A DNA stretch of 62,337 bases, filler included. It is 5 parts of 5 records of this genome, joined end to end, with 100 filler letters (N's around TTAATTAATTAA, not from the genome) between each part and the next. Parts side by side here need not be neighbours in the genome. Positions count along the whole stretch, not along the records: positions 1 to 23,703 come from DRR723986_4761; 4 more parts are not named here. The stretch is one strand, 5' to 3'. The notes below the pieces were generated by a model that had not been told where the DNA came from, ran no database searches, and saw only the letters and a list, made by a program, of their open reading frames with translations. This document shows, one piece after another, positions 1-62,337 of the stretch. A program made the position numbers and the translations under genes. The first letter of the stretch is position 1, and each line of letters begins with the position of its first letter.

Positions 1-346
1 GGCCAGCGTTGTTTGATAGCCGATCGCTCTAGAAGGAGGCGCCCATGGGACAGCGCCAGATTTGCAGTGGGGGTTCCACCGGCCAGGGCGTAATCCGCCG
101 GATGAATTTGGCGTGGGCTCGGGCGCAAGGGACTGAAGCAGGCCGGCCGCCAGACAGGCACAGGAGAATCGCGCAATCGATCGGGTATGTCTGCGCGCGG
201 GCGGGCGTCGGTAGAGAAAGGCCTGTCACAGTCAAAGCGACTGCGACCGAGGGGAGAAGCTTCTTGAGTAAATGACGCAGGCTGAGGACCCTCTGTGATA
301 GATCTCAGCCTATATACGAAAATATACTATCGCAACACTAAGTATA

Positions 347-374
347 AAAACGCATAATAAAGTTTATGTTAATT
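347..374. other. dif-like XerC/XerD recombination site
   Basis: AAAACGCATAA-TAAAGT-TTATGTTAATT has the 11+6+11 layout of E. coli dif (GGTGCGCATAA-TGTATA-TTATGTTAAAT). The XerD arm matches 10/11 and the CGCATAA core of the XerC arm is intact. Confidence 0.7.
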
Positions 375-698
375 GTGCCGCTGTATCGAAATCAACACAC
401 GGCCTGCTCAGCTAGATCTGCTAATCAGAGAAAGCGTAGAGCAAGTCCGTTCGATCCTCCTTCGGTGCTACCATGAATTTAGGAACCCAACGCAGCACCG
501 CAATGAATTCTCGTTGCGATTTTCTTGATCGGCCACCAAACAGCTCCCAAACCCCACAGAGAGGTAATCCTATGATGAATGCATGGCCCTGCTCGAACCA
601 TAGATCTTAAGTCGTACGCGATGGGGTGGACGCCCCCCGGCGGCATCGAATGTGCCAAGGTAACGGGTGTTGAAGCACCGCTACGAGGGAGAGCGTCC

Positions 699-1719
699 AT
701 GAACGCGGTTAACATCATCGGCCTGGATTTGGCCAAGAACGTATTTCAGGCGCATGGCGCCGGGGCAGACGGGTCCGTTGTATTCCGGCGCAAGCTGTCG
801 CGTGTGCAGCTGGTGAAATTTTTGGGTGATCAGCCGCCTTGCGTAGTGGCGATGGAGGCCTGTGCGAGCGCCCATCACTGGGGGCGGGCAATAGGCGATC
901 TCGGTCACGAAGTTCGGCTAATTCCGCCAGCCTACGTCAAGCCTTTCGTGAAGCGTCAGAAATACGACATGGCCGATGCGGAGGCGATCGCTGAGGCAGC
1001 GTCGCGTCCGACCATGCAGTTTGTTGCAGTGAAGAGCGAGGCCCAGCAGGCGGCGGCAATGGCTTATCGCACTCGCGATCTTTTGGTTCGACAGCGCACC
1101 CAGACGATCAACGCCCTGCAGGCCCACTTGGCCGAGCAGGGAATTGTTGCGCCTGTCGGTCCTGCCCATGTCGGCCGCCTGGCCGCAGTTGTCGAGGGCG
1201 ACGACGGCGCGTTGCCTGCGGCGGTGCGAGATCTGGCGCGACTGCTTCTGGACCAGATCGCAGGTTTGAGCGAGAAGGTCGCGGAATTGGATGCTGAACT
1301 ACGCAGACGTGTTGGCACTGACGATACCGCGAGACGATTGACCACTATTCCGGGCATTGGTCCGATCACCGCTGCGGCGATTACCACCTTCGCGCCGCCA
1401 ATGGAGACCTTCTCGAAAGGCCGGGACTTTGCGGCCTGGGTCGGCCTTACACCGAGACGGCATTCGAGCGGTGGCAAGGAACGGCTTGGCCGAACATCGA
1501 AGATGGGCCAGCGCGACATCCGAAGATTGCTGATCGTCGGCGCTGTCGCAGTGGTCCGCCCGCAAAGGTGCGGTCGAAGGTTCGTGGCTGGCGCGGATGT
1601 TGGAGCGCAAGCCCAAGATGCTGGTCGCGGTGGCACTGGCCAACCGCATGGCCCGAACGGCCTGGGCGCTGATGCGCAAGGGCGAAGATTACCGAGATCC
1701 GGCGATGGCGGCCGCGTAG
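699..1719 (+). pseudogene. IS110-family DEDD recombinase/transposase, frameshifted
   Basis: Motifs IGLDLAKNVFQ, VAMEAC, KyDMADAEAI and GLTPRRHSSGGK. The frame breaks at about 1558-1562 after GAVAVVR. The conserved C-terminus (RKGAVEGSWLARMLERKPKMLVAVALANRMARTAWAL...DPAMAAA*) continues in another frame to TAG at 1717-1719. Confidence 0.85.
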
Positions 1720-1966
1720 GTCAAGATCGCCGGGGTGTCGCCGCGAATGTGAGCAGGACGGAGGAACGTAAGGGCAAACGGTCAAGAGACCGGATCGGGA
1801 AAACCATCATTCCGGACGATGCGCCATCGAGCGCGGGTAAGCGAACTGGACCCGATCTGCATATCTGCATACAGGCCCGCGGCGCTTGAAAGGCCGCACC
1901 TTCGAGGCCGGACACACGACCGCACCTGATCACATGCCCAAACGTTCCAAAAAATGCTTGCATTCA
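1720..1966 (+). ncRNA. putative bridge RNA/seekRNA of the IS1111 element
   Basis: Non-coding right-end region with stems CGGTC/GACCG (1779-1792), GATCGGG/CCCGATC (1793-1799/1851-1857) and GCGC/GCGC (1821-1834). Loop segments match the flanking target and the IS right end. Exact RNA ends are unknown. Confidence 0.65.
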
Positions 1967-2025
1967 GGGAGGCGTCCACACACGTCCGGCCATGCTGCTC
2001 TGACGCCTCATAGAGTGTGTTGATA

Positions 2026-3469
2026 GGGGAGTGGGCAAAACCTGGGAGTCTTTGTCTATGATGGTGGTTGCACAATGGGGGAATTGCCATGGATTTGCGG
2101 ATCATCGTCGAGACGACATTTGAGAACGGAACCACGAGGACGCAGCGCCTGGGACGCTTGTCCCGCCCATTTCGAAGTACTCAGCCCGAGGGTTTCGGGA
2201 TGCTGCTCGAAGATGCAAAATCCATGCTTTGGCAATTGCAGCAAGCCATCCTGCTTGACCAAATTGATGAGATCTCTGAGGCGAGTAGGGTCTGTCCTGA
2301 TTGCAACAAGCTCAGAGCGATCCATGACTATCGCCCCAGAATTTTGGACACATTGTTCGGTCGGTTTCGCGTCAAGGCGCCGCGTATTCGTCGTTGCGCC
2401 TGCAACGCCAAGTCCGAGGATACCCTTGGTGGACCACTGTCGCCGATGGCCCGTTTCTTTCCGGACCGATCGACACTTGAATTGCAGCGCCTTCAAGCCG
2501 AGCTTGGTGCGCGGCATTCGTTTCGAGAAGCAGCGCGTATAATGGAGGTATTTCTACCATGCGCTAAGCAGACCAATACCTCGGTGCGTAACCGCCTCGG
2601 AAAGATCGCAATGAAAATCAGTGACAGCGCGCGTGCAGAACCGGTTGTCCCGTCCACAGGTAAAAACGCAACTCCGGTGACGGTCTTTCTCGACGGCGCG
2701 CATATTCGGAGCAGGCCGGAATACCAGAAACGGCACCTGGATGTGGTGGTCGGCAAGATCGAGAGCGCGCACATGTGCCGTCGTTTCGGGCTTGTGCAGC
2801 AGGCCGCTCAATCACCAGCGAGGCAGCTACGGCAAGACCTGCAAGCAACTGGATGGGACGGCGAGAGCCCGGTTACGGTAATTTCGGATCGAGAACCCGC
2901 ATTGCCCAATCTCGTGCGCTACGCTGTCGGCGGGCCAGTTCGCCATATCCTTGACTGGTGGCACATCTCGATGCGGGTAAACATGTTGAGAACGCCGTGA
3001 GGGGGCTGCTGCAAGCCAAGAATTTCGCGGGTATTCCGGTACTGTTCTGCCGGCCCGCAGAGCGGTTGCGATGGTATCTGTGGCATGGAAAGGTGCGAGT
3101 CGCCACGACGGTCCTTCGATGGCTCAAGACCGATTGCGAGCGCTTCTGCAAGGATGATCCGGAAGTGCGCGATGCGACTGCACGCGTGCGAGCGCGCTGC
3201 CGGGAACTTTATACCTATCTGGCAAACAACATGGGAAGCATGACTAATTATGGGCGGCGATATCGCAATGGTCTTGCGATCTCCTCGTCCCGCGCTGAAG
3301 GCTGCGTAGACGACATTGGCAACGCGCGCATGGGAAAACGTCGACGCATGAGATGGTCACCCAAAGGCGCGCACAGAGTCGCTGTCGTTAGAGCCGCCGT
3401 TCTTGATGGAAGGTTGACCGGCGAATACCGGCGGGCCGCTGCATAACCCCCAAGTTTTGCCCACTCCCC
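2026..3469 (+). mobile_element. ISKra4-family insertion sequence
   Basis: 22-bp terminal inverted repeats GGGGAGTGGGCAAAACCTGGGA (2026-2047) and 3448-3469, 20/22 match, enclose the transposase. No flanking direct repeat seen. Confidence 0.85.
2089..3446 (+). pseudogene. ISKra4-family DDE transposase, frameshifted
   Basis: CPDC/RRCAC zinc-like region, VFLDGAH, VISDrEP, HILDWWHISMR, ISSSRAEG and MRWSPKGAH. An apparent 1-nt loss at about 2980 (GTAAACAT, expected V-K-H) splits it into the tracked ORFs 2068-3000 and 2958-3446. Confidence 0.85.
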
Positions 3470-3512
3470 ATGAAGCCTTCGGGATCTTCTATGTGACTGC
3501 CTCGGGTTTTCT

Positions 3513-5168
3513 TTAGGCTAGGCGGCTCTTCAGCAAATCACCGGATTTAAGAAGGATGGGGTGGCCCACCATCGAAAATGCAGTGTTTATCTGCTTGAGG
3601 GCGCGCAGCGTTTCTTGGTGGAAGTTGCTTGTCTCGATGCTCTCGGTAAGCCCTTCCCGCAGGCGAACGATGTGGCTGCGTTGCAGTTTCTGTTCGACTT
3701 TGCGCACTTTCTCCTTGGCGGCCACAAGCTCGCGCGCCTCAGCCGGGTTCTGGTTCATCATCACATTCAAGGCGAGTTGCACGTTGCTTTGGACACGGTC
3801 CGCAAAATCGCGGATTTCTTCGCGCCCTTGCGGCGAGAATTGAAGGTTTTGAATATGCAGACGCTTGGCAAGCTCCAGCATGATCCGTGCGATGGCGTCG
3901 GATGCGGAATCGAGGCTGGATGAAATAGACGCAAGTTCCATCGAGCGGCGGCTGAGATCTTCGTTCATGCCTCTTTGACCGAGGCGGGCGAGATAGAGTT
4001 TAATTTCAAGGTGCGTTTGTTTGATTGCCGTGTCCTGTTTGGCGATCAGGGCCGCGGTCGCACCGTTCCACTGGTCATAGAGGGGTACGACCGCAAGCAG
4101 CATCAGTTCGATCTTCTGGCCCATTCCAAGTAACTCGCGCGCGGCACAATCAATGGCGCGCTGGGGCCGGTCCAGCAATGCAGAATCAAGTGCGCTGGCA
4201 GCAGTTAAAGCAGCGTCCGGCCCGGGTTCTTCTGCCATAACATAGGACAGCGCAGCCGTTATTGGCCCCACAAACGGAAGCGCCACAAGCGCCAGAGACA
4301 GGTTGAAAACGAGGTGCAGATTGATCGTTTGCCTGGCGGGCGCCGCGCCAAACAGGTTCAAGAGGTCTGGCATGCCGACAATTAAGAGAACCGCCAGCGT
4401 GGCGCCACCGCCCCGCAGGATCAAATTGCCCATGACCACCCGCCGCACCTCAACGGGTGCGGTATAGGTCAGCATGAAAGCGATCAATCCCCCGCCCAGG
4501 TTCGCGCCCAAGACCATTGTCGCGGCTGCGGCGGTTGGCAATATGGACTGTCCCGCCAGCGTGACAAACAGCAAGACCGCCGCGACACTGGAGTGGACCC
4601 CCCAAGCGAGCACTGCGCCGATAACAAAGGCCGTCATCAGGTCCCGCCCGAGATAGGCCATGATGACCTGTGTCGCGGGGTTGGCTATCATCGGTTCCGT
4701 CGCGCTGCGGATCATATCCAGGGATACAAAGATTAGCGCGAGACCGATCATGATCCGGCCAATTTGCCGCGTATTGCCGCCCTCACCGCGCAAAAACACG
4801 GTGACCCCGATAACAAGTAACAGTGGTATCAGGAAGGGTTGCCGCGCCATCAATAGCTGAGTAACCACTGCAGATCCGACGTCGGCACCCAGCACTATGG
4901 CCAGCCCGGCCGCAGTCGCGAGCCCACCCTTGCTCACAAAATTGGACACCAGAACGGCGACGGCGGTAGAACTCTGCAAGAAAACGGCTGCCAACATGCC
5001 GGTTCCGGCAGCAAGCAATCGGTTCTTTGTGGAGTGCCGCAGCCAGATAAGCATGGGTGCAGCAAACCCACGTTCAACCCCGGTGCGCACCAATCGCACA
5101 GCCCAGATCAAGAGGGCTGCAGCCCCCGCAATATGGATCAGAGTTTGAATTACATGCGGTTCGTTCAC
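3513..5168 (-). CDS. Na/Pi cotransporter family protein with C-terminal PhoU-like domains
   Basis: Repeated LQSSTA...GADVG and VHSSVA...GANLG signatures, hydrophobic N-terminal half, helical C-terminal ESIETSxxH motif. Confidence 0.9.
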   Translation of the reverse strand: MNEPHVIQTLIHIAGAAALLIWAVRLVRTGVERGFAAPMLIWLRHSTKNRLLAAGTGMLAAVFLQSSTAVAVLVSNFVSKGGLATAAGLAIVLGADVGSAVVTQLLMARQPFLIPLLLVIGVTVFLRGEGGNTRQIGRIMIGLALIFVSLDMIRSATEPMIANPATQVIMAYLGRDLMTAFVIGAVLAWGVHSSVAAVLLFVTLAGQSILPTAAAATMVLGANLGGGLIAFMLTYTAPVEVRRVVMGNLILRGGGATLAVLLIVGMPDLLNLFGAAPARQTINLHLVFNLSLALVALPFVGPITAALSYVMAEEPGPDAALTAASALDSALLDRPQRAIDCAARELLGMGQKIELMLLAVVPLYDQWNGATAALIAKQDTAIKQTHLEIKLYLARLGQRGMNEDLSRRSMELASISSSLDSASDAIARIMLELAKRLHIQNLQFSPQGREEIRDFADRVQSNVQLALNVMMNQNPAEARELVAAKEKVRKVEQKLQRSHIVRLREGLTESIETSNFHQETLRALKQINTAFSMVGHPILLKSGDLLKSRLA

Positions 5169-5227
5169 GAGCGTGTTTGCTTTCGTTTGCTGGTCTCAAA
5201 AGGCAGACGGATCAGCTGCGGGCCAAG

Positions 5228-6040
5228 TTATCTTGATGATGCACCACGCAGCACGGCCAAAGCACTTGCGTGCAGTTGCGGCGTTGATGCGGCGAGAAAT
5301 TCCCCTTGATGCTCAAGTTGGGGGGCGTTGCCGCTCCAATCGCTCACCACCCCACCGGCACCTTCGATCACCGGGATTTGCGCTGCGATGTCATATGCAT
5401 GAACGCCTGTCTCGACCAGCAGATCAATTTGACCGATGGCCAGCAAACCGGCCGCATAACAATCATGCGAATATCGTGTGAGCATGACAGCCTTGCGCAG
5501 GGTGGCGAATTTTTTGGCGTTTTCTTCAGAAAAGAGGAAGGGATCAGAGGTATACATAACCGCATTCGGCAAGTCCCGGCAGGAACTTACTGTCGCTATT
5601 TGATCATTGAGCCGCGTGCTTGTCGCATTTTCAGAGAACCAGCGTTCACCGGTGATCGGCTGGTCTATCAGGCCCAGAACCGGCCTGCCAAGATATGTCA
5701 CCGCGATTTGTGTACCAAAGCAAAGCGACCCGGACAGGAAAGACTTTGTCCCATCGATCGGATCCAGATGCCAACACCATTCCGCCGACGTCTGGTGGTC
5801 AGAAAACTCCTCACCTCGAATGCCGTGGTCAGGAAAGGCCGCGCATATTCTGTCCCGTAAGACCAGTTCGATCTCGCGGTCTGCGATGGTCACCGGGCTT
5901 TCATCCTGTTTGCTCGCAACCTCGGGCCTCGTACGAAAGTACTGTCTTGCAATGCGACCGACTTCGTCAGCCATGCCCATAGCCAGCGCCGCAGCCCCGT
6001 TGGGCGTCACAACAGGCGTGTGGTTTTTCATATCCATCAT
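5228..6040 (-). CDS. inositol monophosphatase family phosphatase (HisN-like)
   Basis: SPVTIAD, GEE, WHLDPIDGTKSF and YDIAA..PVIEGAGG motifs. The start overlaps the upstream stop (ATGA at 6037-6040). Confidence 0.88.
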   Translation of the reverse strand: MMDMKNHTPVVTPNGAAALAMGMADEVGRIARQYFRTRPEVASKQDESPVTIADREIELVLRDRICAAFPDHGIRGEEFSDHQTSAEWCWHLDPIDGTKSFLSGSLCFGTQIAVTYLGRPVLGLIDQPITGERWFSENATSTRLNDQIATVSSCRDLPNAVMYTSDPFLFSEENAKKFATLRKAVMLTRYSHDCYAAGLLAIGQIDLLVETGVHAYDIAAQIPVIEGAGGVVSDWSGNAPQLEHQGEFLAASTPQLHASALAVLRGASSR

Positions 6041-7065
6041 GAGTTTGCCCCAATTATTTGGGTTGCATGTTCGCGCAACCGTTTCAAAAGCGCCTCTATG
6101 TGAATGCAAAGGTGTTCGGCATCGGACACTTCGCGCGCAAGGACTTCTTGCAGCTTGGCGTCTGGCGCAAGTTTGGTTTCGCTGACGGCGCGATGAGGGA
6201 TGAATGGGTCGTCTCCTTCGCCCGGAAAACGAAAGGCTGGCGAACAATAGCCGACTTCTTCCTCCAGCCCAAAAGCCCGCACTTGTGGTATGTCATTGCC
6301 CAACAAGAGCAACTCCATAAGCAGCCGCGCCTGAGGAATGTCCCCTTCGCCACTGCGACAACACTGTTGCGCCCAGCCGCCTTGGTCTTCGACAATCCTC
6401 GCGTCCTTGATATGCACGTCGGTGATATGCGCAGCCATGGCCCGCAGCGCGTCGAGCGGGCGCTCGTAGGCATTGATCATATTGGTGAAGTCGAACATCA
6501 GCGACAGATTGGGGTTGCCGACCGCCTCAACAATCTGGACCAGTTCTGCCCCTGTCAGGTCTTCATGCTGCTCTAGCGTGAACCGGAAAGTCCCATCAGG
6601 ATCAAGCTCTTGCAAGTGGCGCAAATCATCAACCGCCCTCGCAATGACGGAGGAAACCCGGCCTTCGTATCGGGGATAGCACCGAATGGACGTGGCGCCC
6701 GTCTGATGCCCGATTGAAACGGCTGTACGCAACGACGTCACTTCGGTCTCGCTGATTTCCAGGTGTACGTCGAGCCCCAGTTTTCTTGCCTTTAGCCCAA
6801 AGCGCGCGAGACCATCGGCATCCATGCGACCAAGGCTGGCCTCTTCGCCGTCCTCAAGATGAATCTTGACGCCGCTGTGTTTGTGTTTCGCCGCGAAATC
6901 CAACAAGTCGGACGGCGTGTAACCACCATACCGGAAATTCAGGTGCAATGAGTAAGCATGTGTATAAAGCGCGATTGCGTCGATCCGGTCGATCAGCGTC
7001 TCGGCAGCCTGAACAGACAGGGGCGAAAGTACTGCATCCTCCGTGGTTTCTGCACGCGCCATCAT
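6037..7065 (-). CDS. yihM: YihM-like TIM-barrel metalloenzyme (AP endonuclease 2 / sugar-phosphate isomerase fold)
   Basis: LYTHAYSLHLN, GVKIHLEDGE, YPRYEG, TLEQHEDL, FDFTNMINA, VHIKDA and FGLEEEV..PAFRF closely recall E. coli YihM. Translationally coupled to a yihL-like gene. Confidence 0.75.
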   Translation of the reverse strand: MMARAETTEDAVLSPLSVQAAETLIDRIDAIALYTHAYSLHLNFRYGGYTPSDLLDFAAKHKHSGVKIHLEDGEEASLGRMDADGLARFGLKARKLGLDVHLEISETEVTSLRTAVSIGHQTGATSIRCYPRYEGRVSSVIARAVDDLRHLQELDPDGTFRFTLEQHEDLTGAELVQIVEAVGNPNLSLMFDFTNMINAYERPLDALRAMAAHITDVHIKDARIVEDQGGWAQQCCRSGEGDIPQARLLMELLLLGNDIPQVRAFGLEEEVGYCSPAFRFPGEGDDPFIPHRAVSETKLAPDAKLQEVLAREVSDAEHLCIHIEALLKRLREHATQIIGANS

Positions 7066-7781
7066 AGGCTAAACCGGATCTCCAGGGCTTCGAAACGCCA
7101 GAATTCGCGATCAATCTGTATCACACGGCCCTGAGCATCCGATTTCACCCGACGAATATAAAGACCGGGAGCTCCGCTTGTGCATCCAAGCACCTGTTGC
7201 GGATCGCCCTCCAGTCTGACCGGACGGATCATCAAATCGGTCAACTTGGGCTCGATCCCGTAATCTTCCGTCCAAACTGCGGTAAATGAACGGTCCGCCA
7301 GCTTTTCCGCATAGTCGGGAGCGACAGAGCTATTGATCTGCACATCGTGCACAAATATCCGGTGCCCGTTAAACGCGCCCCATCCCTGAACCCTCAGAAG
7401 CGGCGCGCCCTCGGCAATACCGAACCGGGCAGCATCTGCTCCGGTCGCTGCGACGTATTCCTTGCTGGTATCAAGCCAATTGGCCGAACCTTGGCCGGCA
7501 GCAGCCTGCTGAAAGCTGACATGCTGTTGCGGGTCATAGATGAACCGAGGCTGAGAAATATACCAACCCCGCCGGTCAATGCGAAAAATTGAACCTTCGT
7601 TTTCAAGTGCCAACAAAGCCTGCCGCAAAGACATCCGTTTGACGCCCAGCATATCGGCCAATTCGCGTTCGGTTGGGAGTTTCTCGCCCGGTTTCCAGCG
7701 CGATTCGTTTAGGGCTGCCTTGAGGTTTCGAAGTGCCTTCCCGGCCCAAGTTTCCTGATCGGCTCCCAAATTTGCGTTCAT
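7062..7781 (-). CDS. yihL: GntR/HutC-family regulator with UTRA domain, YihL-like (PhnR-related)
   Basis: KLPTERELADMLGVKRMSLRQALL HTH. IFRIDRRGW..QPRF, GWGA..GH and IQIDREFWRFEA closely recall E. coli YihL. Confidence 0.78.
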   Translation of the reverse strand: MNANLGADQETWAGKALRNLKAALNESRWKPGEKLPTERELADMLGVKRMSLRQALLALENEGSIFRIDRRGWYISQPRFIYDPQQHVSFQQAAAGQGSANWLDTSKEYVAATGADAARFGIAEGAPLLRVQGWGAFNGHRIFVHDVQINSSVAPDYAEKLADRSFTAVWTEDYGIEPKLTDLMIRPVRLEGDPQQVLGCTSGAPGLYIRRVKSDAQGRVIQIDREFWRFEALEIRFSL

Positions 7782-7870
7782 TTTTTGCTCAAATTCCCAT
7801 TTCGGAGCCGAATTCTCTGACCACTTACATGAAACTGTTGCATTGGCGCGGTAACAAGCGCAAGCTATTC

Positions 7871-7884
7871 TTGGTTTAAACCAA
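7871..7884. promoter_or_regulatory. candidate operator of the YihL-like regulator
   Basis: Perfect palindrome TTGGTTTAAACCAA in the divergent intergenic region, fitting the HutC-subfamily GT-N-TA-N-AC pattern. Confidence 0.65.
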
Positions 7885-7957
7885 TAATGGAAAACATTCA
7901 ACCGTGACCTGTTCACTTGGACAGGAAAACACGATGGCAACTTGGAGGAATAAGAGG

Positions 7958-9499
7958 ATGAACAAATCGATTTGGCGTACCTGCGCCCTGTTTTGTTCTT
8001 TGATGATCGCGGGCTCGGCAGCCTGGGCAGATGAACGCCCCAACCTGAATGTCGCGGTAACGCTCAACCCGCCACGCCTTGACCCAATGGCCGAAAACTC
8101 AAACGTAAACTCTCGCGTCATGAAAAACGTGCTGGAGACTTTGATCCGGACGGATTCACAAAATGACGGCGCGCTGGTCCCTGGCCTCGCCGAAAGCTGG
8201 AGCCGTATTGACGGGCGCACAGTAGAGTTCAAAATCCGTCCCGGCGTGACATGTCACAACGGCGAAGACTTTGATGCAAGCGATGTGGCCTTTAGCCTTG
8301 GGCCGATACGTTTCATGGGCGAAGATGCTCCGGGCTGGGCAATTGCACAGCAATACCTTGGCGGGCTTGAGGCGGTTGACGTCAAAGACAGCCACACCGT
8401 TCAAATCCGCTTCAAGGAGCGTGATCCGCTGATCGAATTGCGCTTTGCCAATTGGATGACGGAAATGGTCTGCCAGGACGCATATGAGGCGGCGGGCAGC
8501 TGGGAATCCTGGGTACAGAACCCTGTTGGAACCGGACCCTACAAAATTGGCGAAGTGGTGCATGGCGATTACATCCGCCTTGACGCAAATGACGCGTATT
8601 GGGGCGGCGCGGTCCCTGCTAACAGCGTGACCTTCAAGATCGTTCCTGAAATGGCCTCGCGCATTGCCGGTCTTACGACGGGTGAATACGACTTCATCAC
8701 CGAACTGACCGTTGATCAGTTCCCGGTGCTGGACGCAAATGAAGATCTGACCATCGCCGGCGGTCCGATCCGCAACATTCGCGTCATCATTTATGATGAA
8801 AACAACCCGCAGCTGCAGGACGTTCGCATTCGTCAAGCGTTAAGTCATGCCATTGACCGCGACCTGATTGTCGACGCCATGTTCGGCGGCCGCGTGACGG
8901 TTCCCAATGGACTTCAGATGAAAATCTTTGGCGATCTCTACATCGCGGATCATCAGGGCACTTCTTATGATCCTGAAAAGGCTAAGGCCCTTCTGAAAGA
9001 AGCGGGCTATAATGGCGAGGAAATCTCGTACCGGTATCTTCAGGACTACTACACCGGCGAAGTCGACACCGCACAGATCCTTGCCGAGATGTGGCGTCAG
9101 GTCGGGCTTAACATCAAGCTGGAGCTGGTCGAGAACTGGGGCCAGATCGAAGATGTTGCCGAAGGCCGTGGAATCTTCAACTGGTCGAACAGTGCCGAAT
9201 ATCCTGACCCACTTGGTCAGATCTATCGCCTCTACGGGCCCAATGGCTGGTTCCAAGTGAATGGCACTTACGAAAGCGAAGAGTTCAACGCCCTTGGCGA
9301 GGCGCTTCAGATCGGGGAGACGCCAGAAAGGATCGAAGCGATGCGCGCCATGCTTGAGATTTACGAGCGCACAGACCCGCCGGGCACCTACTTGCACACG
9401 TTGCCGATGTTCTACGGCGTGCGCAACACCATCAATTGGGTGCCGACGGATACTGGCTTCATGGATTTCAGCGCGAATTCCCTGAGCTTTTCCAACTGA
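7958..9499 (+). CDS. ABC transporter substrate-binding protein, family 5 (Dpp/Opp-like)
   Basis: Signal peptide, PGLAESW, HNGEDFDASDV, PVGTGPY and RQALSHAIDR. GGAGG RBS at 7944-7948. Confidence 0.9.
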   Translation: MNKSIWRTCALFCSLMIAGSAAWADERPNLNVAVTLNPPRLDPMAENSNVNSRVMKNVLETLIRTDSQNDGALVPGLAESWSRIDGRTVEFKIRPGVTCHNGEDFDASDVAFSLGPIRFMGEDAPGWAIAQQYLGGLEAVDVKDSHTVQIRFKERDPLIELRFANWMTEMVCQDAYEAAGSWESWVQNPVGTGPYKIGEVVHGDYIRLDANDAYWGGAVPANSVTFKIVPEMASRIAGLTTGEYDFITELTVDQFPVLDANEDLTIAGGPIRNIRVIIYDENNPQLQDVRIRQALSHAIDRDLIVDAMFGGRVTVPNGLQMKIFGDLYIADHQGTSYDPEKAKALLKEAGYNGEEISYRYLQDYYTGEVDTAQILAEMWRQVGLNIKLELVENWGQIEDVAEGRGIFNWSNSAEYPDPLGQIYRLYGPNGWFQVNGTYESEEFNALGEALQIGETPERIEAMRAMLEIYERTDPPGTYLHTLPMFYGVRNTINWVPTDTGFMDFSANSLSFSN

Positions 9500-9558
9500 C
9501 AAACCGGCAGGGCGGCTTTGGGTCGCCCCGCCAACCCTGCCCTCAGGAGCGCCAATCT

Positions 9559-10548
9559 GTGGCATCTCTACTCCAACTTGATAATCTCAGCCTGCATTTC
9601 GCTATTGGCGATGTGGAGATACCCGTCGTGCGCGGTGTCAATCTTTCGGTATCCAAAGGGGAAATCGTCGGGCTGGTCGGAGAGAGCGGCTGCGGCAAAA
9701 GTGTAACCTGCATGGCTGCGATGGGCCTTCTGGACGACGCTGCCACGCTAGGCGGTAACGTGCTTTGGAAGGACCGAAAGATCAAGACCACCAACGACGC
9801 CGCCATGAGCGCCCTTCGCGGCAATGAAATGGCGATGATCTTTCAGGATCCGATGAGCGCGCTCAACCCGGTGAAACGCATCAGCAAACAGCTGACCGAG
9901 GCCATTCGCATCAACAACCCATCGCGCCTTGGCGGATCGGCTCTGCGAGACCAGGCGATCCAGTTGCTCCGCGATGTCGGCGTACCCGAGCCCGAAAAGC
10001 GCCTGTCAAACTATCCGCATCAATTGTCCGGCGGGCTTAGCCAGCGTGTGATGATTGCCATGATGCTGGCAGGCGACCCGGACCTGCTGATCGCGGATGA
10101 GCCGACAACGGCGTTGGATGTGACGGTCCAGGCCCAGATCATGGACCTGCTGAAAACCCTACGCGACACGCGCGATATGTCAGTCATTCTGGTCACCCAT
10201 GACCTTGGTGTGGTGGCGGAGGTTTGTGATCGGATTTACGTGATGTATTGCGGACGCATCATCGAAAGTGGCAGAGTTCGCGATGTCTTTGCCAATCCGC
10301 GTCATCCCTACACACGCGGGCTCTTGGCGTCCTTGCCACGGGTGGATCAGGCCAAAGGCGATCTTTCTCCGGTGCCCGGCGTTGTGCCCTTGCCGACCGA
10401 GCTGGGGTCGGGATGCGATTTTGCGGCGCGCTGCGCGCGCAAGCTGCCCCGATGTGACAGCGAGACCCCTGCATTGAGCGCTGCCTCAGGTGGAACCGAT
10501 TGCGCCTGTTTCAATCCCTGTGACGGATCGGGAGGCGCCGCGCAATGA
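9559..10548 (+). CDS. ABC ATPase (DppD/OppD-like)
   Basis: [27 protein letters not shown], oligo_HPY tail. GTG start after AGGAG. Confidence 0.9.
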
Positions 10549-11561
10549 CCCAAGCCCCCCAGACCGCCGACCCGATCCTGACCGTGAAAGACGCACATTG
10601 CGTGTTCAACACCTCTCAGAGAGAGACGCTTTTTGGACCACCAAAAAAACTGAAGGCTGTCAGTGGTGTCAGTTTCGACATCCTCCGGGGTGAGTTGTTC
10701 GGCGTCGTCGGCGAAAGCGGCTGCGGCAAGAGCACAACCGCAAAACTGATCCTCAATATGGCGCGGGTCTCGCAGGGCGAGATTACCTTTGATGGACAGT
10801 CTCTTCTGGGGCTTTCTGATACAGAGTGGAAGCCCTTGAGGCGCCGCATCCAGTATGTTTTCCAGGACCCATTGGGCGCGCTTGATCCGCGGATGGTGGT
10901 GCTGGATCAGGTGGTCGAGCCGCTGACTATTCACGCCATCGATGAGGCCAAAGACCGCAAGACGCGCGCCGGGGAGATCCTTGAACTGGTTGGGCTTAGG
11001 CCACACCAGTTTTCCAAATACCCGCACGAGCTGAGCGGCGGCCAGAGGCAACGTGTGGTGCTGGCCCGTGCACTGATCTTGGAGCCGGAGCTGCTGGTCT
11101 GTGACGAGCCGATCTCGGCGCTGGATGTGTCCATTCAGGCTCAGATCATCAACCTGCTGCAAAAGCTGCGGCGCGAGATGGGCCTGACGATTCTGTTCAT
11201 CAGCCATGACCTGTCGGTCGTGCGCCACCTCTGCGACCGTCTGGCCGTGATGTATCTTGGCAAGATCGTCGAGCAGGGACCGGCAGACGCCATTTTCGCC
11301 AATCCCCGTCACCCCTATACCCAGGCCCTGATTTCGGCGATCCCGGTCCCCGAACCGGGCGCCAAATCCAGCCGCATCATGCTGCAAGGTGAGCCGCCCA
11401 GCCCCATCGACCCGCCACCCGGCTGCCGGTTTCATCCCCGGTGTGCTTTGGCGGACGCGTCGTGCAAAGCTGCTGAGCCCGAGGAGCAGGCCATGGGTCC
11501 CGGCCACGTCGCGGCCTGTTTCAAGGCACTCCCCGACAGCGATCCGGGGATGGTGTCATGA
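10545..11561 (+). CDS. ABC ATPase (DppF/OppF-like)
   Basis: [32 protein letters not shown]. Confidence 0.9.
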   Translation: MTQAPQTADPILTVKDAHCVFNTSQRETLFGPPKKLKAVSGVSFDILRGELFGVVGESGCGKSTTAKLILNMARVSQGEITFDGQSLLGLSDTEWKPLRRRIQYVFQDPLGALDPRMVVLDQVVEPLTIHAIDEAKDRKTRAGEILELVGLRPHQFSKYPHELSGGQRQRVVLARALILEPELLVCDEPISALDVSIQAQIINLLQKLRREMGLTILFISHDLSVVRHLCDRLAVMYLGKIVEQGPADAIFANPRHPYTQALISAIPVPEPGAKSSRIMLQGEPPSPIDPPPGCRFHPRCALADASCKAAEPEEQAMGPGHVAACFKALPDSDPGMVS

Positions 11562-12490
11562 CCCTGCGTTTCGTGCTTCAGAAATTGGCCCGTGCCCTTT
11601 TGACGGTGATCCTTATCGTGACCACAGTCTTTGTGGTGCTGCGCCTGACGGGCGATCCAGCCATGTATGTGCTTGGGATCGAGGCCGATCCGCGCGCGCT
11701 TGAGCAATTCCGCGAAAAATGGGGGCTGAACGATCCCATCTGGCAGCAATACCTGCAATTCCTGTGGAATTGTCTACGCGGCGATTTCGGCTATTCCTAC
11801 TTCGAGGAGCGCGATGCCATGACAGCCGTGATGGAGCGGGTTCCCAAGACTGTCCTGCTCATGGGCGTGACGGCCGTTTTCACGCTTCTCGTCGGAATTC
11901 CAACGGGGGTGCTGGCGGCGATCCATCGCAACAGTTGGATCGACCGCTCGACGATGACAGCCTCTGTTGCCGGGTTCAGCCTGCCGAACTTTGTGTTGGG
12001 GATTTTCCTGATCTTGACCTTCTCAGTCTTTCTCAGATGGCTGCCGACAGGCGGAAGCGGCACTTGGCAGCATCTTGTTCTGCCGGTTCTGACAATGGGG
12101 CTGGCCGAGGCCGCCGTCTTTGCTCGCTTCACCCGGTCGGCCATGCTGGAGGCCCTTAACCAGCCCTATATGCGCACCGCGCGCGCCAAGGGTCTGCGCC
12201 GGAATGCTACTGTCTGGAAACATGCGCTGCCCAATGCCGCGATCCCTCTGGTGACCATCACCGGGTTTTTCGTCGGCACGCTGATCGCAGGCGGCGTTGT
12301 CACGGAGACGGTGTTTTCCTGGCCCGGTCTTGGGCGCTTGCTGGTGACTTCGGTGTCCAATCGCGATCTGGCAGTGGTCCAGATCATCGTGATGTTCATC
12401 GCGGTCTCGATGGTTGTGACCAACCTGACCATTGATCTTCTTTATGGCTGGCTCGATCCGCGCGTAGGCAGTGCAAGGTCCAGAGAATAA
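11558..12490 (+). CDS. ABC permease (DppB/OppB-like)
   Basis: GDFGYS, YMRTARAKG EAA loop, ETVFSWPGLG. Confidence 0.9.
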   Translation: MTLRFVLQKLARALLTVILIVTTVFVVLRLTGDPAMYVLGIEADPRALEQFREKWGLNDPIWQQYLQFLWNCLRGDFGYSYFEERDAMTAVMERVPKTVLLMGVTAVFTLLVGIPTGVLAAIHRNSWIDRSTMTASVAGFSLPNFVLGIFLILTFSVFLRWLPTGGSGTWQHLVLPVLTMGLAEAAVFARFTRSAMLEALNQPYMRTARAKGLRRNATVWKHALPNAAIPLVTITGFFVGTLIAGGVVTETVFSWPGLGRLLVTSVSNRDLAVVQIIVMFIAVSMVVTNLTIDLLYGWLDPRVGSARSRE

Positions 12491-12493
12491 GCC

Positions 12494-13351
12494 ATGAGTG
12501 ATCAAGATCTTACAGCACGGCCAAAGATCAAAATTCCCGTCATCGTCGGTCTGTCCTTTGGCTGGCTGATTGCGATGGTTCTGATCTCGCTTACCCTTGA
12601 CTTCTGGCAGCCGCACGACTTTCAGGCGATGAACCTGCGCGCCCGTTTTGCCCCGCCAGTATGGATGGAAGGCGGCAGCTGGAGCCATATCTTCGGCACC
12701 GACAACTTGGGTCGCGATGTTCTCAGCCGCCTCGTGGTGTCCATCCGGATCAGCCTTTTGGTGGCACTGCTGGGCACTGTCATCGGAGCCGTTCTGGGAA
12801 CGCTAATCGGCTTGCTGGCGGCCCGCTTTGGCGGCATCGTCGATGATCTTGTGATGGTCGGGATCGACTATCAGGCGGCATTGCCCTTTATGATCCTCGC
12901 GCTGGCCGTCGTCGCCTTTGCAGGCAACAGCCTGACGTTGTTTATCCTGCTGATGGGGCTTTATGGCTGGGAGCGGTACGCCCGGATCGCCCGCGGCTTG
13001 GCACTGTCGGCGATGACCCAAGGCTATGCCGTGGCCGTCAAGACATTGGGCGCCTCGCCGCTGCGCATCTATGGGCGCCACATTCTGCCCAATATCGCCA
13101 ACGCTTTGATCGTGAACATGACGCTGAATTTCCCGCAGACCATCATGCTGGAGACCTCTCTTAGCTTTCTGGGGTTGGGCATTCAGCCGCCTATGACGAG
13201 TTTGGGCAACATGGTCGGCTTTGGGCGGGACTTCCTGCTGAATGCCTGGTGGTTGGCCACGATCCCAGCCTTGGTCATTTTCGTCACCACATTGGCGTTT
13301 GCGCTGGTCGGCGACTGGGTAAGGGACCAATTGGACCCTACCAGTCGATAA
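12494..13351 (+). CDS. ABC permease (DppC/OppC-like)
   Basis: HIFGTDNLGRDVLSR, RHILPN, SLSFLGLGIQPP. Confidence 0.9.
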   Translation: MSDQDLTARPKIKIPVIVGLSFGWLIAMVLISLTLDFWQPHDFQAMNLRARFAPPVWMEGGSWSHIFGTDNLGRDVLSRLVVSIRISLLVALLGTVIGAVLGTLIGLLAARFGGIVDDLVMVGIDYQAALPFMILALAVVAFAGNSLTLFILLMGLYGWERYARIARGLALSAMTQGYAVAVKTLGASPLRIYGRHILPNIANALIVNMTLNFPQTIMLETSLSFLGLGIQPPMTSLGNMVGFGRDFLLNAWWLATIPALVIFVTTLAFALVGDWVRDQLDPTSR

Positions 13352-13370
13352 AGCCAAACCAGATCAAGGA

Positions 13371-14303
13371 ATGACACAGGTGGGCACCGACCCGTTCAAA
13401 CAGCCAGGCTCATTCTGGCGCGGCAACATCCATACTCATTCGACCCGCTCGGACGGTGTATTGGAACCCGAAGAAGTCGTTTTGCGATACAAGGCCGAAG
13501 GCTATGACTTTCTGGCCATGACCGATCATTTTGTTGGGCTATTTGACTATCCTTTGACCGACATCAGCGCCTATGCGGACGAGTGTTTTACAACCATTCT
13601 AGGGGCAGAGCTTCATACGGGTGCGATGGACAACGGCGAGATCTGGCACATTCTTGCCGTTGGACTGCCGACCGATTTCGCACCGCCCGATGCCCCTGAT
13701 TTCCAGCCCATCGCGGCGCCGGAAAGCGCCCCCGCGCTTGCGCAGCGCGCCCGGGATGCAGGCGCTTTCGTTGCCATTGCGCATCCTGACTGGTCGCAAA
13801 TGACGCTGGCGGACGCCGCCTCTATCAAGGCGGCACATGCGGTCGAAGTCTACAACCACGGCTGCTTCAACGGATGCGACCGAGGTTATGGGTTTCACAC
13901 CTATGAGCGGCTTTTGGCAGCTGGGCGGAAGCTGACGCTGTGCGCCACGGATGATGCCCATTTCTTCGAACCAGACCATTTCGGCGGCTGGGTCGTGGTC
14001 AAAGCGCGTGAAAACACTGCCCCTGCCCTTCTCTCAGCCTTGAAGGAGGGGGCTAATTACGCATCCACCGGGCCGGAGTTTCACGATGTTGTCTGGGAGG
14101 ACGATCACGTCGAGGTGTCAAGCTCTGCTGTCAGCGCGGTGATCCTTCAGGGCAGGAGCACCCGCACTGTTGTGCGCCATGGCCATTCGATGACACGCAC
14201 TGTGCTGCGGTTCGACAAGCTGGCTCCCTCTCCATGGCTGAGGGTCACCATTGTGGATGCAGCCGGAAAACGCGCCTGGATGAACCCGATCTGGCGCGAT
14301 TGA
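13371..14303 (+). CDS. PHP-domain metallophosphoesterase (CehA/McbA-like family)
   Basis: GNIHTHSTRSDG, AMTDH, AHP and TDDAH metal-binding motifs. No signal peptide. Confidence 0.85.
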   Translation: MTQVGTDPFKQPGSFWRGNIHTHSTRSDGVLEPEEVVLRYKAEGYDFLAMTDHFVGLFDYPLTDISAYADECFTTILGAELHTGAMDNGEIWHILAVGLPTDFAPPDAPDFQPIAAPESAPALAQRARDAGAFVAIAHPDWSQMTLADAASIKAAHAVEVYNHGCFNGCDRGYGFHTYERLLAAGRKLTLCATDDAHFFEPDHFGGWVVVKARENTAPALLSALKEGANYASTGPEFHDVVWEDDHVEVSSSAVSAVILQGRSTRTVVRHGHSMTRTVLRFDKLAPSPWLRVTIVDAAGKRAWMNPIWRD

Positions 14304-14350
14304 CCTTGGGCGGGCTGCGCGGAGCGCGACAAACCCCGCGCCTTGCTTTG

Positions 14351-16036
14351 TCAGCTTAAGGATCGCAGTGGCGCATTGGGGCGTTGGCTTTGGCCAATGC
14401 CTTTGGATGCGCCGACGGGTGCGTTTTCCGGTGCCAGAACAGGCCGCCCGGCGATCAGATCAGCAGCGCGTTCGGCCAGCATCATCGTGGGGGCATTCAG
14501 GTTGCCGTTCGGCTCTGACGGGAAGACAGAACTGTCCACCACCCTAAGCCCGTCGATGCCATGAACCTTCAGTTCCGGATCAACCACCGCCATGTCATCC
14601 ACCCCCATCCGGCAAGACCCGCAGGGATGATAGGTGCTTTCCAAATTGTCGCGCACAAAATCGTCCATCTGGTCATCGGTGCTAACCCCCGGACCGGGCG
14701 CGATCTCACCATCGTTGAAAGCATCCATGGCTGGCTGCGCCATGACCTCGCGGGTCAGGCGGATGCAGTCGCGAAAGCCTTTGCGGTCCTCTTCCCGGTC
14801 CAGATAGTTGAACAGGATATGCGGGTGGACATAGGGGTCAGAAGAGGTCAGGCGCACATATCCCCGGCTTTTGGGTTTGTTTGGCCCGGTCAGGATCATG
14901 AATCCATGTCCCTTGACCGGCGAATGGCCGTCATATCGCACTGCTGCGGGCAGGAAGTGGTACTGGATATCCGGCCATTCCACATCTTTTGACGACCGGA
15001 TGAAACCGCCCGCTTCAAAGTGGTTCGTGGCACCAAGACCTTGTTTGGTCAGCAACCACTGCAGCCCGATCAACCCTTTAGAGAACCAGTTCATCTTGGT
15101 GTTCAGCGTCAAAGGCTGCTTGCAGGCGAACTGGATGTAGATCTCGGCGTGATCCTGCAGGTTCTCGCCCACACCGGGCAGATCGTGCAGCACCTCAACC
15201 CCGACTTTTTTCAGCACCGCCGCTGGGCCAATGCCAGAGCGCTGCAGCAGATGAGGCGAACCGATAGGGCCGCTGGAAACGATCACCTCCCGCCGGGCAC
15301 TGACCTGACGGGTGCTGCCACCCCGGTCGTATTCCACACCGATGGCTCGTCCGTCTTTCAGCAGCACACGCCGGGTCATGGCCTTGGTGCGCACTTCAAG
15401 GTTGGGCCGCTCCATCGCGGGGCGCAGATAGGCCTTTGCAGCAGACCAACGCACACCGTTCTTGACAGTCATATGCATCGGCCCAAAACCCTCTTGTAGA
15501 TAGCCGTTCGGATCGTCTGTCTTGATATAGCCTGCCTCAACCCCGGCTTCGACAAAAGCGCCATAGAGCGGGTTTTTCATCCCGTTCCCGTTGTTGACGT
15601 TCAGCGGCCCGCTCTGCCCACGGTAGGTGCTATCGCCACCTCCCTGAAAGCTCTCGGATTTCTTGAAATAGGGAAGACAGCTGGCATGGCCCCATCCCGC
15701 GGCGCCCATTGCCTCCCATTGGTCAAAGTCACGCGGATGACCGCGCACATAAACTAGTCCGTTGATCGACGACGACCCGCCAAGCACTTTGCCGCGTGGG
15801 CAATGAATACGACGCCCCTTGAGGCCCGGTTCGGGCTGAGTTTCGTACTTCCAGTTATAGGTCTTGGTATTCATCGGCATCGAAAAAGCCGAGGGCATCT
15901 GGATAATCGGGTTGGTATCTGAGCCGCCAAATTCCAGCACCAGAACGCTGACCTTGGGGTCCTCGGTCAGCCGCGCTGCCAGAACGCAGCCTGCGGACCC
16001 GGCTCCGACGATCACATAGTCGAATTCTTCTGCCAT
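14351..16036 (-). CDS. betA: choline dehydrogenase-like GMC oxidoreductase
   Basis: GAGSAGC, CPRGKVLGGSSSING, GVGENLQDH, YHPCGSCRMG, NGNLNAPT. Lies outside a betIBA context, so the substrate may not be choline. Confidence 0.8.
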   Translation of the reverse strand: MAEEFDYVIVGAGSAGCVLAARLTEDPKVSVLVLEFGGSDTNPIIQMPSAFSMPMNTKTYNWKYETQPEPGLKGRRIHCPRGKVLGGSSSINGLVYVRGHPRDFDQWEAMGAAGWGHASCLPYFKKSESFQGGGDSTYRGQSGPLNVNNGNGMKNPLYGAFVEAGVEAGYIKTDDPNGYLQEGFGPMHMTVKNGVRWSAAKAYLRPAMERPNLEVRTKAMTRRVLLKDGRAIGVEYDRGGSTRQVSARREVIVSSGPIGSPHLLQRSGIGPAAVLKKVGVEVLHDLPGVGENLQDHAEIYIQFACKQPLTLNTKMNWFSKGLIGLQWLLTKQGLGATNHFEAGGFIRSSKDVEWPDIQYHFLPAAVRYDGHSPVKGHGFMILTGPNKPKSRGYVRLTSSDPYVHPHILFNYLDREEDRKGFRDCIRLTREVMAQPAMDAFNDGEIAPGPGVSTDDQMDDFVRDNLESTYHPCGSCRMGVDDMAVVDPELKVHGIDGLRVVDSSVFPSEPNGNLNAPTMMLAERAADLIAGRPVLAPENAPVGASKGIGQSQRPNAPLRSLS

Positions 16037-16039
16037 CGT

Positions 16040-16822
16040 TCAGCTCATCTCCAGCGCTTTGCCAACTTCTGCGTGCAGATTGGTCATGATGCGCTTTTTC
16101 AACGTGATAAATTCTGGGCTGGTCAGCACCGTGTAGTCGCGCGGGCGCTCGATCTCGACCGGGATCGTGTCGATGATCCGGCCAGGCCGGGCTGACATCA
16201 CGTAGACCACGTCGCCAAGAAACACCGCTTCATCAATGTCGTGGGTGATGAAAAGCACGGTCTTACGCTCTTCCTGCCAGATCTTCAGCAGCAGTTCCTG
16301 CATGACCGAACGGGTCTGGCTGTCGAGCGCGCCAAAGGGTTCGTCCATCAACAGCACTTCGGGGTTCACCGCCAGCGCCCGTGCAATGGCCACCCGTTGT
16401 TTCATCCCGCCGGACAATTGCGAAGGGTAGCTGTCGGCAAAGCGGGTTAGGCCAACAGCATCGACATAGTGGCGCGCGCGCTCAACGCGTTCGGCGCTTG
16501 ATGTGCCGTTAACGGAAAGGCCGAATTCCACATTTTTCTGAACCGTCAGCCACGGGAAAAGCGTATAGCTTTGCGGCACCATTCCCCTGTCCGCGCCGGG
16601 TTTTTCGATGGTAACACCGTCCACCAGCGTGCGCCCTTCCGTTGCCTGATTAAGCCCGGCAATCAGGTCCAGCGTGCTGGATTTCCCGCAGCCCGATGGA
16701 CCGACGATGACCGCGAACTGCTGATCCGGGATCTCCAGCGTCAGGTTTTCCAGCGCCACAACCCAGTTTGCCGGGTCCGATCCGAACCGGACGGTTACGT
16801 TATCGAGCAAAACCTCACCCAT
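16040..16822 (-). CDS. NitT/TauT-family ABC ATPase
   Basis: GPSGCGKS, LSGGMKQR, LLMDEPFGALD. Confidence 0.9.
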   Translation of the reverse strand: MGEVLLDNVTVRFGSDPANWVVALENLTLEIPDQQFAVIVGPSGCGKSSTLDLIAGLNQATEGRTLVDGVTIEKPGADRGMVPQSYTLFPWLTVQKNVEFGLSVNGTSSAERVERARHYVDAVGLTRFADSYPSQLSGGMKQRVAIARALAVNPEVLLMDEPFGALDSQTRSVMQELLLKIWQEERKTVLFITHDIDEAVFLGDVVYVMSARPGRIIDTIPVEIERPRDYTVLTSPEFITLKKRIMTNLHAEVGKALEMS

Positions 16823-16833
16823 ATCCGTTCTCC

Positions 16834-17643
16834 TTATCGACCCAGGTTTTCCCAGGGCAGCGCCAGACGCTTGAGCCATTTGAAGATCAGGTCCGTGCCC
16901 AGCCCAAGAAAGCCGATCACGAAGATGCCCACGAAGATTCCTGCCGGATCAAAGCCGCGCATCGATTGCAGGATCATGTAACCAAGCCCCGCGTTTGCGG
17001 CGACCAGTTCGGCCACCACAAGAAAGGTCCAGGCCCAACCCATGGTCACCCGAAGCGTGTCGAAGATGCCCGGAAGTGTTGCTGGAAGCATTACCCGCCA
17101 GACGATCTGCCCCCTGCTGGCCCCCAAGGTGTAAGAGACATTGAACAAATCGCCATGCACACCGCGCGTCACGTCCGAAATCATGACGATCTGTTGAAAG
17201 AAGGTGCCAAGGAAAATGACCGCAATCTTCTGCTCCAGCCCGATCCCGATCCACAGGATCAGCAAAGGGATCATCGAGGTCACGGGCAGGTAGCGCATAA
17301 AATTGACCACCGGCTCAAGGGCGGAGGCGACGATGCGAAAGCCGCCCATGAAAATGCCGATGGGAATAGCGATGATCGAGGATAGGAAAAAGCCCAGATA
17401 TATTTCGGTCAAAGACACCCCGATGTGCTTTTTCAGGCTCCCATCACCAAGCTTGTCCAGGAACGATGCACAGACATCACCTGGCGATGGCAGGAAATCA
17501 CGGCTGACAAAGCCGATTGCCGTGGCCAGATACCACCCAATCAGGATCGCGGCGGCCACTACCAGCCCAGTGCTGATCTCCACAGGCTTCGGAATCGCAC
17601 GTTTCGGCGTAAAGTACCTGTCGGAAAAGCCGAGCTTTGCCAT
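16834..17643 (-). CDS. NitT/TauT-family ABC permease
   Basis: FLPSP, RYLP..PLLILWIG, WTFLVVAEL..GLGY. Confidence 0.9.
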   Translation of the reverse strand: MAKLGFSDRYFTPKRAIPKPVEISTGLVVAAAILIGWYLATAIGFVSRDFLPSPGDVCASFLDKLGDGSLKKHIGVSLTEIYLGFFLSSIIAIPIGIFMGGFRIVASALEPVVNFMRYLPVTSMIPLLILWIGIGLEQKIAVIFLGTFFQQIVMISDVTRGVHGDLFNVSYTLGASRGQIVWRVMLPATLPGIFDTLRVTMGWAWTFLVVAELVAANAGLGYMILQSMRGFDPAGIFVGIFVIGFLGLGTDLIFKWLKRLALPWENLGR

Positions 17644-17662
17644 GACTTCGTTACCCCTTCGA

Positions 17663-18637
17663 TCAGTTCAGGAAGGACGTATCAACAAGGTCCTGAGACG
17701 ACAGACTGTCCAGCTTGATCCGGCCAAGGTCGCGCCAGATTGCGATGGCATCGTCAATGGTCTGGCTCAGGACACCCGGCATCTCCTGCGTTCCGAACAT
17801 CTCGGTGTTTCGGGCGATATTAAGGTATTCGATGCCGGTCGCGGCGGCCTTGAATTCATTGGGGTCTTCCAGCCAGCCGCCAACGCCGTCAGCCATGATC
17901 TGATAGGCCTCCTCCGGGTTGGATTCCAGAAAATCAAGTGACCGCTGCCAAGCGCGGACGAAGCCCTTCAATTCGGCCTCGTGCTCGGCTGCGGTACTGT
18001 CCAGAACGGCGACCACGTCGACGATCAGGCCGGGCGTTTCAGCACTGCTGACAAGGACCTTGCCATGGTCCGTCGCGGCGCCCTGACTCAGGTGCGGCTC
18101 CCACGTGACGGCGGCGTCGACCCGCCCGGCGGTAAAGGCAAGCCCTGCATCAGTGGCAGTCATATTGATCATCTCGACATCAGACTGGGTAAGCCCCTCA
18201 CGGCGCAGAAGCGCATTGATGAAGAACTGCGACACAGACCCTTCCTCGAAGGCGACAGAACGGCCCTTCAGATCGCCGACTGACGCGATATCCTTGTTTG
18301 CAACGACGCCATCACCCCCATTGGAATTGTCCACCGCGAGGATGTATTTCAGCGGCTTGCCTTCGCGCATGTAAGTCGGGAACTCATCGGCGGTCGAGGC
18401 CACGATATCCACTTGACCCGCCATAAACGCGCCCATTTTTAAGGGGGTGCTTTCCATGATCGTCAATTCGATCTCGACGCCTTCTTCGGCGAAGAACCCC
18501 TTTTCCTGCGCGATATAGAAAGGCCCGTACCCTACCCAGGTGGAATGAGCGAGCTTGAGCGCTTCGGCTTGGGCTGCCAGAGTTGACACAGAGGTCAAAG
18601 CACTTGCGATCAATAGCGTCTTGAGCTTGGTAGGCAT
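17663..18637 (-). CDS. NitT/TauT (NMT1/THI5-like) ABC substrate-binding protein
   Basis: Signal peptide (MPTKLK...AAQA), WVGYGPFYIA, DNSNGGDG, TWEP. AGGAG RBS. Confidence 0.88.
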   Translation of the reverse strand: MPTKLKTLLIASALTSVSTLAAQAEALKLAHSTWVGYGPFYIAQEKGFFAEEGVEIELTIMESTPLKMGAFMAGQVDIVASTADEFPTYMREGKPLKYILAVDNSNGGDGVVANKDIASVGDLKGRSVAFEEGSVSQFFINALLRREGLTQSDVEMINMTATDAGLAFTAGRVDAAVTWEPHLSQGAATDHGKVLVSSAETPGLIVDVVAVLDSTAAEHEAELKGFVRAWQRSLDFLESNPEEAYQIMADGVGGWLEDPNEFKAAATGIEYLNIARNTEMFGTQEMPGVLSQTIDDAIAIWRDLGRIKLDSLSSQDLVDTSFLN

Positions 18638-18662
18638 TGTGTTTTCTCCTGTTGGATTTGGT

Positions 18663-19553
18663 TTATTGCGCCTTGACCGGGACGTCGTAGAACGGCACAG
18701 TGTCGATCCGCGGCGTCCAGCTTCCATCTTCGACCACCTTGGTGACATGGGCGGCGATCTTTTCCATCGGAGCGAACCACACGTCGCGACGTGACAGCAC
18801 TTGTTCAAGAAAGTTCTGCACAACGATCCACCGCGACAAACGGCCCGTGGCAAAGGGATGCACAACCGGCACCCAAAGCCCGCCATAGGTGTAGGCGGCT
18901 TCGAATTCTTCGGCAAAGGCGCGCCATCCGTCAGACGGGGCGCGGATCGGCATCATGTAGTCAAGGTCCATCGACTGGACATATTGCGGCCAGTCATCCA
19001 GCCCCCAGTGCGAGGGCAGCTCTACAAGGCGCCCGGCGCCTGTCTCTAACAGATAGGGCTGATCATCCCCCATGAGCGAGGCATCATACAAAAAGCCGGC
19101 CTCGGCCATAAGCCGCCCTGTCCGGTGCGAGAAGTTGTAGAGCGGCGCGCGGAAACCACGCGGTGCCTGTCCGGTGATCTGCTCCAGACTTTCCCGACTG
19201 CGGTGGAACCAATGGGCCTCTTCGTCATCCCCCAGTTCGCTTGGGTGTTCGTGCAAATACCCGTGCTGACCGATTTCATGGCCACCCCGCAGGATCGCTT
19301 CAACCGCCTTGGGATAATTTTCGGCGCACCATGCGGGGATAAAAAAGGTCTGTTTGATACCAAGCGCGGCGTAGCTGTCCACGATGCGGGGTATGGCCAC
19401 CTCCGGTCCGTATTTCAGCATCGAGGTTGCCGAAACACGGGCGTGCCCATCGGTGGGATGGGCGATATGGATCAGGCTGTCCGCATCCATATCGAAGGTT
19501 ATGCAAGCCGCGCATTTTGCGCCGCCCGGCCAGGGGATGGGGTTCTTGATCAT
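18663..19553 (-). CDS. CE4 polysaccharide-deacetylase-fold amidohydrolase (HpPgdA/PuuE-like)
   Basis: WPGGAKCA..TFDMDAD, HEIGQHGYLH, GFRAP, LDDWP. Cytoplasmic. Confidence 0.82.
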   Translation of the reverse strand: MIKNPIPWPGGAKCAACITFDMDADSLIHIAHPTDGHARVSATSMLKYGPEVAIPRIVDSYAALGIKQTFFIPAWCAENYPKAVEAILRGGHEIGQHGYLHEHPSELGDDEEAHWFHRSRESLEQITGQAPRGFRAPLYNFSHRTGRLMAEAGFLYDASLMGDDQPYLLETGAGRLVELPSHWGLDDWPQYVQSMDLDYMMPIRAPSDGWRAFAEEFEAAYTYGGLWVPVVHPFATGRLSRWIVVQNFLEQVLSRRDVWFAPMEKIAAHVTKVVEDGSWTPRIDTVPFYDVPVKAQ

Positions 19554-20287
19554 GGCATGACGCTCCCGCCGTTGACACCGATGCCTTGCCCGGTGATGAA
19601 ATCCGAATCCGGCCCCATAAGAAACGCTGCCATCGCCGCGATCTCCTCGGGTTTTCCAAACCGTTCGGCCGGAATGGCCAGTTCGCGGGCGCGCCATTCG
19701 GGCGACATCTGCGCAGCCCCCAGCATGTCGGTATCAATCGGGCCGGGACACAGCGCGTTGACCTTGATCCGGGGGCCGAATTCCTTGGCCCAGGACCGCA
19801 TCAACCCCATGACACCATGTTTGGAGGCGACATATGGTGAAAACGTCTCGCGGCCCGACACACCCAGATCCGAAGCGGTGAGCAAGATACGCCCCTCGCG
19901 TCCCTGAAGACGGCGGATCGCTTCGCGACCCACAAGGAAAGTCCCCCGCAGATTGATCGCGATGACGCGGTCAAAATCCACAACATCCGTTTCCAGAAGC
20001 GGCTTTTCATGGATCACGCCAGCACAATGAACCAACCCGTTCAGCATCGGCGCAAAACGGTCTATGCCCGCGAAAAGTGCGGCGACCGAAGCCTCGTCCG
20101 ACACATCCGCGACAACCGAAAGGTGCCCCCTTGGATGCGGGGTCAGGGCCTCAAAGGTGGCTTTCGGGTCCCGTATGTCGCTGATGATCACCTGCGCACC
20201 TTGTGCGGCCAGCCGATATGCGCAGGCCGCGCCGATACCGCCATGGGCACCTGTGACCAAAACAGTCTGACCGGCAAGCAGGCTCAT
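19550..20287 (-). CDS. SDR-family oxidoreductase
   Basis: TGAHGGIG, YVASK, VNALCPGPIDT. Confidence 0.9.
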   Translation of the reverse strand: MSLLAGQTVLVTGAHGGIGAACAYRLAAQGAQVIISDIRDPKATFEALTPHPRGHLSVVADVSDEASVAALFAGIDRFAPMLNGLVHCAGVIHEKPLLETDVVDFDRVIAINLRGTFLVGREAIRRLQGREGRILLTASDLGVSGRETFSPYVASKHGVMGLMRSWAKEFGPRIKVNALCPGPIDTDMLGAAQMSPEWRARELAIPAERFGKPEEIAAMAAFLMGPDSDFITGQGIGVNGGSVMP

Positions 20288-21057
20288 GCCATCACCTCGC
20301 CACGATCCAGCATATAAGCCTGCCCGGTGATATCGCATGCGGCATCCGACGCCAGAAACAGGTAGAGGGCCGCCATGTCGTCAGGTTCCAACAACCCACC
20401 CAGAACTTGCGCGCCGGTGATCTCTTCCAGAAGATCGGCCTCGGGCTTGCCTGTGGCCTCGGACATCTTGGCAAGAGACAACATCGCCGCCTCTGTCCGC
20501 ACCCAACCGGGACAGACCGCATTCACGTTGATCCCGCGCGGCCCCAGTTCATGCGCCATGGATCGCATGAATCCCAGATTGGCGTGCTTGCTGCATACAT
20601 AGGCGGAAAACTCGGGCACGGCAGTGCGGCTCCAGATCGAGGCGGTCAGGATGATACGTCCCCCTGCCCGCATCCTGGGCAAGGCATGACGGGTCATCAA
20701 AAAGGTGCCGTTGACGTTGATGTCGATGATCCGGGCAAAGGTGTCTTCGACTGCATCGTCGGGATCATCCATCGGTGTGGCCCGCTCAAGGCCCGCGTTG
20801 TTGACCAGCACGTCGATCCTTTCGATGCCTGAAAGGGCCTTGATGATCTGGTTCCGGTCAGTGATATCTGCCCGCACGGCACGTGCTGATCCAAAGACCG
20901 ACAATGCCTTTGCCGCGTCTTCGCCGTCGCCGCTGGACAGGATCACCACATCCGCGCCCGCCTTGGCAAATCCCTTGGCCACCCCGAAACCGATCCCGCG
21001 ACTGCCACCGGTAACGAGAACCGTTTGGCCAGAAAAATCATAGGACACCTTGCCCAT
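20284..21057 (-). CDS. SDR-family oxidoreductase
   Basis: TGGSRGIG, NNAG, YVCSK, VNAVCPGWV. Confidence 0.9.
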   Translation of the reverse strand: MGKVSYDFSGQTVLVTGGSRGIGFGVAKGFAKAGADVVILSSGDGEDAAKALSVFGSARAVRADITDRNQIIKALSGIERIDVLVNNAGLERATPMDDPDDAVEDTFARIIDINVNGTFLMTRHALPRMRAGGRIILTASIWSRTAVPEFSAYVCSKHANLGFMRSMAHELGPRGINVNAVCPGWVRTEAAMLSLAKMSEATGKPEADLLEEITGAQVLGGLLEPDDMAALYLFLASDAACDITGQAYMLDRGEVMA

Positions 21058-21060
21058 GAT

Positions 21061-22029
21061 CTACCCTTCGCGCGCATGCAGGATGCGACCGATCAGGTTC
21101 ATCAAAAGCTGCGCCGCCAGCGTGCTCGTGGAACTGGTAGGATCATAATCCGGAGCCACCTCGACCAGATCGACGCCGACGATTTCGCCTCGCTTGGCGA
21201 GTCCTGCAACCATTTCCAGCACCTCATAATACATGAACCCACCGTGGCTGGGTGTGCCGGTGCCGGGCGCGATTGATGGATCGAAGGCATCAATATCAAT
21301 CGTCAGGTAAAACCGCTTGCCTGCAGGGATGCGGGCCAGCATCCCTTCAACACCCATTGCCCGCACCTGCCGCACTGATTGGATATCAGAGCCCATCGTG
21401 CGGGCATCGACATAGCCTTCTTTGGCCGTTGAAGATACGTTGCGGATGCCGATCTGGCTCAGGCCCGTGACGTAGGTTTTCTCGGCGGCACGGCGCATCG
21501 GGTTACCGTGACCATACCGCACGCCATGGCGCTCATCGACAAAATCCAGATGGGCGTCGATCTGGACCACATGGATATCGCCCTGATCATCAAAGGCATT
21601 GATGCAGGGGATGTTGATCGAATGATCGCCCCCGATCACCACCGGCAACGCACCGGCTGCAAGGATCTTGCGCACGCCGAATTCGATGTTGGCGTGACTT
21701 TGCAGCGTGTCGGTATGCACGACATCCGCGTCGCCAATATCCACGATGCGGGTCTTGTCAGCCTCAAGATAGGTGACATCGTCCTCGTGGTCATAAGCGC
21801 CCGCATGGCCAAAGGAAAACAGTGTGGAGGCTTCGCGCACAGCCCGTGGCCCCATCCGTGCGCCCGAACGCCACTGGCAGCCAAAATCATAAGGCGCCCC
21901 CATCACCGCCACATCCGCATCAATCGCGTCCCAGTCGCTGACATAAGGGTATTTGCCAAAGGTGCAGATGCCTACGAAGGGCAGGTTCAGGCGGCCTGAT
22001 TCATAGCTGTTGGTGGTCTTGTTCGACAT
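21061..22029 (-). CDS. speB: agmatinase-family ureohydrolase
   Basis: GGDHS, DAHLD, DIDAFDPSIAPGTGTP, EVAP. Substrate within the family is uncertain. Confidence 0.85.
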   Translation of the reverse strand: MSNKTTNSYESGRLNLPFVGICTFGKYPYVSDWDAIDADVAVMGAPYDFGCQWRSGARMGPRAVREASTLFSFGHAGAYDHEDDVTYLEADKTRIVDIGDADVVHTDTLQSHANIEFGVRKILAAGALPVVIGGDHSINIPCINAFDDQGDIHVVQIDAHLDFVDERHGVRYGHGNPMRRAAEKTYVTGLSQIGIRNVSSTAKEGYVDARTMGSDIQSVRQVRAMGVEGMLARIPAGKRFYLTIDIDAFDPSIAPGTGTPSHGGFMYYEVLEMVAGLAKRGEIVGVDLVEVAPDYDPTSSTSTLAAQLLMNLIGRILHAREG

Positions 22030-22100
22030 CGGTTTCCCCCGTTTGGGGAAATGCTATGAGGGAATTAGACTTAGATAATGATCATTGTTTAAAACTTTAC

Positions 22101-22116
22101 TTTGAGCTAATTCAAA
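22101..22116. promoter_or_regulatory. candidate LysR binding site
   Basis: Dyad TTTGA-N6-TCAAA directly before the LysR ATG, in the AT-rich divergent gap. Confidence 0.45.
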
Positions 22117-22119
22117 CTA

Positions 22120-23028
22120 ATGAAGGCGAACTTTCAATCCTTACAGGATGTGGACCTGCGTCTGCTCCGGGTGTTTCAAAGCGTGGTTCGCCATTGCGGC
22201 TTTTCCGCCGCGCAGGAGGAACTGGGCCTGACGGTCTCTACGGTGTCCAACCATATTACGGCGCTGGAACAACGGCTTGGCGTAAAGCTGTGTCATCGCG
22301 GGCGGGGCGGATTCCGCTTAACCGAACAGGGCAAAACCGTTCACGCGGCTATGCTGGATCTGTTCGGGTCGATCCAGACCTTTCACAGTGCCGTCGGTGC
22401 CGCAAAGGAGAAGATTACTGGCGTTGTCGAATTCGGCGCAGTGGACGCCCTGCACACGAATGATCAGTTTCCGCTGGCCAAAGCGATCAGTGACTTTGTC
22501 AGGACGGCCCCGGAGGCGCGCATAAATCTCCATGTGGCCTCACCGCAGGAATTGCTACAGGGGCTGCTGACGGGACGGTTCCATGTGATCCTGACACCGA
22601 CACCGACGCCCGCCGCGCCAGTTGAATCGCGTCTTGTGTTTCGCGAATTCCAACAGCTTTATTGCGGCAAGGGCCACGCGCTGTTTGATCTGGAGGACCG
22701 GCAGATCACGCGCGAGATGCTGTCCCATTATCCCTTTGTTGGGCGCAGCTACGAAGGACCGCCGGCTCATGCCGGGCTGAACCTGCTGAGACAGTCCGAG
22801 GTCTCGTATATGGAAAGCACCGCGCTGATGATCTTTTCCGGGGCTTTCCTGGGCTACCTGCCGGATCATTATGCACAGCCGCATATCCGGGAAGGAAAGT
22901 TGCGGGCGCTTGAGTCTGTAAACTCCAGTTTTCACAATGACTTTTTCATCTGCACTCACAAGTTTCACCGCAACCGCGGGGCAGTTCATTTCATGCAGCA
23001 GGTCATCGAAAACTGCATTGATCTGTGA
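22120..23028 (+). CDS. LysR-family regulator (GbuR/BauR-like)
   Basis: DLRLLRVF..GFSAAQ..LCHRGRGGFRLT HTH, typical of this subgroup. Divergent from the ureohydrolase. Confidence 0.9.
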   Translation: MKANFQSLQDVDLRLLRVFQSVVRHCGFSAAQEELGLTVSTVSNHITALEQRLGVKLCHRGRGGFRLTEQGKTVHAAMLDLFGSIQTFHSAVGAAKEKITGVVEFGAVDALHTNDQFPLAKAISDFVRTAPEARINLHVASPQELLQGLLTGRFHVILTPTPTPAAPVESRLVFREFQQLYCGKGHALFDLEDRQITREMLSHYPFVGRSYEGPPAHAGLNLLRQSEVSYMESTALMIFSGAFLGYLPDHYAQPHIREGKLRALESVNSSFHNDFFICTHKFHRNRGAVHFMQQVIENCIDL

Positions 23029-23430
23029 ACAGGGTCCACAGAAATCCGGCCCTTGGGTTTCAAAAGGACATTGGCGTAACACAGGTTGATTTCGTCACTG
23101 AAACAACCCGCTGCTCCCTCCGCGAAGAGCCCGCTTAAAGAAGCGATCTGCATACGAAACCGCTCAGTCTATCAATGGGCTCATGTGCGACAATCCTGAA
23201 GCCGGTGACGTAGTCTGGTGTCGCGTTGCCCCTAAAGATGAGACACAGCGCTTTCGAAGCCTTCTTTTGCCTTTAACTAAGAAATTCTACCGTTCCCTGG
23301 TGGCCTTTTCTCCGCTTCTCCGTATTTCTCAGTGTGAACGCTGTCTCACGTTCAACGGCAAAAATACCATATTTAGAGACAAAATCTCATGTTTAAGGGC
23401 AAAGCCTGACCATGGAATCGGAGATCGGAC

Positions 23431-23703
23431 ATGGTAAGACGGAAGTTCACGAAGGAGTTCAAGTTTGAGGCTGTGAAGTTGGTGACAGAGCGGGGCGTTG
23501 CGGTGGCGCAGGCAGCCCGGGATCTGGATCTGGCCGAGAGCGTGCTGCGACGTTGGATGCGGGAGGCCGCAGTGGCCCCGATCACGGCGTTCCCCGGCAA
23601 TGGCCAGCAGCGTGTCGAGCTGGCAGAGATCGCAGCCCTGAAGGAAGAGGTCGCCAAGCTCAAGGCGGAGCGTGACATCTTAAAAAACCGTCCCGGGCTG
23701 CAG
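23431..23703 (+). mobile_element. IS3-family transposase OrfA, truncated at contig end
   Basis: RRKFTKEFKFEAVKLV..VAQAARDLD..LRRW and leucine zipper LKAERDILK, followed by an A-run. Confidence 0.85.
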
Positions 23704-23803
23704 NNNNNNNNNNNNNNNNNNNNNNNNNNNNNNNNNNNNNNNNNNNNTTAATTAATTAANNNNNNNNNNNNNNNNNNNNNNNNNNNNNNNNNNNNNNNNN
23801 NNN
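23704..23803. other. artificial contig spacer
   Basis: 44 N + TTAATTAATTAA (stops in all six frames) + 44 N. Confidence 0.98.
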
Positions 23804-23968
23804 GATCAGGTAGATGCGGCCGCGCGGGCTGTCTAGCTCGTCGCCCAGCACCTGATAGGTGGGGCAGGTGGCCGTGCAAAAGCCACAATGCACGCAGGCG
23901 CGCAAAATTTCGTTGGCGCGGGCAGTGCCCGGATCTTGCAGCTGTGTTGGCGTAAAATGTGTTTGCAT
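23804..23968 (-). CDS. glcF: glycolate oxidase Fe-S subunit, 5' part only
   Basis: [35 protein letters not shown], downstream of glcE. Confidence 0.92.
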
Positions 23969-25101
23969 CAGCCCATCAACCCCGGGTTTAGAATGGCTTT
24001 TGGATCAAAACGTTGGCGCAGGGCGCGGGCCAGCGCCGCCGCAGCGGGTGGTTCGGGCTGAAAAACAGCCAGCGATGTGCGCAGCGCGGTGGGCGCCTTT
24101 AGCAAGGTGACATGGCCGCCAAGGGTGGCAATTTCTGCGCGCAAGCGGGCATGGGTATCGGCGGCGTTTTCTGCGCTTTCGGCGCCCAGCCATATCAGCC
24201 CACCCCCCCAATCGATTTGGCATTTCAACCGGTGGTCTGGATCAACCGCTGCCAGAAAGGCGGGTGCATCGCTGGGTTTCAGCGACACGCGCCACAGGGT
24301 TTCACAGCCCACCAGCGCATGGGCATCACGCACTGTTTGCCAGATGGCGCCTGCTGCTGTGCCCTGGATCTGTTCTGCCTGGCCATAGGGTTTCAGCCGC
24401 TCGGCCAGCGCCCCCACCCGGTAGGCGACCGAGCGTTCCATGCCCTCGAGCCGCAGCAGGGTTTGGCCCTGCACCCAAGCCGCACCGCTGACTTCGAAGG
24501 GCGAAGACAGCGCCGCCGCCATCGCCGCAACAGCGCGGGCGGGATCATGGCCGGAAAAGGCCAGTGTCACCTGGGTTTCAGGAATGGGCAGCACTTTAAA
24601 GCTAACCTCGGTAATCACCCCAAGCGTGCCAAAACTGCCCGCCATCAGCTTGACCAGATCATAGCCGGTGACGTTTTTCATCACCCGCCCGCCATTTTTC
24701 AGCACCCGCCCGGCCCCATCGACAAAGCGCGCACCCAGTAAAAAATCGCGGCATGCCCCCACCTGCACCCGGCGCGGGCCACTGACATTGGCCGCCACCA
24801 CACCGCCAATGGTTGGGGTGCCTTTGGTGCCCAAGACGGGGCGGTGATCCATCGGCTCGAACGGCAGGCGCTGGCCTTCGGCGGCCAGCACTGCCTCGAT
24901 CTGGGCCAGGGGCGTGCCGGCGCGGGCCACCAAGGTAAGCGCGCCTGGCTCGTAATCGACGATGCCATCCAGCCCCTGGGTCGACAGGGCGGTGCCAATC
25001 ACCGGGGCCCCGATATCGCGGGTGGCACCGCCCTGAATGCGCAAGGCGCCTTGGGCGGTGGTGATGGCGTCGGCCAGATCAGCTTCGCTGGTGGGGTGCA
25101 T
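23968..25101 (-). CDS. glcE: glycolate oxidase FAD subunit
   Basis: [31 protein letters not shown]. Confidence 0.92.
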
Positions 25102-25173
25102 GGGCAATGATCCTAAGTGGTTGGGCCGCAGCAAGCGCGGCCCATGACAGACAAGGGCAAGCAGCAGCCTGCG

Positions 25174-26622
25174 TTATTCAGCGGCAATCTGGGCTTGGCG
25201 GCGGGGTTCCGAGGCGGCCAGGGGAAACACCTTGGCGGGGTTCAACAGCCATTTCGGATCGAACACATCTTTGACGGCCATTTGAATATCCAGATCATCG
25301 GGGGCGAATTGATCGACCATCAGATCGCGCTTTTCAATGCCCACGCCATGCTCGCCGGTCAGGCAGCCACCCACCTCGACGCATAGGCGCAAGATATCGG
25401 CGCCGAAGGCCTCGCAGCGCTCTAGATCGCCGGGCTTGTTGGCATCAAACAAGATCAGCGGGTGCATATTGCCATCACCGGCATGAAACACATTACCCAC
25501 GCCCAGCCCGTATTGCTGAGACATCTCGCCAATGCGGCGCAGCACATAGGGCAGCTGGCTGACCGGGATCGTGCCATCAAGGCACATGTAATCGTTGATT
25601 TGCCCCATCGCGCCAAAGGCCGATTTGCGGCCCAGCCAAATGCGGCGCGCCTGGTCTTCGTCGGCGGCTTCGCGCAATTCTACCGGGTTGTGGCGGCGTG
25701 CAATATCGGTGATCAGGGCCAGCTGTTCTGATATCTCATCATCCGAGCCCTCGACCTCGACGATCAACAGCGCCTCGCAATCGGGGTAGCCTGCCTTGGC
25801 AAAGGCCTCGGTTGCGCGAATGCAGGGCCGATCCATGAATTCGATGGCCACGGGCAAAACACCGGCCTTTATGATGTCGCTGACCACCTGGCCGGCCACC
25901 TCGTTGCTGTCATAGCCCATCAGCACCGGGCGCGCGCCCTCGGGCTTGGGCAAAATGCGCAGCGTGGCCTCGGTGACAACGCCCAATTGCCCCTCGGACC
26001 CGCAGATAACCCCCAGGAAATCCAGGCCCGGGGCATCCATATGGGCGCCGCCCAGTTCCAGCACCGTGCCATCCATCAGCACGATGGTGACGCCCAGCAG
26101 ATTGTTGGTGGTCACGCCATATTTCAGGCAATGCGCACCGCCTGAATTCATGGCGATATTGCCAGAAATCGCACAGGCCAGCTGACTGCTGGGATCGGGG
26201 GCGTAGAAAAAGCCATCGGCCTCGACCGCTCCTGTAACCGAAAGGTTGGTGCGCCCCGATTGCACCCGCACAAAGCGGTTGTCGTAATCAACCTCTAGCA
26301 CATCATTCATGCGCGCCACGCCCAAGATCACGCTATCTGCGGTGGGCAAGGCCCCCCCCGCCAGCGAGGTGCCCGAGCCGCGCGGCACCACTGGCACGCC
26401 CATTTCGTGGCAAATGCGCAGCACATCCGACACTTGCTGCGTGGTGCTGGGCAGCACGGCGCACAGGGGCGGGCAGCGATAGGCGGTCAAGGCATCGCAT
26501 TCATAGGCGCGGGTTTCGGCCTCGTCATGGATCACGGCATCAGGGGCCAGCACCTCTTGCAGGCGCGCCACAAGGCGGGGTTTTAGGGCAAGAACCGCGG
26601 GGTTTGGGGCTGGCATTTCCAT
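25174..26622 (-). CDS. glcD: glycolate oxidase subunit
   Basis: YAPDPSSQ, NSGGAHCLKYG, HAGDGNMHP, GEHGVG. Confidence 0.93.
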   Translation of the reverse strand: MEMPAPNPAVLALKPRLVARLQEVLAPDAVIHDEAETRAYECDALTAYRCPPLCAVLPSTTQQVSDVLRICHEMGVPVVPRGSGTSLAGGALPTADSVILGVARMNDVLEVDYDNRFVRVQSGRTNLSVTGAVEADGFFYAPDPSSQLACAISGNIAMNSGGAHCLKYGVTTNNLLGVTIVLMDGTVLELGGAHMDAPGLDFLGVICGSEGQLGVVTEATLRILPKPEGARPVLMGYDSNEVAGQVVSDIIKAGVLPVAIEFMDRPCIRATEAFAKAGYPDCEALLIVEVEGSDDEISEQLALITDIARRHNPVELREAADEDQARRIWLGRKSAFGAMGQINDYMCLDGTIPVSQLPYVLRRIGEMSQQYGLGVGNVFHAGDGNMHPLILFDANKPGDLERCEAFGADILRLCVEVGGCLTGEHGVGIEKRDLMVDQFAPDDLDIQMAVKDVFDPKWLLNPAKVFPLAASEPRRQAQIAAE

Positions 26623-26643
26623 AAGCAAAGGCGCCTTTCGTTC

Positions 26644-26668
26644 AATTGGTAATATTTTTATACCAATT
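26644..26668. promoter_or_regulatory. candidate GlcC (GntR/FadR-family) operator
   Basis: Palindrome AATTGGTA-N9-TACCAATT just upstream of glcD. Confidence 0.65.
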
Positions 26669-26742
26669 ACAGGAGATATAGCAAGCACAGATGCACCCCC
26701 CTTGCCCCTTGCAAAACCGCGGCACAAAGGGCAGCAAAAGAC

Positions 26743-27459
26743 ATGACATTCGACATCCCCGCCCTTGGCCTTTTGCCGCTGTTTTCACCGCTCGATCTGT
26801 GGGCGGTTGCGTGCATTTTTCTGGGCTGGGCGGGCATCGGGCTGTTGATCGAAAACCCACCGCGCGGGCGGCCGTCGGTATCGGTGCTGATGGCGCGCTA
26901 TCGGCGCGAATGGATGCAGGTGATGGTTACCCGCAGCCCCCGCATTTTCGACGCCCAAGCCTTGGGCACATTGCGCCAGGGCACCAGCTTTTTCGCCTCG
27001 GCCACGATGATTGCGATTGGCGGCGCATTGGCGCTGATGGGCAATGCCGATCAGCTGCAAGGCCTGGCCCGCGACCTGACATTAGGGGCCGAGCCGCGCA
27101 TCGTATGGGAGGTAAAGCTGGGCCTTTCGCTGGTGTTTCTGGCCAATGCATTTTTGAAATTCGTCTGGTCGCACCGCCTGTTTGGCTATTGCCTGGTTTT
27201 GATGGCCTCGGTTCCCAACGACCCAAGCGACCCGCGCGCCCTGCCCCGCGCGGCGCAAGCCGCCGAGGTGAATATAACAGCCGTGCGCGGGTTCAACCGC
27301 GGCCTGCGCTCGATCTATTTTGCCATGGGCGCCCTAGCGTGGATGCTGGGCGCGCCCGCGTTGCTGGCAGCCACAGCGCTGACACTTGGGGTGCTGTGGC
27401 GGCGCGAATTTGCCTCGCAAAGCCGCCAGGTTTTGCTGCGTGACACGCCCAGCCCCTAA
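26743..27459 (+). CDS. DUF599-family membrane protein
   Basis: YRREWM..PRIFD, SFFAS, FNRGLRSIYF, RREFAS. Confidence 0.8.
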   Translation: MTFDIPALGLLPLFSPLDLWAVACIFLGWAGIGLLIENPPRGRPSVSVLMARYRREWMQVMVTRSPRIFDAQALGTLRQGTSFFASATMIAIGGALALMGNADQLQGLARDLTLGAEPRIVWEVKLGLSLVFLANAFLKFVWSHRLFGYCLVLMASVPNDPSDPRALPRAAQAAEVNITAVRGFNRGLRSIYFAMGALAWMLGAPALLAATALTLGVLWRREFASQSRQVLLRDTPSP

Positions 27460-27468
27460 GGCCGCGCG

Positions 27469-27705
27469 CTATTTGCGCCAGTGAAATGGCACGATCACAA
27501 GCGCCCCGATCGACGAGATAATGGCATCCAGCCCCGCACTGCCAAAGCCAATGCCAAACATCACGCGCAGGAAATAAAACAAAAACGCCCCACCCACGCA
27601 GATGATGATCGATTGCAAAATACCGTTATGGGTAAAGCCGGTTTTTTCGGCCAAATAGCCCACGATACCCGCAATCACCACGGTGCCAATCAAGGTTGGA
27701 AACAT
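27469..27705 (-). CDS. small membrane protein (GlsB/YeaQ/YmgE-like)
   Basis: 78 aa with three Gly-rich hydrophobic segments, downstream of fmt. Confidence 0.65.
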   Translation of the reverse strand: MFPTLIGTVVIAGIVGYLAEKTGFTHNGILQSIIICVGGAFLFYFLRVMFGIGFGSAGLDAIISSIGALVIVPFHWRK

Positions 27706-27730
27706 AGCGCACCCCTAAACCGCGCCGGGC

Positions 27731-28657
27731 CTAAGCCTGCGCCTCATCGCCCCCCAGCACCATGCCAGCAGGCACCGCCATGCCCCGCAGGGCGGTGGCG
27801 GCATCTTGCGCAGCCTTACCCGCACGTTGCAAGCGGGTGATGCGCAATGCGCCATCGCCACAGGCAATGCACAGCCCATCATCCAGCGCGGTGCCCGGCG
27901 CGCCACTGCCTGTGGCCAATTCGGCCCCCAACAGCTTGACCCGCGCGCCATCGATCAGCGTCCACGCCCCGGGAAAGGGCGACAGCCCCCTGATCTGGCG
28001 ATGGATCTCGGTTGCGGGGCGGGCCCAATTCACCGCCGCTTCGGCCTTGTCGATTTTCTCGGCATAGCACACACCATCGGCGGGCTGTGGGCTGGGCACC
28101 AACTGCCCCAGATTTTCCAAGGCCTGCAAAATACCCTGTGCCCCCAGGGCCGACAAGCGATCGTGCAGCGCACCTGTGGTTTCATCGGCCCCAATGGGCG
28201 TGGCCAAGCGCAGCAAAACGGGGCCCGTATCCAGCCCCGCCTCCATCTGCATGATGCAAATGCCGGTTTCCGCATCACCCGCCATAATCGCGCGGTGAAT
28301 GGGCGCAGCCCCGCGCCAACGCGGCAAAAGCGAGGCATGGATATTCAAGCAGCCATAGCGCGGCGCATCCAGCACCGGCTGCGGCAAGATCAGCCCATAG
28401 GCCACCACCACGGCCGCATCGGCCTGCAGCGCGGCAAACTCTTGCTGCACCTCGGTGGGCCGCAGGCTGGTGGGGTGGTGCACCATCAGCCCCAGCTGCA
28501 GGGCGCGGGCATGCACGGGCGTGGGGCGGTCTTTTTTGCCGCGCCCCGCCGGGCGTGGCGGCTGGCAATAGACGCAGGCAATATCGTGGCCGGCCGATAC
28601 CAGCGCCTCAAGCACCGGCACAGAAAAATCAGGGCTGCCCATAAAGACCAGTCGCAT
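27731..28657 (-). CDS. fmt: methionyl-tRNA formyltransferase
   Basis: [28 protein letters not shown]. Confidence 0.95.
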
Positions 28658-28686
28658 CGGTTCCTCCTTGGCCCCGCACAAGGGCC

Positions 28687-29181
28687 TTAGCGTGCTTTTT
28701 TTGCCCGGCGCAGCAGCATGTCGCGCTTTACCTTGCTGAGGTGGTCAAAATACATGCGCCCATTCAGATGGTCGATCTGATGCTGCACGCTGGTGGCCCA
28801 AAGCCCTACAAAATCGCGCTCTTCCAGCTGGCCCGCGCTGTTGAGAAACCGCACCAACACCGCGCGTGGGCGGGCGATGCTGGCATGCACACCGGGCAGG
28901 TTTGGGCTGGCCTCGTCGTGGCTGCGCAGCTGCACGCTGGCATGTACCACCTCGGGGTTGGCCATGCGCACCGCTTGGCCGCGGGTTTCGCTGGCATCCA
29001 CCACAGCCAGGCGCAACATCACACCGATTTGCGGGCCAGCCAGCCCGACGCCCGGCATGGCCTCCATCGTGTCGATCATATCGGCCCAGATAGCCCGGAT
29101 ATCATCGGTGATTTCCGGCACCGGGGCGGCCATGCTGCGCAAGCGCTTGTCAGGCCAGGGCAAACAGGGGCGCACCGTCAT
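28687..29181 (-). CDS. def: peptide deformylase-like protein with degenerate active site
   Basis: GVGLAGPQ present, but EASPN replaces EGCLS and QHQIDH replaces QHExDH. Confidence 0.85.
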
Positions 29182-29684
29182 TGCACCAGCCCCGCATATT
29201 CGGCCTGAAGGGCCGCGCTGGCGCTGGCCTCAAGGCGGTGAAAGGTCAGCAAGCCATCCAGATGGTCAAGCTCGTGCTGGGCGCAGCGTGCCTCAAACCC
29301 CTGCAGGCGGCGGCTGTGGCGGGCGCCATCCAGGCCCGTCCAGCTCAACACCACCCATTCAGGGCGCAGCACCTGTGCCGTGACACCGGGGATCGACAGG
29401 CACCCCTCGTCGCCCGGCACATGGGTGGATGCGGCCTGCAGAATTTCGGGGTTTATACAGGCCAGCGGGGCCATATCGCCCTCTTTCCAGCCACAATCCA
29501 TCACAAAAAGCCGCAGCATCTGCCCCACCTGCGGGGCGGCCAGCCCACGCCCGGGGGCGGTATACATGGTTTCAAACATATCCCCCACAAGGCCAGACAG
29601 GCGGGCCATATCGCCCAGATCCACCGGCGCGCAGGGCTGGGACAGGCGCGGATCGGGCCAACGCACAATCGGCAGAACGCTCAT
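29178..29684 (-). CDS. def: peptide deformylase
   Basis: GRGLAAPQ, EGCLS, QHELDH. Confidence 0.9.
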   Translation of the reverse strand: MSVLPIVRWPDPRLSQPCAPVDLGDMARLSGLVGDMFETMYTAPGRGLAAPQVGQMLRLFVMDCGWKEGDMAPLACINPEILQAASTHVPGDEGCLSIPGVTAQVLRPEWVVLSWTGLDGARHSRRLQGFEARCAQHELDHLDGLLTFHRLEASASAALQAEYAGLVQ

Positions 29685-30199
29685 TGGCGGGCCATTTCGC
29701 GTTTCATCTTTTGCATGCGGCGGGTGATCATCTGGCGCTTGAGGGGCTTGAGGTAATCAATGAACAGCTTGCCATCCAAATGATCGATTTCATGCTGCAC
29801 ACAGGTGGCCCACAGGCCGCCAAAATCTTCTTGGTGCTCACGGCCATCGGTATCTAGCCAGCGCACTGTTACTTCGGCGGGGCGGGTAACATCGGCAAAT
29901 TGATCGGGGATCGAAAGGCACCCCTCTTCGTAGACGCTGCTTTCCTCCGAGGTGGCCAGCACCTGGGGGTTGATCATCACCAAGGGGCGCGGCGTGTCTT
30001 TTTCGCTTTTGGCACAATCCAGCACAATCACCCGGTCCAGCACGCCAATCTGTGGCGCGGCCAGCCCGATGCCAGGCGCATCATACATGGTTTCCAGCAT
30101 GTCACGGGCCAGCAGGCGCAGATCATCAGACAGATCTGCCACCGGCGTGCAGACCTTTTTCAACCGCGGGTCAGGGTGAAGCAAAATAGGGCGTTTCAT
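29681..30199 (-). CDS. def: peptide deformylase
   Basis: GIGLAAPQ, EGCLS, QHEIDH. Confidence 0.93.
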   Translation of the reverse strand: MKRPILLHPDPRLKKVCTPVADLSDDLRLLARDMLETMYDAPGIGLAAPQIGVLDRVIVLDCAKSEKDTPRPLVMINPQVLATSEESSVYEEGCLSIPDQFADVTRPAEVTVRWLDTDGREHQEDFGGLWATCVQHEIDHLDGKLFIDYLKPLKRQMITRRMQKMKREMARQ

Positions 30200-30357
30200 G
30201 CAGGGGGATTTAGGGCAAGCCCGGCGCTGGCGCAATGGTGCAATAGGCCCGCAGCAAATGCGCAAGCCGCTATTTGGGCAATTATTTTGCAAAAGCTTAT
30301 TCCATTCCCCAAAAATCTGGCCGACAAACAAGGGCAAGCCACGCAGAGGAGGGACAG

Positions 30358-31527
30358 ATGAGCTTTGACGAGATTATCCAGCGCCGCGGCACCCATTCGG
30401 TGAAATGGGATATGATGGAGCCCATATATGGCGTGCCCGCAGACAAGGGTATTTCGATGTGGGTGGCAGATATGGATTTTCGCGCCCCCGACTGCGTGCA
30501 AAACGCCGTGGCCCGCATGCACGAGCACGGGATTTACGGCTATTACGGCGACGACAAAGCCTATCGCGCGGCCATTTGCTGGTGGATGGAACATCGCCAC
30601 GGCTGGGCGGTAGACCCGGCCGCCATTTTCACCACCCATGGCCTGGTAAACGGCACGGCGATGTGCGTGGAAACCTTTACCAACCCCGGCGATGGTGTGG
30701 TGTTGATGACGCCGGTCTATCATGCCTTTGCAAAGGTGATCAAAGCCAATAACCGCAAGGTCATTGAATGCCCGCTGGTGCTGGAAGATGGCCGCTACCA
30801 GATGGATTTTGCCACATGGGATGCGCAGATGGACGGCAGCGCCAAGATGCTGGTGCTGTGCTCGCCGCATAACCCCGGTGGGCGGGTCTGGACGGTAGAC
30901 GAGCTGCAGCAAGTGGCCGATTTCTGCCGCCGCCACGATTTGGTGCTGGTCTCGGATGAAATTCACCACGATCTGGTGTTTGCGGGGCAAAAACACACCC
31001 CCATGGCCCTGATCGATGGCATCGCAGACCGGCTGGTGATGATGACGGCCACCACCAAAACCTTTAACATCGCGGGCAGCCATTCGGGCAATGTGATCAT
31101 CCATGATCCAGCCTTGCGTGCCAAATTCGAGGCCCGGATGATGGGCCTGGGCCTGTCGCCCAACTCTTTCGGCCTGTTTATGGCCGAGGCGGCCTACAGC
31201 CCCGAGGGCGCGGCCTGGGTTGATCAGCTGGTCGACTATCTTGATGGCAACCGCCGCATTTTCGATGCAGGGGTCAATGCCATTCCGGGGCTGAAATCGA
31301 TGGCCCTAGAGGCCACTTATCTGGCCTGGGTCGATTTTTCGGGCACGGGGATGGAGCGCGGCGAATTCACCCAGCGGGTTGAACAAAACGCACAAATCGC
31401 CGCCAATCATGGGCCCACATTTGGCCATGGGGGCGATAATTTCCTGCGCTTCAACCTGGCCACACCCCGCCCCTTGGTGGAACAAGCCGTGGCACGCCTG
31501 CAAGCGGCATTTAGCGATCTGCAGTAA
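30358..31527 (+). CDS. MalY/PatB-family PLP enzyme (cystathionine beta-lyase-like)
   Basis: SVKWD, MWVADMDF, CSPHNP, SDEIH, KTFNIAG. Confidence 0.9.
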   Translation: MSFDEIIQRRGTHSVKWDMMEPIYGVPADKGISMWVADMDFRAPDCVQNAVARMHEHGIYGYYGDDKAYRAAICWWMEHRHGWAVDPAAIFTTHGLVNGTAMCVETFTNPGDGVVLMTPVYHAFAKVIKANNRKVIECPLVLEDGRYQMDFATWDAQMDGSAKMLVLCSPHNPGGRVWTVDELQQVADFCRRHDLVLVSDEIHHDLVFAGQKHTPMALIDGIADRLVMMTATTKTFNIAGSHSGNVIIHDPALRAKFEARMMGLGLSPNSFGLFMAEAAYSPEGAAWVDQLVDYLDGNRRIFDAGVNAIPGLKSMALEATYLAWVDFSGTGMERGEFTQRVEQNAQIAANHGPTFGHGGDNFLRFNLATPRPLVEQAVARLQAAFSDLQ

Positions 31528-31574
31528 TTTTGCAGCACTACGGGCAGGCCTTGGCGCAACCGGCGCCCGGGCCC

Positions 31575-31931
31575 CTAGCCCATATCAGGGCCGGTTAAAA
31601 ACGCCACAGGCGCGTCTTTGCGGCGCTCGAAATCGACGGGCTGTTCATCTAGGCTTTCTGATAGCCGCTTGAATTCGTAGCGCGTTTCGCCGCTGTCTTC
31701 TTCGGCGGCCACAATCAGGCACCGGCGCAACAGGCGCCCGCCATCGTAAAGTTCTACCAAACCGCGCAGATGCGGCGCATCATCGGTCAGCGCAAAGCCA
31801 TTATCCCACAGGCGCAACACCGGGTAGGTGCGGCCGTCAACATCTATTCTAAGGCGGCTGCGCTTGCGCGCGGCATCATCTTGCGCCAGGCGCAGGGCTG
31901 CAACAACGTCGCGCGGCAAAAAGCTGGTCAT
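31575..31931 (-). CDS. conserved hypothetical protein (Rhodobacteraceae-type)
   Basis: GAGGA RBS, coherent ORF containing APHLRGLVELYDG..CLIVA..YEFKR. Confidence 0.65.
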   Translation of the reverse strand: MTSFLPRDVVAALRLAQDDAARKRSRLRIDVDGRTYPVLRLWDNGFALTDDAPHLRGLVELYDGGRLLRRCLIVAAEEDSGETRYEFKRLSESLDEQPVDFERRKDAPVAFLTGPDMG

Positions 31932-32138
31932 CGAATCCTCCATCCACTCTCCCAGGGTGACGCCGCAATCATAAAAATCAAGTAAACCTAACCTTTTGCA
32001 CCACCTGCGGGCAAAATAGCGGCCCCCAGGCCCCATTGGCCCGGCTGTGCGCAGATGCAGGCCAACTGCGCCCTGACGCGGGTTTGCTCTTTGGCGCATC
32101 AGGCTTAGCTAGTAGCCACATAGCAAAGGGGGCACATC

Positions 32139-33113
32139 ATGGGCCAGTTGATAGACGGAAAATGGCACGACACTTGGTATGATACCGCATCCACCGGCGG
32201 GCAATTCGTGCGCACAACCACCACCTTTCGCAATTGGATCACCGCCGATGGCAGCCCCGGCCCCAGCGGCACAGGCGGCTTTGCGGCGCAGGCGGGGCGC
32301 TATCACCTATATGTGTCGCTGGCCTGCCCTTGGGCGCATCGCACCTTGATTTTTCGCGCGCTGAAAGGGCTGCAAGGGCTGATCGATGTGTCAGTGGTGC
32401 ACCCCGACATGCTAGAGGGCGGCTGGAGCTTTGATACCAGCTTTGCCGGGGCGACGGGCGACAGATTGCAGGGCCACGCCTATATGCGCGATGTCTATCT
32501 GGCCGCAGATCCAAAAATTTCGGGCCGCGTCACAGTGCCAGTTTTGTGGGACAAAGCCACCAGCCAGATCGTATCGAATGAAAGCGCGGAAATCATTCGC
32601 ATGTTCAACAGCGCGTTTGACGGGCTGACCGGCAACACCCTAGATTTCTGGCCCAGTGCCCTGCGCACCCAGATCGAGGCGATCAACCAGCGCATTTACG
32701 ACACGCTGAATAACGGCGTCTACAAAGCCGGCTTTGCCACCACCCAAACCGCCTATGACAGCGCCGTCAGCGCGCTGTTTGACACGATGGATTGGTTGGA
32801 AAACCACCTGTCAGACAACCGCTTTTTGATGGGCGACACCCTGACCGAGGCCGATTGGCGGCTGTTTCCCACCCTTGTGCGGTTTGACCCGGTGTATCAC
32901 GGGCATTTCAAATGCAGCCTGCGCCGGCTGGTCGATTACCCCAACCTTTGGGCCTATACCCGGCATCTGTATCAAATGCCCGGCATCAAAGAGACGGTGA
33001 ATTTCGACCATATCCGCCGCCATTACCACTATAGCCACACCACGATTAACCCCCATCGCATTGTGCCCATGGCCCCCGCGCTCGATTTTGACGCCCCCCA
33101 TGGGCGCGGCTGA
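32139..33113 (+). CDS. glutathionyl-hydroquinone reductase (GST Xi/omega, YqjG-like)
   Basis: LYVSLACPWAHR, TVPVLWD, NESAEI, NNGVYK. Confidence 0.9.
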   Translation: MGQLIDGKWHDTWYDTASTGGQFVRTTTTFRNWITADGSPGPSGTGGFAAQAGRYHLYVSLACPWAHRTLIFRALKGLQGLIDVSVVHPDMLEGGWSFDTSFAGATGDRLQGHAYMRDVYLAADPKISGRVTVPVLWDKATSQIVSNESAEIIRMFNSAFDGLTGNTLDFWPSALRTQIEAINQRIYDTLNNGVYKAGFATTQTAYDSAVSALFDTMDWLENHLSDNRFLMGDTLTEADWRLFPTLVRFDPVYHGHFKCSLRRLVDYPNLWAYTRHLYQMPGIKETVNFDHIRRHYHYSHTTINPHRIVPMAPALDFDAPHGRG

Positions 33114-33197
33114 TTGGGCAGGATGGGCGCTTTCAGCTTGAGAATCTGGCGCGGCTGCTGTTGAACCACGCCAACAGCATTTCGTAAGGGTCGCCGC

Positions 33198-34190
33198 ATG
33201 CAGGCCACATCCCCCCAAGCCCCAAAACGCGACCATGGCGGTGGTGTTGATGGCGCAATCGCATGTTTTGGTGGCCAGCGTTCCGATTGGATCGATCTGT
33301 CAACCGGCATCAACCCGGTGCCCTACCCGCTGGGGCAGGTGCCCGCCAGCGCATGGGGCGCCTTGCCAGATCAGGCGGCATCCGATGCGCTGCTGGCCAC
33401 CGCACGGGCCCTGTGGCAGGTGCCAAAGGATGCCGCCATTTTGGCCGCGCCCGGGGCCTCGGCCTTGATTGCACGGCTGCCCGCCCTGCGCCCCAAGGGC
33501 CGGGTGGTGATCGAGGGGCCAACATATAACGAACATGCCGCAGGTTTTCAGGCGGCGGGCTGGCAGGTGCAAACCACCCATGCCCCCGGCCCTGCCACTG
33601 CCCGCGTGATCGTGCACCCCAACAACCCCACAGGCCAGTGGCACAGCGATTTCACCCCCGACACCGATTTCAGCGTGATCGACGAAAGCTTTTGCGATGT
33701 CGCCCCCAACCGCAGCCTGCTGCCCCGGCTGGATTTGCAAAAAAGCCTTGTGCTGAAAAGCTTTGGCAAGTTTTGGGGCTTGGCGGGGCTGCGTTTGGGC
33801 TTTGCCATTGGCAATCGCGCAGATATTGCCAAACTGGCGCAAATGCTGGGCCCATGGCCCGTGTCTGGCCCGGCGATGCATATCGGCGCACGGGCCTTGG
33901 CCGATCATGATTGGGCCAAAGCCACGCGCGCGCGCCTGGCGGCCGATGCCGCGCGGATGGATGGCGAAATGGCGGCGCAAAATGCCGTGCCATTGGGCGG
34001 CACCACGCTGTTTCGATTGTATCAGGTGGGCGATGCCGTGGCATGGCAGGCCCATCTGGCGCGGGCGCATATCTGGTCGCGCGTCTTTCCCTATGCCGGC
34101 AATTGGCTGCGCCTGGGCCTGCCCGCCCCAAAGGCCTGGCCCAGGGTCAGCGCCGCGATTGCCAGTGCCACCGCAAAGGACGTGAGATGA
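33198..34190 (+). CDS. cobC: threonine-phosphate decarboxylase (cobalamin synthesis)
   Basis: [35 protein letters not shown]. Adjacent to cbiB. Confidence 0.88.
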
Positions 34191-35098
34191 GCGTTATTTT
34201 GGCCATGCTTCTTGATGCGCTGCTGGGCGAGCCAAAAATCCTTTGGTCGCGCCTGCCGCACCCGGCGGTTTTGATGGGCCGCGCCGTGGCCTTTGCCGAT
34301 GCGCGGCTTAACCAGGGGCCTGCCCGGCACCTCAAAGGGGTATTGGCCGTGGCCCTGCTGGTGCTGGGCGCGGCCCTGTTGGGGGCAGTGTTGCAAGCAC
34401 TTGGCCCTGTGGCCGAGGTGATTGTGGGCGCGATATTGCTGGCGCAAAAATCGCTGGTGCAACATGTGACAGCGGTGGCGCAGGGCCTGCGCTGCGGGGT
34501 TGCGCCGGGGCGCGCGGCTGTGGCGATGATTGTCAGCCGCGACACCCGCGACATGGACCGCGACGGCGTGGCGCGCGCGGCCATCGAAAGCGCGGCAGAA
34601 AACCTAAGCGATGGGGTGATCGCCCCGCTGTTTTGGTTTCTGCTGGCCGGGCTGCCGGGGCTTTTGGTGTATAAGATCGTCAATACCGCAGACAGTATGA
34701 TTGGCTATCGCACGCCGCGCTATGCCGCTTTTGGCTGGGCGGCCGCGCGGCTGGATGATGTGCTAAACCTTATCCCCGCCCGGCTGACCGCGCTGCTTAT
34801 TGCGCTGCCCCATGGCCAATGGCGCGCCCTGCCCGCCATTTGGCGCGATGCGCGCCGCCACCGCTCGCCCAATGCCGGCTGGCCCGAGGCCGCAATGGCG
34901 CGGGCCTTGGGCATCGCGCTGGCAGGGCCGCGCGCCTATAACGGCCAGCGCCAGGAATTTGCCTGGGTCAATGCCACAGGGCGCCGCCCGCTGCTGGCCC
35001 AAGATATCGAGGCGGCAGTGGCCGTTTTGTGGCAAACCTGGGCCTTGGCGCTGGCGGCGGTTGTTGCAACCGCCGCAATTTGCGCGTTTTTCCCCTAA
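34187..35098 (+). CDS. cbiB: adenosylcobinamide-phosphate synthase
   Basis: [37 protein letters not shown]. Confidence 0.92.
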
Positions 35099-35159
35099 GG
35101 CGCCCCTTGCCCCATAGGCCAGGCCTGCTAGGCTGGGGCCATTGTGTAGGGGGTAAATT

Positions 35160-36332
35160 ATGCGCGTTTTGACCACTTGTTTTCTGCTGTCTTTGGCACC
35201 GGCCTGGGTGGGGGCTGCGCCACGCTGCGGCGGTGATTGGCAGGCATTTTTGCAAGATGTCGGGCGCGAGGCCGTGGCCGAGGGGCGCAGCGCAGCCGCC
35301 ACAGGCGCGTTTTTGGCACAGCTTCAACCTGATCCAGCGGTCTTAGCCGCCGACCGGCGGCAGGGTGTTTTTCAGCTGGATTTTACCCGCTTTTCCAGCC
35401 GTCTGATTTCGGAAAACCGGGCCCGCCGCGGCGCTGAAATGGGCCGCAAATGGGATGCGGTTTTCACCCGGATCGAGGCACAATATGGCATCCCACGGGG
35501 GGTTTTGCTGGCGTTTTGGGCCTTTGAAACCGATTACGGTGCCTTTCAGGGCGATTTCAACACCGCCAATGCGCTGGCCACCTTGGCCCATGATTGCCGC
35601 AGACCGGCGCTGTTTCGGCCACAGCTGCTGGCCGCCATCACCTTGTTCGAACGCGGCGATTTCGACCCGGCCACCACCACCGGCGCTTGGGCAGGCGAGA
35701 TTGGCATGGTGCAAATGCTGCCCCAAGATATTTTGGACAACGGCGTTGATGGCGATGGCGATGGCCATGTCACGCTGAAAACCTCGGCGCCAGATGCGCT
35801 ACTGTCGGCGGCGCGCATGTTGTCGCGGCTGGGGTGGAAACCCGACCAGCCGTGGCTGCAAGAGGTGCGCCTGCCCGCGCGCATGGATTGGGGCAAATCA
35901 GGCTATGAAACACAGCTTTCAGTGGCCGATTGGGCCGCCATGGGCGTGCAGCCGCGCAGCGGCACATGGGCGGCACAGGGCCAGGCCAGCCTGATTTTGC
36001 CACAGGGCCACAAAGGCCCGGCCTTTTTGGCCTATCCAAATTTTCATGTCTATTTCGACTGGAACCAAAGCTTCACCTATGTGCTCACCGCGGCCTATTT
36101 CGCCACGCGCATGGGTGGCGCCCCGGCCTTTGACCCGCGCGCGCCCGAGCCGGGGCTAGAGCCCGCACAGATGAAAGCGCTGCAGCGCAAGCTGGCCGCG
36201 CGCGGCCACGATGTGGGCGGGATCGATGGCATCTTGGGCGCAGGCACCCGTGCCGCCGTGCAAAAAGAGCAGGCACGGCTGGGCCTGCCCGCCGATGCAT
36301 GGCCCACAAAGGCACTGCTGGACAGGCTGTAA
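35160..36332 (+). CDS. lytic murein transglycosylase (MltB family) with C-terminal PG-binding domain
   Basis: Signal peptide, WAFETDYG, GAWAGEIG, DGDGDG, DGILGAGTR. Confidence 0.9.
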   Translation: MRVLTTCFLLSLAPAWVGAAPRCGGDWQAFLQDVGREAVAEGRSAAATGAFLAQLQPDPAVLAADRRQGVFQLDFTRFSSRLISENRARRGAEMGRKWDAVFTRIEAQYGIPRGVLLAFWAFETDYGAFQGDFNTANALATLAHDCRRPALFRPQLLAAITLFERGDFDPATTTGAWAGEIGMVQMLPQDILDNGVDGDGDGHVTLKTSAPDALLSAARMLSRLGWKPDQPWLQEVRLPARMDWGKSGYETQLSVADWAAMGVQPRSGTWAAQGQASLILPQGHKGPAFLAYPNFHVYFDWNQSFTYVLTAAYFATRMGGAPAFDPRAPEPGLEPAQMKALQRKLAARGHDVGGIDGILGAGTRAAVQKEQARLGLPADAWPTKALLDRL

Positions 36333-36368
36333 CAGGCCGCCAGCCTGCCCTGCCCTGCCCTGTCCGGC

Positions 36369-36476
36369 TTAGGCCACCATGGCGGCGGCTTTTTTCAGAT
36401 CAACCGAAACCAGCTGGCTGACGCCCTGTTCCTGCATAGTCACGCCAAACAGCCGGTCCATGCGCGCCATCGTCAC
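36369..36476 (-). CDS. smc: chromosome segregation protein SMC, 3' end only
   Basis: Hand translation gives [35 protein letters not shown], the SMC C-terminal motif. Confidence 0.85.
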
Positions 36477-36477
36477 C

Positions 36478-36577
36478 NNNNNNNNNNNNNNNNNNNNNNN
36501 NNNNNNNNNNNNNNNNNNNNNTTAATTAATTAANNNNNNNNNNNNNNNNNNNNNNNNNNNNNNNNNNNNNNNNNNNN
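36478..36577. other. artificial contig spacer
   Basis: 44 N + TTAATTAATTAA + 44 N. Confidence 0.98.
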
Positions 36578-37510
36578 GATGAAGATCGACATGACGATGC
36601 CCGGCACATTCAACAGCCCGAGGCCAAAGGTCACTAGCCCCATGACAAAGGCCGCGATGACCACGCCGGGGATACTGCCTGCTCCGCCCAGGATCGACAC
36701 CCCGCCGAGGACGACCATGGTGACGACCTCCAACTCCCACCCGGTGCCGATGGACGGGCGGGTGGACCCCAACCGCGAGGTCAGGCAGATCGCCGCCACG
36801 CCGGACATGAGGCCGGTGAGCAGGAAGAGGATGAACTTCACCCGGTCGACGCGGATGCCCGAGAACTGCGCGGCGGTGGCGTTGTTGCCGATGGCATAAA
36901 CGGTGCGACCAAAGTTGGTGCGATGCAGCAGGACGTAGTAGATCAGCGCCAGCACGGCGAAGAGGACGAATTCGAAGGAGATGACCCAGAACACGTAGCC
37001 TTGGCCGAAGTAGCTGAAATCGGATGGGTAATCGCGGTAGGCCCCGTCGCCCAACACGATAAACGAGATGCCGCGGAACAGGCTCATGGTGCCGATGGTG
37101 ACCACGATGGACGGCAACCCCATTCGGGTCACGAGTAGGCCGTTGAACGCGCCGCAGGCAAGCCCGGTGGCCAGTCCGATTATCACCAGCGCGGGCGTGC
37201 CGAAGCCCACCGAAGCCGCCGCCCCCATGGCCGTCGAGGCCAGCGCAATGATCGAGGCGACGCTCAGGTCGATCTCGCCCGAGATGATGAGCAGCGCCAT
37301 GGCAAAGGCGATCATCGCCTTCTCGGTGAAGTTGAAGGTGGCATCCGACAGGTTCCACGCGTTCAGAAAATACGGGCTTGCCAGCGAGTTGGCGATGAAT
37401 ATCGCCACGGCCACGATCAGCAACAGCAGTTCCCAAGACGCCAGCAGGCGGGCGGCGGGGCTGTGCAGCCGGTTGGGGATGCTGCGCGGGGTGAGGCTTG
37501 TATCGCTCAT
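36578..37510 (-). CDS. rhaQ: rhamnose ABC permease, 3' truncated
   Basis: EIDLSV, GRTVYAIG, VVLGGVSILGG. Within the rha operon. Confidence 0.85.
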
Positions 37511-38502
37511 GCCGTGGCTCCTTCCGAGGGCTGCTCCTGCGCCTTGCGCAGGATAATCCGGCCGTTGGCGCGGGCGTTGCGGTTGTTCAGCGTGACGGCG
37601 ACGATGATCGCGGTCCCAGAGATGGCCATCTGCCAGAAGGGGGAAATGTCGATGACCGGCAGGGCGTTCTTGACGATGCCGAGGAAAAGCGCGCCGAGGA
37701 TGGTGCCGAGGATCGTTCCCGCGCCCCCGGCGATGGAGATGCCGCCGATGACGCAGGCGGCGACGACCTCAAGCTCGAAGCCTCCGGCGATATCCACATA
37801 GGCCACGGCGTAGCGCGCGACCCAAAGGTACCCGCACAGCCCGGCCAGCGCGCCCGACAGGGTGAAGGCCCAGAATTGCGTCCGCCCGACCGAAATACCG
37901 GTGTAGACGGCGGCATGCGGGTTGCCGCCCACCGCGTAGAAGGCCCGGCCCAGCGGCGTGCGGTTGATCGTCAGCAGCATGGCAGCGGCGGCGAGGATGC
38001 CGAACCACGCCAGCACTGGCAAGGCGAGTATCGACGTCCGGGGAAAGCTTGTGAAGGCGTCCGACATCTCGTGCGCGTTGATCCATGCGCCGTCCGAGAT
38101 CAGGAAGATGACGCCGCGATAGATGGTCATGGTGCCCAGCGTGACGACGATGGAGGGGATCGCCAGCTTCCAGACCAGCAGGCCGTTGATCATGCCCATG
38201 ATCGCGCCCATTGTGACTGCGAGGATCAGGATCACCGCCACCGGCACGCCTGGCATCGCGGCGGTCAGCATGGCGCAGACCATGCCGGTCAGCGCGAGGT
38301 TGGCCGCCACCGACAGGTCGATGCAGCGTGTCAGGATCACCACCGTCTGCCCCAGCGCGAGGATCAGCAGAGGCGAGGTATCGGTGAAGACCCGTGCTAG
38401 GTTGTCTGGCGCGATGAAGCCCGGAAAGCGGCTGGCGATCAGCGCCAGCAACAGCAGGATGCCCCCACCCAGCAGGGCTTCGCGTGACTTGAGCAGGCTC
38501 AT
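37507..38502 (-). CDS. rhaP: rhamnose ABC permease
   Basis: CIDLSVAAN, GRAFYAVGGN, VIGGISIAGG. Confidence 0.85.
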   Translation of the reverse strand: MSLLKSREALLGGGILLLLALIASRFPGFIAPDNLARVFTDTSPLLILALGQTVVILTRCIDLSVAANLALTGMVCAMLTAAMPGVPVAVILILAVTMGAIMGMINGLLVWKLAIPSIVVTLGTMTIYRGVIFLISDGAWINAHEMSDAFTSFPRTSILALPVLAWFGILAAAAMLLTINRTPLGRAFYAVGGNPHAAVYTGISVGRTQFWAFTLSGALAGLCGYLWVARYAVAYVDIAGGFELEVVAACVIGGISIAGGAGTILGTILGALFLGIVKNALPVIDISPFWQMAISGTAIIVAVTLNNRNARANGRIILRKAQEQPSEGATA

Positions 38503-40037
38503 GCGCTCTCTCCGATCCCCGCCGCGTGGCGGACAAGCGTTTCGGGGGTTAGGTCTGCACCCTCCAGTTCGGCGGCGATCAGACCTTCGCGCATGACGAT
38601 GACGCGGTCGGACATGCCCAGCACTTCGGGGATTTCCGAGCTGACCATAATGACCGACAGACCTTCGGCGGCGAGTTCCGCCATGAAGGCATGCACGGCA
38701 GCCTTGGAGCCAATGTCGATGCCCTTCGTCGGCTCGTCGAGGATGATGACGCGCGGCTTCGTCGCCAACCACTTGGCGATCACCACCTTTTGCTGATTGC
38801 CGCCCGACAGGTTGCCGACGTCCTGATCGAGGCTCGCCGCCCGCAGGTCGAGCCGCTCTGTGTAGGACCGCGCCAGCGCGAATTCCTCGGACAGCCGTAG
38901 GAAACCGTTGCGCGAGGTCTGAGAGAGCGAAGGCAACGTCACGTTCTGAAAGATCGGCAGCCCGATCACCGCACCCTGCTTGCCGCGATCCTCGGGGACG
39001 TAGACGATTCCAGCCTCCACGGCCTCGGCGGGGGAGCGGATCACCTTGATCTGGCCGTCGATCTGCGTAACGCCCTTGGACGGCCTAGTGATGCCGAAAA
39101 GCGCCTGCATGAGCTCGGACCGGCCCGCGCCGACGAGGCCGTAAAAGCCAAGGATCTCGCCGCGCCGCAGGGTGAAGTTTATTTCGTCGAACTCGGTCGG
39201 ATGAGAATAGCCCACGACTTTGAGCACCTCGTCGCCGGGGGCCTTGGCACGCTCCGGGAAGATCTGGTCCACGTCGCGCCCGACCATCATGCGCACGAGG
39301 TCAGCCTCGGTGACGTCGGCCATCAGGCCGGCGCTGACATGGGTGCCGTCCCGGAACACGGTGTAGCGGTCGGCGATGCGAAAAATCTCGTCGAACTTGT
39401 GGGAAATGAAGAGGATGGCCCGCCCCTCCGCCTTCAGGCGGTCGACCAGTTCGTAAAGCTCTTCGATTTCCTTGTGAGACAAGGCGGCGGTGGGTTCGTC
39501 CATGACGACCACCCGCGCATCGACCGAGAGCGCACGGGCGATGGCCACGAGATGCTTCGACGCGATACCAAGGTCACGCAGCGGCGTATCGGGGTCGAGG
39601 TCAGCGTCGATTCGGGTCAGGATCTGCTGTGCCCTTGCCCGCATCACTTTCCAGTCGATCAGCCCGAACCGCCCGCGCGGCGCGTGACCGATAAAGATGT
39701 TCTCGGCCACGGTGAGTTCATCGAAAAGCACTGTCTCCTGGTGGATCGCGGTGATCCCGGCGCGGGCGGCGTCCTGCGCGGTGGCAAAGACCACCGGTTC
39801 ACCCGCGACATGGATCGCCCCGCCGTCGGGCTGGTAGATGCCGGTCAGGGTCTTCACCAGGGTCGACTTGCCCGCCCCGTTCTCGCCGATCAGGGCGGTG
39901 ACCTGGCCGGGGTATAGCTCCAACGAGACGCCATCCAGTGCCTTCACGCCGGGGAATGTCTTTGTGATGTCCCTGAGTTCGAGCACAGGGGTCGCCTGCG
40001 TGCGGTCGAACTGCCCGGACTCGACGCTCATCTGCAT
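38499..40037 (-). CDS. rhaT: rhamnose ABC ATPase (tandem domain)
   Basis: GENGAGKS, DEPT, LSGGNQQK. Confidence 0.88.
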   Translation of the reverse strand: MQMSVESGQFDRTQATPVLELRDITKTFPGVKALDGVSLELYPGQVTALIGENGAGKSTLVKTLTGIYQPDGGAIHVAGEPVVFATAQDAARAGITAIHQETVLFDELTVAENIFIGHAPRGRFGLIDWKVMRARAQQILTRIDADLDPDTPLRDLGIASKHLVAIARALSVDARVVVMDEPTAALSHKEIEELYELVDRLKAEGRAILFISHKFDEIFRIADRYTVFRDGTHVSAGLMADVTEADLVRMMVGRDVDQIFPERAKAPGDEVLKVVGYSHPTEFDEINFTLRRGEILGFYGLVGAGRSELMQALFGITRPSKGVTQIDGQIKVIRSPAEAVEAGIVYVPEDRGKQGAVIGLPIFQNVTLPSLSQTSRNGFLRLSEEFALARSYTERLDLRAASLDQDVGNLSGGNQQKVVIAKWLATKPRVIILDEPTKGIDIGSKAAVHAFMAELAAEGLSVIMVSSEIPEVLGMSDRVIVMREGLIAAELEGADLTPETLVRHAAGIGESA

Positions 40038-40128
40038 CGCGGCCTCCGCGGATTCATTAAATGAAGAACCCCGACGCGTTCGCCGGGGGGGATGTCCCGG
40101 CGTGATGCCCACGCCGGGAGAAAGGAGA

Positions 40129-41127
40129 TCAGAAGATGTCCTTGAAGTCGTCGATGTTGCTTTCGTCGTAGACGAAGGGGTCGGCCATCGCGCCTTCGTT
40201 GTTGTCGTCCAGCGTCAGCGTGCCCATGCGGCCCATGGGGATCTCTGCGCCCGGTTCCGCCTCGGCGGCGTCAGTGGCGAGCTGGTACGCCAGCACGGTG
40301 GCGGAGTAGCCGAGGTCGATCGGGTTCCAGATCGCAAAGGATTTGGACGCGCCGGACTCGATTGCGCCCGCCATCTCCGACGGCAAACCGAGGCCGGTCA
40401 CGTTGACCTCGCCCACCTTGCCCGCGTCCTCGACCGCGCGCGCGGCGGCCACGATGCCCACCGAGGTCGGCGCGATGATCGCGTCGAGGTCCGGGTAGGT
40501 CTGCATCAGGCCGGTGGCCTCGCGGTAGGACTTGTCGGCGAGGTCGTCGCCGTAGACGGTGCCCACCACTTCGATGCCTTCGTAGTTCCCCAGCACCTTG
40601 TTCATCTCGTCAATCCAGATGTTCTGGTTCGTTGAAGTCGTGGTGGCGGACAGTACCGCGACCTTGCCACCCTCGGGCAGCTCGTCAGCGGCGAGCTTCA
40701 GGATCATGTTGCCGATCAGAGGGTTGGAGGACGGGTTGAGGTGCAGCTCGCGCCCTTCGGGGGCCACGCCGCTGTCCCAGGAGACCACGGTGATGCCGCG
40801 CTGCATCGCCTTTTTCAGCGCGGGCACCAAAGCGTCGGTGTCGTTGGCAGAGATGGCGATGGCGTCCACCTGCTGGGCGATCAGGGCGTTGATCACCTCG
40901 ATCTGACCTTCGGCGGTGGTGTCGGTTGGGCCGGTGTAGATCACCTCGACATTGCCGATTTCGGCAGCCGCCTCTTCGGCCCCCTTGGCCGCCGCCTCGA
41001 AGAAGCCGATGCCAAGCGCCTTGGCCACCAGCGCGATGCGCACCGGGTCCTCGGCATGGGCCATGCTGCCCGCCATCAACGCTGTCGCCATGGCCGCGCC
41101 ACCAAACAGTCTGCGTGTCAGTTTCAT
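40129..41127 (-). CDS. rhaS: rhamnose ABC substrate-binding protein
   Basis: KALGIGFF, TAEGQIE, WDSG, TNQNIW, WNPIDLGY. Confidence 0.88.
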   Translation of the reverse strand: MKLTRRLFGGAAMATALMAGSMAHAEDPVRIALVAKALGIGFFEAAAKGAEEAAAEIGNVEVIYTGPTDTTAEGQIEVINALIAQQVDAIAISANDTDALVPALKKAMQRGITVVSWDSGVAPEGRELHLNPSSNPLIGNMILKLAADELPEGGKVAVLSATTTSTNQNIWIDEMNKVLGNYEGIEVVGTVYGDDLADKSYREATGLMQTYPDLDAIIAPTSVGIVAAARAVEDAGKVGEVNVTGLGLPSEMAGAIESGASKSFAIWNPIDLGYSATVLAYQLATDAAEAEPGAEIPMGRMGTLTLDDNNEGAMADPFVYDESNIDDFKDIF

Positions 41128-41154
41128 GTTCTTTCCTCCCTGTGAATGAGCGCC

Positions 41155-41955
41155 CTAACCGGCGTTCGTTTCCTTCGCGGCGCTTCCCTGCGCCACGATC
41201 ACCCGGATGTCGGCGGCTTCCAGCATGGAGGCCGCGCGGTCCGGTATGCCTTCGTCAGTGATGACGATGTCGATGCGGTCGAGCGGGCAGAGCACGAGGC
41301 TCGACCGGTTCTCGAACTTCGAGCTGTCCGCCAGCACCACCAGCTCGTCCGCCTGTCCGATCAGCTTTTCCTCGGCTTGGATTAGCAACGGGTCACTTTC
41401 CATCAGCCCGATGGGGGCCAGCCCATGCGCCCCCATGAACATGCGCCGGGCGTAGAAATGCCGGGTCATGTCATTGTCGAAAGGCGACAGGATGATGTTC
41501 TGTTCGCGGTAGATCGCGCCGCCCGGCACCATCACGGTGTTCTTGGTGTTGCGCAGCAGGTGTTCCGCGATGGGAAAGCTATTGGTCAGCACCTGCACCC
41601 GGCGGTTGGCCAGCGGATGCACCATCTGAAAAGTCGTCGTGCCGCCGTTGATGATGATCGGCTCGCCGTCGTTGCATAAGGCGACTGCGTCGCGTGCAAT
41701 CGCCGCCTTGGCCTCGGCGTTGATTGCCTGATTGACGGAGAACGGGCGCCCCGCAAGCCCTGGCAGGGCGGGCGGCGTCAGCGCCTCGGCCCCGCCACGG
41801 ACGCGACGCAGGCGTTTTTGCCCGTCAAGCGTCGCGATGTCGCGCCTGATGGTGGCCTCGGATGTTTCCGTCAATGCGACCAGTTCCCCCACCGTCACGA
41901 TGGGGCGTTCCTGGACAGCCGATAGAATGATCCTGTGGCGTTCCGTCTCGTGCAT
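41155..41955 (-). CDS. rhaR: DeoR-family regulator of the rhamnose locus
   Basis: MHETERH..SEATIRRD HTH, INGGTT, DSSKF. Confidence 0.85.
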   Translation of the reverse strand: MHETERHRIILSAVQERPIVTVGELVALTETSEATIRRDIATLDGQKRLRRVRGGAEALTPPALPGLAGRPFSVNQAINAEAKAAIARDAVALCNDGEPIIINGGTTTFQMVHPLANRRVQVLTNSFPIAEHLLRNTKNTVMVPGGAIYREQNIILSPFDNDMTRHFYARRMFMGAHGLAPIGLMESDPLLIQAEEKLIGQADELVVLADSSKFENRSSLVLCPLDRIDIVITDEGIPDRAASMLEAADIRVIVAQGSAAKETNAG

Positions 41956-41997
41956 TGTGTCCTCCCGTATACCAAGAATGCCAGTTTCACCGCGCTG

Positions 41998-42070
41998 GTC
42001 AATCATTTTCTTTCAATTTCGATCATGCTGCGGCGCAGAATGATTGATGTTGATTGGTTGTGCTTGACTT
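41998..42070. promoter_or_regulatory. repeated TGATT/AATCA motifs, candidate RhaR sites
   Basis: TCAATCA...TCAAT...GATCA and TGATTGA..TTGATTG in the divergent gap. Confidence 0.35.
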
Positions 42071-42141
42071 GAGCCGTGGTTGCGCTCACGTTGAGCCCGA
42101 CGCAAGAGGCCGCACTTTGCGGCGTTCCAGGGAGGATGACC

Positions 42142-43495
42142 ATGCTGACCCGCAACGAGGACCGGCTGCAAAACCAGTGGGATGACGCCCGCGCAGAGGG
42201 CATGAGCGAGCCGGAAAAGCTGCTCTACCGTTCGAACCTTCTGGGCTCGGACAAGCGAATCACCAACTACGGTGGCGGCAACACCTCGGCAAAGGTGATG
42301 GAGACCGACCCGCTGTCGGGCGAGCAGATCGAAGTGCTTTGGGTGAAGGGATCGGGCGGCGATGTCGGCTCGATCAAGATGGACGGCTTTGCCACGCTCT
42401 ACATGGACAAGCTGCGCGCGCTGAAGGGCAAGTACCGCGGCGTGGCGTTCGAAGACGAGATGGTCGGCTACCTGCCGCATTGCACCTTCAACCTGAACGC
42501 CCGCGCGGCCTCCATCGACACGCCGCTGCACGCCTATGTGCCCAAGAAGCACGTCGACCACATGCACCCCGACGCGATCATCGCCATCGCGGCTTCGAGG
42601 AATTCGAAAGAACTGACGCAGGAGATCTTCGGCTCCGAGATCGGCTGGCTGCCGTGGAAGAAGCCGGGCTACGAACTGGGTCTGTGGCTGGAGAAATTCG
42701 CGCTGGAGAACCCGGAGGCGAAGGGAGTCGTGCTCGAAAGCCACGGGCTGTTCACCTGGGATGACGACGCCAAGGCCTGTTACGAGCTGACGCTGGAGAT
42801 CATTCAGAAGGCGATGGACTGGTTTGCGGATAAGACCGCCGGCGTGGCGGCCTTTGGCGGTGCGGTTCACGAGTCGCTGGACCCAGCAGCGCGCCGTGCC
42901 GTGGCCGCACGGCTGATGCCCGCGATCCGTGGCTTTGTTTCGGGCAACCAGCACATGGTCGGCCACTTCGAGGACAGCGTCGCGGTGCTGGAATTCGTGA
43001 ATGCCAAGGACATGCGTGATCTGGCGGCGCTTGGCACCTCCTGCCCGGACCACTTCCTGAGGACAAAGATTCGCCCGCTGGTGATCGATTTCGACCCCGC
43101 GCAAAACAACATCGACGCGGTGCTGGAGGGACTGGCCGGTCAGATCGCCGCCTACCGCGACGACTACGCCGCATATTACGACCGCTGCAAGCACGCCGAC
43201 AGCCCGGCCCTGCGTGACCCGAATGCCGTGGTCTATCTGGTGCCGGGAGTCGGCATGATCACCTTTGCCAAGGACAAGGCCACCGCGCGGATTTCCGGTG
43301 AGTTCTACGTCAACGCGATCAACGTCATGCGGGGCGCGTCCTCGGTGTCGGAATATGTCGGCCTGCCGGAGCAGGAAGCCTTTGATATCGAGTACTGGTT
43401 GCTCGAAGAGGCCAAGCTGCAACGGATGCCCAAGCCGAAGAGCATGGCAGGTCGCGTGGCGCTGGTCACCGGAGGCGCGGGCGGCATCGGCATGG
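42142..43495 (+). CDS. rhaD: bifunctional rhamnulose-1-phosphate aldolase/short-chain dehydrogenase, 3' truncated
   Basis: NYGGGNTS, VKGSGGD, SIDTPLH, HMHPD, CPDHFLRTK, EYWLLE, then SDR TGGAGGIG. Confidence 0.92.
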
Positions 43496-43595
43496 NNNNN
43501 NNNNNNNNNNNNNNNNNNNNNNNNNNNNNNNNNNNNNNNTTAATTAATTAANNNNNNNNNNNNNNNNNNNNNNNNNNNNNNNNNNNNNNNNNNNN
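43496..43595. other. artificial contig spacer
   Basis: 44 N + TTAATTAATTAA + 44 N. Confidence 0.98.
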
Positions 43596-43596
43596 C

Positions 43597-44412
43597 GTCC
43601 TTCTGGGCGAGCCCAACACCGAGGCGGGCTTCATGCTGCAAAAATGGGATCTGCCCAAGCCGCGCATCATCGAGGCCGTGGACGCAGGCGCGCCGGTCGT
43701 GATCGTTGACACCAACAACCCCGCCGAACTGCCCGACGCCATCAACGACGCCGATATCCTCGCCATCATCGACCATCACAAGCTCGTCGGCGGGATCGAG
43801 ACCAAGGGACCGATCGACATCACCATCCGCCCCGTGGCCTGCACCGCCACCATCATGCATGACCTGATGGGCAACGACGCCGCCAAGATGCCCGAGGCGA
43901 TCAAGGGCGCGATGCTGTCCTGCATCCTGTCCGACACGCTGGAGTTTCGCAGCCCCACCACCACCGACCGCGACCGCGACGTGGTTGAGGCGCTGGCCGC
44001 CGATCTGGGCATCGACACCGCCGCTTATGCCACCGAGATGTTCGCCGCCAAATCCGACGTATCCGCCTTCTCCGACGCGGAATTGCTGCGCATGGATTCC
44101 AAGGCCTACGACGTCAGCGGCACCAAGTTCCGCGTCTCGGTGCTGGAAACCACTTCGCCCGGCACCGTTCTGTCGCGCAAGGACGCGCTGGTCGCGGCCA
44201 TGCCGCAGGTGGCCGAGGAAGACGGCGTCGATCAGGTTCTGCTGTTCGTTGTCGATATCCTGAACGAGGAATCGACGCTGCTGGTCCCGAACGATCTGGT
44301 GAAAACCGTGGCCGAGAAAAGCTTTGCCACCGTCGTGGGCGATGCCGACACCGTGGTTCTGCCCGGCGTCGTATCCCGTAAAAAGCAGATCATCCCGAAC
44401 CTCGCTTTGTAA
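43597..44412 (+). CDS. ppaC: Mn-dependent inorganic pyrophosphatase (family II), 5' truncated
   Basis: IIDHHK (DHH), ILSDTL, SRKKQ. Confidence 0.92.
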   Translation, partial: VLLGEPNTEAGFMLQKWDLPKPRIIEAVDAGAPVVIVDTNNPAELPDAINDADILAIIDHHKLVGGIETKGPIDITIRPVACTATIMHDLMGNDAAKMPEAIKGAMLSCILSDTLEFRSPTTTDRDRDVVEALAADLGIDTAAYATEMFAAKSDVSAFSDAELLRMDSKAYDVSGTKFRVSVLETTSPGTVLSRKDALVAAMPQVAEEDGVDQVLLFVVDILNEESTLLVPNDLVKTVAEKSFATVVGDADTVVLPGVVSRKKQIIPNLAL

Positions 44413-44468
44413 GCCACCGGCAGGCGCGGGATTGACCCGCGCCCGGACGATTTGACCGACAGTCTCTG

Positions 44469-44497
44469 GAACCGGCCGCCCTGACGGCCGGTTCTTT
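44469..44497 (+). terminator. intrinsic terminator after ppaC
   Basis: 10-bp stem GAACCGGCCG/CGGCCGGTTC followed by TTT. Confidence 0.55.
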
Positions 44498-44659
44498 GCG
44501 TCCCGAGGGGGCAACACCCGGCGCCACCCCGATCACGTGAAGTAATTGTCAAACGCTTCAGTTTGCCACCGCAACTGTTTCAACCTCTTCTGCTATAATG
44601 AACCCACGGATTCGCGGCCTCGCACTTTGCCGGGACGCACTTACAATGGGGGAACTGAC

Positions 44660-45382
44660 ATGAAGAAGTTGCTGCTCGTCTGCACGTCCATCTGTAGCCT
44701 GACGCTGGCCAGCGCCGCGCTCGCCGATGGACCCAGCTATGTGGAGCCGGAACCGGCCCCGCTGCCACCGGCCCCGTCGATCATCCAGGACTGGAGCGGG
44801 GCCTATGCCGGGCTGAGCGCCGGCTTTGGCTTTGGCGAGGCGACCCACAGCTTCAGCAATGGCGCCCCGACCGGCGATTCAGACCCGTCGGGCGGGCTGT
44901 TCGGGGTTTTCCTGGGCTATGCCTGGCAATCGGGCAATCTTGTCTACGGTGCCGAGATCGACATCATGTATTCCGACTATTCCGGCAGCTTCGTGGACAC
45001 CACCGGCGCCACGTCGCAAGGGGTGATCGACACCAATTGGCAGGCCTCGGTGCGCGGGGTTCTGGGCCATGCGGGATCGCTCGGGCAGCGGCCTGCGCTG
45101 TATTACCTCACCGCGGGCTGGGCCGTGGGTGACTTCGATTTCCTCGGCGGGCCATCGGTTCCGGTCCCGCCCGGCGGCGGCTATAGCGAGCAACTGAGCG
45201 GCTGGACTGCGGGCATCGGCATGGACATCGCCATGGCCGACAATGCCGCGCTGCGCATCGAATACCGCTACACCGATTTCGGCGAGGCGAGCGGGATCCT
45301 CAATCCGACCTTCCCCACTGTCACGATGCCGGTGGAAGTCACACAGCACAGCCTTCATATCGGATATCGGATCCGGTTCTGA
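44660..45382 (+). CDS. outer-membrane beta-barrel protein (Omp31/RopB-like)
   Basis: Signal peptide, Pro-rich linker, DWSGAYAG, EYRYTDFG, terminal Phe. Confidence 0.8.
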   Translation: MKKLLLVCTSICSLTLASAALADGPSYVEPEPAPLPPAPSIIQDWSGAYAGLSAGFGFGEATHSFSNGAPTGDSDPSGGLFGVFLGYAWQSGNLVYGAEIDIMYSDYSGSFVDTTGATSQGVIDTNWQASVRGVLGHAGSLGQRPALYYLTAGWAVGDFDFLGGPSVPVPPGGGYSEQLSGWTAGIGMDIAMADNAALRIEYRYTDFGEASGILNPTFPTVTMPVEVTQHSLHIGYRIRF

Positions 45383-45526
45383 GCCGCGCGCTTCGCGTCC
45401 CCGCATACTGGTGGGGCGCGGGCCGTCATCGGCCAGTTTCAGCTTACGCGAGGGGCGGCCACCGGCTGCCCCTTGTTGCATTTGCGCCCCTGGCAGACAC
45501 TGACGGTGCCCAATCACAGGTGCCCC

Positions 45527-46045
45527 ATGCGACCGTTCCTTCCCGTTCTCCTGACTCTTCTGGCAATCCCCGCGCTGGCCGACAGTTATTCCCCTGCCCC
45601 CGGCGATATCGTGACCATCGGCCAGGGCGGGCTTGGCCTTGCCTCTGCCGACGCGACAACCACCGCCACCCTGCCCTTCGGCGCGCCCTTCCATGAAAGC
45701 CTGCGGAGTCTGACCACAATCCTGGGCCATGATTTCTCGGTCTACCTGCCCGAGGAATGCCCCGCAGGCCCCGTCGTCGTCGTCAGCTTCACCCGCCAGA
45801 TCGACCTGATCTATCAGCAGGACCGTCTGGCTGGCTATATGCTGCGCCCCGGCTCGACAATGACCACCCAGGCAGGCGTCGGCCTTGGCACGCCCCTTGC
45901 GGGACTGGGCAGTTTCGCAACGCTGGAAGTCATGGAATCCAGCCTTGGTTGGGAATTTCAGGCCGGTGAGATCTCTGGCCTCTTGTCAGAGAGGGAGGGA
46001 ATAGTGGAACATCTGTGGTCTGGCACGGTCTGCATTTTCCGCTGA
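45527..46045 (+). CDS. exported hypothetical protein
   Basis: Signal peptide ending ALA; two Cys (ECPAGP and C-terminal CIFR). Confidence 0.65.
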
Positions 46046-46106
46046 CCCCACTCCGGTCCCCGGCATCACGCAGGCCCCGCGCCAACGGGTCCATTCGGAT
46101 GGCCGA

Positions 46107-46124
46107 CTGTCAAATGACGGTCAT
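46107..46124 (+). promoter_or_regulatory. candidate Pho box
   Basis: CTGTCAA-ATGA-CGGTCAT; each half matches CTGTCAT 6/7 at 11-bp period. TAAGAA lies 10 bp downstream. Confidence 0.5.
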
Positions 46125-46169
46125 GCACCCGCAATAAGAATAAGCATAACCAATAGGAGGTTCGCCCCA

Positions 46170-48128
46170 ATGACACTGATATTAGACCGTCGCCTGTTCC
46201 TGGCCGGGTCCGCCAGCTTCATCGCGTTGCACCCGTTTTCTGCCCGCGCACAGGCGGGTCAGGCGCATTTGCGCATCATGGAAACCACCGACCTGCATGT
46301 GCATGTCTTCCCCTATGACTATTACGGCGACCGCGCCGTCGATACCGTGGGTCTGTCGCGCACCGCCGCCCTGATCGAGGGCATTAGGGCGGAATCCACC
46401 AACTCGCTGCTGTTTGACAATGGCGACTTCCTGCAAGGCAACCCGATGGGCGATTACATCGCCTATGAACGCGGCATGTCCGAGGGTGACAGCCACCCGG
46501 TGATTGCCGCGATGAACACGCTTGGCTTCGATGGCTCGACCCTTGGCAATCATGAATTCAACTATGGCCTGAGCTTCCTGATGAATTCGCTCAGCGGTTC
46601 GAGCTTCCCTGTGGTCTGCGCCAATGTGGTCAGCGAAATGGGCGCCTCCCCGCGCGAAGACACCACGCTGCTGCCGCCCTATGTGATCCTCGATCATGAA
46701 GTGACGGATGGCGCAGGCGAGACGCATCCGATCCGCATTGGCGTCATCGGCTTCGTGCCGCCGCAGATCATGAACTGGGACCGCCGCCATCTGGAAGGCA
46801 ACGTGATGGCGCGCGACATCGTCTCGACGGCACAGGCCTATGTGCCCCAGATGAAAGAGGAAGGCGCCGACCTGATCATCGCACTGTCCCATTCCGGCAT
46901 CGGCGAGGCCGACCATATCGACGGTCAGGAAAATGCCTCGATCCCGCTGGCGGCAGTCGAAGGCATCGACGCGATTCTGACCGGCCACCATCACCTTGTC
47001 TTCCCCGGCCCCGATTATGCCGACACCCCCGGTGTGGACACTGATGCTGGCACCATCATGGGCAAACCCGCCACCATGGGCGGCTTCTGGGGCAGCCATA
47101 TGGGCCTTGTCGACCTGATGCTGGAACGCGACGCGGGCGAATGGCGCATCGCCGCCCATAGCTGCGAGGCGCGGCCGATCTACAGCCGTGGCGAAGACCG
47201 CTCGATTACCCCGCTGGTGGAAAGTGTCGCCTCCGTCGAGGCCGCCGCGCAGGAGGAACATGACGCAACGCTCGCCTATGTGCGCCGCGCCGTGGGCCGG
47301 ACAGAGGCGCCGCTGCACAGCTATTTCGCACTCGTGGCCGATGACCCCTCGGTCCAGATCGTCTCCATCGCCCAGACCTGGTACATCACCCAGATGATGG
47401 AGGGCACGGAATGGGAAGGCATCCCGATCCTGTCCGCCGCAGCCCCCTTCAAGGCCGGTGGCCGGGGTGGTCCTCAGTATTACACCGACGTGCCCGTTGG
47501 CGACGTGGCGATCCGCAACGTGGCTGACCTGTATCTCTACCCCAACACCGTGCGCGCGGTGCTGGTGAACGGCGAACAGCTGCAAGGCTGGCTGGAACGC
47601 TCGGCGGGCATCTTCAACCAGATCACACCGGGCGAGGCCGATCAGGTGCTGCTGAACCCCGACTTCCCGTCCTACAATTTCGACGTGATCGACGGGGTGG
47701 AATACCAGATCGACCTTTCCCAACCCTCGCGCTTCACCGCGCGCGGCGAGGCCCTGAACCCCGACGCATCCCGGATCGTCAACCTGACCTATATGGGCCA
47801 GCCGGTGACGCCTGACATGCAGTTCGTCATAGCCACCAACAACTATCGCGCGGGCGGCGGCGGCAGCTTCCCCGGTGCGTCCCCCGACACGGTGATTTTC
47901 GAGGGCCCCGACACCAACCGCGACGTGATCGTGCGCTATATCGTGGAACAGGGCTCGATCAACCCGCAGGCCGATGCCAACTGGTCCTTCGCCCCGATGG
48001 AGGGCACGACGGTCCTGTTTGACACCGGCCCCGGCGGCGCGGGCTATGCCGATAGCGTCGAAGGCGTTGCGATCGAACCGGCGGGCGACGGCCCCGATGG
48101 CTTCGCCCGCTTCCGCATCACGCTGTGA
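46170..48128 (+). CDS. cpdB: 2',3'-cyclic-nucleotide 2'-phosphodiesterase/3'-nucleotidase, Tat-exported
   Basis: DRRLFL Tat motif, [30 protein letters not shown]. Confidence 0.93.
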
Positions 48129-48129
48129 T

Positions 48130-49032
48130 CTAGCTGGGGGAGGCTGCGGCCTCCCCCTTCTTTCCGGCCCAGAACCTCAGGCGCCCCGACAGCCCTCCGC
48201 CCTGCCCCGCATAGACCGCCGCCAGAACCACAAGCGCGCCGGTCAGCTGCACCCATGTCAGCCCCTCGCCCAGCACCACCCATCCCAGCAGCACCGCCGA
48301 GAGCGGGCTCAGAAACCCAAGGCTCGACACCGCGGCAGGCGGCAGGCGCATCACGCCCCGGAACCAGATCACATAGGTCAGCGCCGCGCCCACGCCCGAC
48401 AGCCACAGCCAGCCCATCCAGTTCTGGGCCGTGAACACCGGCACCCCCGGCTCCAGCCAGAGCGCCAGCGGCACCAGCAACAGCCCGCCCGCCGTCAACT
48501 GCCATGCGGTCAGGGTCAGCAGGTCCACCGGCGGTTGCCAGCGCCGCGTCAGCACCATGCCCGACGCCATCGACACCGCGCCGATCAGTCCCGCGCCGAC
48601 GCCCACCGGGTCCAGCGCCGCCTCTGGCCCCAGCAGCAACAGCGCGACGCCGCCGATCCCCGCCACTGCGGCCATCACCGCGCGCAAAGTCACCGGCACC
48701 CCCAGCCAGATCGCCGCAAAACCGATGACAATCAGCGGCTGGATCGCCCCCACCGTGGCCGCCACGCCGCCGGGCAGCCGATAGGCCGCCACGAATAGCG
48801 CCCCCCAGAAGATGGTGAAATTCAGCGCGCCCAGCACCGCCACCCGCGCCCACCAGATACCCGAAGGCAAGCGGCGAACCGCCAGCAGCAGCACCAGCCC
48901 CGCAGGCAGAGCTCGCAGCATCGCCAGCGTCAGCGGCATGCCCGCAGGCATCAATTCAGTCGTTACGATATAGCTCGACCCCCAGATCGCAGGGGCAAGC
49001 GCGGTTACAAACAAGTCGGATCGTCTGGCCAT
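48130..49032 (-). CDS. pecM: EamA/DMT exporter, PecM-like
   Basis: ALAPAIWGSSY, LRALPAG, YRLPGGVAAT. Confidence 0.8.
   Translation of the reverse strand: MARRSDLFVTALAPAIWGSSYIVTTELMPAGMPLTLAMLRALPAGLVLLLAVRRLPSGIWWARVAVLGALNFTIFWGALFVAAYRLPGGVAATVGAIQPLIVIGFAAIWLGVPVTLRAVMAAVAGIGGVALLLLGPEAALDPVGVGAGLIGAVSMASGMVLTRRWQPPVDLLTLTAWQLTAGGLLLVPLALWLEPGVPVFTAQNWMGWLWLSGVGAALTYVIWFRGVMRLPPAAVSSLGFLSPLSAVLLGWVVLGEGLTWVQLTGALVVLAAVYAGQGGGLSGRLRFWAGKKGEAAASPS
48136..48163 (+). terminator. intrinsic terminator after cpdB
   Basis: Stem GGGGGAGGC/GCCTCCCCC followed by TTCTTT. Confidence 0.55.
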
Positions 49033-49047
49033 CTCGGCCTCCTCATT

Positions 49048-49065
49048 TATCTTGATGTCAAGACA
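49048..49065. promoter_or_regulatory. candidate PecS (MarR/UrtR) operator
   Basis: Near-perfect 18-bp palindrome TATCTTGATGTCAAGACA just upstream of pecM. Confidence 0.65.
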
Positions 49066-49073
49066 TCTACATT

Positions 49074-49173
49074 NNNNNNNNNNNNNNNNNNNNNNNNNNN
49101 NNNNNNNNNNNNNNNNNTTAATTAATTAANNNNNNNNNNNNNNNNNNNNNNNNNNNNNNNNNNNNNNNNNNNN
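49074..49173. other. artificial contig spacer
   Basis: 44 N + TTAATTAATTAA + 44 N. Confidence 0.98.
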
Positions 49174-49200
49174 GGGGTTCGAACCCCCTAGGGGACGCCA
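49174..49200 (+). tRNA. tRNA-Glu, 3' fragment at contig edge
   Basis: GGGGTTCGAACCCCCTAGGGGACGCCA is a T-arm, acceptor strand and CCA, nearly identical to gammaproteobacterial tRNA-Glu. The anticodon is not in the window. Confidence 0.8.
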
Positions 49201-49220
49201 ATTTCAAAGCTGTCTGTTCG

Positions 49221-49370
49221 TCAGCTGCCATGACCACCCTGGTGGTGCTTTCCGCCTTTAGCAGCATGACTCTTCTGATCCTTCATGACGAAGATGCCGA
49301 CTCCGACGAAGAAGCCAATCATCAGCAATACTGTGGCGATTCCGGCGATTACAACTGCGTCCATATACAT
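49221..49370 (-). CDS. ccoM: small single-TM protein, cbb3 oxidase subunit CcoM-like (49 aa)
   Basis: MYMDAVVIAGIATVLLMIGFFVGVGIFVMKDQKSHAAKGGKHHQGGHGS, with AGGAG RBS and an upstream FNR box. Not in the ORF track (<60 aa). Confidence 0.75.
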   Translation of the reverse strand: MYMDAVVIAGIATVLLMIGFFVGVGIFVMKDQKSHAAKGGKHHQGGHGS

Positions 49371-49436
49371 GGCTATGTCTCCTGTACCTGTAAAACTTGA
49401 TTAAGCTCAGGTTACGCCGCCAGCGCCTGCCCCGTA

Positions 49437-49450
49437 TTGATCTGCATCAA
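49437..49450. promoter_or_regulatory. FNR/ANR box
   Basis: Perfect TTGAT-CTGC-ATCAA. A minus-strand TAACCT at 49409-49414 is at class II spacing. Confidence 0.8.
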
Positions 49451-49606
49451 GCTCATTTCGTCATTGCAATAATTGCCAAAGTGAGACGCCCTGCCCCATT
49501 TCTCTCGATTTATCCTGAGTTTGCAGCGCATTTGCCGTAAACTGCTGCTATAGTCGTAGGCAAGGGAATACAGGTAACAACGTCAGGGATCGCTTCTGTA
49601 ATTGCT

Positions 49607-52066
49607 ATGTCCGATACTTCCTTGGATGGTCGAAAAATCAAAGACATGCCAGACATTGCGACGCGTTTGAAACGTTTTCGTGCGGCCTCTCCTTTATCAT
49701 TCCGGCTGGTGGCATGGATCCTTCTGTTCAGCTCTGCCTTTACATTGCTCGCGTCCGGCATTCAGATCTATTCAGACTACCGCGAGGACCTGTCCAAGAT
49801 TGAACAGCGGATGCAGGTAATTGAGTCCGGCTACCGCTCCAGCCTTGCCCAGAGCCTGTGGGCTCTGGATCAAAAACACCTGCAAACCCAGATGGACGGC
49901 ATTCTGAGCCTGCCCGATATCGAACATCTCCGGCTCCGAATTGAACCAGACTCCGAACTGGTCATGGGCGAACTCCCACGAGACACCGATACCCTCACCC
50001 ACAGTTTCGAGCTGATCTACCGGGACGATGCGGAATTTCGACTGGGCGAGCTCACCATCACCGCCAGTCTGCACCGGGTGTATGACGAACTAAGGCGCCG
50101 GGTGGGCTTCATTCTAGCCACTCAGTTCCTGATCATATTTGTTGTGTCTATTCTGATTCTGTGGATATTCCGCCATCTGGTCACTCGCCATCTGGCGGAC
50201 ATGGCCGACTACACCCGGGATCTGTCATTGCGAAATCTTTCACGCCCGCTGGAGCTGGATAGGCCAGATACTCCCGCTTACCAGCGTGATGAACTGGGCA
50301 TGGTGACCGAAGCCATCAACCAGATGCGCGAACGCCTTATCGATGACGTCACAAGGCGGGAACGGGATGAAGCCGAAATCCGGAAATTCTCCAAAGCCAT
50401 CGACCAGAGCCCGTCTTCGGTCCTGATCTGTGACCGGCAATGGCGCATTGAATATGCGAACCGGAAGTTCAGCCAACTGACGGGGAACAGCCCGTCTGAG
50501 ATCATCGGCAAGCACCCCTCGTCACTTATTGACCCTGGCGTGGATTCCCACGAAGCCAGACAGCTATGGAAATCCATCAGGCTTCAGGTACAGCGCGTGG
50601 GCGTTTGGCAAGGCGAAGTCAACAGCACACGGAAAAATGGCGAGCGCTACTGGGAACAGCTTGTGGTCACCCCTATCAAGGACAATAACGGTGAAAGCAC
50701 CGGTTACCTGATACTCGGGGAAGACATCAGCATCCGCAAACGTTACGAGCAACAGCTATTGCGGCAAGCGAATTACGACATCCTGACCGGGCTTCCCAAC
50801 CGCATGCTTGCGCTGGACCGCCTGAAACTGGCGCTGGCCCAGGCAAGGCGTGATGAGTCCAAGGTTGGGGTAATGTTCCTGGATCTGGACAACTTCAAGC
50901 ACATCAACGATACCCTCGGCCACGACGCCGGTGACACCCTGCTGATTGAAGCCGCACGCCGGATCTCCAGCTGCCTGCGCGGCACCAGTACCGTTGCGCG
51001 GCTGGGTGGTGATGAGTTCCTTGTGGTGCTGCCGGGGCTGAACGGGCCGGACGCCTCTTCCCAGGTTGCCGAACGTATTCTGAAAACCTTCGCACCGCCG
51101 TTCATGCTCAGCGGCCAGGAAGTGTTTGTTACAACCAGTATTGGCATCGCCACCTTCCCGGACGACTCGGATAACAGCGGCACCCTGCTCCAGCACGCCG
51201 ATGCGGCCATGTACGAGGCGAAACACAAAGGCAAGAGCGCCTATGCCCGTTTTACTCCGGAGATGAGCGAGGTTTCTCACGAGCGTCTGCAAATGGAATC
51301 TCACATGCGCAAGGCCCTGGAGCTGGGTGAATTCGAGCTCTATTTCCAACCCATTGTCGACACCGCCAGTGGTGGCCTGGTGGCGGCAGAAGCCCTGCTT
51401 CGCTGGAACAATCCGGCCATGGGCATGGTGATGCCAGATCGCTTTATTCCGCTGGCCGAGGAAACCGGCCTGATCATTCCGATCGGCGAATGGGTCGTCA
51501 AGGAAGCCTGTCAAGCCGCGTACTGCTGGCAGGCGATGACCGGGCGCGAGATCAGCATTGCCGTCAATGTATCACCACGCCAGTTCCGGGACCCCGGGTT
51601 TACCGACGCCATCATGCGCGCGCTGAACGACAGCAATTTACGGCCGGAACTGCTGGAACTGGAAATCACGGAACGGCTGATTCTGGACAATTCCATCGAA
51701 ACCGCTGATATCCTCAAACAACTCGACAAAGTTGGAATCCGCTTGTCGGTCGACGATTTCGGAACTGGTTATTCGGCACTCAGCTATCTGAAAAGCTATC
51801 CGTTCGATACCCTGAAAATCGACAAGTCATTTGTTCAGGATGTCCTGAAAGAGAACGAAGATGCTTCCCTTGTCCGCGCGATCATCAACATGGCCCACAG
51901 CCTCGGCCTGAAAGTGGTTGCCGAAGGGGTTGAGGAAGAAGACCAGACTCACTTCCTGAAAGCAGAGCATTGCGACTACTCCCAGGGTTACTTCTATAGT
52001 CGCCCCCTGCCCGAGCAGGACTTCATTCACTGGCTCGAAACCAATGAGCGGGCCAATCTAAAGTAA
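49607..52066 (+). CDS. membrane-anchored HAMP-PAS-GGDEF-EAL c-di-GMP enzyme
   Basis: Two TM segments, RDELG (HAMP), RKNGERYW (PAC), RLGGDEF, EALLRW, DDFGTGYS. The start may be at 49646. Confidence 0.92.
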   Translation: MSDTSLDGRKIKDMPDIATRLKRFRAASPLSFRLVAWILLFSSAFTLLASGIQIYSDYREDLSKIEQRMQVIESGYRSSLAQSLWALDQKHLQTQMDGILSLPDIEHLRLRIEPDSELVMGELPRDTDTLTHSFELIYRDDAEFRLGELTITASLHRVYDELRRRVGFILATQFLIIFVVSILILWIFRHLVTRHLADMADYTRDLSLRNLSRPLELDRPDTPAYQRDELGMVTEAINQMRERLIDDVTRRERDEAEIRKFSKAIDQSPSSVLICDRQWRIEYANRKFSQLTGNSPSEIIGKHPSSLIDPGVDSHEARQLWKSIRLQVQRVGVWQGEVNSTRKNGERYWEQLVVTPIKDNNGESTGYLILGEDISIRKRYEQQLLRQANYDILTGLPNRMLALDRLKLALAQARRDESKVGVMFLDLDNFKHINDTLGHDAGDTLLIEAARRISSCLRGTSTVARLGGDEFLVVLPGLNGPDASSQVAERILKTFAPPFMLSGQEVFVTTSIGIATFPDDSDNSGTLLQHADAAMYEAKHKGKSAYARFTPEMSEVSHERLQMESHMRKALELGEFELYFQPIVDTASGGLVAAEALLRWNNPAMGMVMPDRFIPLAEETGLIIPIGEWVVKEACQAAYCWQAMTGREISIAVNVSPRQFRDPGFTDAIMRALNDSNLRPELLELEITERLILDNSIETADILKQLDKVGIRLSVDDFGTGYSALSYLKSYPFDTLKIDKSFVQDVLKENEDASLVRAIINMAHSLGLKVVAEGVEEEDQTHFLKAEHCDYSQGYFYSRPLPEQDFIHWLETNERANLK

Positions 52067-52082
52067 TCAATACGGCACAACC

Positions 52083-53288
52083 ATGGACGACTCAATCCTG
52101 GTCGTGAACTGCGGCAGTTCATCACTGAAACTCGCGCTGTTTGATCACGACCACCAGAAAATCACCTCCGCCCTGGCGGAAAGACTTAATCAATCCGATG
52201 CCTTTGCACGCATCAATGGCGATGAAACACCGGTTCACTTGCCTTCCGGTGCCAGCCACAGCCAGGCGCTGGCGGCGCTCGTCAACGCATTTAAAGACCG
52301 GGCTCTGATGACGGGCGAACCCATGGCTGTTGGCCACCGAGTGGTCCATGGGGGCGAAACCTTCCGTGAAGCTTCGTTGATTGATGATCAAACGGTATCC
52401 GCCATTGAAGCCTGCGCTGCGCTGGCCCCCCTGCATAACCCGGTAAACCTTGCGGGCATTCGCGCCATGCAGGCGCTGTTCCCGAACGTTCCACAGGTCG
52501 CGGTGTTCGATACCGCTTACCATCAGACCCTGCCCGAGCGCGCTTACCGATACGCACTACCGGAACGGTGCTACAGCGACTGGGGAGTGCGTCGTTACGG
52601 CTTCCACGGCACCAGTCATTATTTCATGGCACACGAGGCCGCTCGTCTGCTGGACAAGACACCAGCCACCACCTCAATTATCTCTGCCCATCTGGGTAAC
52701 GGTTGTAGCATCACAGCGATCCAGAATGGGCTCAGCGTCGATACCAGCATGGGTCTGACTCCGCTTGAGGGACTCGTGATGGGCACCCGCAGCGGGGACG
52801 TCGATCCCGGGCTGTTTGACTACCTCGCAAGTCGGGGTATGAGTGCCGGTGACGTCCACGAGATGCTAAATAAAGAAAGCGGATTACAGGGACTCTCAGG
52901 CCAGACAAACGACATGCGAACCTTGTGTGAGCTGGCTGACCATGGCCACGAACCCTCAAAGTTGGCAATTGACGTATTCTGCTTCCGCCTGGCGCGGTAT
53001 ATTGGAGCGATGACCGCGTCCCTGACAAAACTGGACGCTCTGGTCTTTACTGGCGGCATCGGTGAAAACAGTGCCCGCATTCGCCAGGACACAACCCGAC
53101 ATCTGCACCTGCTTGAGATCGAGCTGGATCCGGACCTCAACGAGCATCACGGCCGCTGGAGTGATGGCCGCATCAGTTCCCCGGACTCGCGTTATCCGGC
53201 GCTGGTCATTCCCACAAATGAAGAACTGGTGATTGCCCGAGAAGCCTCCCGCCGGGCAGCTGCCGGCACCGAACACTCCGAAGAATGA
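52083..53288 (+). CDS. ackA: acetate kinase
   Basis: NCGSSSLK, GHRVVHGG, APLHNP, FTGGIGENS. Confidence 0.95.
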   Translation: MDDSILVVNCGSSSLKLALFDHDHQKITSALAERLNQSDAFARINGDETPVHLPSGASHSQALAALVNAFKDRALMTGEPMAVGHRVVHGGETFREASLIDDQTVSAIEACAALAPLHNPVNLAGIRAMQALFPNVPQVAVFDTAYHQTLPERAYRYALPERCYSDWGVRRYGFHGTSHYFMAHEAARLLDKTPATTSIISAHLGNGCSITAIQNGLSVDTSMGLTPLEGLVMGTRSGDVDPGLFDYLASRGMSAGDVHEMLNKESGLQGLSGQTNDMRTLCELADHGHEPSKLAIDVFCFRLARYIGAMTASLTKLDALVFTGGIGENSARIRQDTTRHLHLLEIELDPDLNEHHGRWSDGRISSPDSRYPALVIPTNEELVIAREASRRAAAGTEHSEE

Positions 53289-53302
53289 AACCTGGAACAA
53301 TC

Positions 53303-55456
53303 ATGGCAAAAAGTCTTTTCATAGCCCCAACCTCTCTTGACTCCGGCCTGACATCCGTATGCCTTGGTCTTCTGCGCGCCCTGGAACGGGAAGGAGTGAG
53401 CGTCGGCTTTTACAAACCATTCAGTCAGTCCGTACACAGAGGCGAAGCGCTTCATAACGACGGCAAGGATTCTTCGGTGGCCTTTGTGCGTGCCCGCAGC
53501 CACCTCGAACCACCCGACCCGATTCCCCTGAAACAAGCCCAGCAGCTGTTGAACCACGGCAAAGCAGACCTGCTGATGGAGAACGTCGTCGGTGAATACC
53601 AGAAAGTCGCCAATGAAGCGGATGTGGTCATCATTGAAGGATTGGTACCGGACAGAACCGAAGCCTATATCGCCCGGCTGAACGTGGAAGTCGCCCGCAA
53701 TCTCGGTTCCGAAGTGATCCTGGTGAGCACACCGAAGAGCTGTACTGCCAGCGAGCTCGATGACGACCTGGATTTCTCCTCACGCCTGTTTGCGGCACCG
53801 TCGGATCCGGACGTGATTGCTGTCATTCTTAACAAGGTGGGAGAACCACAGAAGTCCGGTATGGCACTGGATCATCCGCCGGCAAGTGAAGCCACCGAAA
53901 CGGATTATCACACCTCCTGCAAAGTGTTCGCGAACGGCCGCTTCCAGTTGCTGGCGCAGATTCCCTGGCAACCACAACTGCTGGCACCCCGGGTCTCTGA
54001 TGTAGCGCGAGAGCTTGGTGTTCCGGTACTGCACGAAGGGCAAATGCACTCACGGCGGGTGCAGCGGGTATCAGTGTGCGCCAGATCCATCCGCAACATG
54101 ACCGACACCCTCAAGCCAGGCACCCTGATGGTCACCCCTGGTGATCGCGAGGATATCGTAGTGGCCACGGCCGTCGCCGCCCTCAATGGTGTCCCGCTTG
54201 CCGGGCTGATGCTGACAGGCGGCCTGATGCCGGACGAACGGGTTATAGAGTTGTGTCGGCGGGCACTGGACACCGGTTTGCCAGTGCTGAGCTCGGAAAC
54301 CAATACCTACGAGAGCGCCCACCTGTTGGCAAATCTGTCTTCAGCCATTCCCATTGACGATCCGGAACGTATTGAAGAAGCCATGGAATCTGTGGCCCGG
54401 CGAATCAATACCCAGTGGCTGCAGGAGCACCTGAAAGTTCAGCGCCAACGTCGGCTCTCGCCTCCGGCATTCCGTTATCAGCTATCGGAGAGAGCCCGGG
54501 CTGCAGCCAAGCGGATCGTCTTGCCAGAAGGCAGTGAACCCAGAACCATTCAGGCAGCCATTATCTGCCATCAACGTAACCTGGCTCATTGCGCGCTGAT
54601 CGGTGATCCACACGAAATTCGCTCAGTCGCCGCCTCCCAGGGCGTGGAACTGCCAAATGACCTGGAAATCATAGACCCGCAATCGGTGCGCGAGCGTTAC
54701 GTGGCGCCCATGGTGGAGCTGAGAAAACATAAAGGCCTGACACCGGATATGGCCGAAGCCATGCTGGAGGATAACGTCGTTCTGGGTACCATGATGGTGG
54801 CCATGGACGAAGCCGACGGACTGGTATCCGGCGCTATTCATACCACTGCCAACACCGTGCGCCCTGCCCTCCAGCTGATCAAGACCCATGACAACGCCAA
54901 GGTGGTGTCATCGGTATTCTTCATGTTGTTACCGCAACAGGTGCTGGTATATGGCGACTGCGCCATCAACCCAGACCCGAATGCCGAAGAACTGGCCGAT
55001 ATTGCCATACAGAGTGCCGAATCTGCTGAAGCCTTTGGTATTGAACCTGTGGTTGCAATGATCAGCTACAGTACCGGCGAGTCCGGCAGCGGTGAGGATG
55101 TCGACAAGGTTCGCGAAGCCACCCGCATTGCCCGGGAACGGCGCCCGGATCTACTCATTGACGGACCGCTGCAATACGATGCTGCGGCGATTGAAAGCGT
55201 GGCAAAATCCAAAGCCCCGGGCAGCAAGGTGGCCGGCAAGGCTACCGTGTTTGTGTTCCCGGACCTGAACACGGGCAACACCACCTACAAGGCGGTGCAG
55301 CGCAGTGCCAATGTCGTCAGCGTGGGGCCCATGCTCCAGGGCTTGCGAAAACCGGTAAACGACCTGTCCCGCGGGGCCCTGGTGGAAGACATTGTCTTCA
55401 CCATTGCCCTGACGGCAGTACAGGCAAAACAGGTCGCGGATGCAGGAGCCGCCTGA
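53303..55456 (+). CDS. pta: phosphate acetyltransferase (long form with DRTGG domain)
   Basis: TPGDR, IVLPEG, DGPLQYDAA, VNDLSRG. Confidence 0.95.
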   Translation: MAKSLFIAPTSLDSGLTSVCLGLLRALEREGVSVGFYKPFSQSVHRGEALHNDGKDSSVAFVRARSHLEPPDPIPLKQAQQLLNHGKADLLMENVVGEYQKVANEADVVIIEGLVPDRTEAYIARLNVEVARNLGSEVILVSTPKSCTASELDDDLDFSSRLFAAPSDPDVIAVILNKVGEPQKSGMALDHPPASEATETDYHTSCKVFANGRFQLLAQIPWQPQLLAPRVSDVARELGVPVLHEGQMHSRRVQRVSVCARSIRNMTDTLKPGTLMVTPGDREDIVVATAVAALNGVPLAGLMLTGGLMPDERVIELCRRALDTGLPVLSSETNTYESAHLLANLSSAIPIDDPERIEEAMESVARRINTQWLQEHLKVQRQRRLSPPAFRYQLSERARAAAKRIVLPEGSEPRTIQAAIICHQRNLAHCALIGDPHEIRSVAASQGVELPNDLEIIDPQSVRERYVAPMVELRKHKGLTPDMAEAMLEDNVVLGTMMVAMDEADGLVSGAIHTTANTVRPALQLIKTHDNAKVVSSVFFMLLPQQVLVYGDCAINPDPNAEELADIAIQSAESAEAFGIEPVVAMISYSTGESGSGEDVDKVREATRIARERRPDLLIDGPLQYDAAAIESVAKSKAPGSKVAGKATVFVFPDLNTGNTTYKAVQRSANVVSVGPMLQGLRKPVNDLSRGALVEDIVFTIALTAVQAKQVADAGAA

Positions 55457-55489
55457 TCAGGGCTCCTGGCAGGGACTAGCCCCGGCAGA

Positions 55490-56911
55490 TCAGCGTTTAA
55501 CGCTTTTCTGCCGGGTCTTCTTGATCCGACGTCCTTTCTTCAGGTCGTTGTCCTTCTTGACCTTTTGCCGAGGCGTCAGACGGTCGACCTTGGTTGCAAA
55601 GGGGTTCTCGCCTGACTTGAATTCAAACCGTATCGGCGCGCCCACGACTTTCAGCACCTTTCTGAAGGTGTTTTCAAGGTAACGCTTGTAAGCACCGGGC
55701 AGTGAATCCACCTGATTACCATGCACCACCACAACCGGCGGGTTGGAGCCACCCTGGTGAGCGTATCGCAGCTTGATGCGGCGACCGTGAACCATCGGCG
55801 GCTGATGTTGAGCAACGGCATCCTGAAGGATTGCAGTCAACCGGTTGGTTGGCCACTTTGACATCGCGGATTCGTAGCAGGCCTGGACCGACTCATACAT
55901 GGTTCCCACGCCCGTGCCGTGCAGTGCCGAGATATAATACTTGTCCGCGTAATCCAGGAAATCCAGGCGCCTGGCCACCTGCTCTTTTACCCGGTCACGG
56001 TCTTCCGGATCCATGCCGTCCCATTTGTTGATGGCGATCACCAGTGGGCGGCCCGCATCCAGTACAAACCCGATCAGGTGCAAATCCTGGTCTACCAGTC
56101 CCTCCCGGGCATCGATCACCAGAATCACGACATGGGCATCATCAATCGCCTGCAGTGTCTTGATAATGGAGAACTTCTCCACCGCCTCGCGAACATTCTT
56201 TCGGCGACGAACCCCGGCAGTGTCAATCAAGGTATACTCATGACCCTGGCGCTCATAGGGAATGTAAACGCTGTCGCGGGTAGTGCCCGGCATGTCGTAC
56301 ACCACCACCCGATCTTCACCGAGCATGCGGTTAACCAGGGTAGACTTGCCCACATTCGGCCGTCCCACCACACCAATCCGGATACCCGGGTAACGATCCG
56401 CCCGGTCCTGGTCTTCCGGATTTTCCGGTTCCGGCAGCAGCGCTTCCAGCAAAGACAGGATGCCGCGGTTATGGGCCGCCGCAATCAGAAACGTGGACTC
56501 GAACCCCAGACTGTAGAAGTCCGCTGCCGCCACGTCCGGATCCTGGCCATCGGTCTTGTTAACCACCAGATGAGCCTGTTTGCCCGATTTGCGCAGATAA
56601 TCCGCGATCATTTCATCGCCGGCGGTCAGTCCTGCCCGACCGTCCACAAGAAACAGGACAATGTCCGCTTCTTCTACCGCCTGCATTGACTGGCGAGCCA
56701 TTTCGGCGTCAATACCGGCTTCGTCACCGGTCAGGCCACCCGTATCGATAACGATGAACTTCTGGCCTTCGTAGTTGCCCTCACCGTATTTTCGGTCCCG
56801 GGTCAGCCCGGGGAAGTCCGCCACAAGGGCATCCCTGGAGCGGGTCATCTGGTTAAACAACGTGGATTTACCAACGTTGGGGCGGCCTACAAGGGCGATA
56901 ACTGGGGTCAT
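55490..56911 (-). CDS. der: ribosome biogenesis GTPase Der
   Basis: Two GRPNVGKS G-domains. Confidence 0.97.
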
Positions 56912-56939
56912 ATTGATCTGCTATTCAAGAAACCAGAAA

Positions 56940-56969
56940 CCCGGCACGCAGGCTAAAGCCTGGGCCGGG
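56940..56969 (-). terminator. hairpin/terminator between bamB and der
   Basis: Imperfect stem CCCGGC..CAGGC/GCCTG.GCCGGG followed by a U-rich tract on the minus strand. Confidence 0.45.
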
Positions 56970-56990
56970 CATAAACTTTTCGGGGCGTAC

Positions 56991-58163
56991 TCAGTCGTCC
57001 TGTTCAATTCTCAGGACGGCCATCTTTCCGCCATTTCCATAAACCAGCAGGTTACCATCTTCGATCACCTGAACTGGTACGCGGATACCGTCACTATCGA
57101 ACTCACGCTGGCCCTGCAGACTGCCATCGGAGGTCGACAGCACGTGCAGGTAGCCTTCAAAGTCCCCTACCACGAGGTAATCACCGGAGACAGCCGGCCG
57201 GGTCAGCTGGCGCCAGGACAGGCTATCCTGAACCCAAAGCTCTCGCCGGTCGCTGCCACGGAGCGCTACGATATCGCCATTGGCGGAGGACAGAAAGATA
57301 TTGCCGTTACCAATCGCAGGCGAGTAGAAGCTTGATGCCCGGCGGCTCCAGATTTCCTGCCCGGAACGAATATCCACCAGCGCCAGCTTACCCTGATAAC
57401 CGACGACCATAATGGCCGAATCCAGAACCAGCGGCTGGCCGCCGATATCCACCAGGCGTTCCAGTTCGGTACGACCCTGGGGCTGACCGACCTCATACTG
57501 CCACACTGGCTGTCCGTCCGAGGCGGTGAGTGCAATGACACGACCGTTGGCAAACGAGGAGATCACAATGTCGCCACCCACCAACGGTGCAGCCGCGGTG
57601 CGCACGGTCAGCACCGGCACTTGAGCCTCGTATTGCCAGCGGCGTTCTCCGGTCTCTGCGTCGTGGGCAATCACACGACCATCGGTGGTTTGCACCACCA
57701 CGAGGTTACCGTTGGATTGAGGCGCAGCCAGAACCTCGGTGGGCAGAGGTACCCGCCAGGCCTCGGTACCGTCCTCCGACGACACGGCCACCAGTTCCGC
57801 ATCCCGGGTGACCAGGTAAAGGTGCCGGGCATCAGCGCCCGGTCCGGCAAAAAACCGTTCATCGTAGTCTTTCTGCCAGATAACCTCACCATCCGCCGGC
57901 CTGACCGTCGCAACAATCCCGTCTGCGGAAGCCGCGTAAATCACGTCGCCGGCGTAAAGAGGCGCGATCTGAAGCAGCTGATCGTCATGACCATCACCAA
58001 CAGACATGCTCCATACCGTATCCAGCTCAACGGTTTCGGTGATTTCAGGTACCGGAGCGGGTTGCTCAAAAGTGTCTGTACTACTGCACCCGGCGATTCC
58101 GACCAACAGACCACAAAAAACCGAGCCAAGCCCGACCTTGAGCGCGCGCCCAACGAACATCAA
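56991..58163 (-). CDS. bamB: outer membrane assembly lipoprotein BamB
   Basis: Lipobox IAGC, PQQ-like repeats, GRTELERLVDI. Confidence 0.93.
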   Translation of the reverse strand: MMFVGRALKVGLGSVFCGLLVGIAGCSSTDTFEQPAPVPEITETVELDTVWSMSVGDGHDDQLLQIAPLYAGDVIYAASADGIVATVRPADGEVIWQKDYDERFFAGPGADARHLYLVTRDAELVAVSSEDGTEAWRVPLPTEVLAAPQSNGNLVVVQTTDGRVIAHDAETGERRWQYEAQVPVLTVRTAAAPLVGGDIVISSFANGRVIALTASDGQPVWQYEVGQPQGRTELERLVDIGGQPLVLDSAIMVVGYQGKLALVDIRSGQEIWSRRASSFYSPAIGNGNIFLSSANGDIVALRGSDRRELWVQDSLSWRQLTRPAVSGDYLVVGDFEGYLHVLSTSDGSLQGQREFDSDGIRVPVQVIEDGNLLVYGNGGKMAVLRIEQDD

Positions 58164-58813
58164 GCGTCCTCCCCGACACCGAGGTCTGACAGCTTCAGTT
58201 CAAGAACACCGCTACGACCCTGCTGGCTCTGCTCACGTGCCGCCAGGTACGCCTCACGCGCACCGTCCCGGTCGCCCTTGGCCAACAGAACATCGCCTCT
58301 CAGCTCGGAGAAGATGGCGGCAAAGGCATCCGCGTCTACTGCATTGTCCAGAGTGGCAAGCGCGGCATCGTGTTCGCCAGCGGCAAACTGGGCTCGGGCA
58401 AGACGGTTACGAATCACCAGCTCCAGAGCCGGATGACCCGCTGATTTCTCCAGCGCCCAGTTCAGTGATTCAACAGCGGCCGCGGGATCCTCACCTTCAA
58501 CCATCTGCTGCCGTGCCAGAACCAGATTGCCATAGATGGCATAGGCGCTGTCGCCGTGTTCGTCTCGCAGTGTCTCCGCCACAAAACCTACAGTGTCGGC
58601 CGACTCATCATCTGCAGAGGAGAACGCGTTCAGCAGGTTGGCAAACTGATTAGCGGCTTCGGCGCGTTGTTGCGCCTGATGGTTCTGCCAGGCCTGCCAT
58701 CCGAATACGATGGCCAGAGCCGCACCAATACCGATGAGCAGCGAGCTTCCGTTATTTTTCCACCAGTCCTTGATTGCCTGGACCTGTTCTTCTTCGGTGC
58801 GCAACTCCGCCAT
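58160..58813 (-). CDS. yfgM: YfgM TPR membrane protein
   Basis: TEEEQV..IKDWWKNNG, ELRGD, conserved synteny. Confidence 0.92.
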   Translation of the reverse strand: MAELRTEEEQVQAIKDWWKNNGSSLLIGIGAALAIVFGWQAWQNHQAQQRAEAANQFANLLNAFSSADDESADTVGFVAETLRDEHGDSAYAIYGNLVLARQQMVEGEDPAAAVESLNWALEKSAGHPALELVIRNRLARAQFAAGEHDAALATLDNAVDADAFAAIFSELRGDVLLAKGDRDGAREAYLAAREQSQQGRSGVLELKLSDLGVGEDA

Positions 58814-58860
58814 GAAAACTCCTGTTATTCGTTAAAACTGCCTGTTTATATAGACTCTGC

Positions 58861-60135
58861 TTACAACAAACCGGCAAGCACAGCTGCCAGATCTGCCTGA
58901 GCGACTTCCTGTTGGGGCTGATCGTCACGTAACGGCTTGAGCCCCGCCGTGGCCTGAGCGATTTCGTTTTCCCCCAGAATCACCGCAAAGCGTGCGCCAC
59001 TGCGGTCTGCTTTTTTCATCTGACTCTTGAAGCTGCCGCCACCGCAGTGTGAGACGACAATCCGGCTTGGCAATTCATTTCGTAGCGTTTCTGCCAACGC
59101 CATCGCTGGGGCTACCGCCTGGTCCCCCATGGCTGTAACGTAAACATCGGCTTGATTGTTCACATGTTCGGGGACCAGTTCCAGGGTTTCCAGTAGCAGA
59201 ATCAATCGCTCCAGCCCCATGGCGAAGCCCACCGCTACGGTGGGTTTGCCTCCAAGTTGCTCCACCAGACCATCGTAACGGCCACCGGCACAGATCGTGC
59301 CCTGGGCACCCAGGCTGTCGGTAATCCACTCGAACACGGTTTTGCCGTAATAGTCCAGTCCGCGCACCAGGGCCGGGTTTACCGTGTAGGCAACGCCCGC
59401 CGCATCCAGCATCGCTTTCAGTTGTTCAAAATGCTGGCGCGATTCATCATCCAGATAGTCGTCCAGGCTCGGTGCGCCCTGCAAAATCTCCCTCGTGGCC
59501 GGATCCTTGCTGTCCAGTATCCGCAAAGGATTCGTGGTTAACCGGCGTTTGCTGTCATTGTCGAGCTTATCCTGATATTGCTCCAGATAGGCAACCAGGG
59601 CCTGACGGTAGACTTTCCGGGAGTCGCTGGTACCGATGGAGTTGATCTCGAGTCTGGCATGGTCGGACAACCCCAGGGCGCTCCACAGGCGCGCCGTCAG
59701 GATCAACAGCTCGGCATCAATGTCAGGGCCGGCCATACCGAAGCATTCCACACCAATCTGATGAAACTGGCGGTAACGGCCTTTCTGCGGCCGCTCATGC
59801 CGGAACATCGGACCCGTGTACCAAAGCCGCCGGGTCTGATTAAAGAGCAGCCCATGCTCTTCCGCTGCACGCACGCACCCGGCCGTGCCTTCGGGCCGCA
59901 GAGTAAGGCTATCGCCGTTGCGGTCTTCAAAGGTATACATCTCTTTTTCGACGATGTCAGTGACTTCACCGATCGATCGTTTGAACAATTCGGTATGTTC
60001 GACCACTGGCATACGGATTTCCTGATAGCCGTACTGCCCGAGAACCCGTCGAACGGTGGACTCAACGTACTGCCAGACCGGGGTCTGGTCCGGAAGAATA
60101 TCGTTCATCCCCCGGATTGCCTGAATCTTTGCCAA
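58861..60135 (-). CDS. hisS: histidine-tRNA ligase
   Basis: [30 protein letters not shown] start. Confidence 0.97.
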
Positions 60136-60171
60136 AATAATATCCTGATAGGTTTCTGAAATCGGTTCTGA

Positions 60172-61290
60172 TCAGTCTGAGGACTTGGCGATGACTGCGC
60201 TGTCCTGGTCCTCGCGCCGTGACACTTCCTCGCGAATCAGGCGTTCAAGGTCGTCCACCAGCGTTGCGTTGTCCAGCTTCTGGTTTGGCTTTCCGGCCAT
60301 ATAAAACAGGTTTTTCGGTGTGCCACCGGTCAGACCGATATCCGCTACCTTTGCCTCACCGGGACCATTAACAATACAGCCAATAATGGCCACATCCATA
60401 GAGGTGTTCACATCCTCAAGCCGGGCTTCCAGATCATTCATGGTCTGGATAACATCAAAGTTCTGACGGGAACAGCTTGGGCAGGCTATAAAGTTAATGC
60501 CGCGGCTGCGTAACCGAAGACTTTTGAGAATGTCGAAGCCGACTTTGATTTCCTGAACCGGATCGGCGGCAAGGGAAACCCGAATGGTGTCCCCAATGCC
60601 ATCCATCAACAGCATGCCCAGGCCAATGGAGGACTTGACCGTGCCGGAACGGAATCCACCGGCCTCAGTGATACCAAGGTGCAGCGGTTGCTCAATCTGG
60701 GAGGCGATAAGGCGGTAGGCCGCGACGGTCATGAACACTTCCGACGCTTTCAGGCTGACCTTGAAGTCCTGAAAATCGTGTTTGTCCAGGATGTCGATAT
60801 GACGCATGGCCGACTCTACCAGCGCTTCCGGCGTGGGCTCGCCGTATTTGCGTTGAAGCGCTTTTTCCAGTGAACCCGCGTTTACGCCGATCCTGATCGG
60901 AATGTTGCGGTCCCGGGCAGCACTGATTACCGCACTGACCCGATCGTCCCGGCCAATGTTACCGGGATTGATGCGCAGGCAGTCCACACCAAGCTCTGCA
61001 ACTCGGAGCGCTATCTTGTAGTCAAAATGGATATCGGCCACCAACGGTAACGAGACCTGCTGGCGAATCTTGCCAAAGGCCTCAGCCGCCTCCATGGACG
61101 GAACCGACACCCGTACGATATCAGCTCCGGCCTCCTGGATAGCCTTGATCTGTGTGACTGTTGCGTCTACATCGCAGGTATTGGTATTGGTCATGCTCTG
61201 CACCGCAATGGGCGCATCGCCGCCAACGGGAACATTACCTACCATGATCTGACGGGATTTACGTCTTTTGATCGGAGACTCTTGTTTCAT
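60172..61290 (-). CDS. ispG: HMBPP synthase
   Basis: [33 protein letters not shown]. Confidence 0.97.
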
Positions 61291-61327
61291 GGGATTCAAC
61301 CAGAAATCTTTGGGAAGAAAATTCTGC

Positions 61328-62335
61328 TCAGGGCTCGAGCGTAAACTCTGACCGATTGTTTACGACGCGAAAATTACCAAGATCCATCGGTTCGCCCTGG
61401 AATTCCAGGGACTCCACCGCGCTCATGGCGCCCACCACAACTCTGAGCGGTGGCTGTCCGCTCACGTCCAGGGCATCGCCCTCTCGGCGTAACGCACTGG
61501 CCAGTCGATTGCCCGCACCATCTGTGACCTGAATCCAGCAGTCGTCACTGAACGTCATGGCCAACCTCACGGTTTCAACCGGGGCCTCCATCACTTCAGA
61601 CTCAGTCAGAGCGGGATCCGGGGATTGCGCAACAACAGGCGGCTGTTCCACCGAAGGCTGCTCTGACAGCAACTCTTCCTGGCCGAGGCTTCCACTCTCG
61701 GTCGGTTCGCTCAGAGCTTCAGTATCCGTCACAGCGCCATTCTCTGTTTCAACGTTTCCGACTGAACTGGTGCCTGAATCCATCTGTTCCGGTTCGGCCG
61801 GCTGTTCAGCCTCTTCGATAACGGAGGGCGCATCTTCCGGTTCAGGACTGGCATCGCTAACGGCCTCGCCACTATGTGCTTCCAGAGACTCCGAGATACC
61901 GTCGGCATTACTTTGAACCGGCTCCGACATCGGTTTTACGAGATAGCTATACGCCAGAAAGCCAACTACCCCGAGGAATGCCAGCAACACAACCAGTTTG
62001 GCAATCTGCCGCTTGCGTTTTTTCTTGCGTTCGATATCAACCAGAGGATTGGACTGGTGCTCCTGCTCCCGCTGCTGACGCAGGGGCTCAAGTTCCGAGT
62101 CGAGCGCTGCAATCAGGGCGTCTGCATTCAGTTGCACCTGGCGGGCATAAGTTCGAACATACCCTTTGAGAAACAACTCGGTATCAACCTTGCTGTAATC
62201 ACCTTCTTCGATGGACTGGATTACCGAAGGGCGCAGGTGTTGCTGATCTGCAATGTCTGAAACGCTGAGCCCGAGCTTTTCCCGGGCGCGCCTTAGCTGC
62301 TGGCCAACCGAGGCCTCGGAAGCTGGCTGTGACTG
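61328..62335 (-). CDS. rodZ: RodZ cytoskeleton protein, 5' end beyond window
   Basis: The frame stays open to the window edge: [27 protein letters not shown], one TM, acidic linker, DCWIQV domain. Upstream of ispG. Confidence 0.9.
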
Positions 62336-62337
62336 CT

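Follow-up and report, generated by a model that had tools for sequence, protein, structure and literature searches.

A yihL–yihM locus with an AccA-type importer and phosphate-handling genes resembles the Agrobacterium acc/arc locus

Introduction

The acc/arc locus of Agrobacterium brings together an ABC importer, a phosphodiesterase, an IMPase-type phosphatase and a Na/Pi protein, and in AccA four residues (N54, S419, Y375 and Y376) bond the phosphate (PMC4526662). Here we describe a locus in which a comparable set of genes surrounds orthologues of E. coli YihL and YihM. The first-pass annotation of this DNA took the pathway logic to be undescribed; it is already that of the acc/arc locus (PMC4526662). 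Throughout, "the window" means the whole stretch of 62,337 nt that was analysed (five joined parts, filler included) and not the locus alone.

Results

The ten genes that had been described between 3513 and 14303 were all found as described, each in the ORF assigned to it. They form a leftward and a rightward run, which diverge from a shared promoter region:

3513–5168, minus strand: Na/Pi cotransporter–PhoU fusion, 551 aa (Pfam Na_Pi_cotrans, 112.8 bits, plus PhoU); the leftward run ends here
5228–6040, minus strand: IMPase-family phosphomonoesterase, HisN-like subfamily, 270 aa (Pfam Inositol_P, 154 bits); start codon and yihM stop codon overlap as ATGA
6037–7065, minus strand: YihM orthologue, xylose-isomerase-like TIM barrel, 342 aa (AP_endonuc_2)
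7062–7781, minus strand: YihL orthologue, GntR/UTRA regulator, 239 aa (Pfam GntR and UTRA); stop codon and yihM start codon overlap as ATGA
7872–7883, no strand: palindrome TGGTTTAAACCA, exact, a probable operator for YihL within the divergent promoter region
7958–9499, plus strand: periplasmic AccA-family binding protein (SBP; cluster C, family 5) with signal peptide (SBP_bac_5; N-terminus inspected)
9559–10548, plus strand: ABC ATPase, Opp-type, AccB-like (ABC_tran and oligo_HPY); probable GTG start at 9559, ORF open from 9436
10545–11561, plus strand: ABC ATPase, Opp-type, AccC-like (ABC_tran and oligo_HPY)
11558–12490, plus strand: ABC permease, AccD-like (BPD_transp_1)
12494–13351, plus strand: ABC permease, AccE-like (BPD_transp_1)
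13371–14303, plus strand: cytoplasmic PHP-family metallohydrolase (NCBIfam CehA/McbA metallohydrolase), in the accF position

Direct reading of the sequence bears out the ATGA stop/start overlaps claimed for the YihL–YihM and YihM–IMPase junctions. The identification of the regulator and the TIM barrel as YihL and YihM also holds: the latter is 47% identical to E. coli K-12 YihM over 324 aa without a gap (E 2e-107), the former 42% identical to E. coli YihL over 235 aa (E 5e-69). When the K-12 chromosome was searched with the window's YihM, yihM was the sole match at E≤0.01 (E 1.9e-94); with the window's YihL, yihL was found at 7e-60 and the runner-up at 6.6e-7. In the reverse search E. coli YihL and YihM each matched only the counterpart gene in the window. 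The nearest NCBIfam model to the regulator (7062–7781) is PhnR, at 151 bits and thus below the cut-off of 297.

The palindrome TGGTTTAAACCA is present as a single exact copy in the whole window. The exact sequence adjoins yihL in 29 of 89 loci, including that of E. coli K-12, where the copy at yihL is the only exact one on the chromosome. In four other genomes nine of ten exact sites lie at yihL loci (the reversed control gave zero), and the sequence is alignable across six loci. Found at yihL promoters from E. coli to the window, TGGTTTAAACCA is probably the YihL operator.

The binding protein (7958–9499) has AccA as its top solved relative (4ra1, 286.6 bits, E 3e-84), with the next family at 115 bits. 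The importer is collinear with Agrobacterium accABCDE: both share the unusual order SBP–ATPase–ATPase–permease–permease, and identities to the K84 proteins are 42% (AccA), 46% (AccB), 47% (AccC), 45% (AccD) and 42% (AccE). N54, Y375, Y376 and S419 are retained in the window's SBP and in the six further yihM-linked SBPs compared, whereas the pyranose-holding residues of AccA are replaced (W423E, T430Q, E434L, E510G/P); with the pyranose pocket altered, the ligand should not be agrocinopine and a sugar is not required. At the level of sequence, then, AccA homology bears out the proposal that this family-5 importer would carry a phosphoester. A generic peptide-type ABC system is very unlikely, given the accABCDE collinearity, the AccA margin and the kept phosphate residues.

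The likeness extends to the neighbouring genes. The PHP gene holds the place that accF, the phosphodiesterase gene, has in acc operons; in five Oceanospirillaceae loci an IMPase gene occupies the accG position, as the final gene of an AccA-type ABC operon; and a Na/Pi-PhoU gene (33% identity, full length) lies on pTiC58, beside acc and divergent from accR.

We surveyed the neighbourhood of yihM in 80 loci, 59 of them outside Enterobacteriaceae. The suggestion that an ABC importer here replaces yihN fits the survey, in which the transporter is interchangeable: 21 enterobacterial loci have the MFS protein YihN, the clade of the window has an AccA-type ABC system, and other alphaproteobacteria have ABC systems of SBP_bac_6 or PotF-like type. 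Alternative importers include PotF-like (polyamine type) and PhnS-like systems. YihN reaches 72.6 bits against the organophosphate antiporter model (cut-off 408), a distant likeness only, and its nearest K-12 paralogue is another MFS gene, likewise uncharacterised.

An association of yihM homologues with phosphate genes had been predicted and is found: IMPase genes occur in 46 of the 80 loci and Na/Pi-PhoU genes in six. All 46 IMPase loci are among the 59 non-enterobacterial ones, and in 40 the gene lies directly downstream of yihM on the same strand; a fused YihM–IMPase protein of 610 aa was found once. No phosphatase lies within 10 kb of yihM in the enterobacterial loci. One clade has a ureohydrolase in place of the IMPase, and from these ten loci it follows that phosphate is not universal to YihM substrates. 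The window's IMPase is closest to the NCBIfam model HisN (244 bits, cut-off 275), with 5eq7 as its top solved relative (198 bits).

The PHP protein (13371–14303) barely passes the Pfam cut-off (26.5 against 26.4 bits) and scores 90.6 bits against the NCBIfam CehA/McbA metallohydrolase model (cut-off 80). Since that model is named for carbaryl (carbamate) hydrolases and the Pfam score is at threshold, a non-phosphate ester may apply. The translation has no signal peptide, and H21, H23, D28, H53, E80, H138, H163, D195 and H197 are invariant in six of six homologues. Homologues lie 3′ of an AccA-type ABC operon in three loci (L002, L086 and L088), with a DSP-type phosphatase gene after PHP in L088; in Mesorhizobium (L089) a homologue (46–48%) belongs to the run UgpB-like ABC–HAD phosphatase–PHP. 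Importer, PHP and phosphomonoesterase thus form a recurring context, and linkage of PHP to yihM was seen in only one of the 80 surveyed loci, the window aside.

Could the phosphate theme be coincidental, with an importer for peptides or for opine-like compounds that carry no phosphate, and with the IMPase, PHP and Na/Pi-PhoU proteins as unrelated neighbours? Peptides, nickel complexes and opines are the usual ligands of family-5 binding proteins, NCBIfam offers nickel and peptide names only (all sub-threshold), and the PHP family takes its name from carbamate hydrolases. Yet the AccA margin is 286 to 115 bits with the phosphate ligands conserved, the IMPase gene is translationally coupled to yihM and kept in 46 of 59 loci, and PHP adjoins a different phosphatase family in two unrelated operons (DSP in L088, HAD in L089). 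We give coincidence very little credence.

The first-pass annotation also pointed towards a metal-dependent phosphodiesterase role for YihM, a suggestion that finds no support: the nearest relatives by profile and fold are isomerases and epimerases. Among eight profile matches at E≤0.1 are Art22 isomerase, AsbF and tagatose 3-epimerase, and the folds nearest to a high-confidence structure model are ketose and sugar-phosphate isomerases and epimerases. Endonuclease IV, to our knowledge the sole phosphodiesterase in the superfamily, is absent from these eight matches and from the best 50 listed per fold search. Judged from profiles and the predicted structure, YihM does not look like a phosphodiesterase. 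H36, H41, H69, D72, E74, E103, E165, H167, E168, D169, D192, H218, D221 and E268–270 are invariant.

It is nonetheless conceivable that YihM itself, as a phosphodiesterase or phospho-lyase, cleaves the imported ester, the PHP and PehA-like enzymes being accessory; in E. coli YihM alone would suffice, the products entering central metabolism. YihM alone among the enzymes occurs in every one of the 80 loci, and the enterobacterial yihLMN unit has no other enzyme; the invariant His/Asp/Glu set of YihM exceeds the four-ligand site of sugar epimerases, and in L038 a Na/Pi-PhoU gene (29% identical) adjoins a yihM–ureohydrolase pair that lacks IMPase. Set against this, the listed matches comprise isomerases, epimerases and dehydratases and do not include endonuclease IV, and loci with AccA-type importers have candidate diesterases of their own: PHP (the window, L002, L086 and L088) or a PehA-like hydrolase (L003, L004 and L006). 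We regard cleavage by YihM as distinctly unlikely.

Nor is the region 3513–14303 the complete module that it had been taken for: a conserved partner module extends at 14351–23028:

14351–16036, minus strand: GMC oxidoreductase, paralogue of BetA (choline dehydrogenase; betA model 785.7 bits, cut-off 732); the module's last gene
16040–16879, minus strand: NitT/TauT-type ABC ATPase (TauB-like NCBIfam match, below cut-off)
16834–17643, minus strand: NitT/TauT-type ABC permease (TauC-like NCBIfam match, below cut-off)
17663–18916, minus strand: NitT/TauT-type ABC binding protein, SsuA family (below cut-off; start uncertain)
18663–19697, minus strand: CE4 (polysaccharide-deacetylase/PuuE-like) hydrolase (weak NCBIfam matches only)
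20284–21057, minus strand: SDR (short-chain dehydrogenase/reductase; NCBIfam SDR models)
21061–22029, minus strand: agmatinase-like ureohydrolase (NCBIfam agmatinase, 184 bits, cut-off 174)
22120–23028, plus strand: LysR-type regulator, divergent from the module (NCBIfam LysR models, none above cut-off)

GMC homologues (68–79% identity) occur in 27 of the 80 yihM loci, that is, in 27 of the 59 non-enterobacterial ones; CE4 homologues (58–76%) in 13, ureohydrolase homologues (67–84%) in 10–11 and SDR homologues in 9–10 of the 80; the LysR-type regulator has homologues in 11 loci. The NitT/TauT-type trio recurs in L040 and L055, and elsewhere an NCS1 permease takes its place; an NCS1 permease gene is present in 29 of the 59 loci. 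Seven loci, from alphaproteobacteria as well as gammaproteobacteria, have the full partner set, arranged in at least five ways. L019 shows ureohydrolase, SDR, CE4, NCS1, GMC, YihM and IMPase as a single co-directional run. The partner module is a conserved travelling companion of yihM–IMPase in several arrangements.

The content of this module bears on the substrate. A narrower form of our reading would confine it to esters of phosphate with small cationic alcohols whose head groups are choline-like or guanidino-alkyl; phosphocholine-type diesters and lombricine-type guanidinoethyl phosphate diesters are examples. Dephosphorylation would be followed by oxidation of the alcohol to an acid by the BetA paralogue, then by cleavage of the guanidino group by the ureohydrolase. 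The GMC protein passes the BetA model, has a choline dehydrogenase as its top solved relative (9lq0, 633 bits; next 375) and shares 52% identity with E. coli BetA, yet in the genomes of two relatives it is an additional copy, alongside a BetA that looks canonical; in L040 an aldehyde dehydrogenase gene follows it. PotF-like and PhnS-like alternative importers, MocR-type regulators in place of YihL in 37 loci, an IMPase nearest to histidinol-phosphate (amino-alcohol phosphate) phosphatases, the glutamate gained at position 423 of the AccA pocket, and a ureohydrolase in the partner module, or directly 3′ of yihM in ten loci, all point the same way. However, no evident role is left for YihM, the SDR or the CE4 hydrolase, and the ureohydrolase is as near to agmatinase (1wog, 196 bits) as to guanidino-acid hydrolases (guanidinobutyrase, 157 bits). 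We think this restriction unlikely. An inositol- or rhizopine-like pathway for phosphorylated (amino)cyclitols or keto-sugars strikes us as highly unlikely; the IMPase would then be a cyclitol phosphatase and YihM an inosose enzyme like IolE, IolI or MocC, with the ureohydrolase taking off an amidino group.

Discussion

We put at roughly 0.5 the probability that the locus imports and degrades an organic phosphate ester, most probably of the diester type, on the plan of Agrobacterium acc/arc. The periplasmic AccA-type protein would bind the phosphate-bearing end of the compound, which the AccBCDE-like transporter would import. The PHP hydrolase, cytoplasmic, co-transcribed and in the accF position, would convert the diester to a phosphomonoester. 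YihM, as a divalent-metal enzyme of isomerase/epimerase type, may rearrange the carbon skeleton of the phospho-intermediate or of the dephosphorylated product; the translationally coupled IMPase would free the phosphate, and the Na/Pi-PhoU protein would carry it across the membrane (the direction, like the order of the steps, is what we infer). YihL would sit on TGGTTTAAACCA between the two operons until the ester, or else an intermediate, causes its release. If the two modules are linked, the freed alcohol would pass to the adjacent one, to be oxidised by the BetA paralogue, with the SDR, CE4 hydrolase and ureohydrolase completing its breakdown. Several observations weigh against this reading: among the 80 loci Na/Pi-PhoU is confined to six and PHP, the window aside, to one; the enterobacterial loci have no phosphatase near yihM; YihN is only remotely like organophosphate antiporters; ten loci have a ureohydrolase and no IMPase; and an isomerase-type enzyme, which needs a carbonyl or enolisable group, fits awkwardly with the simple choline-like alcohol that the BetA paralogue suggests.

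For yihL and yihM, genes that are uncharacterised in E. coli, the setting of an acc-like cluster provides a function that can be tested.

Organization of the locus

The locus consists of a leftward run and a divergent rightward operon. Open reading frames, Pfam and NCBIfam bear out the gene set that the first-pass annotation had placed at 3513–14303, and ATGA overlaps are seen on inspection at both the yihL–yihM and the yihM–IMPase junctions. The arrangement is real and far beyond chance.

Genes of the locus and its left flank (Pfam and NCBIfam assignments)
579–1889, left of the Na/Pi gene: IS110-family transposase
2068–3446, directly flanking the Na/Pi gene: ISKra4-family transposase, split into two overlapping ORFs (2068–3000, 2958–3446)
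3513–5168, leftward run: Na/Pi-cotransporter–PhoU protein (Pfam Na_Pi_cotrans 112.8 bits, PhoU 32.5 bits; NF037997 114 bits, cut-off 50)
5228–6040, leftward run: IMPase-family phosphatase
6037–7065, leftward run: xylose-isomerase-like TIM barrel (YihM)
7062–7781, leftward run: GntR/UTRA regulator (YihL; Pfam GntR 65.7 bits, UTRA 70.4 bits)
7958–9499, rightward operon: family-5 binding protein with signal peptide
9559–10548, rightward operon: Opp-type ATPase
10545–11561, rightward operon: Opp-type ATPase
11558–12490, rightward operon: permease
12494–13351, rightward operon: permease
13371–14303, rightward operon, 20 bases past the last permease: PHP-type metallohydrolase without signal peptide

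A promoter and terminator scan of 3300–14500 returned counts at shuffle level (5 vs 4.1; 14 vs 11.7). A GC-rich inverted repeat at 9506–9540, between the stop of the binding-protein gene (9499) and the start of the first ATPase gene (9559), could form an intercistronic stem-loop.

Orthology with E. coli YihL and YihM

The sequences of E. coli K-12 yihL, yihM (b3873) and yihN were taken from the annotated record. The TIM barrel of the window aligns with E. coli YihM over 324 residues without a gap (47% identity), and the regulator with YihL across 235 residues (42% identity). In six-frame searches of the whole K-12 chromosome yihM is the sole match of the TIM barrel at E≤0.01; the regulator finds yihL at 7e-60, with the runner-up at 6.6e-7. 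In the reverse search E. coli YihM matches 6049–7020 only, and YihL only its counterpart. The identification of a yihL–yihM pair in the first-pass annotation thus holds: between the K-12 chromosome and the window each protein is the other's best match.

The two loci share the orthologous regulator and TIM barrel, the yihL–yihM order and an identical exact palindrome upstream of yihL. They differ in that E. coli has the MFS transporter YihN, for which a protein search of the window gave zero matches, and in that IMPase, PHP, Na/Pi–PhoU and a module containing a BetA paralogue (described below) are absent within 10 kb of the E. coli genes. Against TIGR00881, the organophosphate:phosphate antiporter model (cut-off 407.75), YihN scores 72.6 bits in Escherichia and 63.4 bits for a Buttiauxella homologue. 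Its closest K-12 paralogue is another uncharacterised MFS gene, and neither GlpT nor UhpT is among the K-12 paralogues returned.

A full-text search of the literature outside subscription journals found no functional study of yihM, yihL or yihN. A yihL deletion serves only as a linked marker in one paper (PMC4759930), YihL is placed among transcription factors of unknown function in another (PMC9308461), and the matches listed for yihN include a dye-uptake screen (PMC8131027). The same kind of search for the enzyme combination of the locus returned one unrelated rumen paper only.

A second point of comparison is the PhnR–PhnSTUV system for 2-aminoethylphosphonate uptake in Salmonella. PhnR is the best-scoring named model for YihL (151 bits) and PhnS the only named model matched by the SBP_bac_6 binding protein of rhizobial yihM loci; however, all PhnR and PhnS scores lie far under the family cut-offs, and no phosphonatase or C–P lyase genes were found in the yihM loci examined.

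Genes that accompany yihM

Of 185,579 species genomes searched by pattern, 181 encode a YihM relative, and the best 80 loci were surveyed with 10-kb flanks. Neighbours were counted by tblastn (E≤1e-15, alignment over 40% or more of the query, per-query identity thresholds). Gene-cluster counts from an ORF caller with a codon-position GC rule are lower bounds (some genes, such as that of the binding protein in locus L006, were missed), and the final counts are those from tblastn. The closest relative among these 80, at 77% identity, is encoded by a Sulfitobacter metagenome-assembled genome (MAG).

Neighbours of yihM in the best 80 of 181 loci
IMPase present: 46 of 59 non-enterobacterial loci
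IMPase directly after yihM, same strand: 40 of 59
IMPase as last gene of an AccA-type ABC operon (Oceanospirillaceae): 5 of 59
Different arginase-family gene directly after yihM: 10 of 59
Neither IMPase nor arginase-family gene: 3 of 59
YihL: 31 of 80
MocR-type regulator: 37 of 80
SBP_bac_6 binding protein: 33 of 80
PotF-like binding protein: 7 of 80
AccA-like binding protein: 7 of 80
Na/Pi–PhoU: 6 of 80 (a seventh at 29% identity)
PehA-like phosphoric/sulfuric ester hydrolase: 3 of 80
PHP: 1 of 80

Within this sample all 21 Enterobacteriaceae loci carry yihL–yihM–yihN, and tblastn found IMPase, GMC enzyme or NCS1 permease within 10 kb in none of them. The remaining IMPase locus outside this family is L025, where the YihM and IMPase matches overlap. 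The arginase-family gene that follows yihM in ten loci is 35% identical to the ureohydrolase of the window; in nine loci (L018, L021, L023, L026, L038, L044, L051, L065 and L070; yihM at ∼10001–10970 in the full-length loci) it overlaps the yihM stop and IMPase is missing. Several arginase-family loci also encode a regulator of the MocR type together with an SBP_bac_6 ABC transporter. Among longer proteins, the search returned one YihM–IMPase fusion of 610 aa (P0125, Albidovulum sp., PF01261 and PF00459). Since the two genes normally overlap by ATGA, this fusion may be genuine or may reflect a single-base difference from sequencing or assembly.

Phosphate-handling genes do accompany yihM, as the first-pass annotation had proposed, IMPase in 46 of the 59 non-enterobacterial loci being one example. 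That the phosphate theme is a coincidence strikes us as very improbable.

A quick maximum-likelihood tree of YihM (IQ-TREE) was built from the window and 74 of the 80 loci, six having been dropped with YihM matches shorter than 280 aa. It resolves four supported groups, and these match the partner genes.

Groups in the YihM tree
Enterobacteriaceae with MFS: 21 rows, support 100
AccA-ABC (window, Sulfitobacter, six Oceanospirillaceae): 8 rows, support 97
Ureohydrolase: 11 rows, support 90
Alphaproteobacterial IMPase: 35 rows, support 98

The grouping of the window YihM with gammaproteobacterial (Oceanospirillaceae) sequences, together with the insertion sequences that flank the locus, suggests that the locus was acquired horizontally.

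An importer of the agrocinopine type

The best solved relative of the binding protein is AccA, the binding protein of the Agrobacterium agrocinopine (acc) system, with 286.6 bits over the full length (E 3e-84); the next family, HbpA/DppA, reaches 115 bits. The acc operons of pAtK84b and pTiC58 have the order accA, two ATPases, two permeases, accF (a GDPD diesterase) and accG (IMPase family). The five transporter proteins of the window pair one-to-one and collinearly with AccA–E of K84 at 42–47% identity.

According to El Sahili et al. (PMC4526662), AccA recognises the pyranose-2-phosphate end of its ligand: the phosphate is bonded by N54, S419, Y375 and Y376, and the sugar OH1 is anchored by N54, E510, N284 and S419. 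Of the 13 residues named there 12 agree with the C58 translation, position 504 being W rather than E. In an alignment the four phosphate ligands are kept in the window protein and in six yihM-linked binding proteins (L002–L005, L007 and L050), and five other positions have changed: W423 to E, T430 to Q, E434 to L, M372 to L, and E510 to G or P. Of the residues that anchor the pyranose OH1 and the gate tryptophans W178 and W423, the window protein retains N54, N284, S419 and W178 and has G in place of E510 and E in place of W423. Since the phosphate ligands are kept and the pyranose-contacting residues replaced, the importer ligand is very probably a phosphate ester, but not agrocinopine; the protein belongs to the AccA family by descent, and a ligand identical to that of AccA is unlikely.

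The likeness to acc/arc of pTiC58 and pAtK84b extends beyond the importer. As in acc/arc, the gene after the permeases encodes a hydrolase, the locus includes an IMPase-family phosphatase, a repressor is encoded at the divergent promoter, and a Na/Pi–PhoU gene is transcribed divergently from the importer. On pTiC58 the corresponding gene, divergent from accR, encodes a 550-residue member of the Na/Pi cotransporter family with 33% identity to the window protein over its whole length. The differences lie mainly in the enzymes. The diesterase slot of the window holds a PHP enzyme rather than the GDPD-family AccF, and the regulator is GntR/UTRA (YihL) rather than DeoR (AccR); neither Pfam nor NCBIfam detects a GDPD or DeoR gene within 3513–14303. 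The IMPase is 28% identical to AccG and sits in the opposite operon, and YihM has no counterpart in acc. The hosts also differ, a marine Roseobacter-type bacterium in one case and a plant-tumour plasmid in the other. Because the importer is collinear and the divergent Na/Pi gene is likewise found on pTiC58, the window follows the acc/arc plan and departs from it only in its enzyme families.

Two plasmid loci are of further note. Two genes past accG on pAtK84b, L084:652–1548, annotated 'myo-inositol catabolism protein', matches YihM weakly (31% identity across 105 aa; E 9e-5, small database), so that a xylose-isomerase-like TIM barrel may also accompany the classical acc operon. The closest plasmid-borne relative of the window binding protein (46% identity) lies on a Roseibium aggregatum plasmid (L083:6423–14196), in a run that also contains a GntR regulator annotated as PhnF and a gene of the alkaline-phosphatase family: another AccA-type importer beside a phosphate-ester enzyme.

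The PHP hydrolase and the IMPase

The PHP gene product scores 90.6 bits against the NCBIfam CehA/McbA model (cut-off 80) and is barely at threshold for Pfam PHP (26.5 vs 26.4); its solved relatives are distant PHP phosphoesterases with weak matches (E 3e-6 or worse). Nine residues, H21, H23, D28, H53, E80, H138, H163, D195 and H197, are invariant in all six homologues and are putative metal ligands.

Homologues of this gene occur in similar company. The genome of L040, a Rhodobacterales MAG close to the window, has two AccA-type ABC and PHP operons: one has permeases with 93–94% identity to those of the window, and the second has a DSP-type phosphatase gene after PHP. On a Mesorhizobium chromosome there is a run of UgpB-like ABC genes, a HAD sugar-phosphatase-like hydrolase and PHP. 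These arrangements are seen at L088:3–6451 (AccA-type ABC, PHP, DSP-type phosphatase) and L089:8339–14430 (UgpB-like ABC, HAD phosphatase, PHP). Importer, PHP and a phosphomonoesterase, the last from three different families, thus recur together. Judged from gene context, a diesterase role for the PHP enzyme fits this company, and the pairing of the PHP subfamily with importers and phosphatases may be the mark of a general cassette for the use of diesters.

Against the HisN equivalog the window IMPase scores 244.3 bits, under the cut-off of 275.15 (254.6 for the homologue in L010, another surveyed locus); by these scores it is an IMPase-family member, a sister of HisN.

A conserved partner module

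The extent of 3513–14303 first given for the module proved incomplete: a conserved partner module lies at 14351–23028, its main run directly right of the PHP gene on the opposite strand.

Genes of the partner module (NCBIfam)
22029 down to 14351, opposite to PHP: agmatinase-like ureohydrolase; SDR; CE4 (PuuE-like) hydrolase; NitT/TauT-type ABC transporter; GMC oxidoreductase
22120–23028, divergent from this run: LysR gene

Homologues of the module (58–84% identity) adjoin yihM–IMPase in other loci. Among the best 80 of 181 the GMC gene is found in 27 loci and an NCS1 permease, which replaces the ABC transporter in most loci, in 29; the full set is present in seven (L012, L019, L024, L040, L056, L058 and L071). 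In ∼20 rhizobial loci the 10-kb flank takes in NCS1 and GMC only, and the CE4 gene is cut by the locus edge. The two modules may be convergent, divergent or co-directional. On a Mesorhizobium plasmid (L019) they form one co-directional run, ureohydrolase–SDR–CE4–NCS1–GMC–YihM–IMPase, and the link extends to Marinobacterium (L050). Recurrence in different gene orders argues for a functional link between them. Beyond the partner module, 23968–31527 of the window holds housekeeping genes: glycolate oxidase subunits GlcE and GlcD, methionyl-tRNA formyltransferase, two peptide deformylases and a PatB-type C–S lyase.

The GMC enzyme resembles choline dehydrogenase (633 bits vs 375 for the next solved GMC enzyme). 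It is 52% identical to E. coli BetA and scores 785.7 bits against the BetA equivalog (vs 732.1). Two relatives' genomes, G002 and G003, contain a second BetA-like gene (55% and 58% identity), and hence the yihM-linked gene is taken as a BetA paralogue. In L040 an aldehyde dehydrogenase gene follows it. Vitamin salvage (thiamine/HMP or pyridoxine) was also considered for the module and dropped as unsupported: CytX reached 84 bits against a cut-off of 310, PdxR reached 378 against 320, yet a rhizopine MocR model scored higher, and pyridoxine 4-oxidase reached 270 bits against 633 for choline dehydrogenase.

This choline-dehydrogenase likeness raises the question of whether the substrates are phosphate esters of cationic alcohols. 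It is hard to see what an isomerase would do with a choline-like alcohol, a point that also weakens the main reading given in the Discussion. We consider this substrate class rather unlikely. Aminocyclitol phosphates appear less likely still.

A candidate YihL operator

Divergent promoter regions were aligned for the window, the Sulfitobacter MAG and four Oceanospirillaceae, and these six loci share one invariant block, TTGGTTTAAACCA. The window has a single exact copy of the 12-base palindrome TGGTTTAAACCA, at 7872–7883, which is 90 bases from the start of yihL and 74 from that of the binding-protein gene; it resembles HutC-family half-sites. Exact copies are present in 29 of the 89 loci compared. 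Every one adjoins a yihL gene, and no MocR-type locus is among the 29. There is one copy per locus in Enterobacteriaceae, two in alphaproteobacterial yihL loci and two to four in Oceanospirillaceae.

The 4.64-Mb K-12 chromosome contains a single exact copy, which ends 13 bases short of the yihL start codon; sites with one mismatch number 15, close to the 11 of the reversed-pattern control. Across four other whole genomes nine of ten exact sites are at yihL loci, with none for the control. The tenth, at 6271–6282 of L090 (a 6.7-kb contig, C114, of the Sulfitobacter MAG G001), is on a contig with no homologue of any locus gene. This distribution is that expected of an autoregulatory HutC-type operator, and we regard the palindrome as a putative site. 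It is also evidence for the orthology that does not depend on sequence identity.

The nature of YihM

A profile of 23 YihM members matches Art22 (E 1.5e-12), an uncharacterised Planctomyces protein, AsbF, MJ1311 and tagatose 3-epimerase, and an ESM Atlas look-up gives 'sugar phosphate isomerase/epimerase' clusters only. A literature search found no description of the Art22 reaction. The AlphaFold model of YihM has a pLDDT of 94.6 and a pTM of 0.92. Its E165–D192–H218–E268 pattern agrees with the epimerase metal site, of which these residues are presumably the ligands. YihM differs from the ketose 3-epimerases, UlaE (L-xylulose-5-phosphate 3-epimerase) and the Art22 isomerase in three respects: identity is only 14–20%, many extra His, Asp, Glu and Arg residues are invariant, and a conserved C-terminal extension ends in a long helix (model residues 305–341). 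Given this shallow gradient of similarity inside one superfamily, the fold does not fix the reaction.

The first-pass annotation had taken this fold as a hint of a metal-dependent phosphodiesterase. Endonuclease IV is missing among the eight profile matches at E≤0.1 and among the 50 matches listed by each of Foldseek and VIA, which is an absence of support for an endonuclease IV-type role, not its exclusion. The many further invariant polar residues mean that the chemistry may differ from that of any known member; that YihM is itself a diesterase seems unlikely beside its isomerase/epimerase matches. The earlier account was right about the phosphate theme and the swapping of transporters, wrong or unsupported about the chemistry of YihM, and incomplete as to the extent of the locus.

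Discussion

Together the above analyses point to an acc-like locus for organophosphate uptake and dephosphorylation under YihL control as the best-supported explanation, one to which we assign a probability of about 0.5. In this scheme YihM would carry out an isomerase/epimerase-type step on a phospho-intermediate or its product, and the freed alcohol would drain into the BetA-paralogue module. Several observations weaken it: enterobacterial loci lack any phosphatase, and YihN is only faintly like organophosphate antiporters (72.6 bits vs 408). In ten loci a ureohydrolase takes the place of IMPase as the partner of yihM, and the PHP family is named after carbamate hydrolases. The acc plan itself is known; what is new is an acc-plan locus with an uncharacterised enzyme family common to E. 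coli.

A bolder proposal, which we advance as doubtful, is that phosphate esters of small cationic alcohols (in one clade, guanidino derivatives) are used by a route that is widespread and so far undescribed, with the YihM family as its signature enzyme. YihM would perform a new metal-dependent rearrangement or elimination coupled to IMPase or ureohydrolase, products would pass through the dedicated BetA paralogue, and YihL would be the ester sensor in E. coli and its relatives. Candidates include choline-like or guanidinoethyl compounds, such as the phosphodiesters of annelids and other invertebrates.

The genes yihL, yihM and yihN are still without an assigned function. The locus and its 80 relatives point to a chemical class, an imported phosphate ester, and supply a candidate operator, co-evolving partner enzymes and several tractable hosts. 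The agrocinopine-type importer plan also occurs outside plant-tumour plasmids, marine Roseobacter and Oceanospirillaceae genomes having reused it with different enzymes. If the substrate is a common environmental organophosphate, the locus would represent an added route in the cycling of phosphorus and nitrogen in sea and soil.
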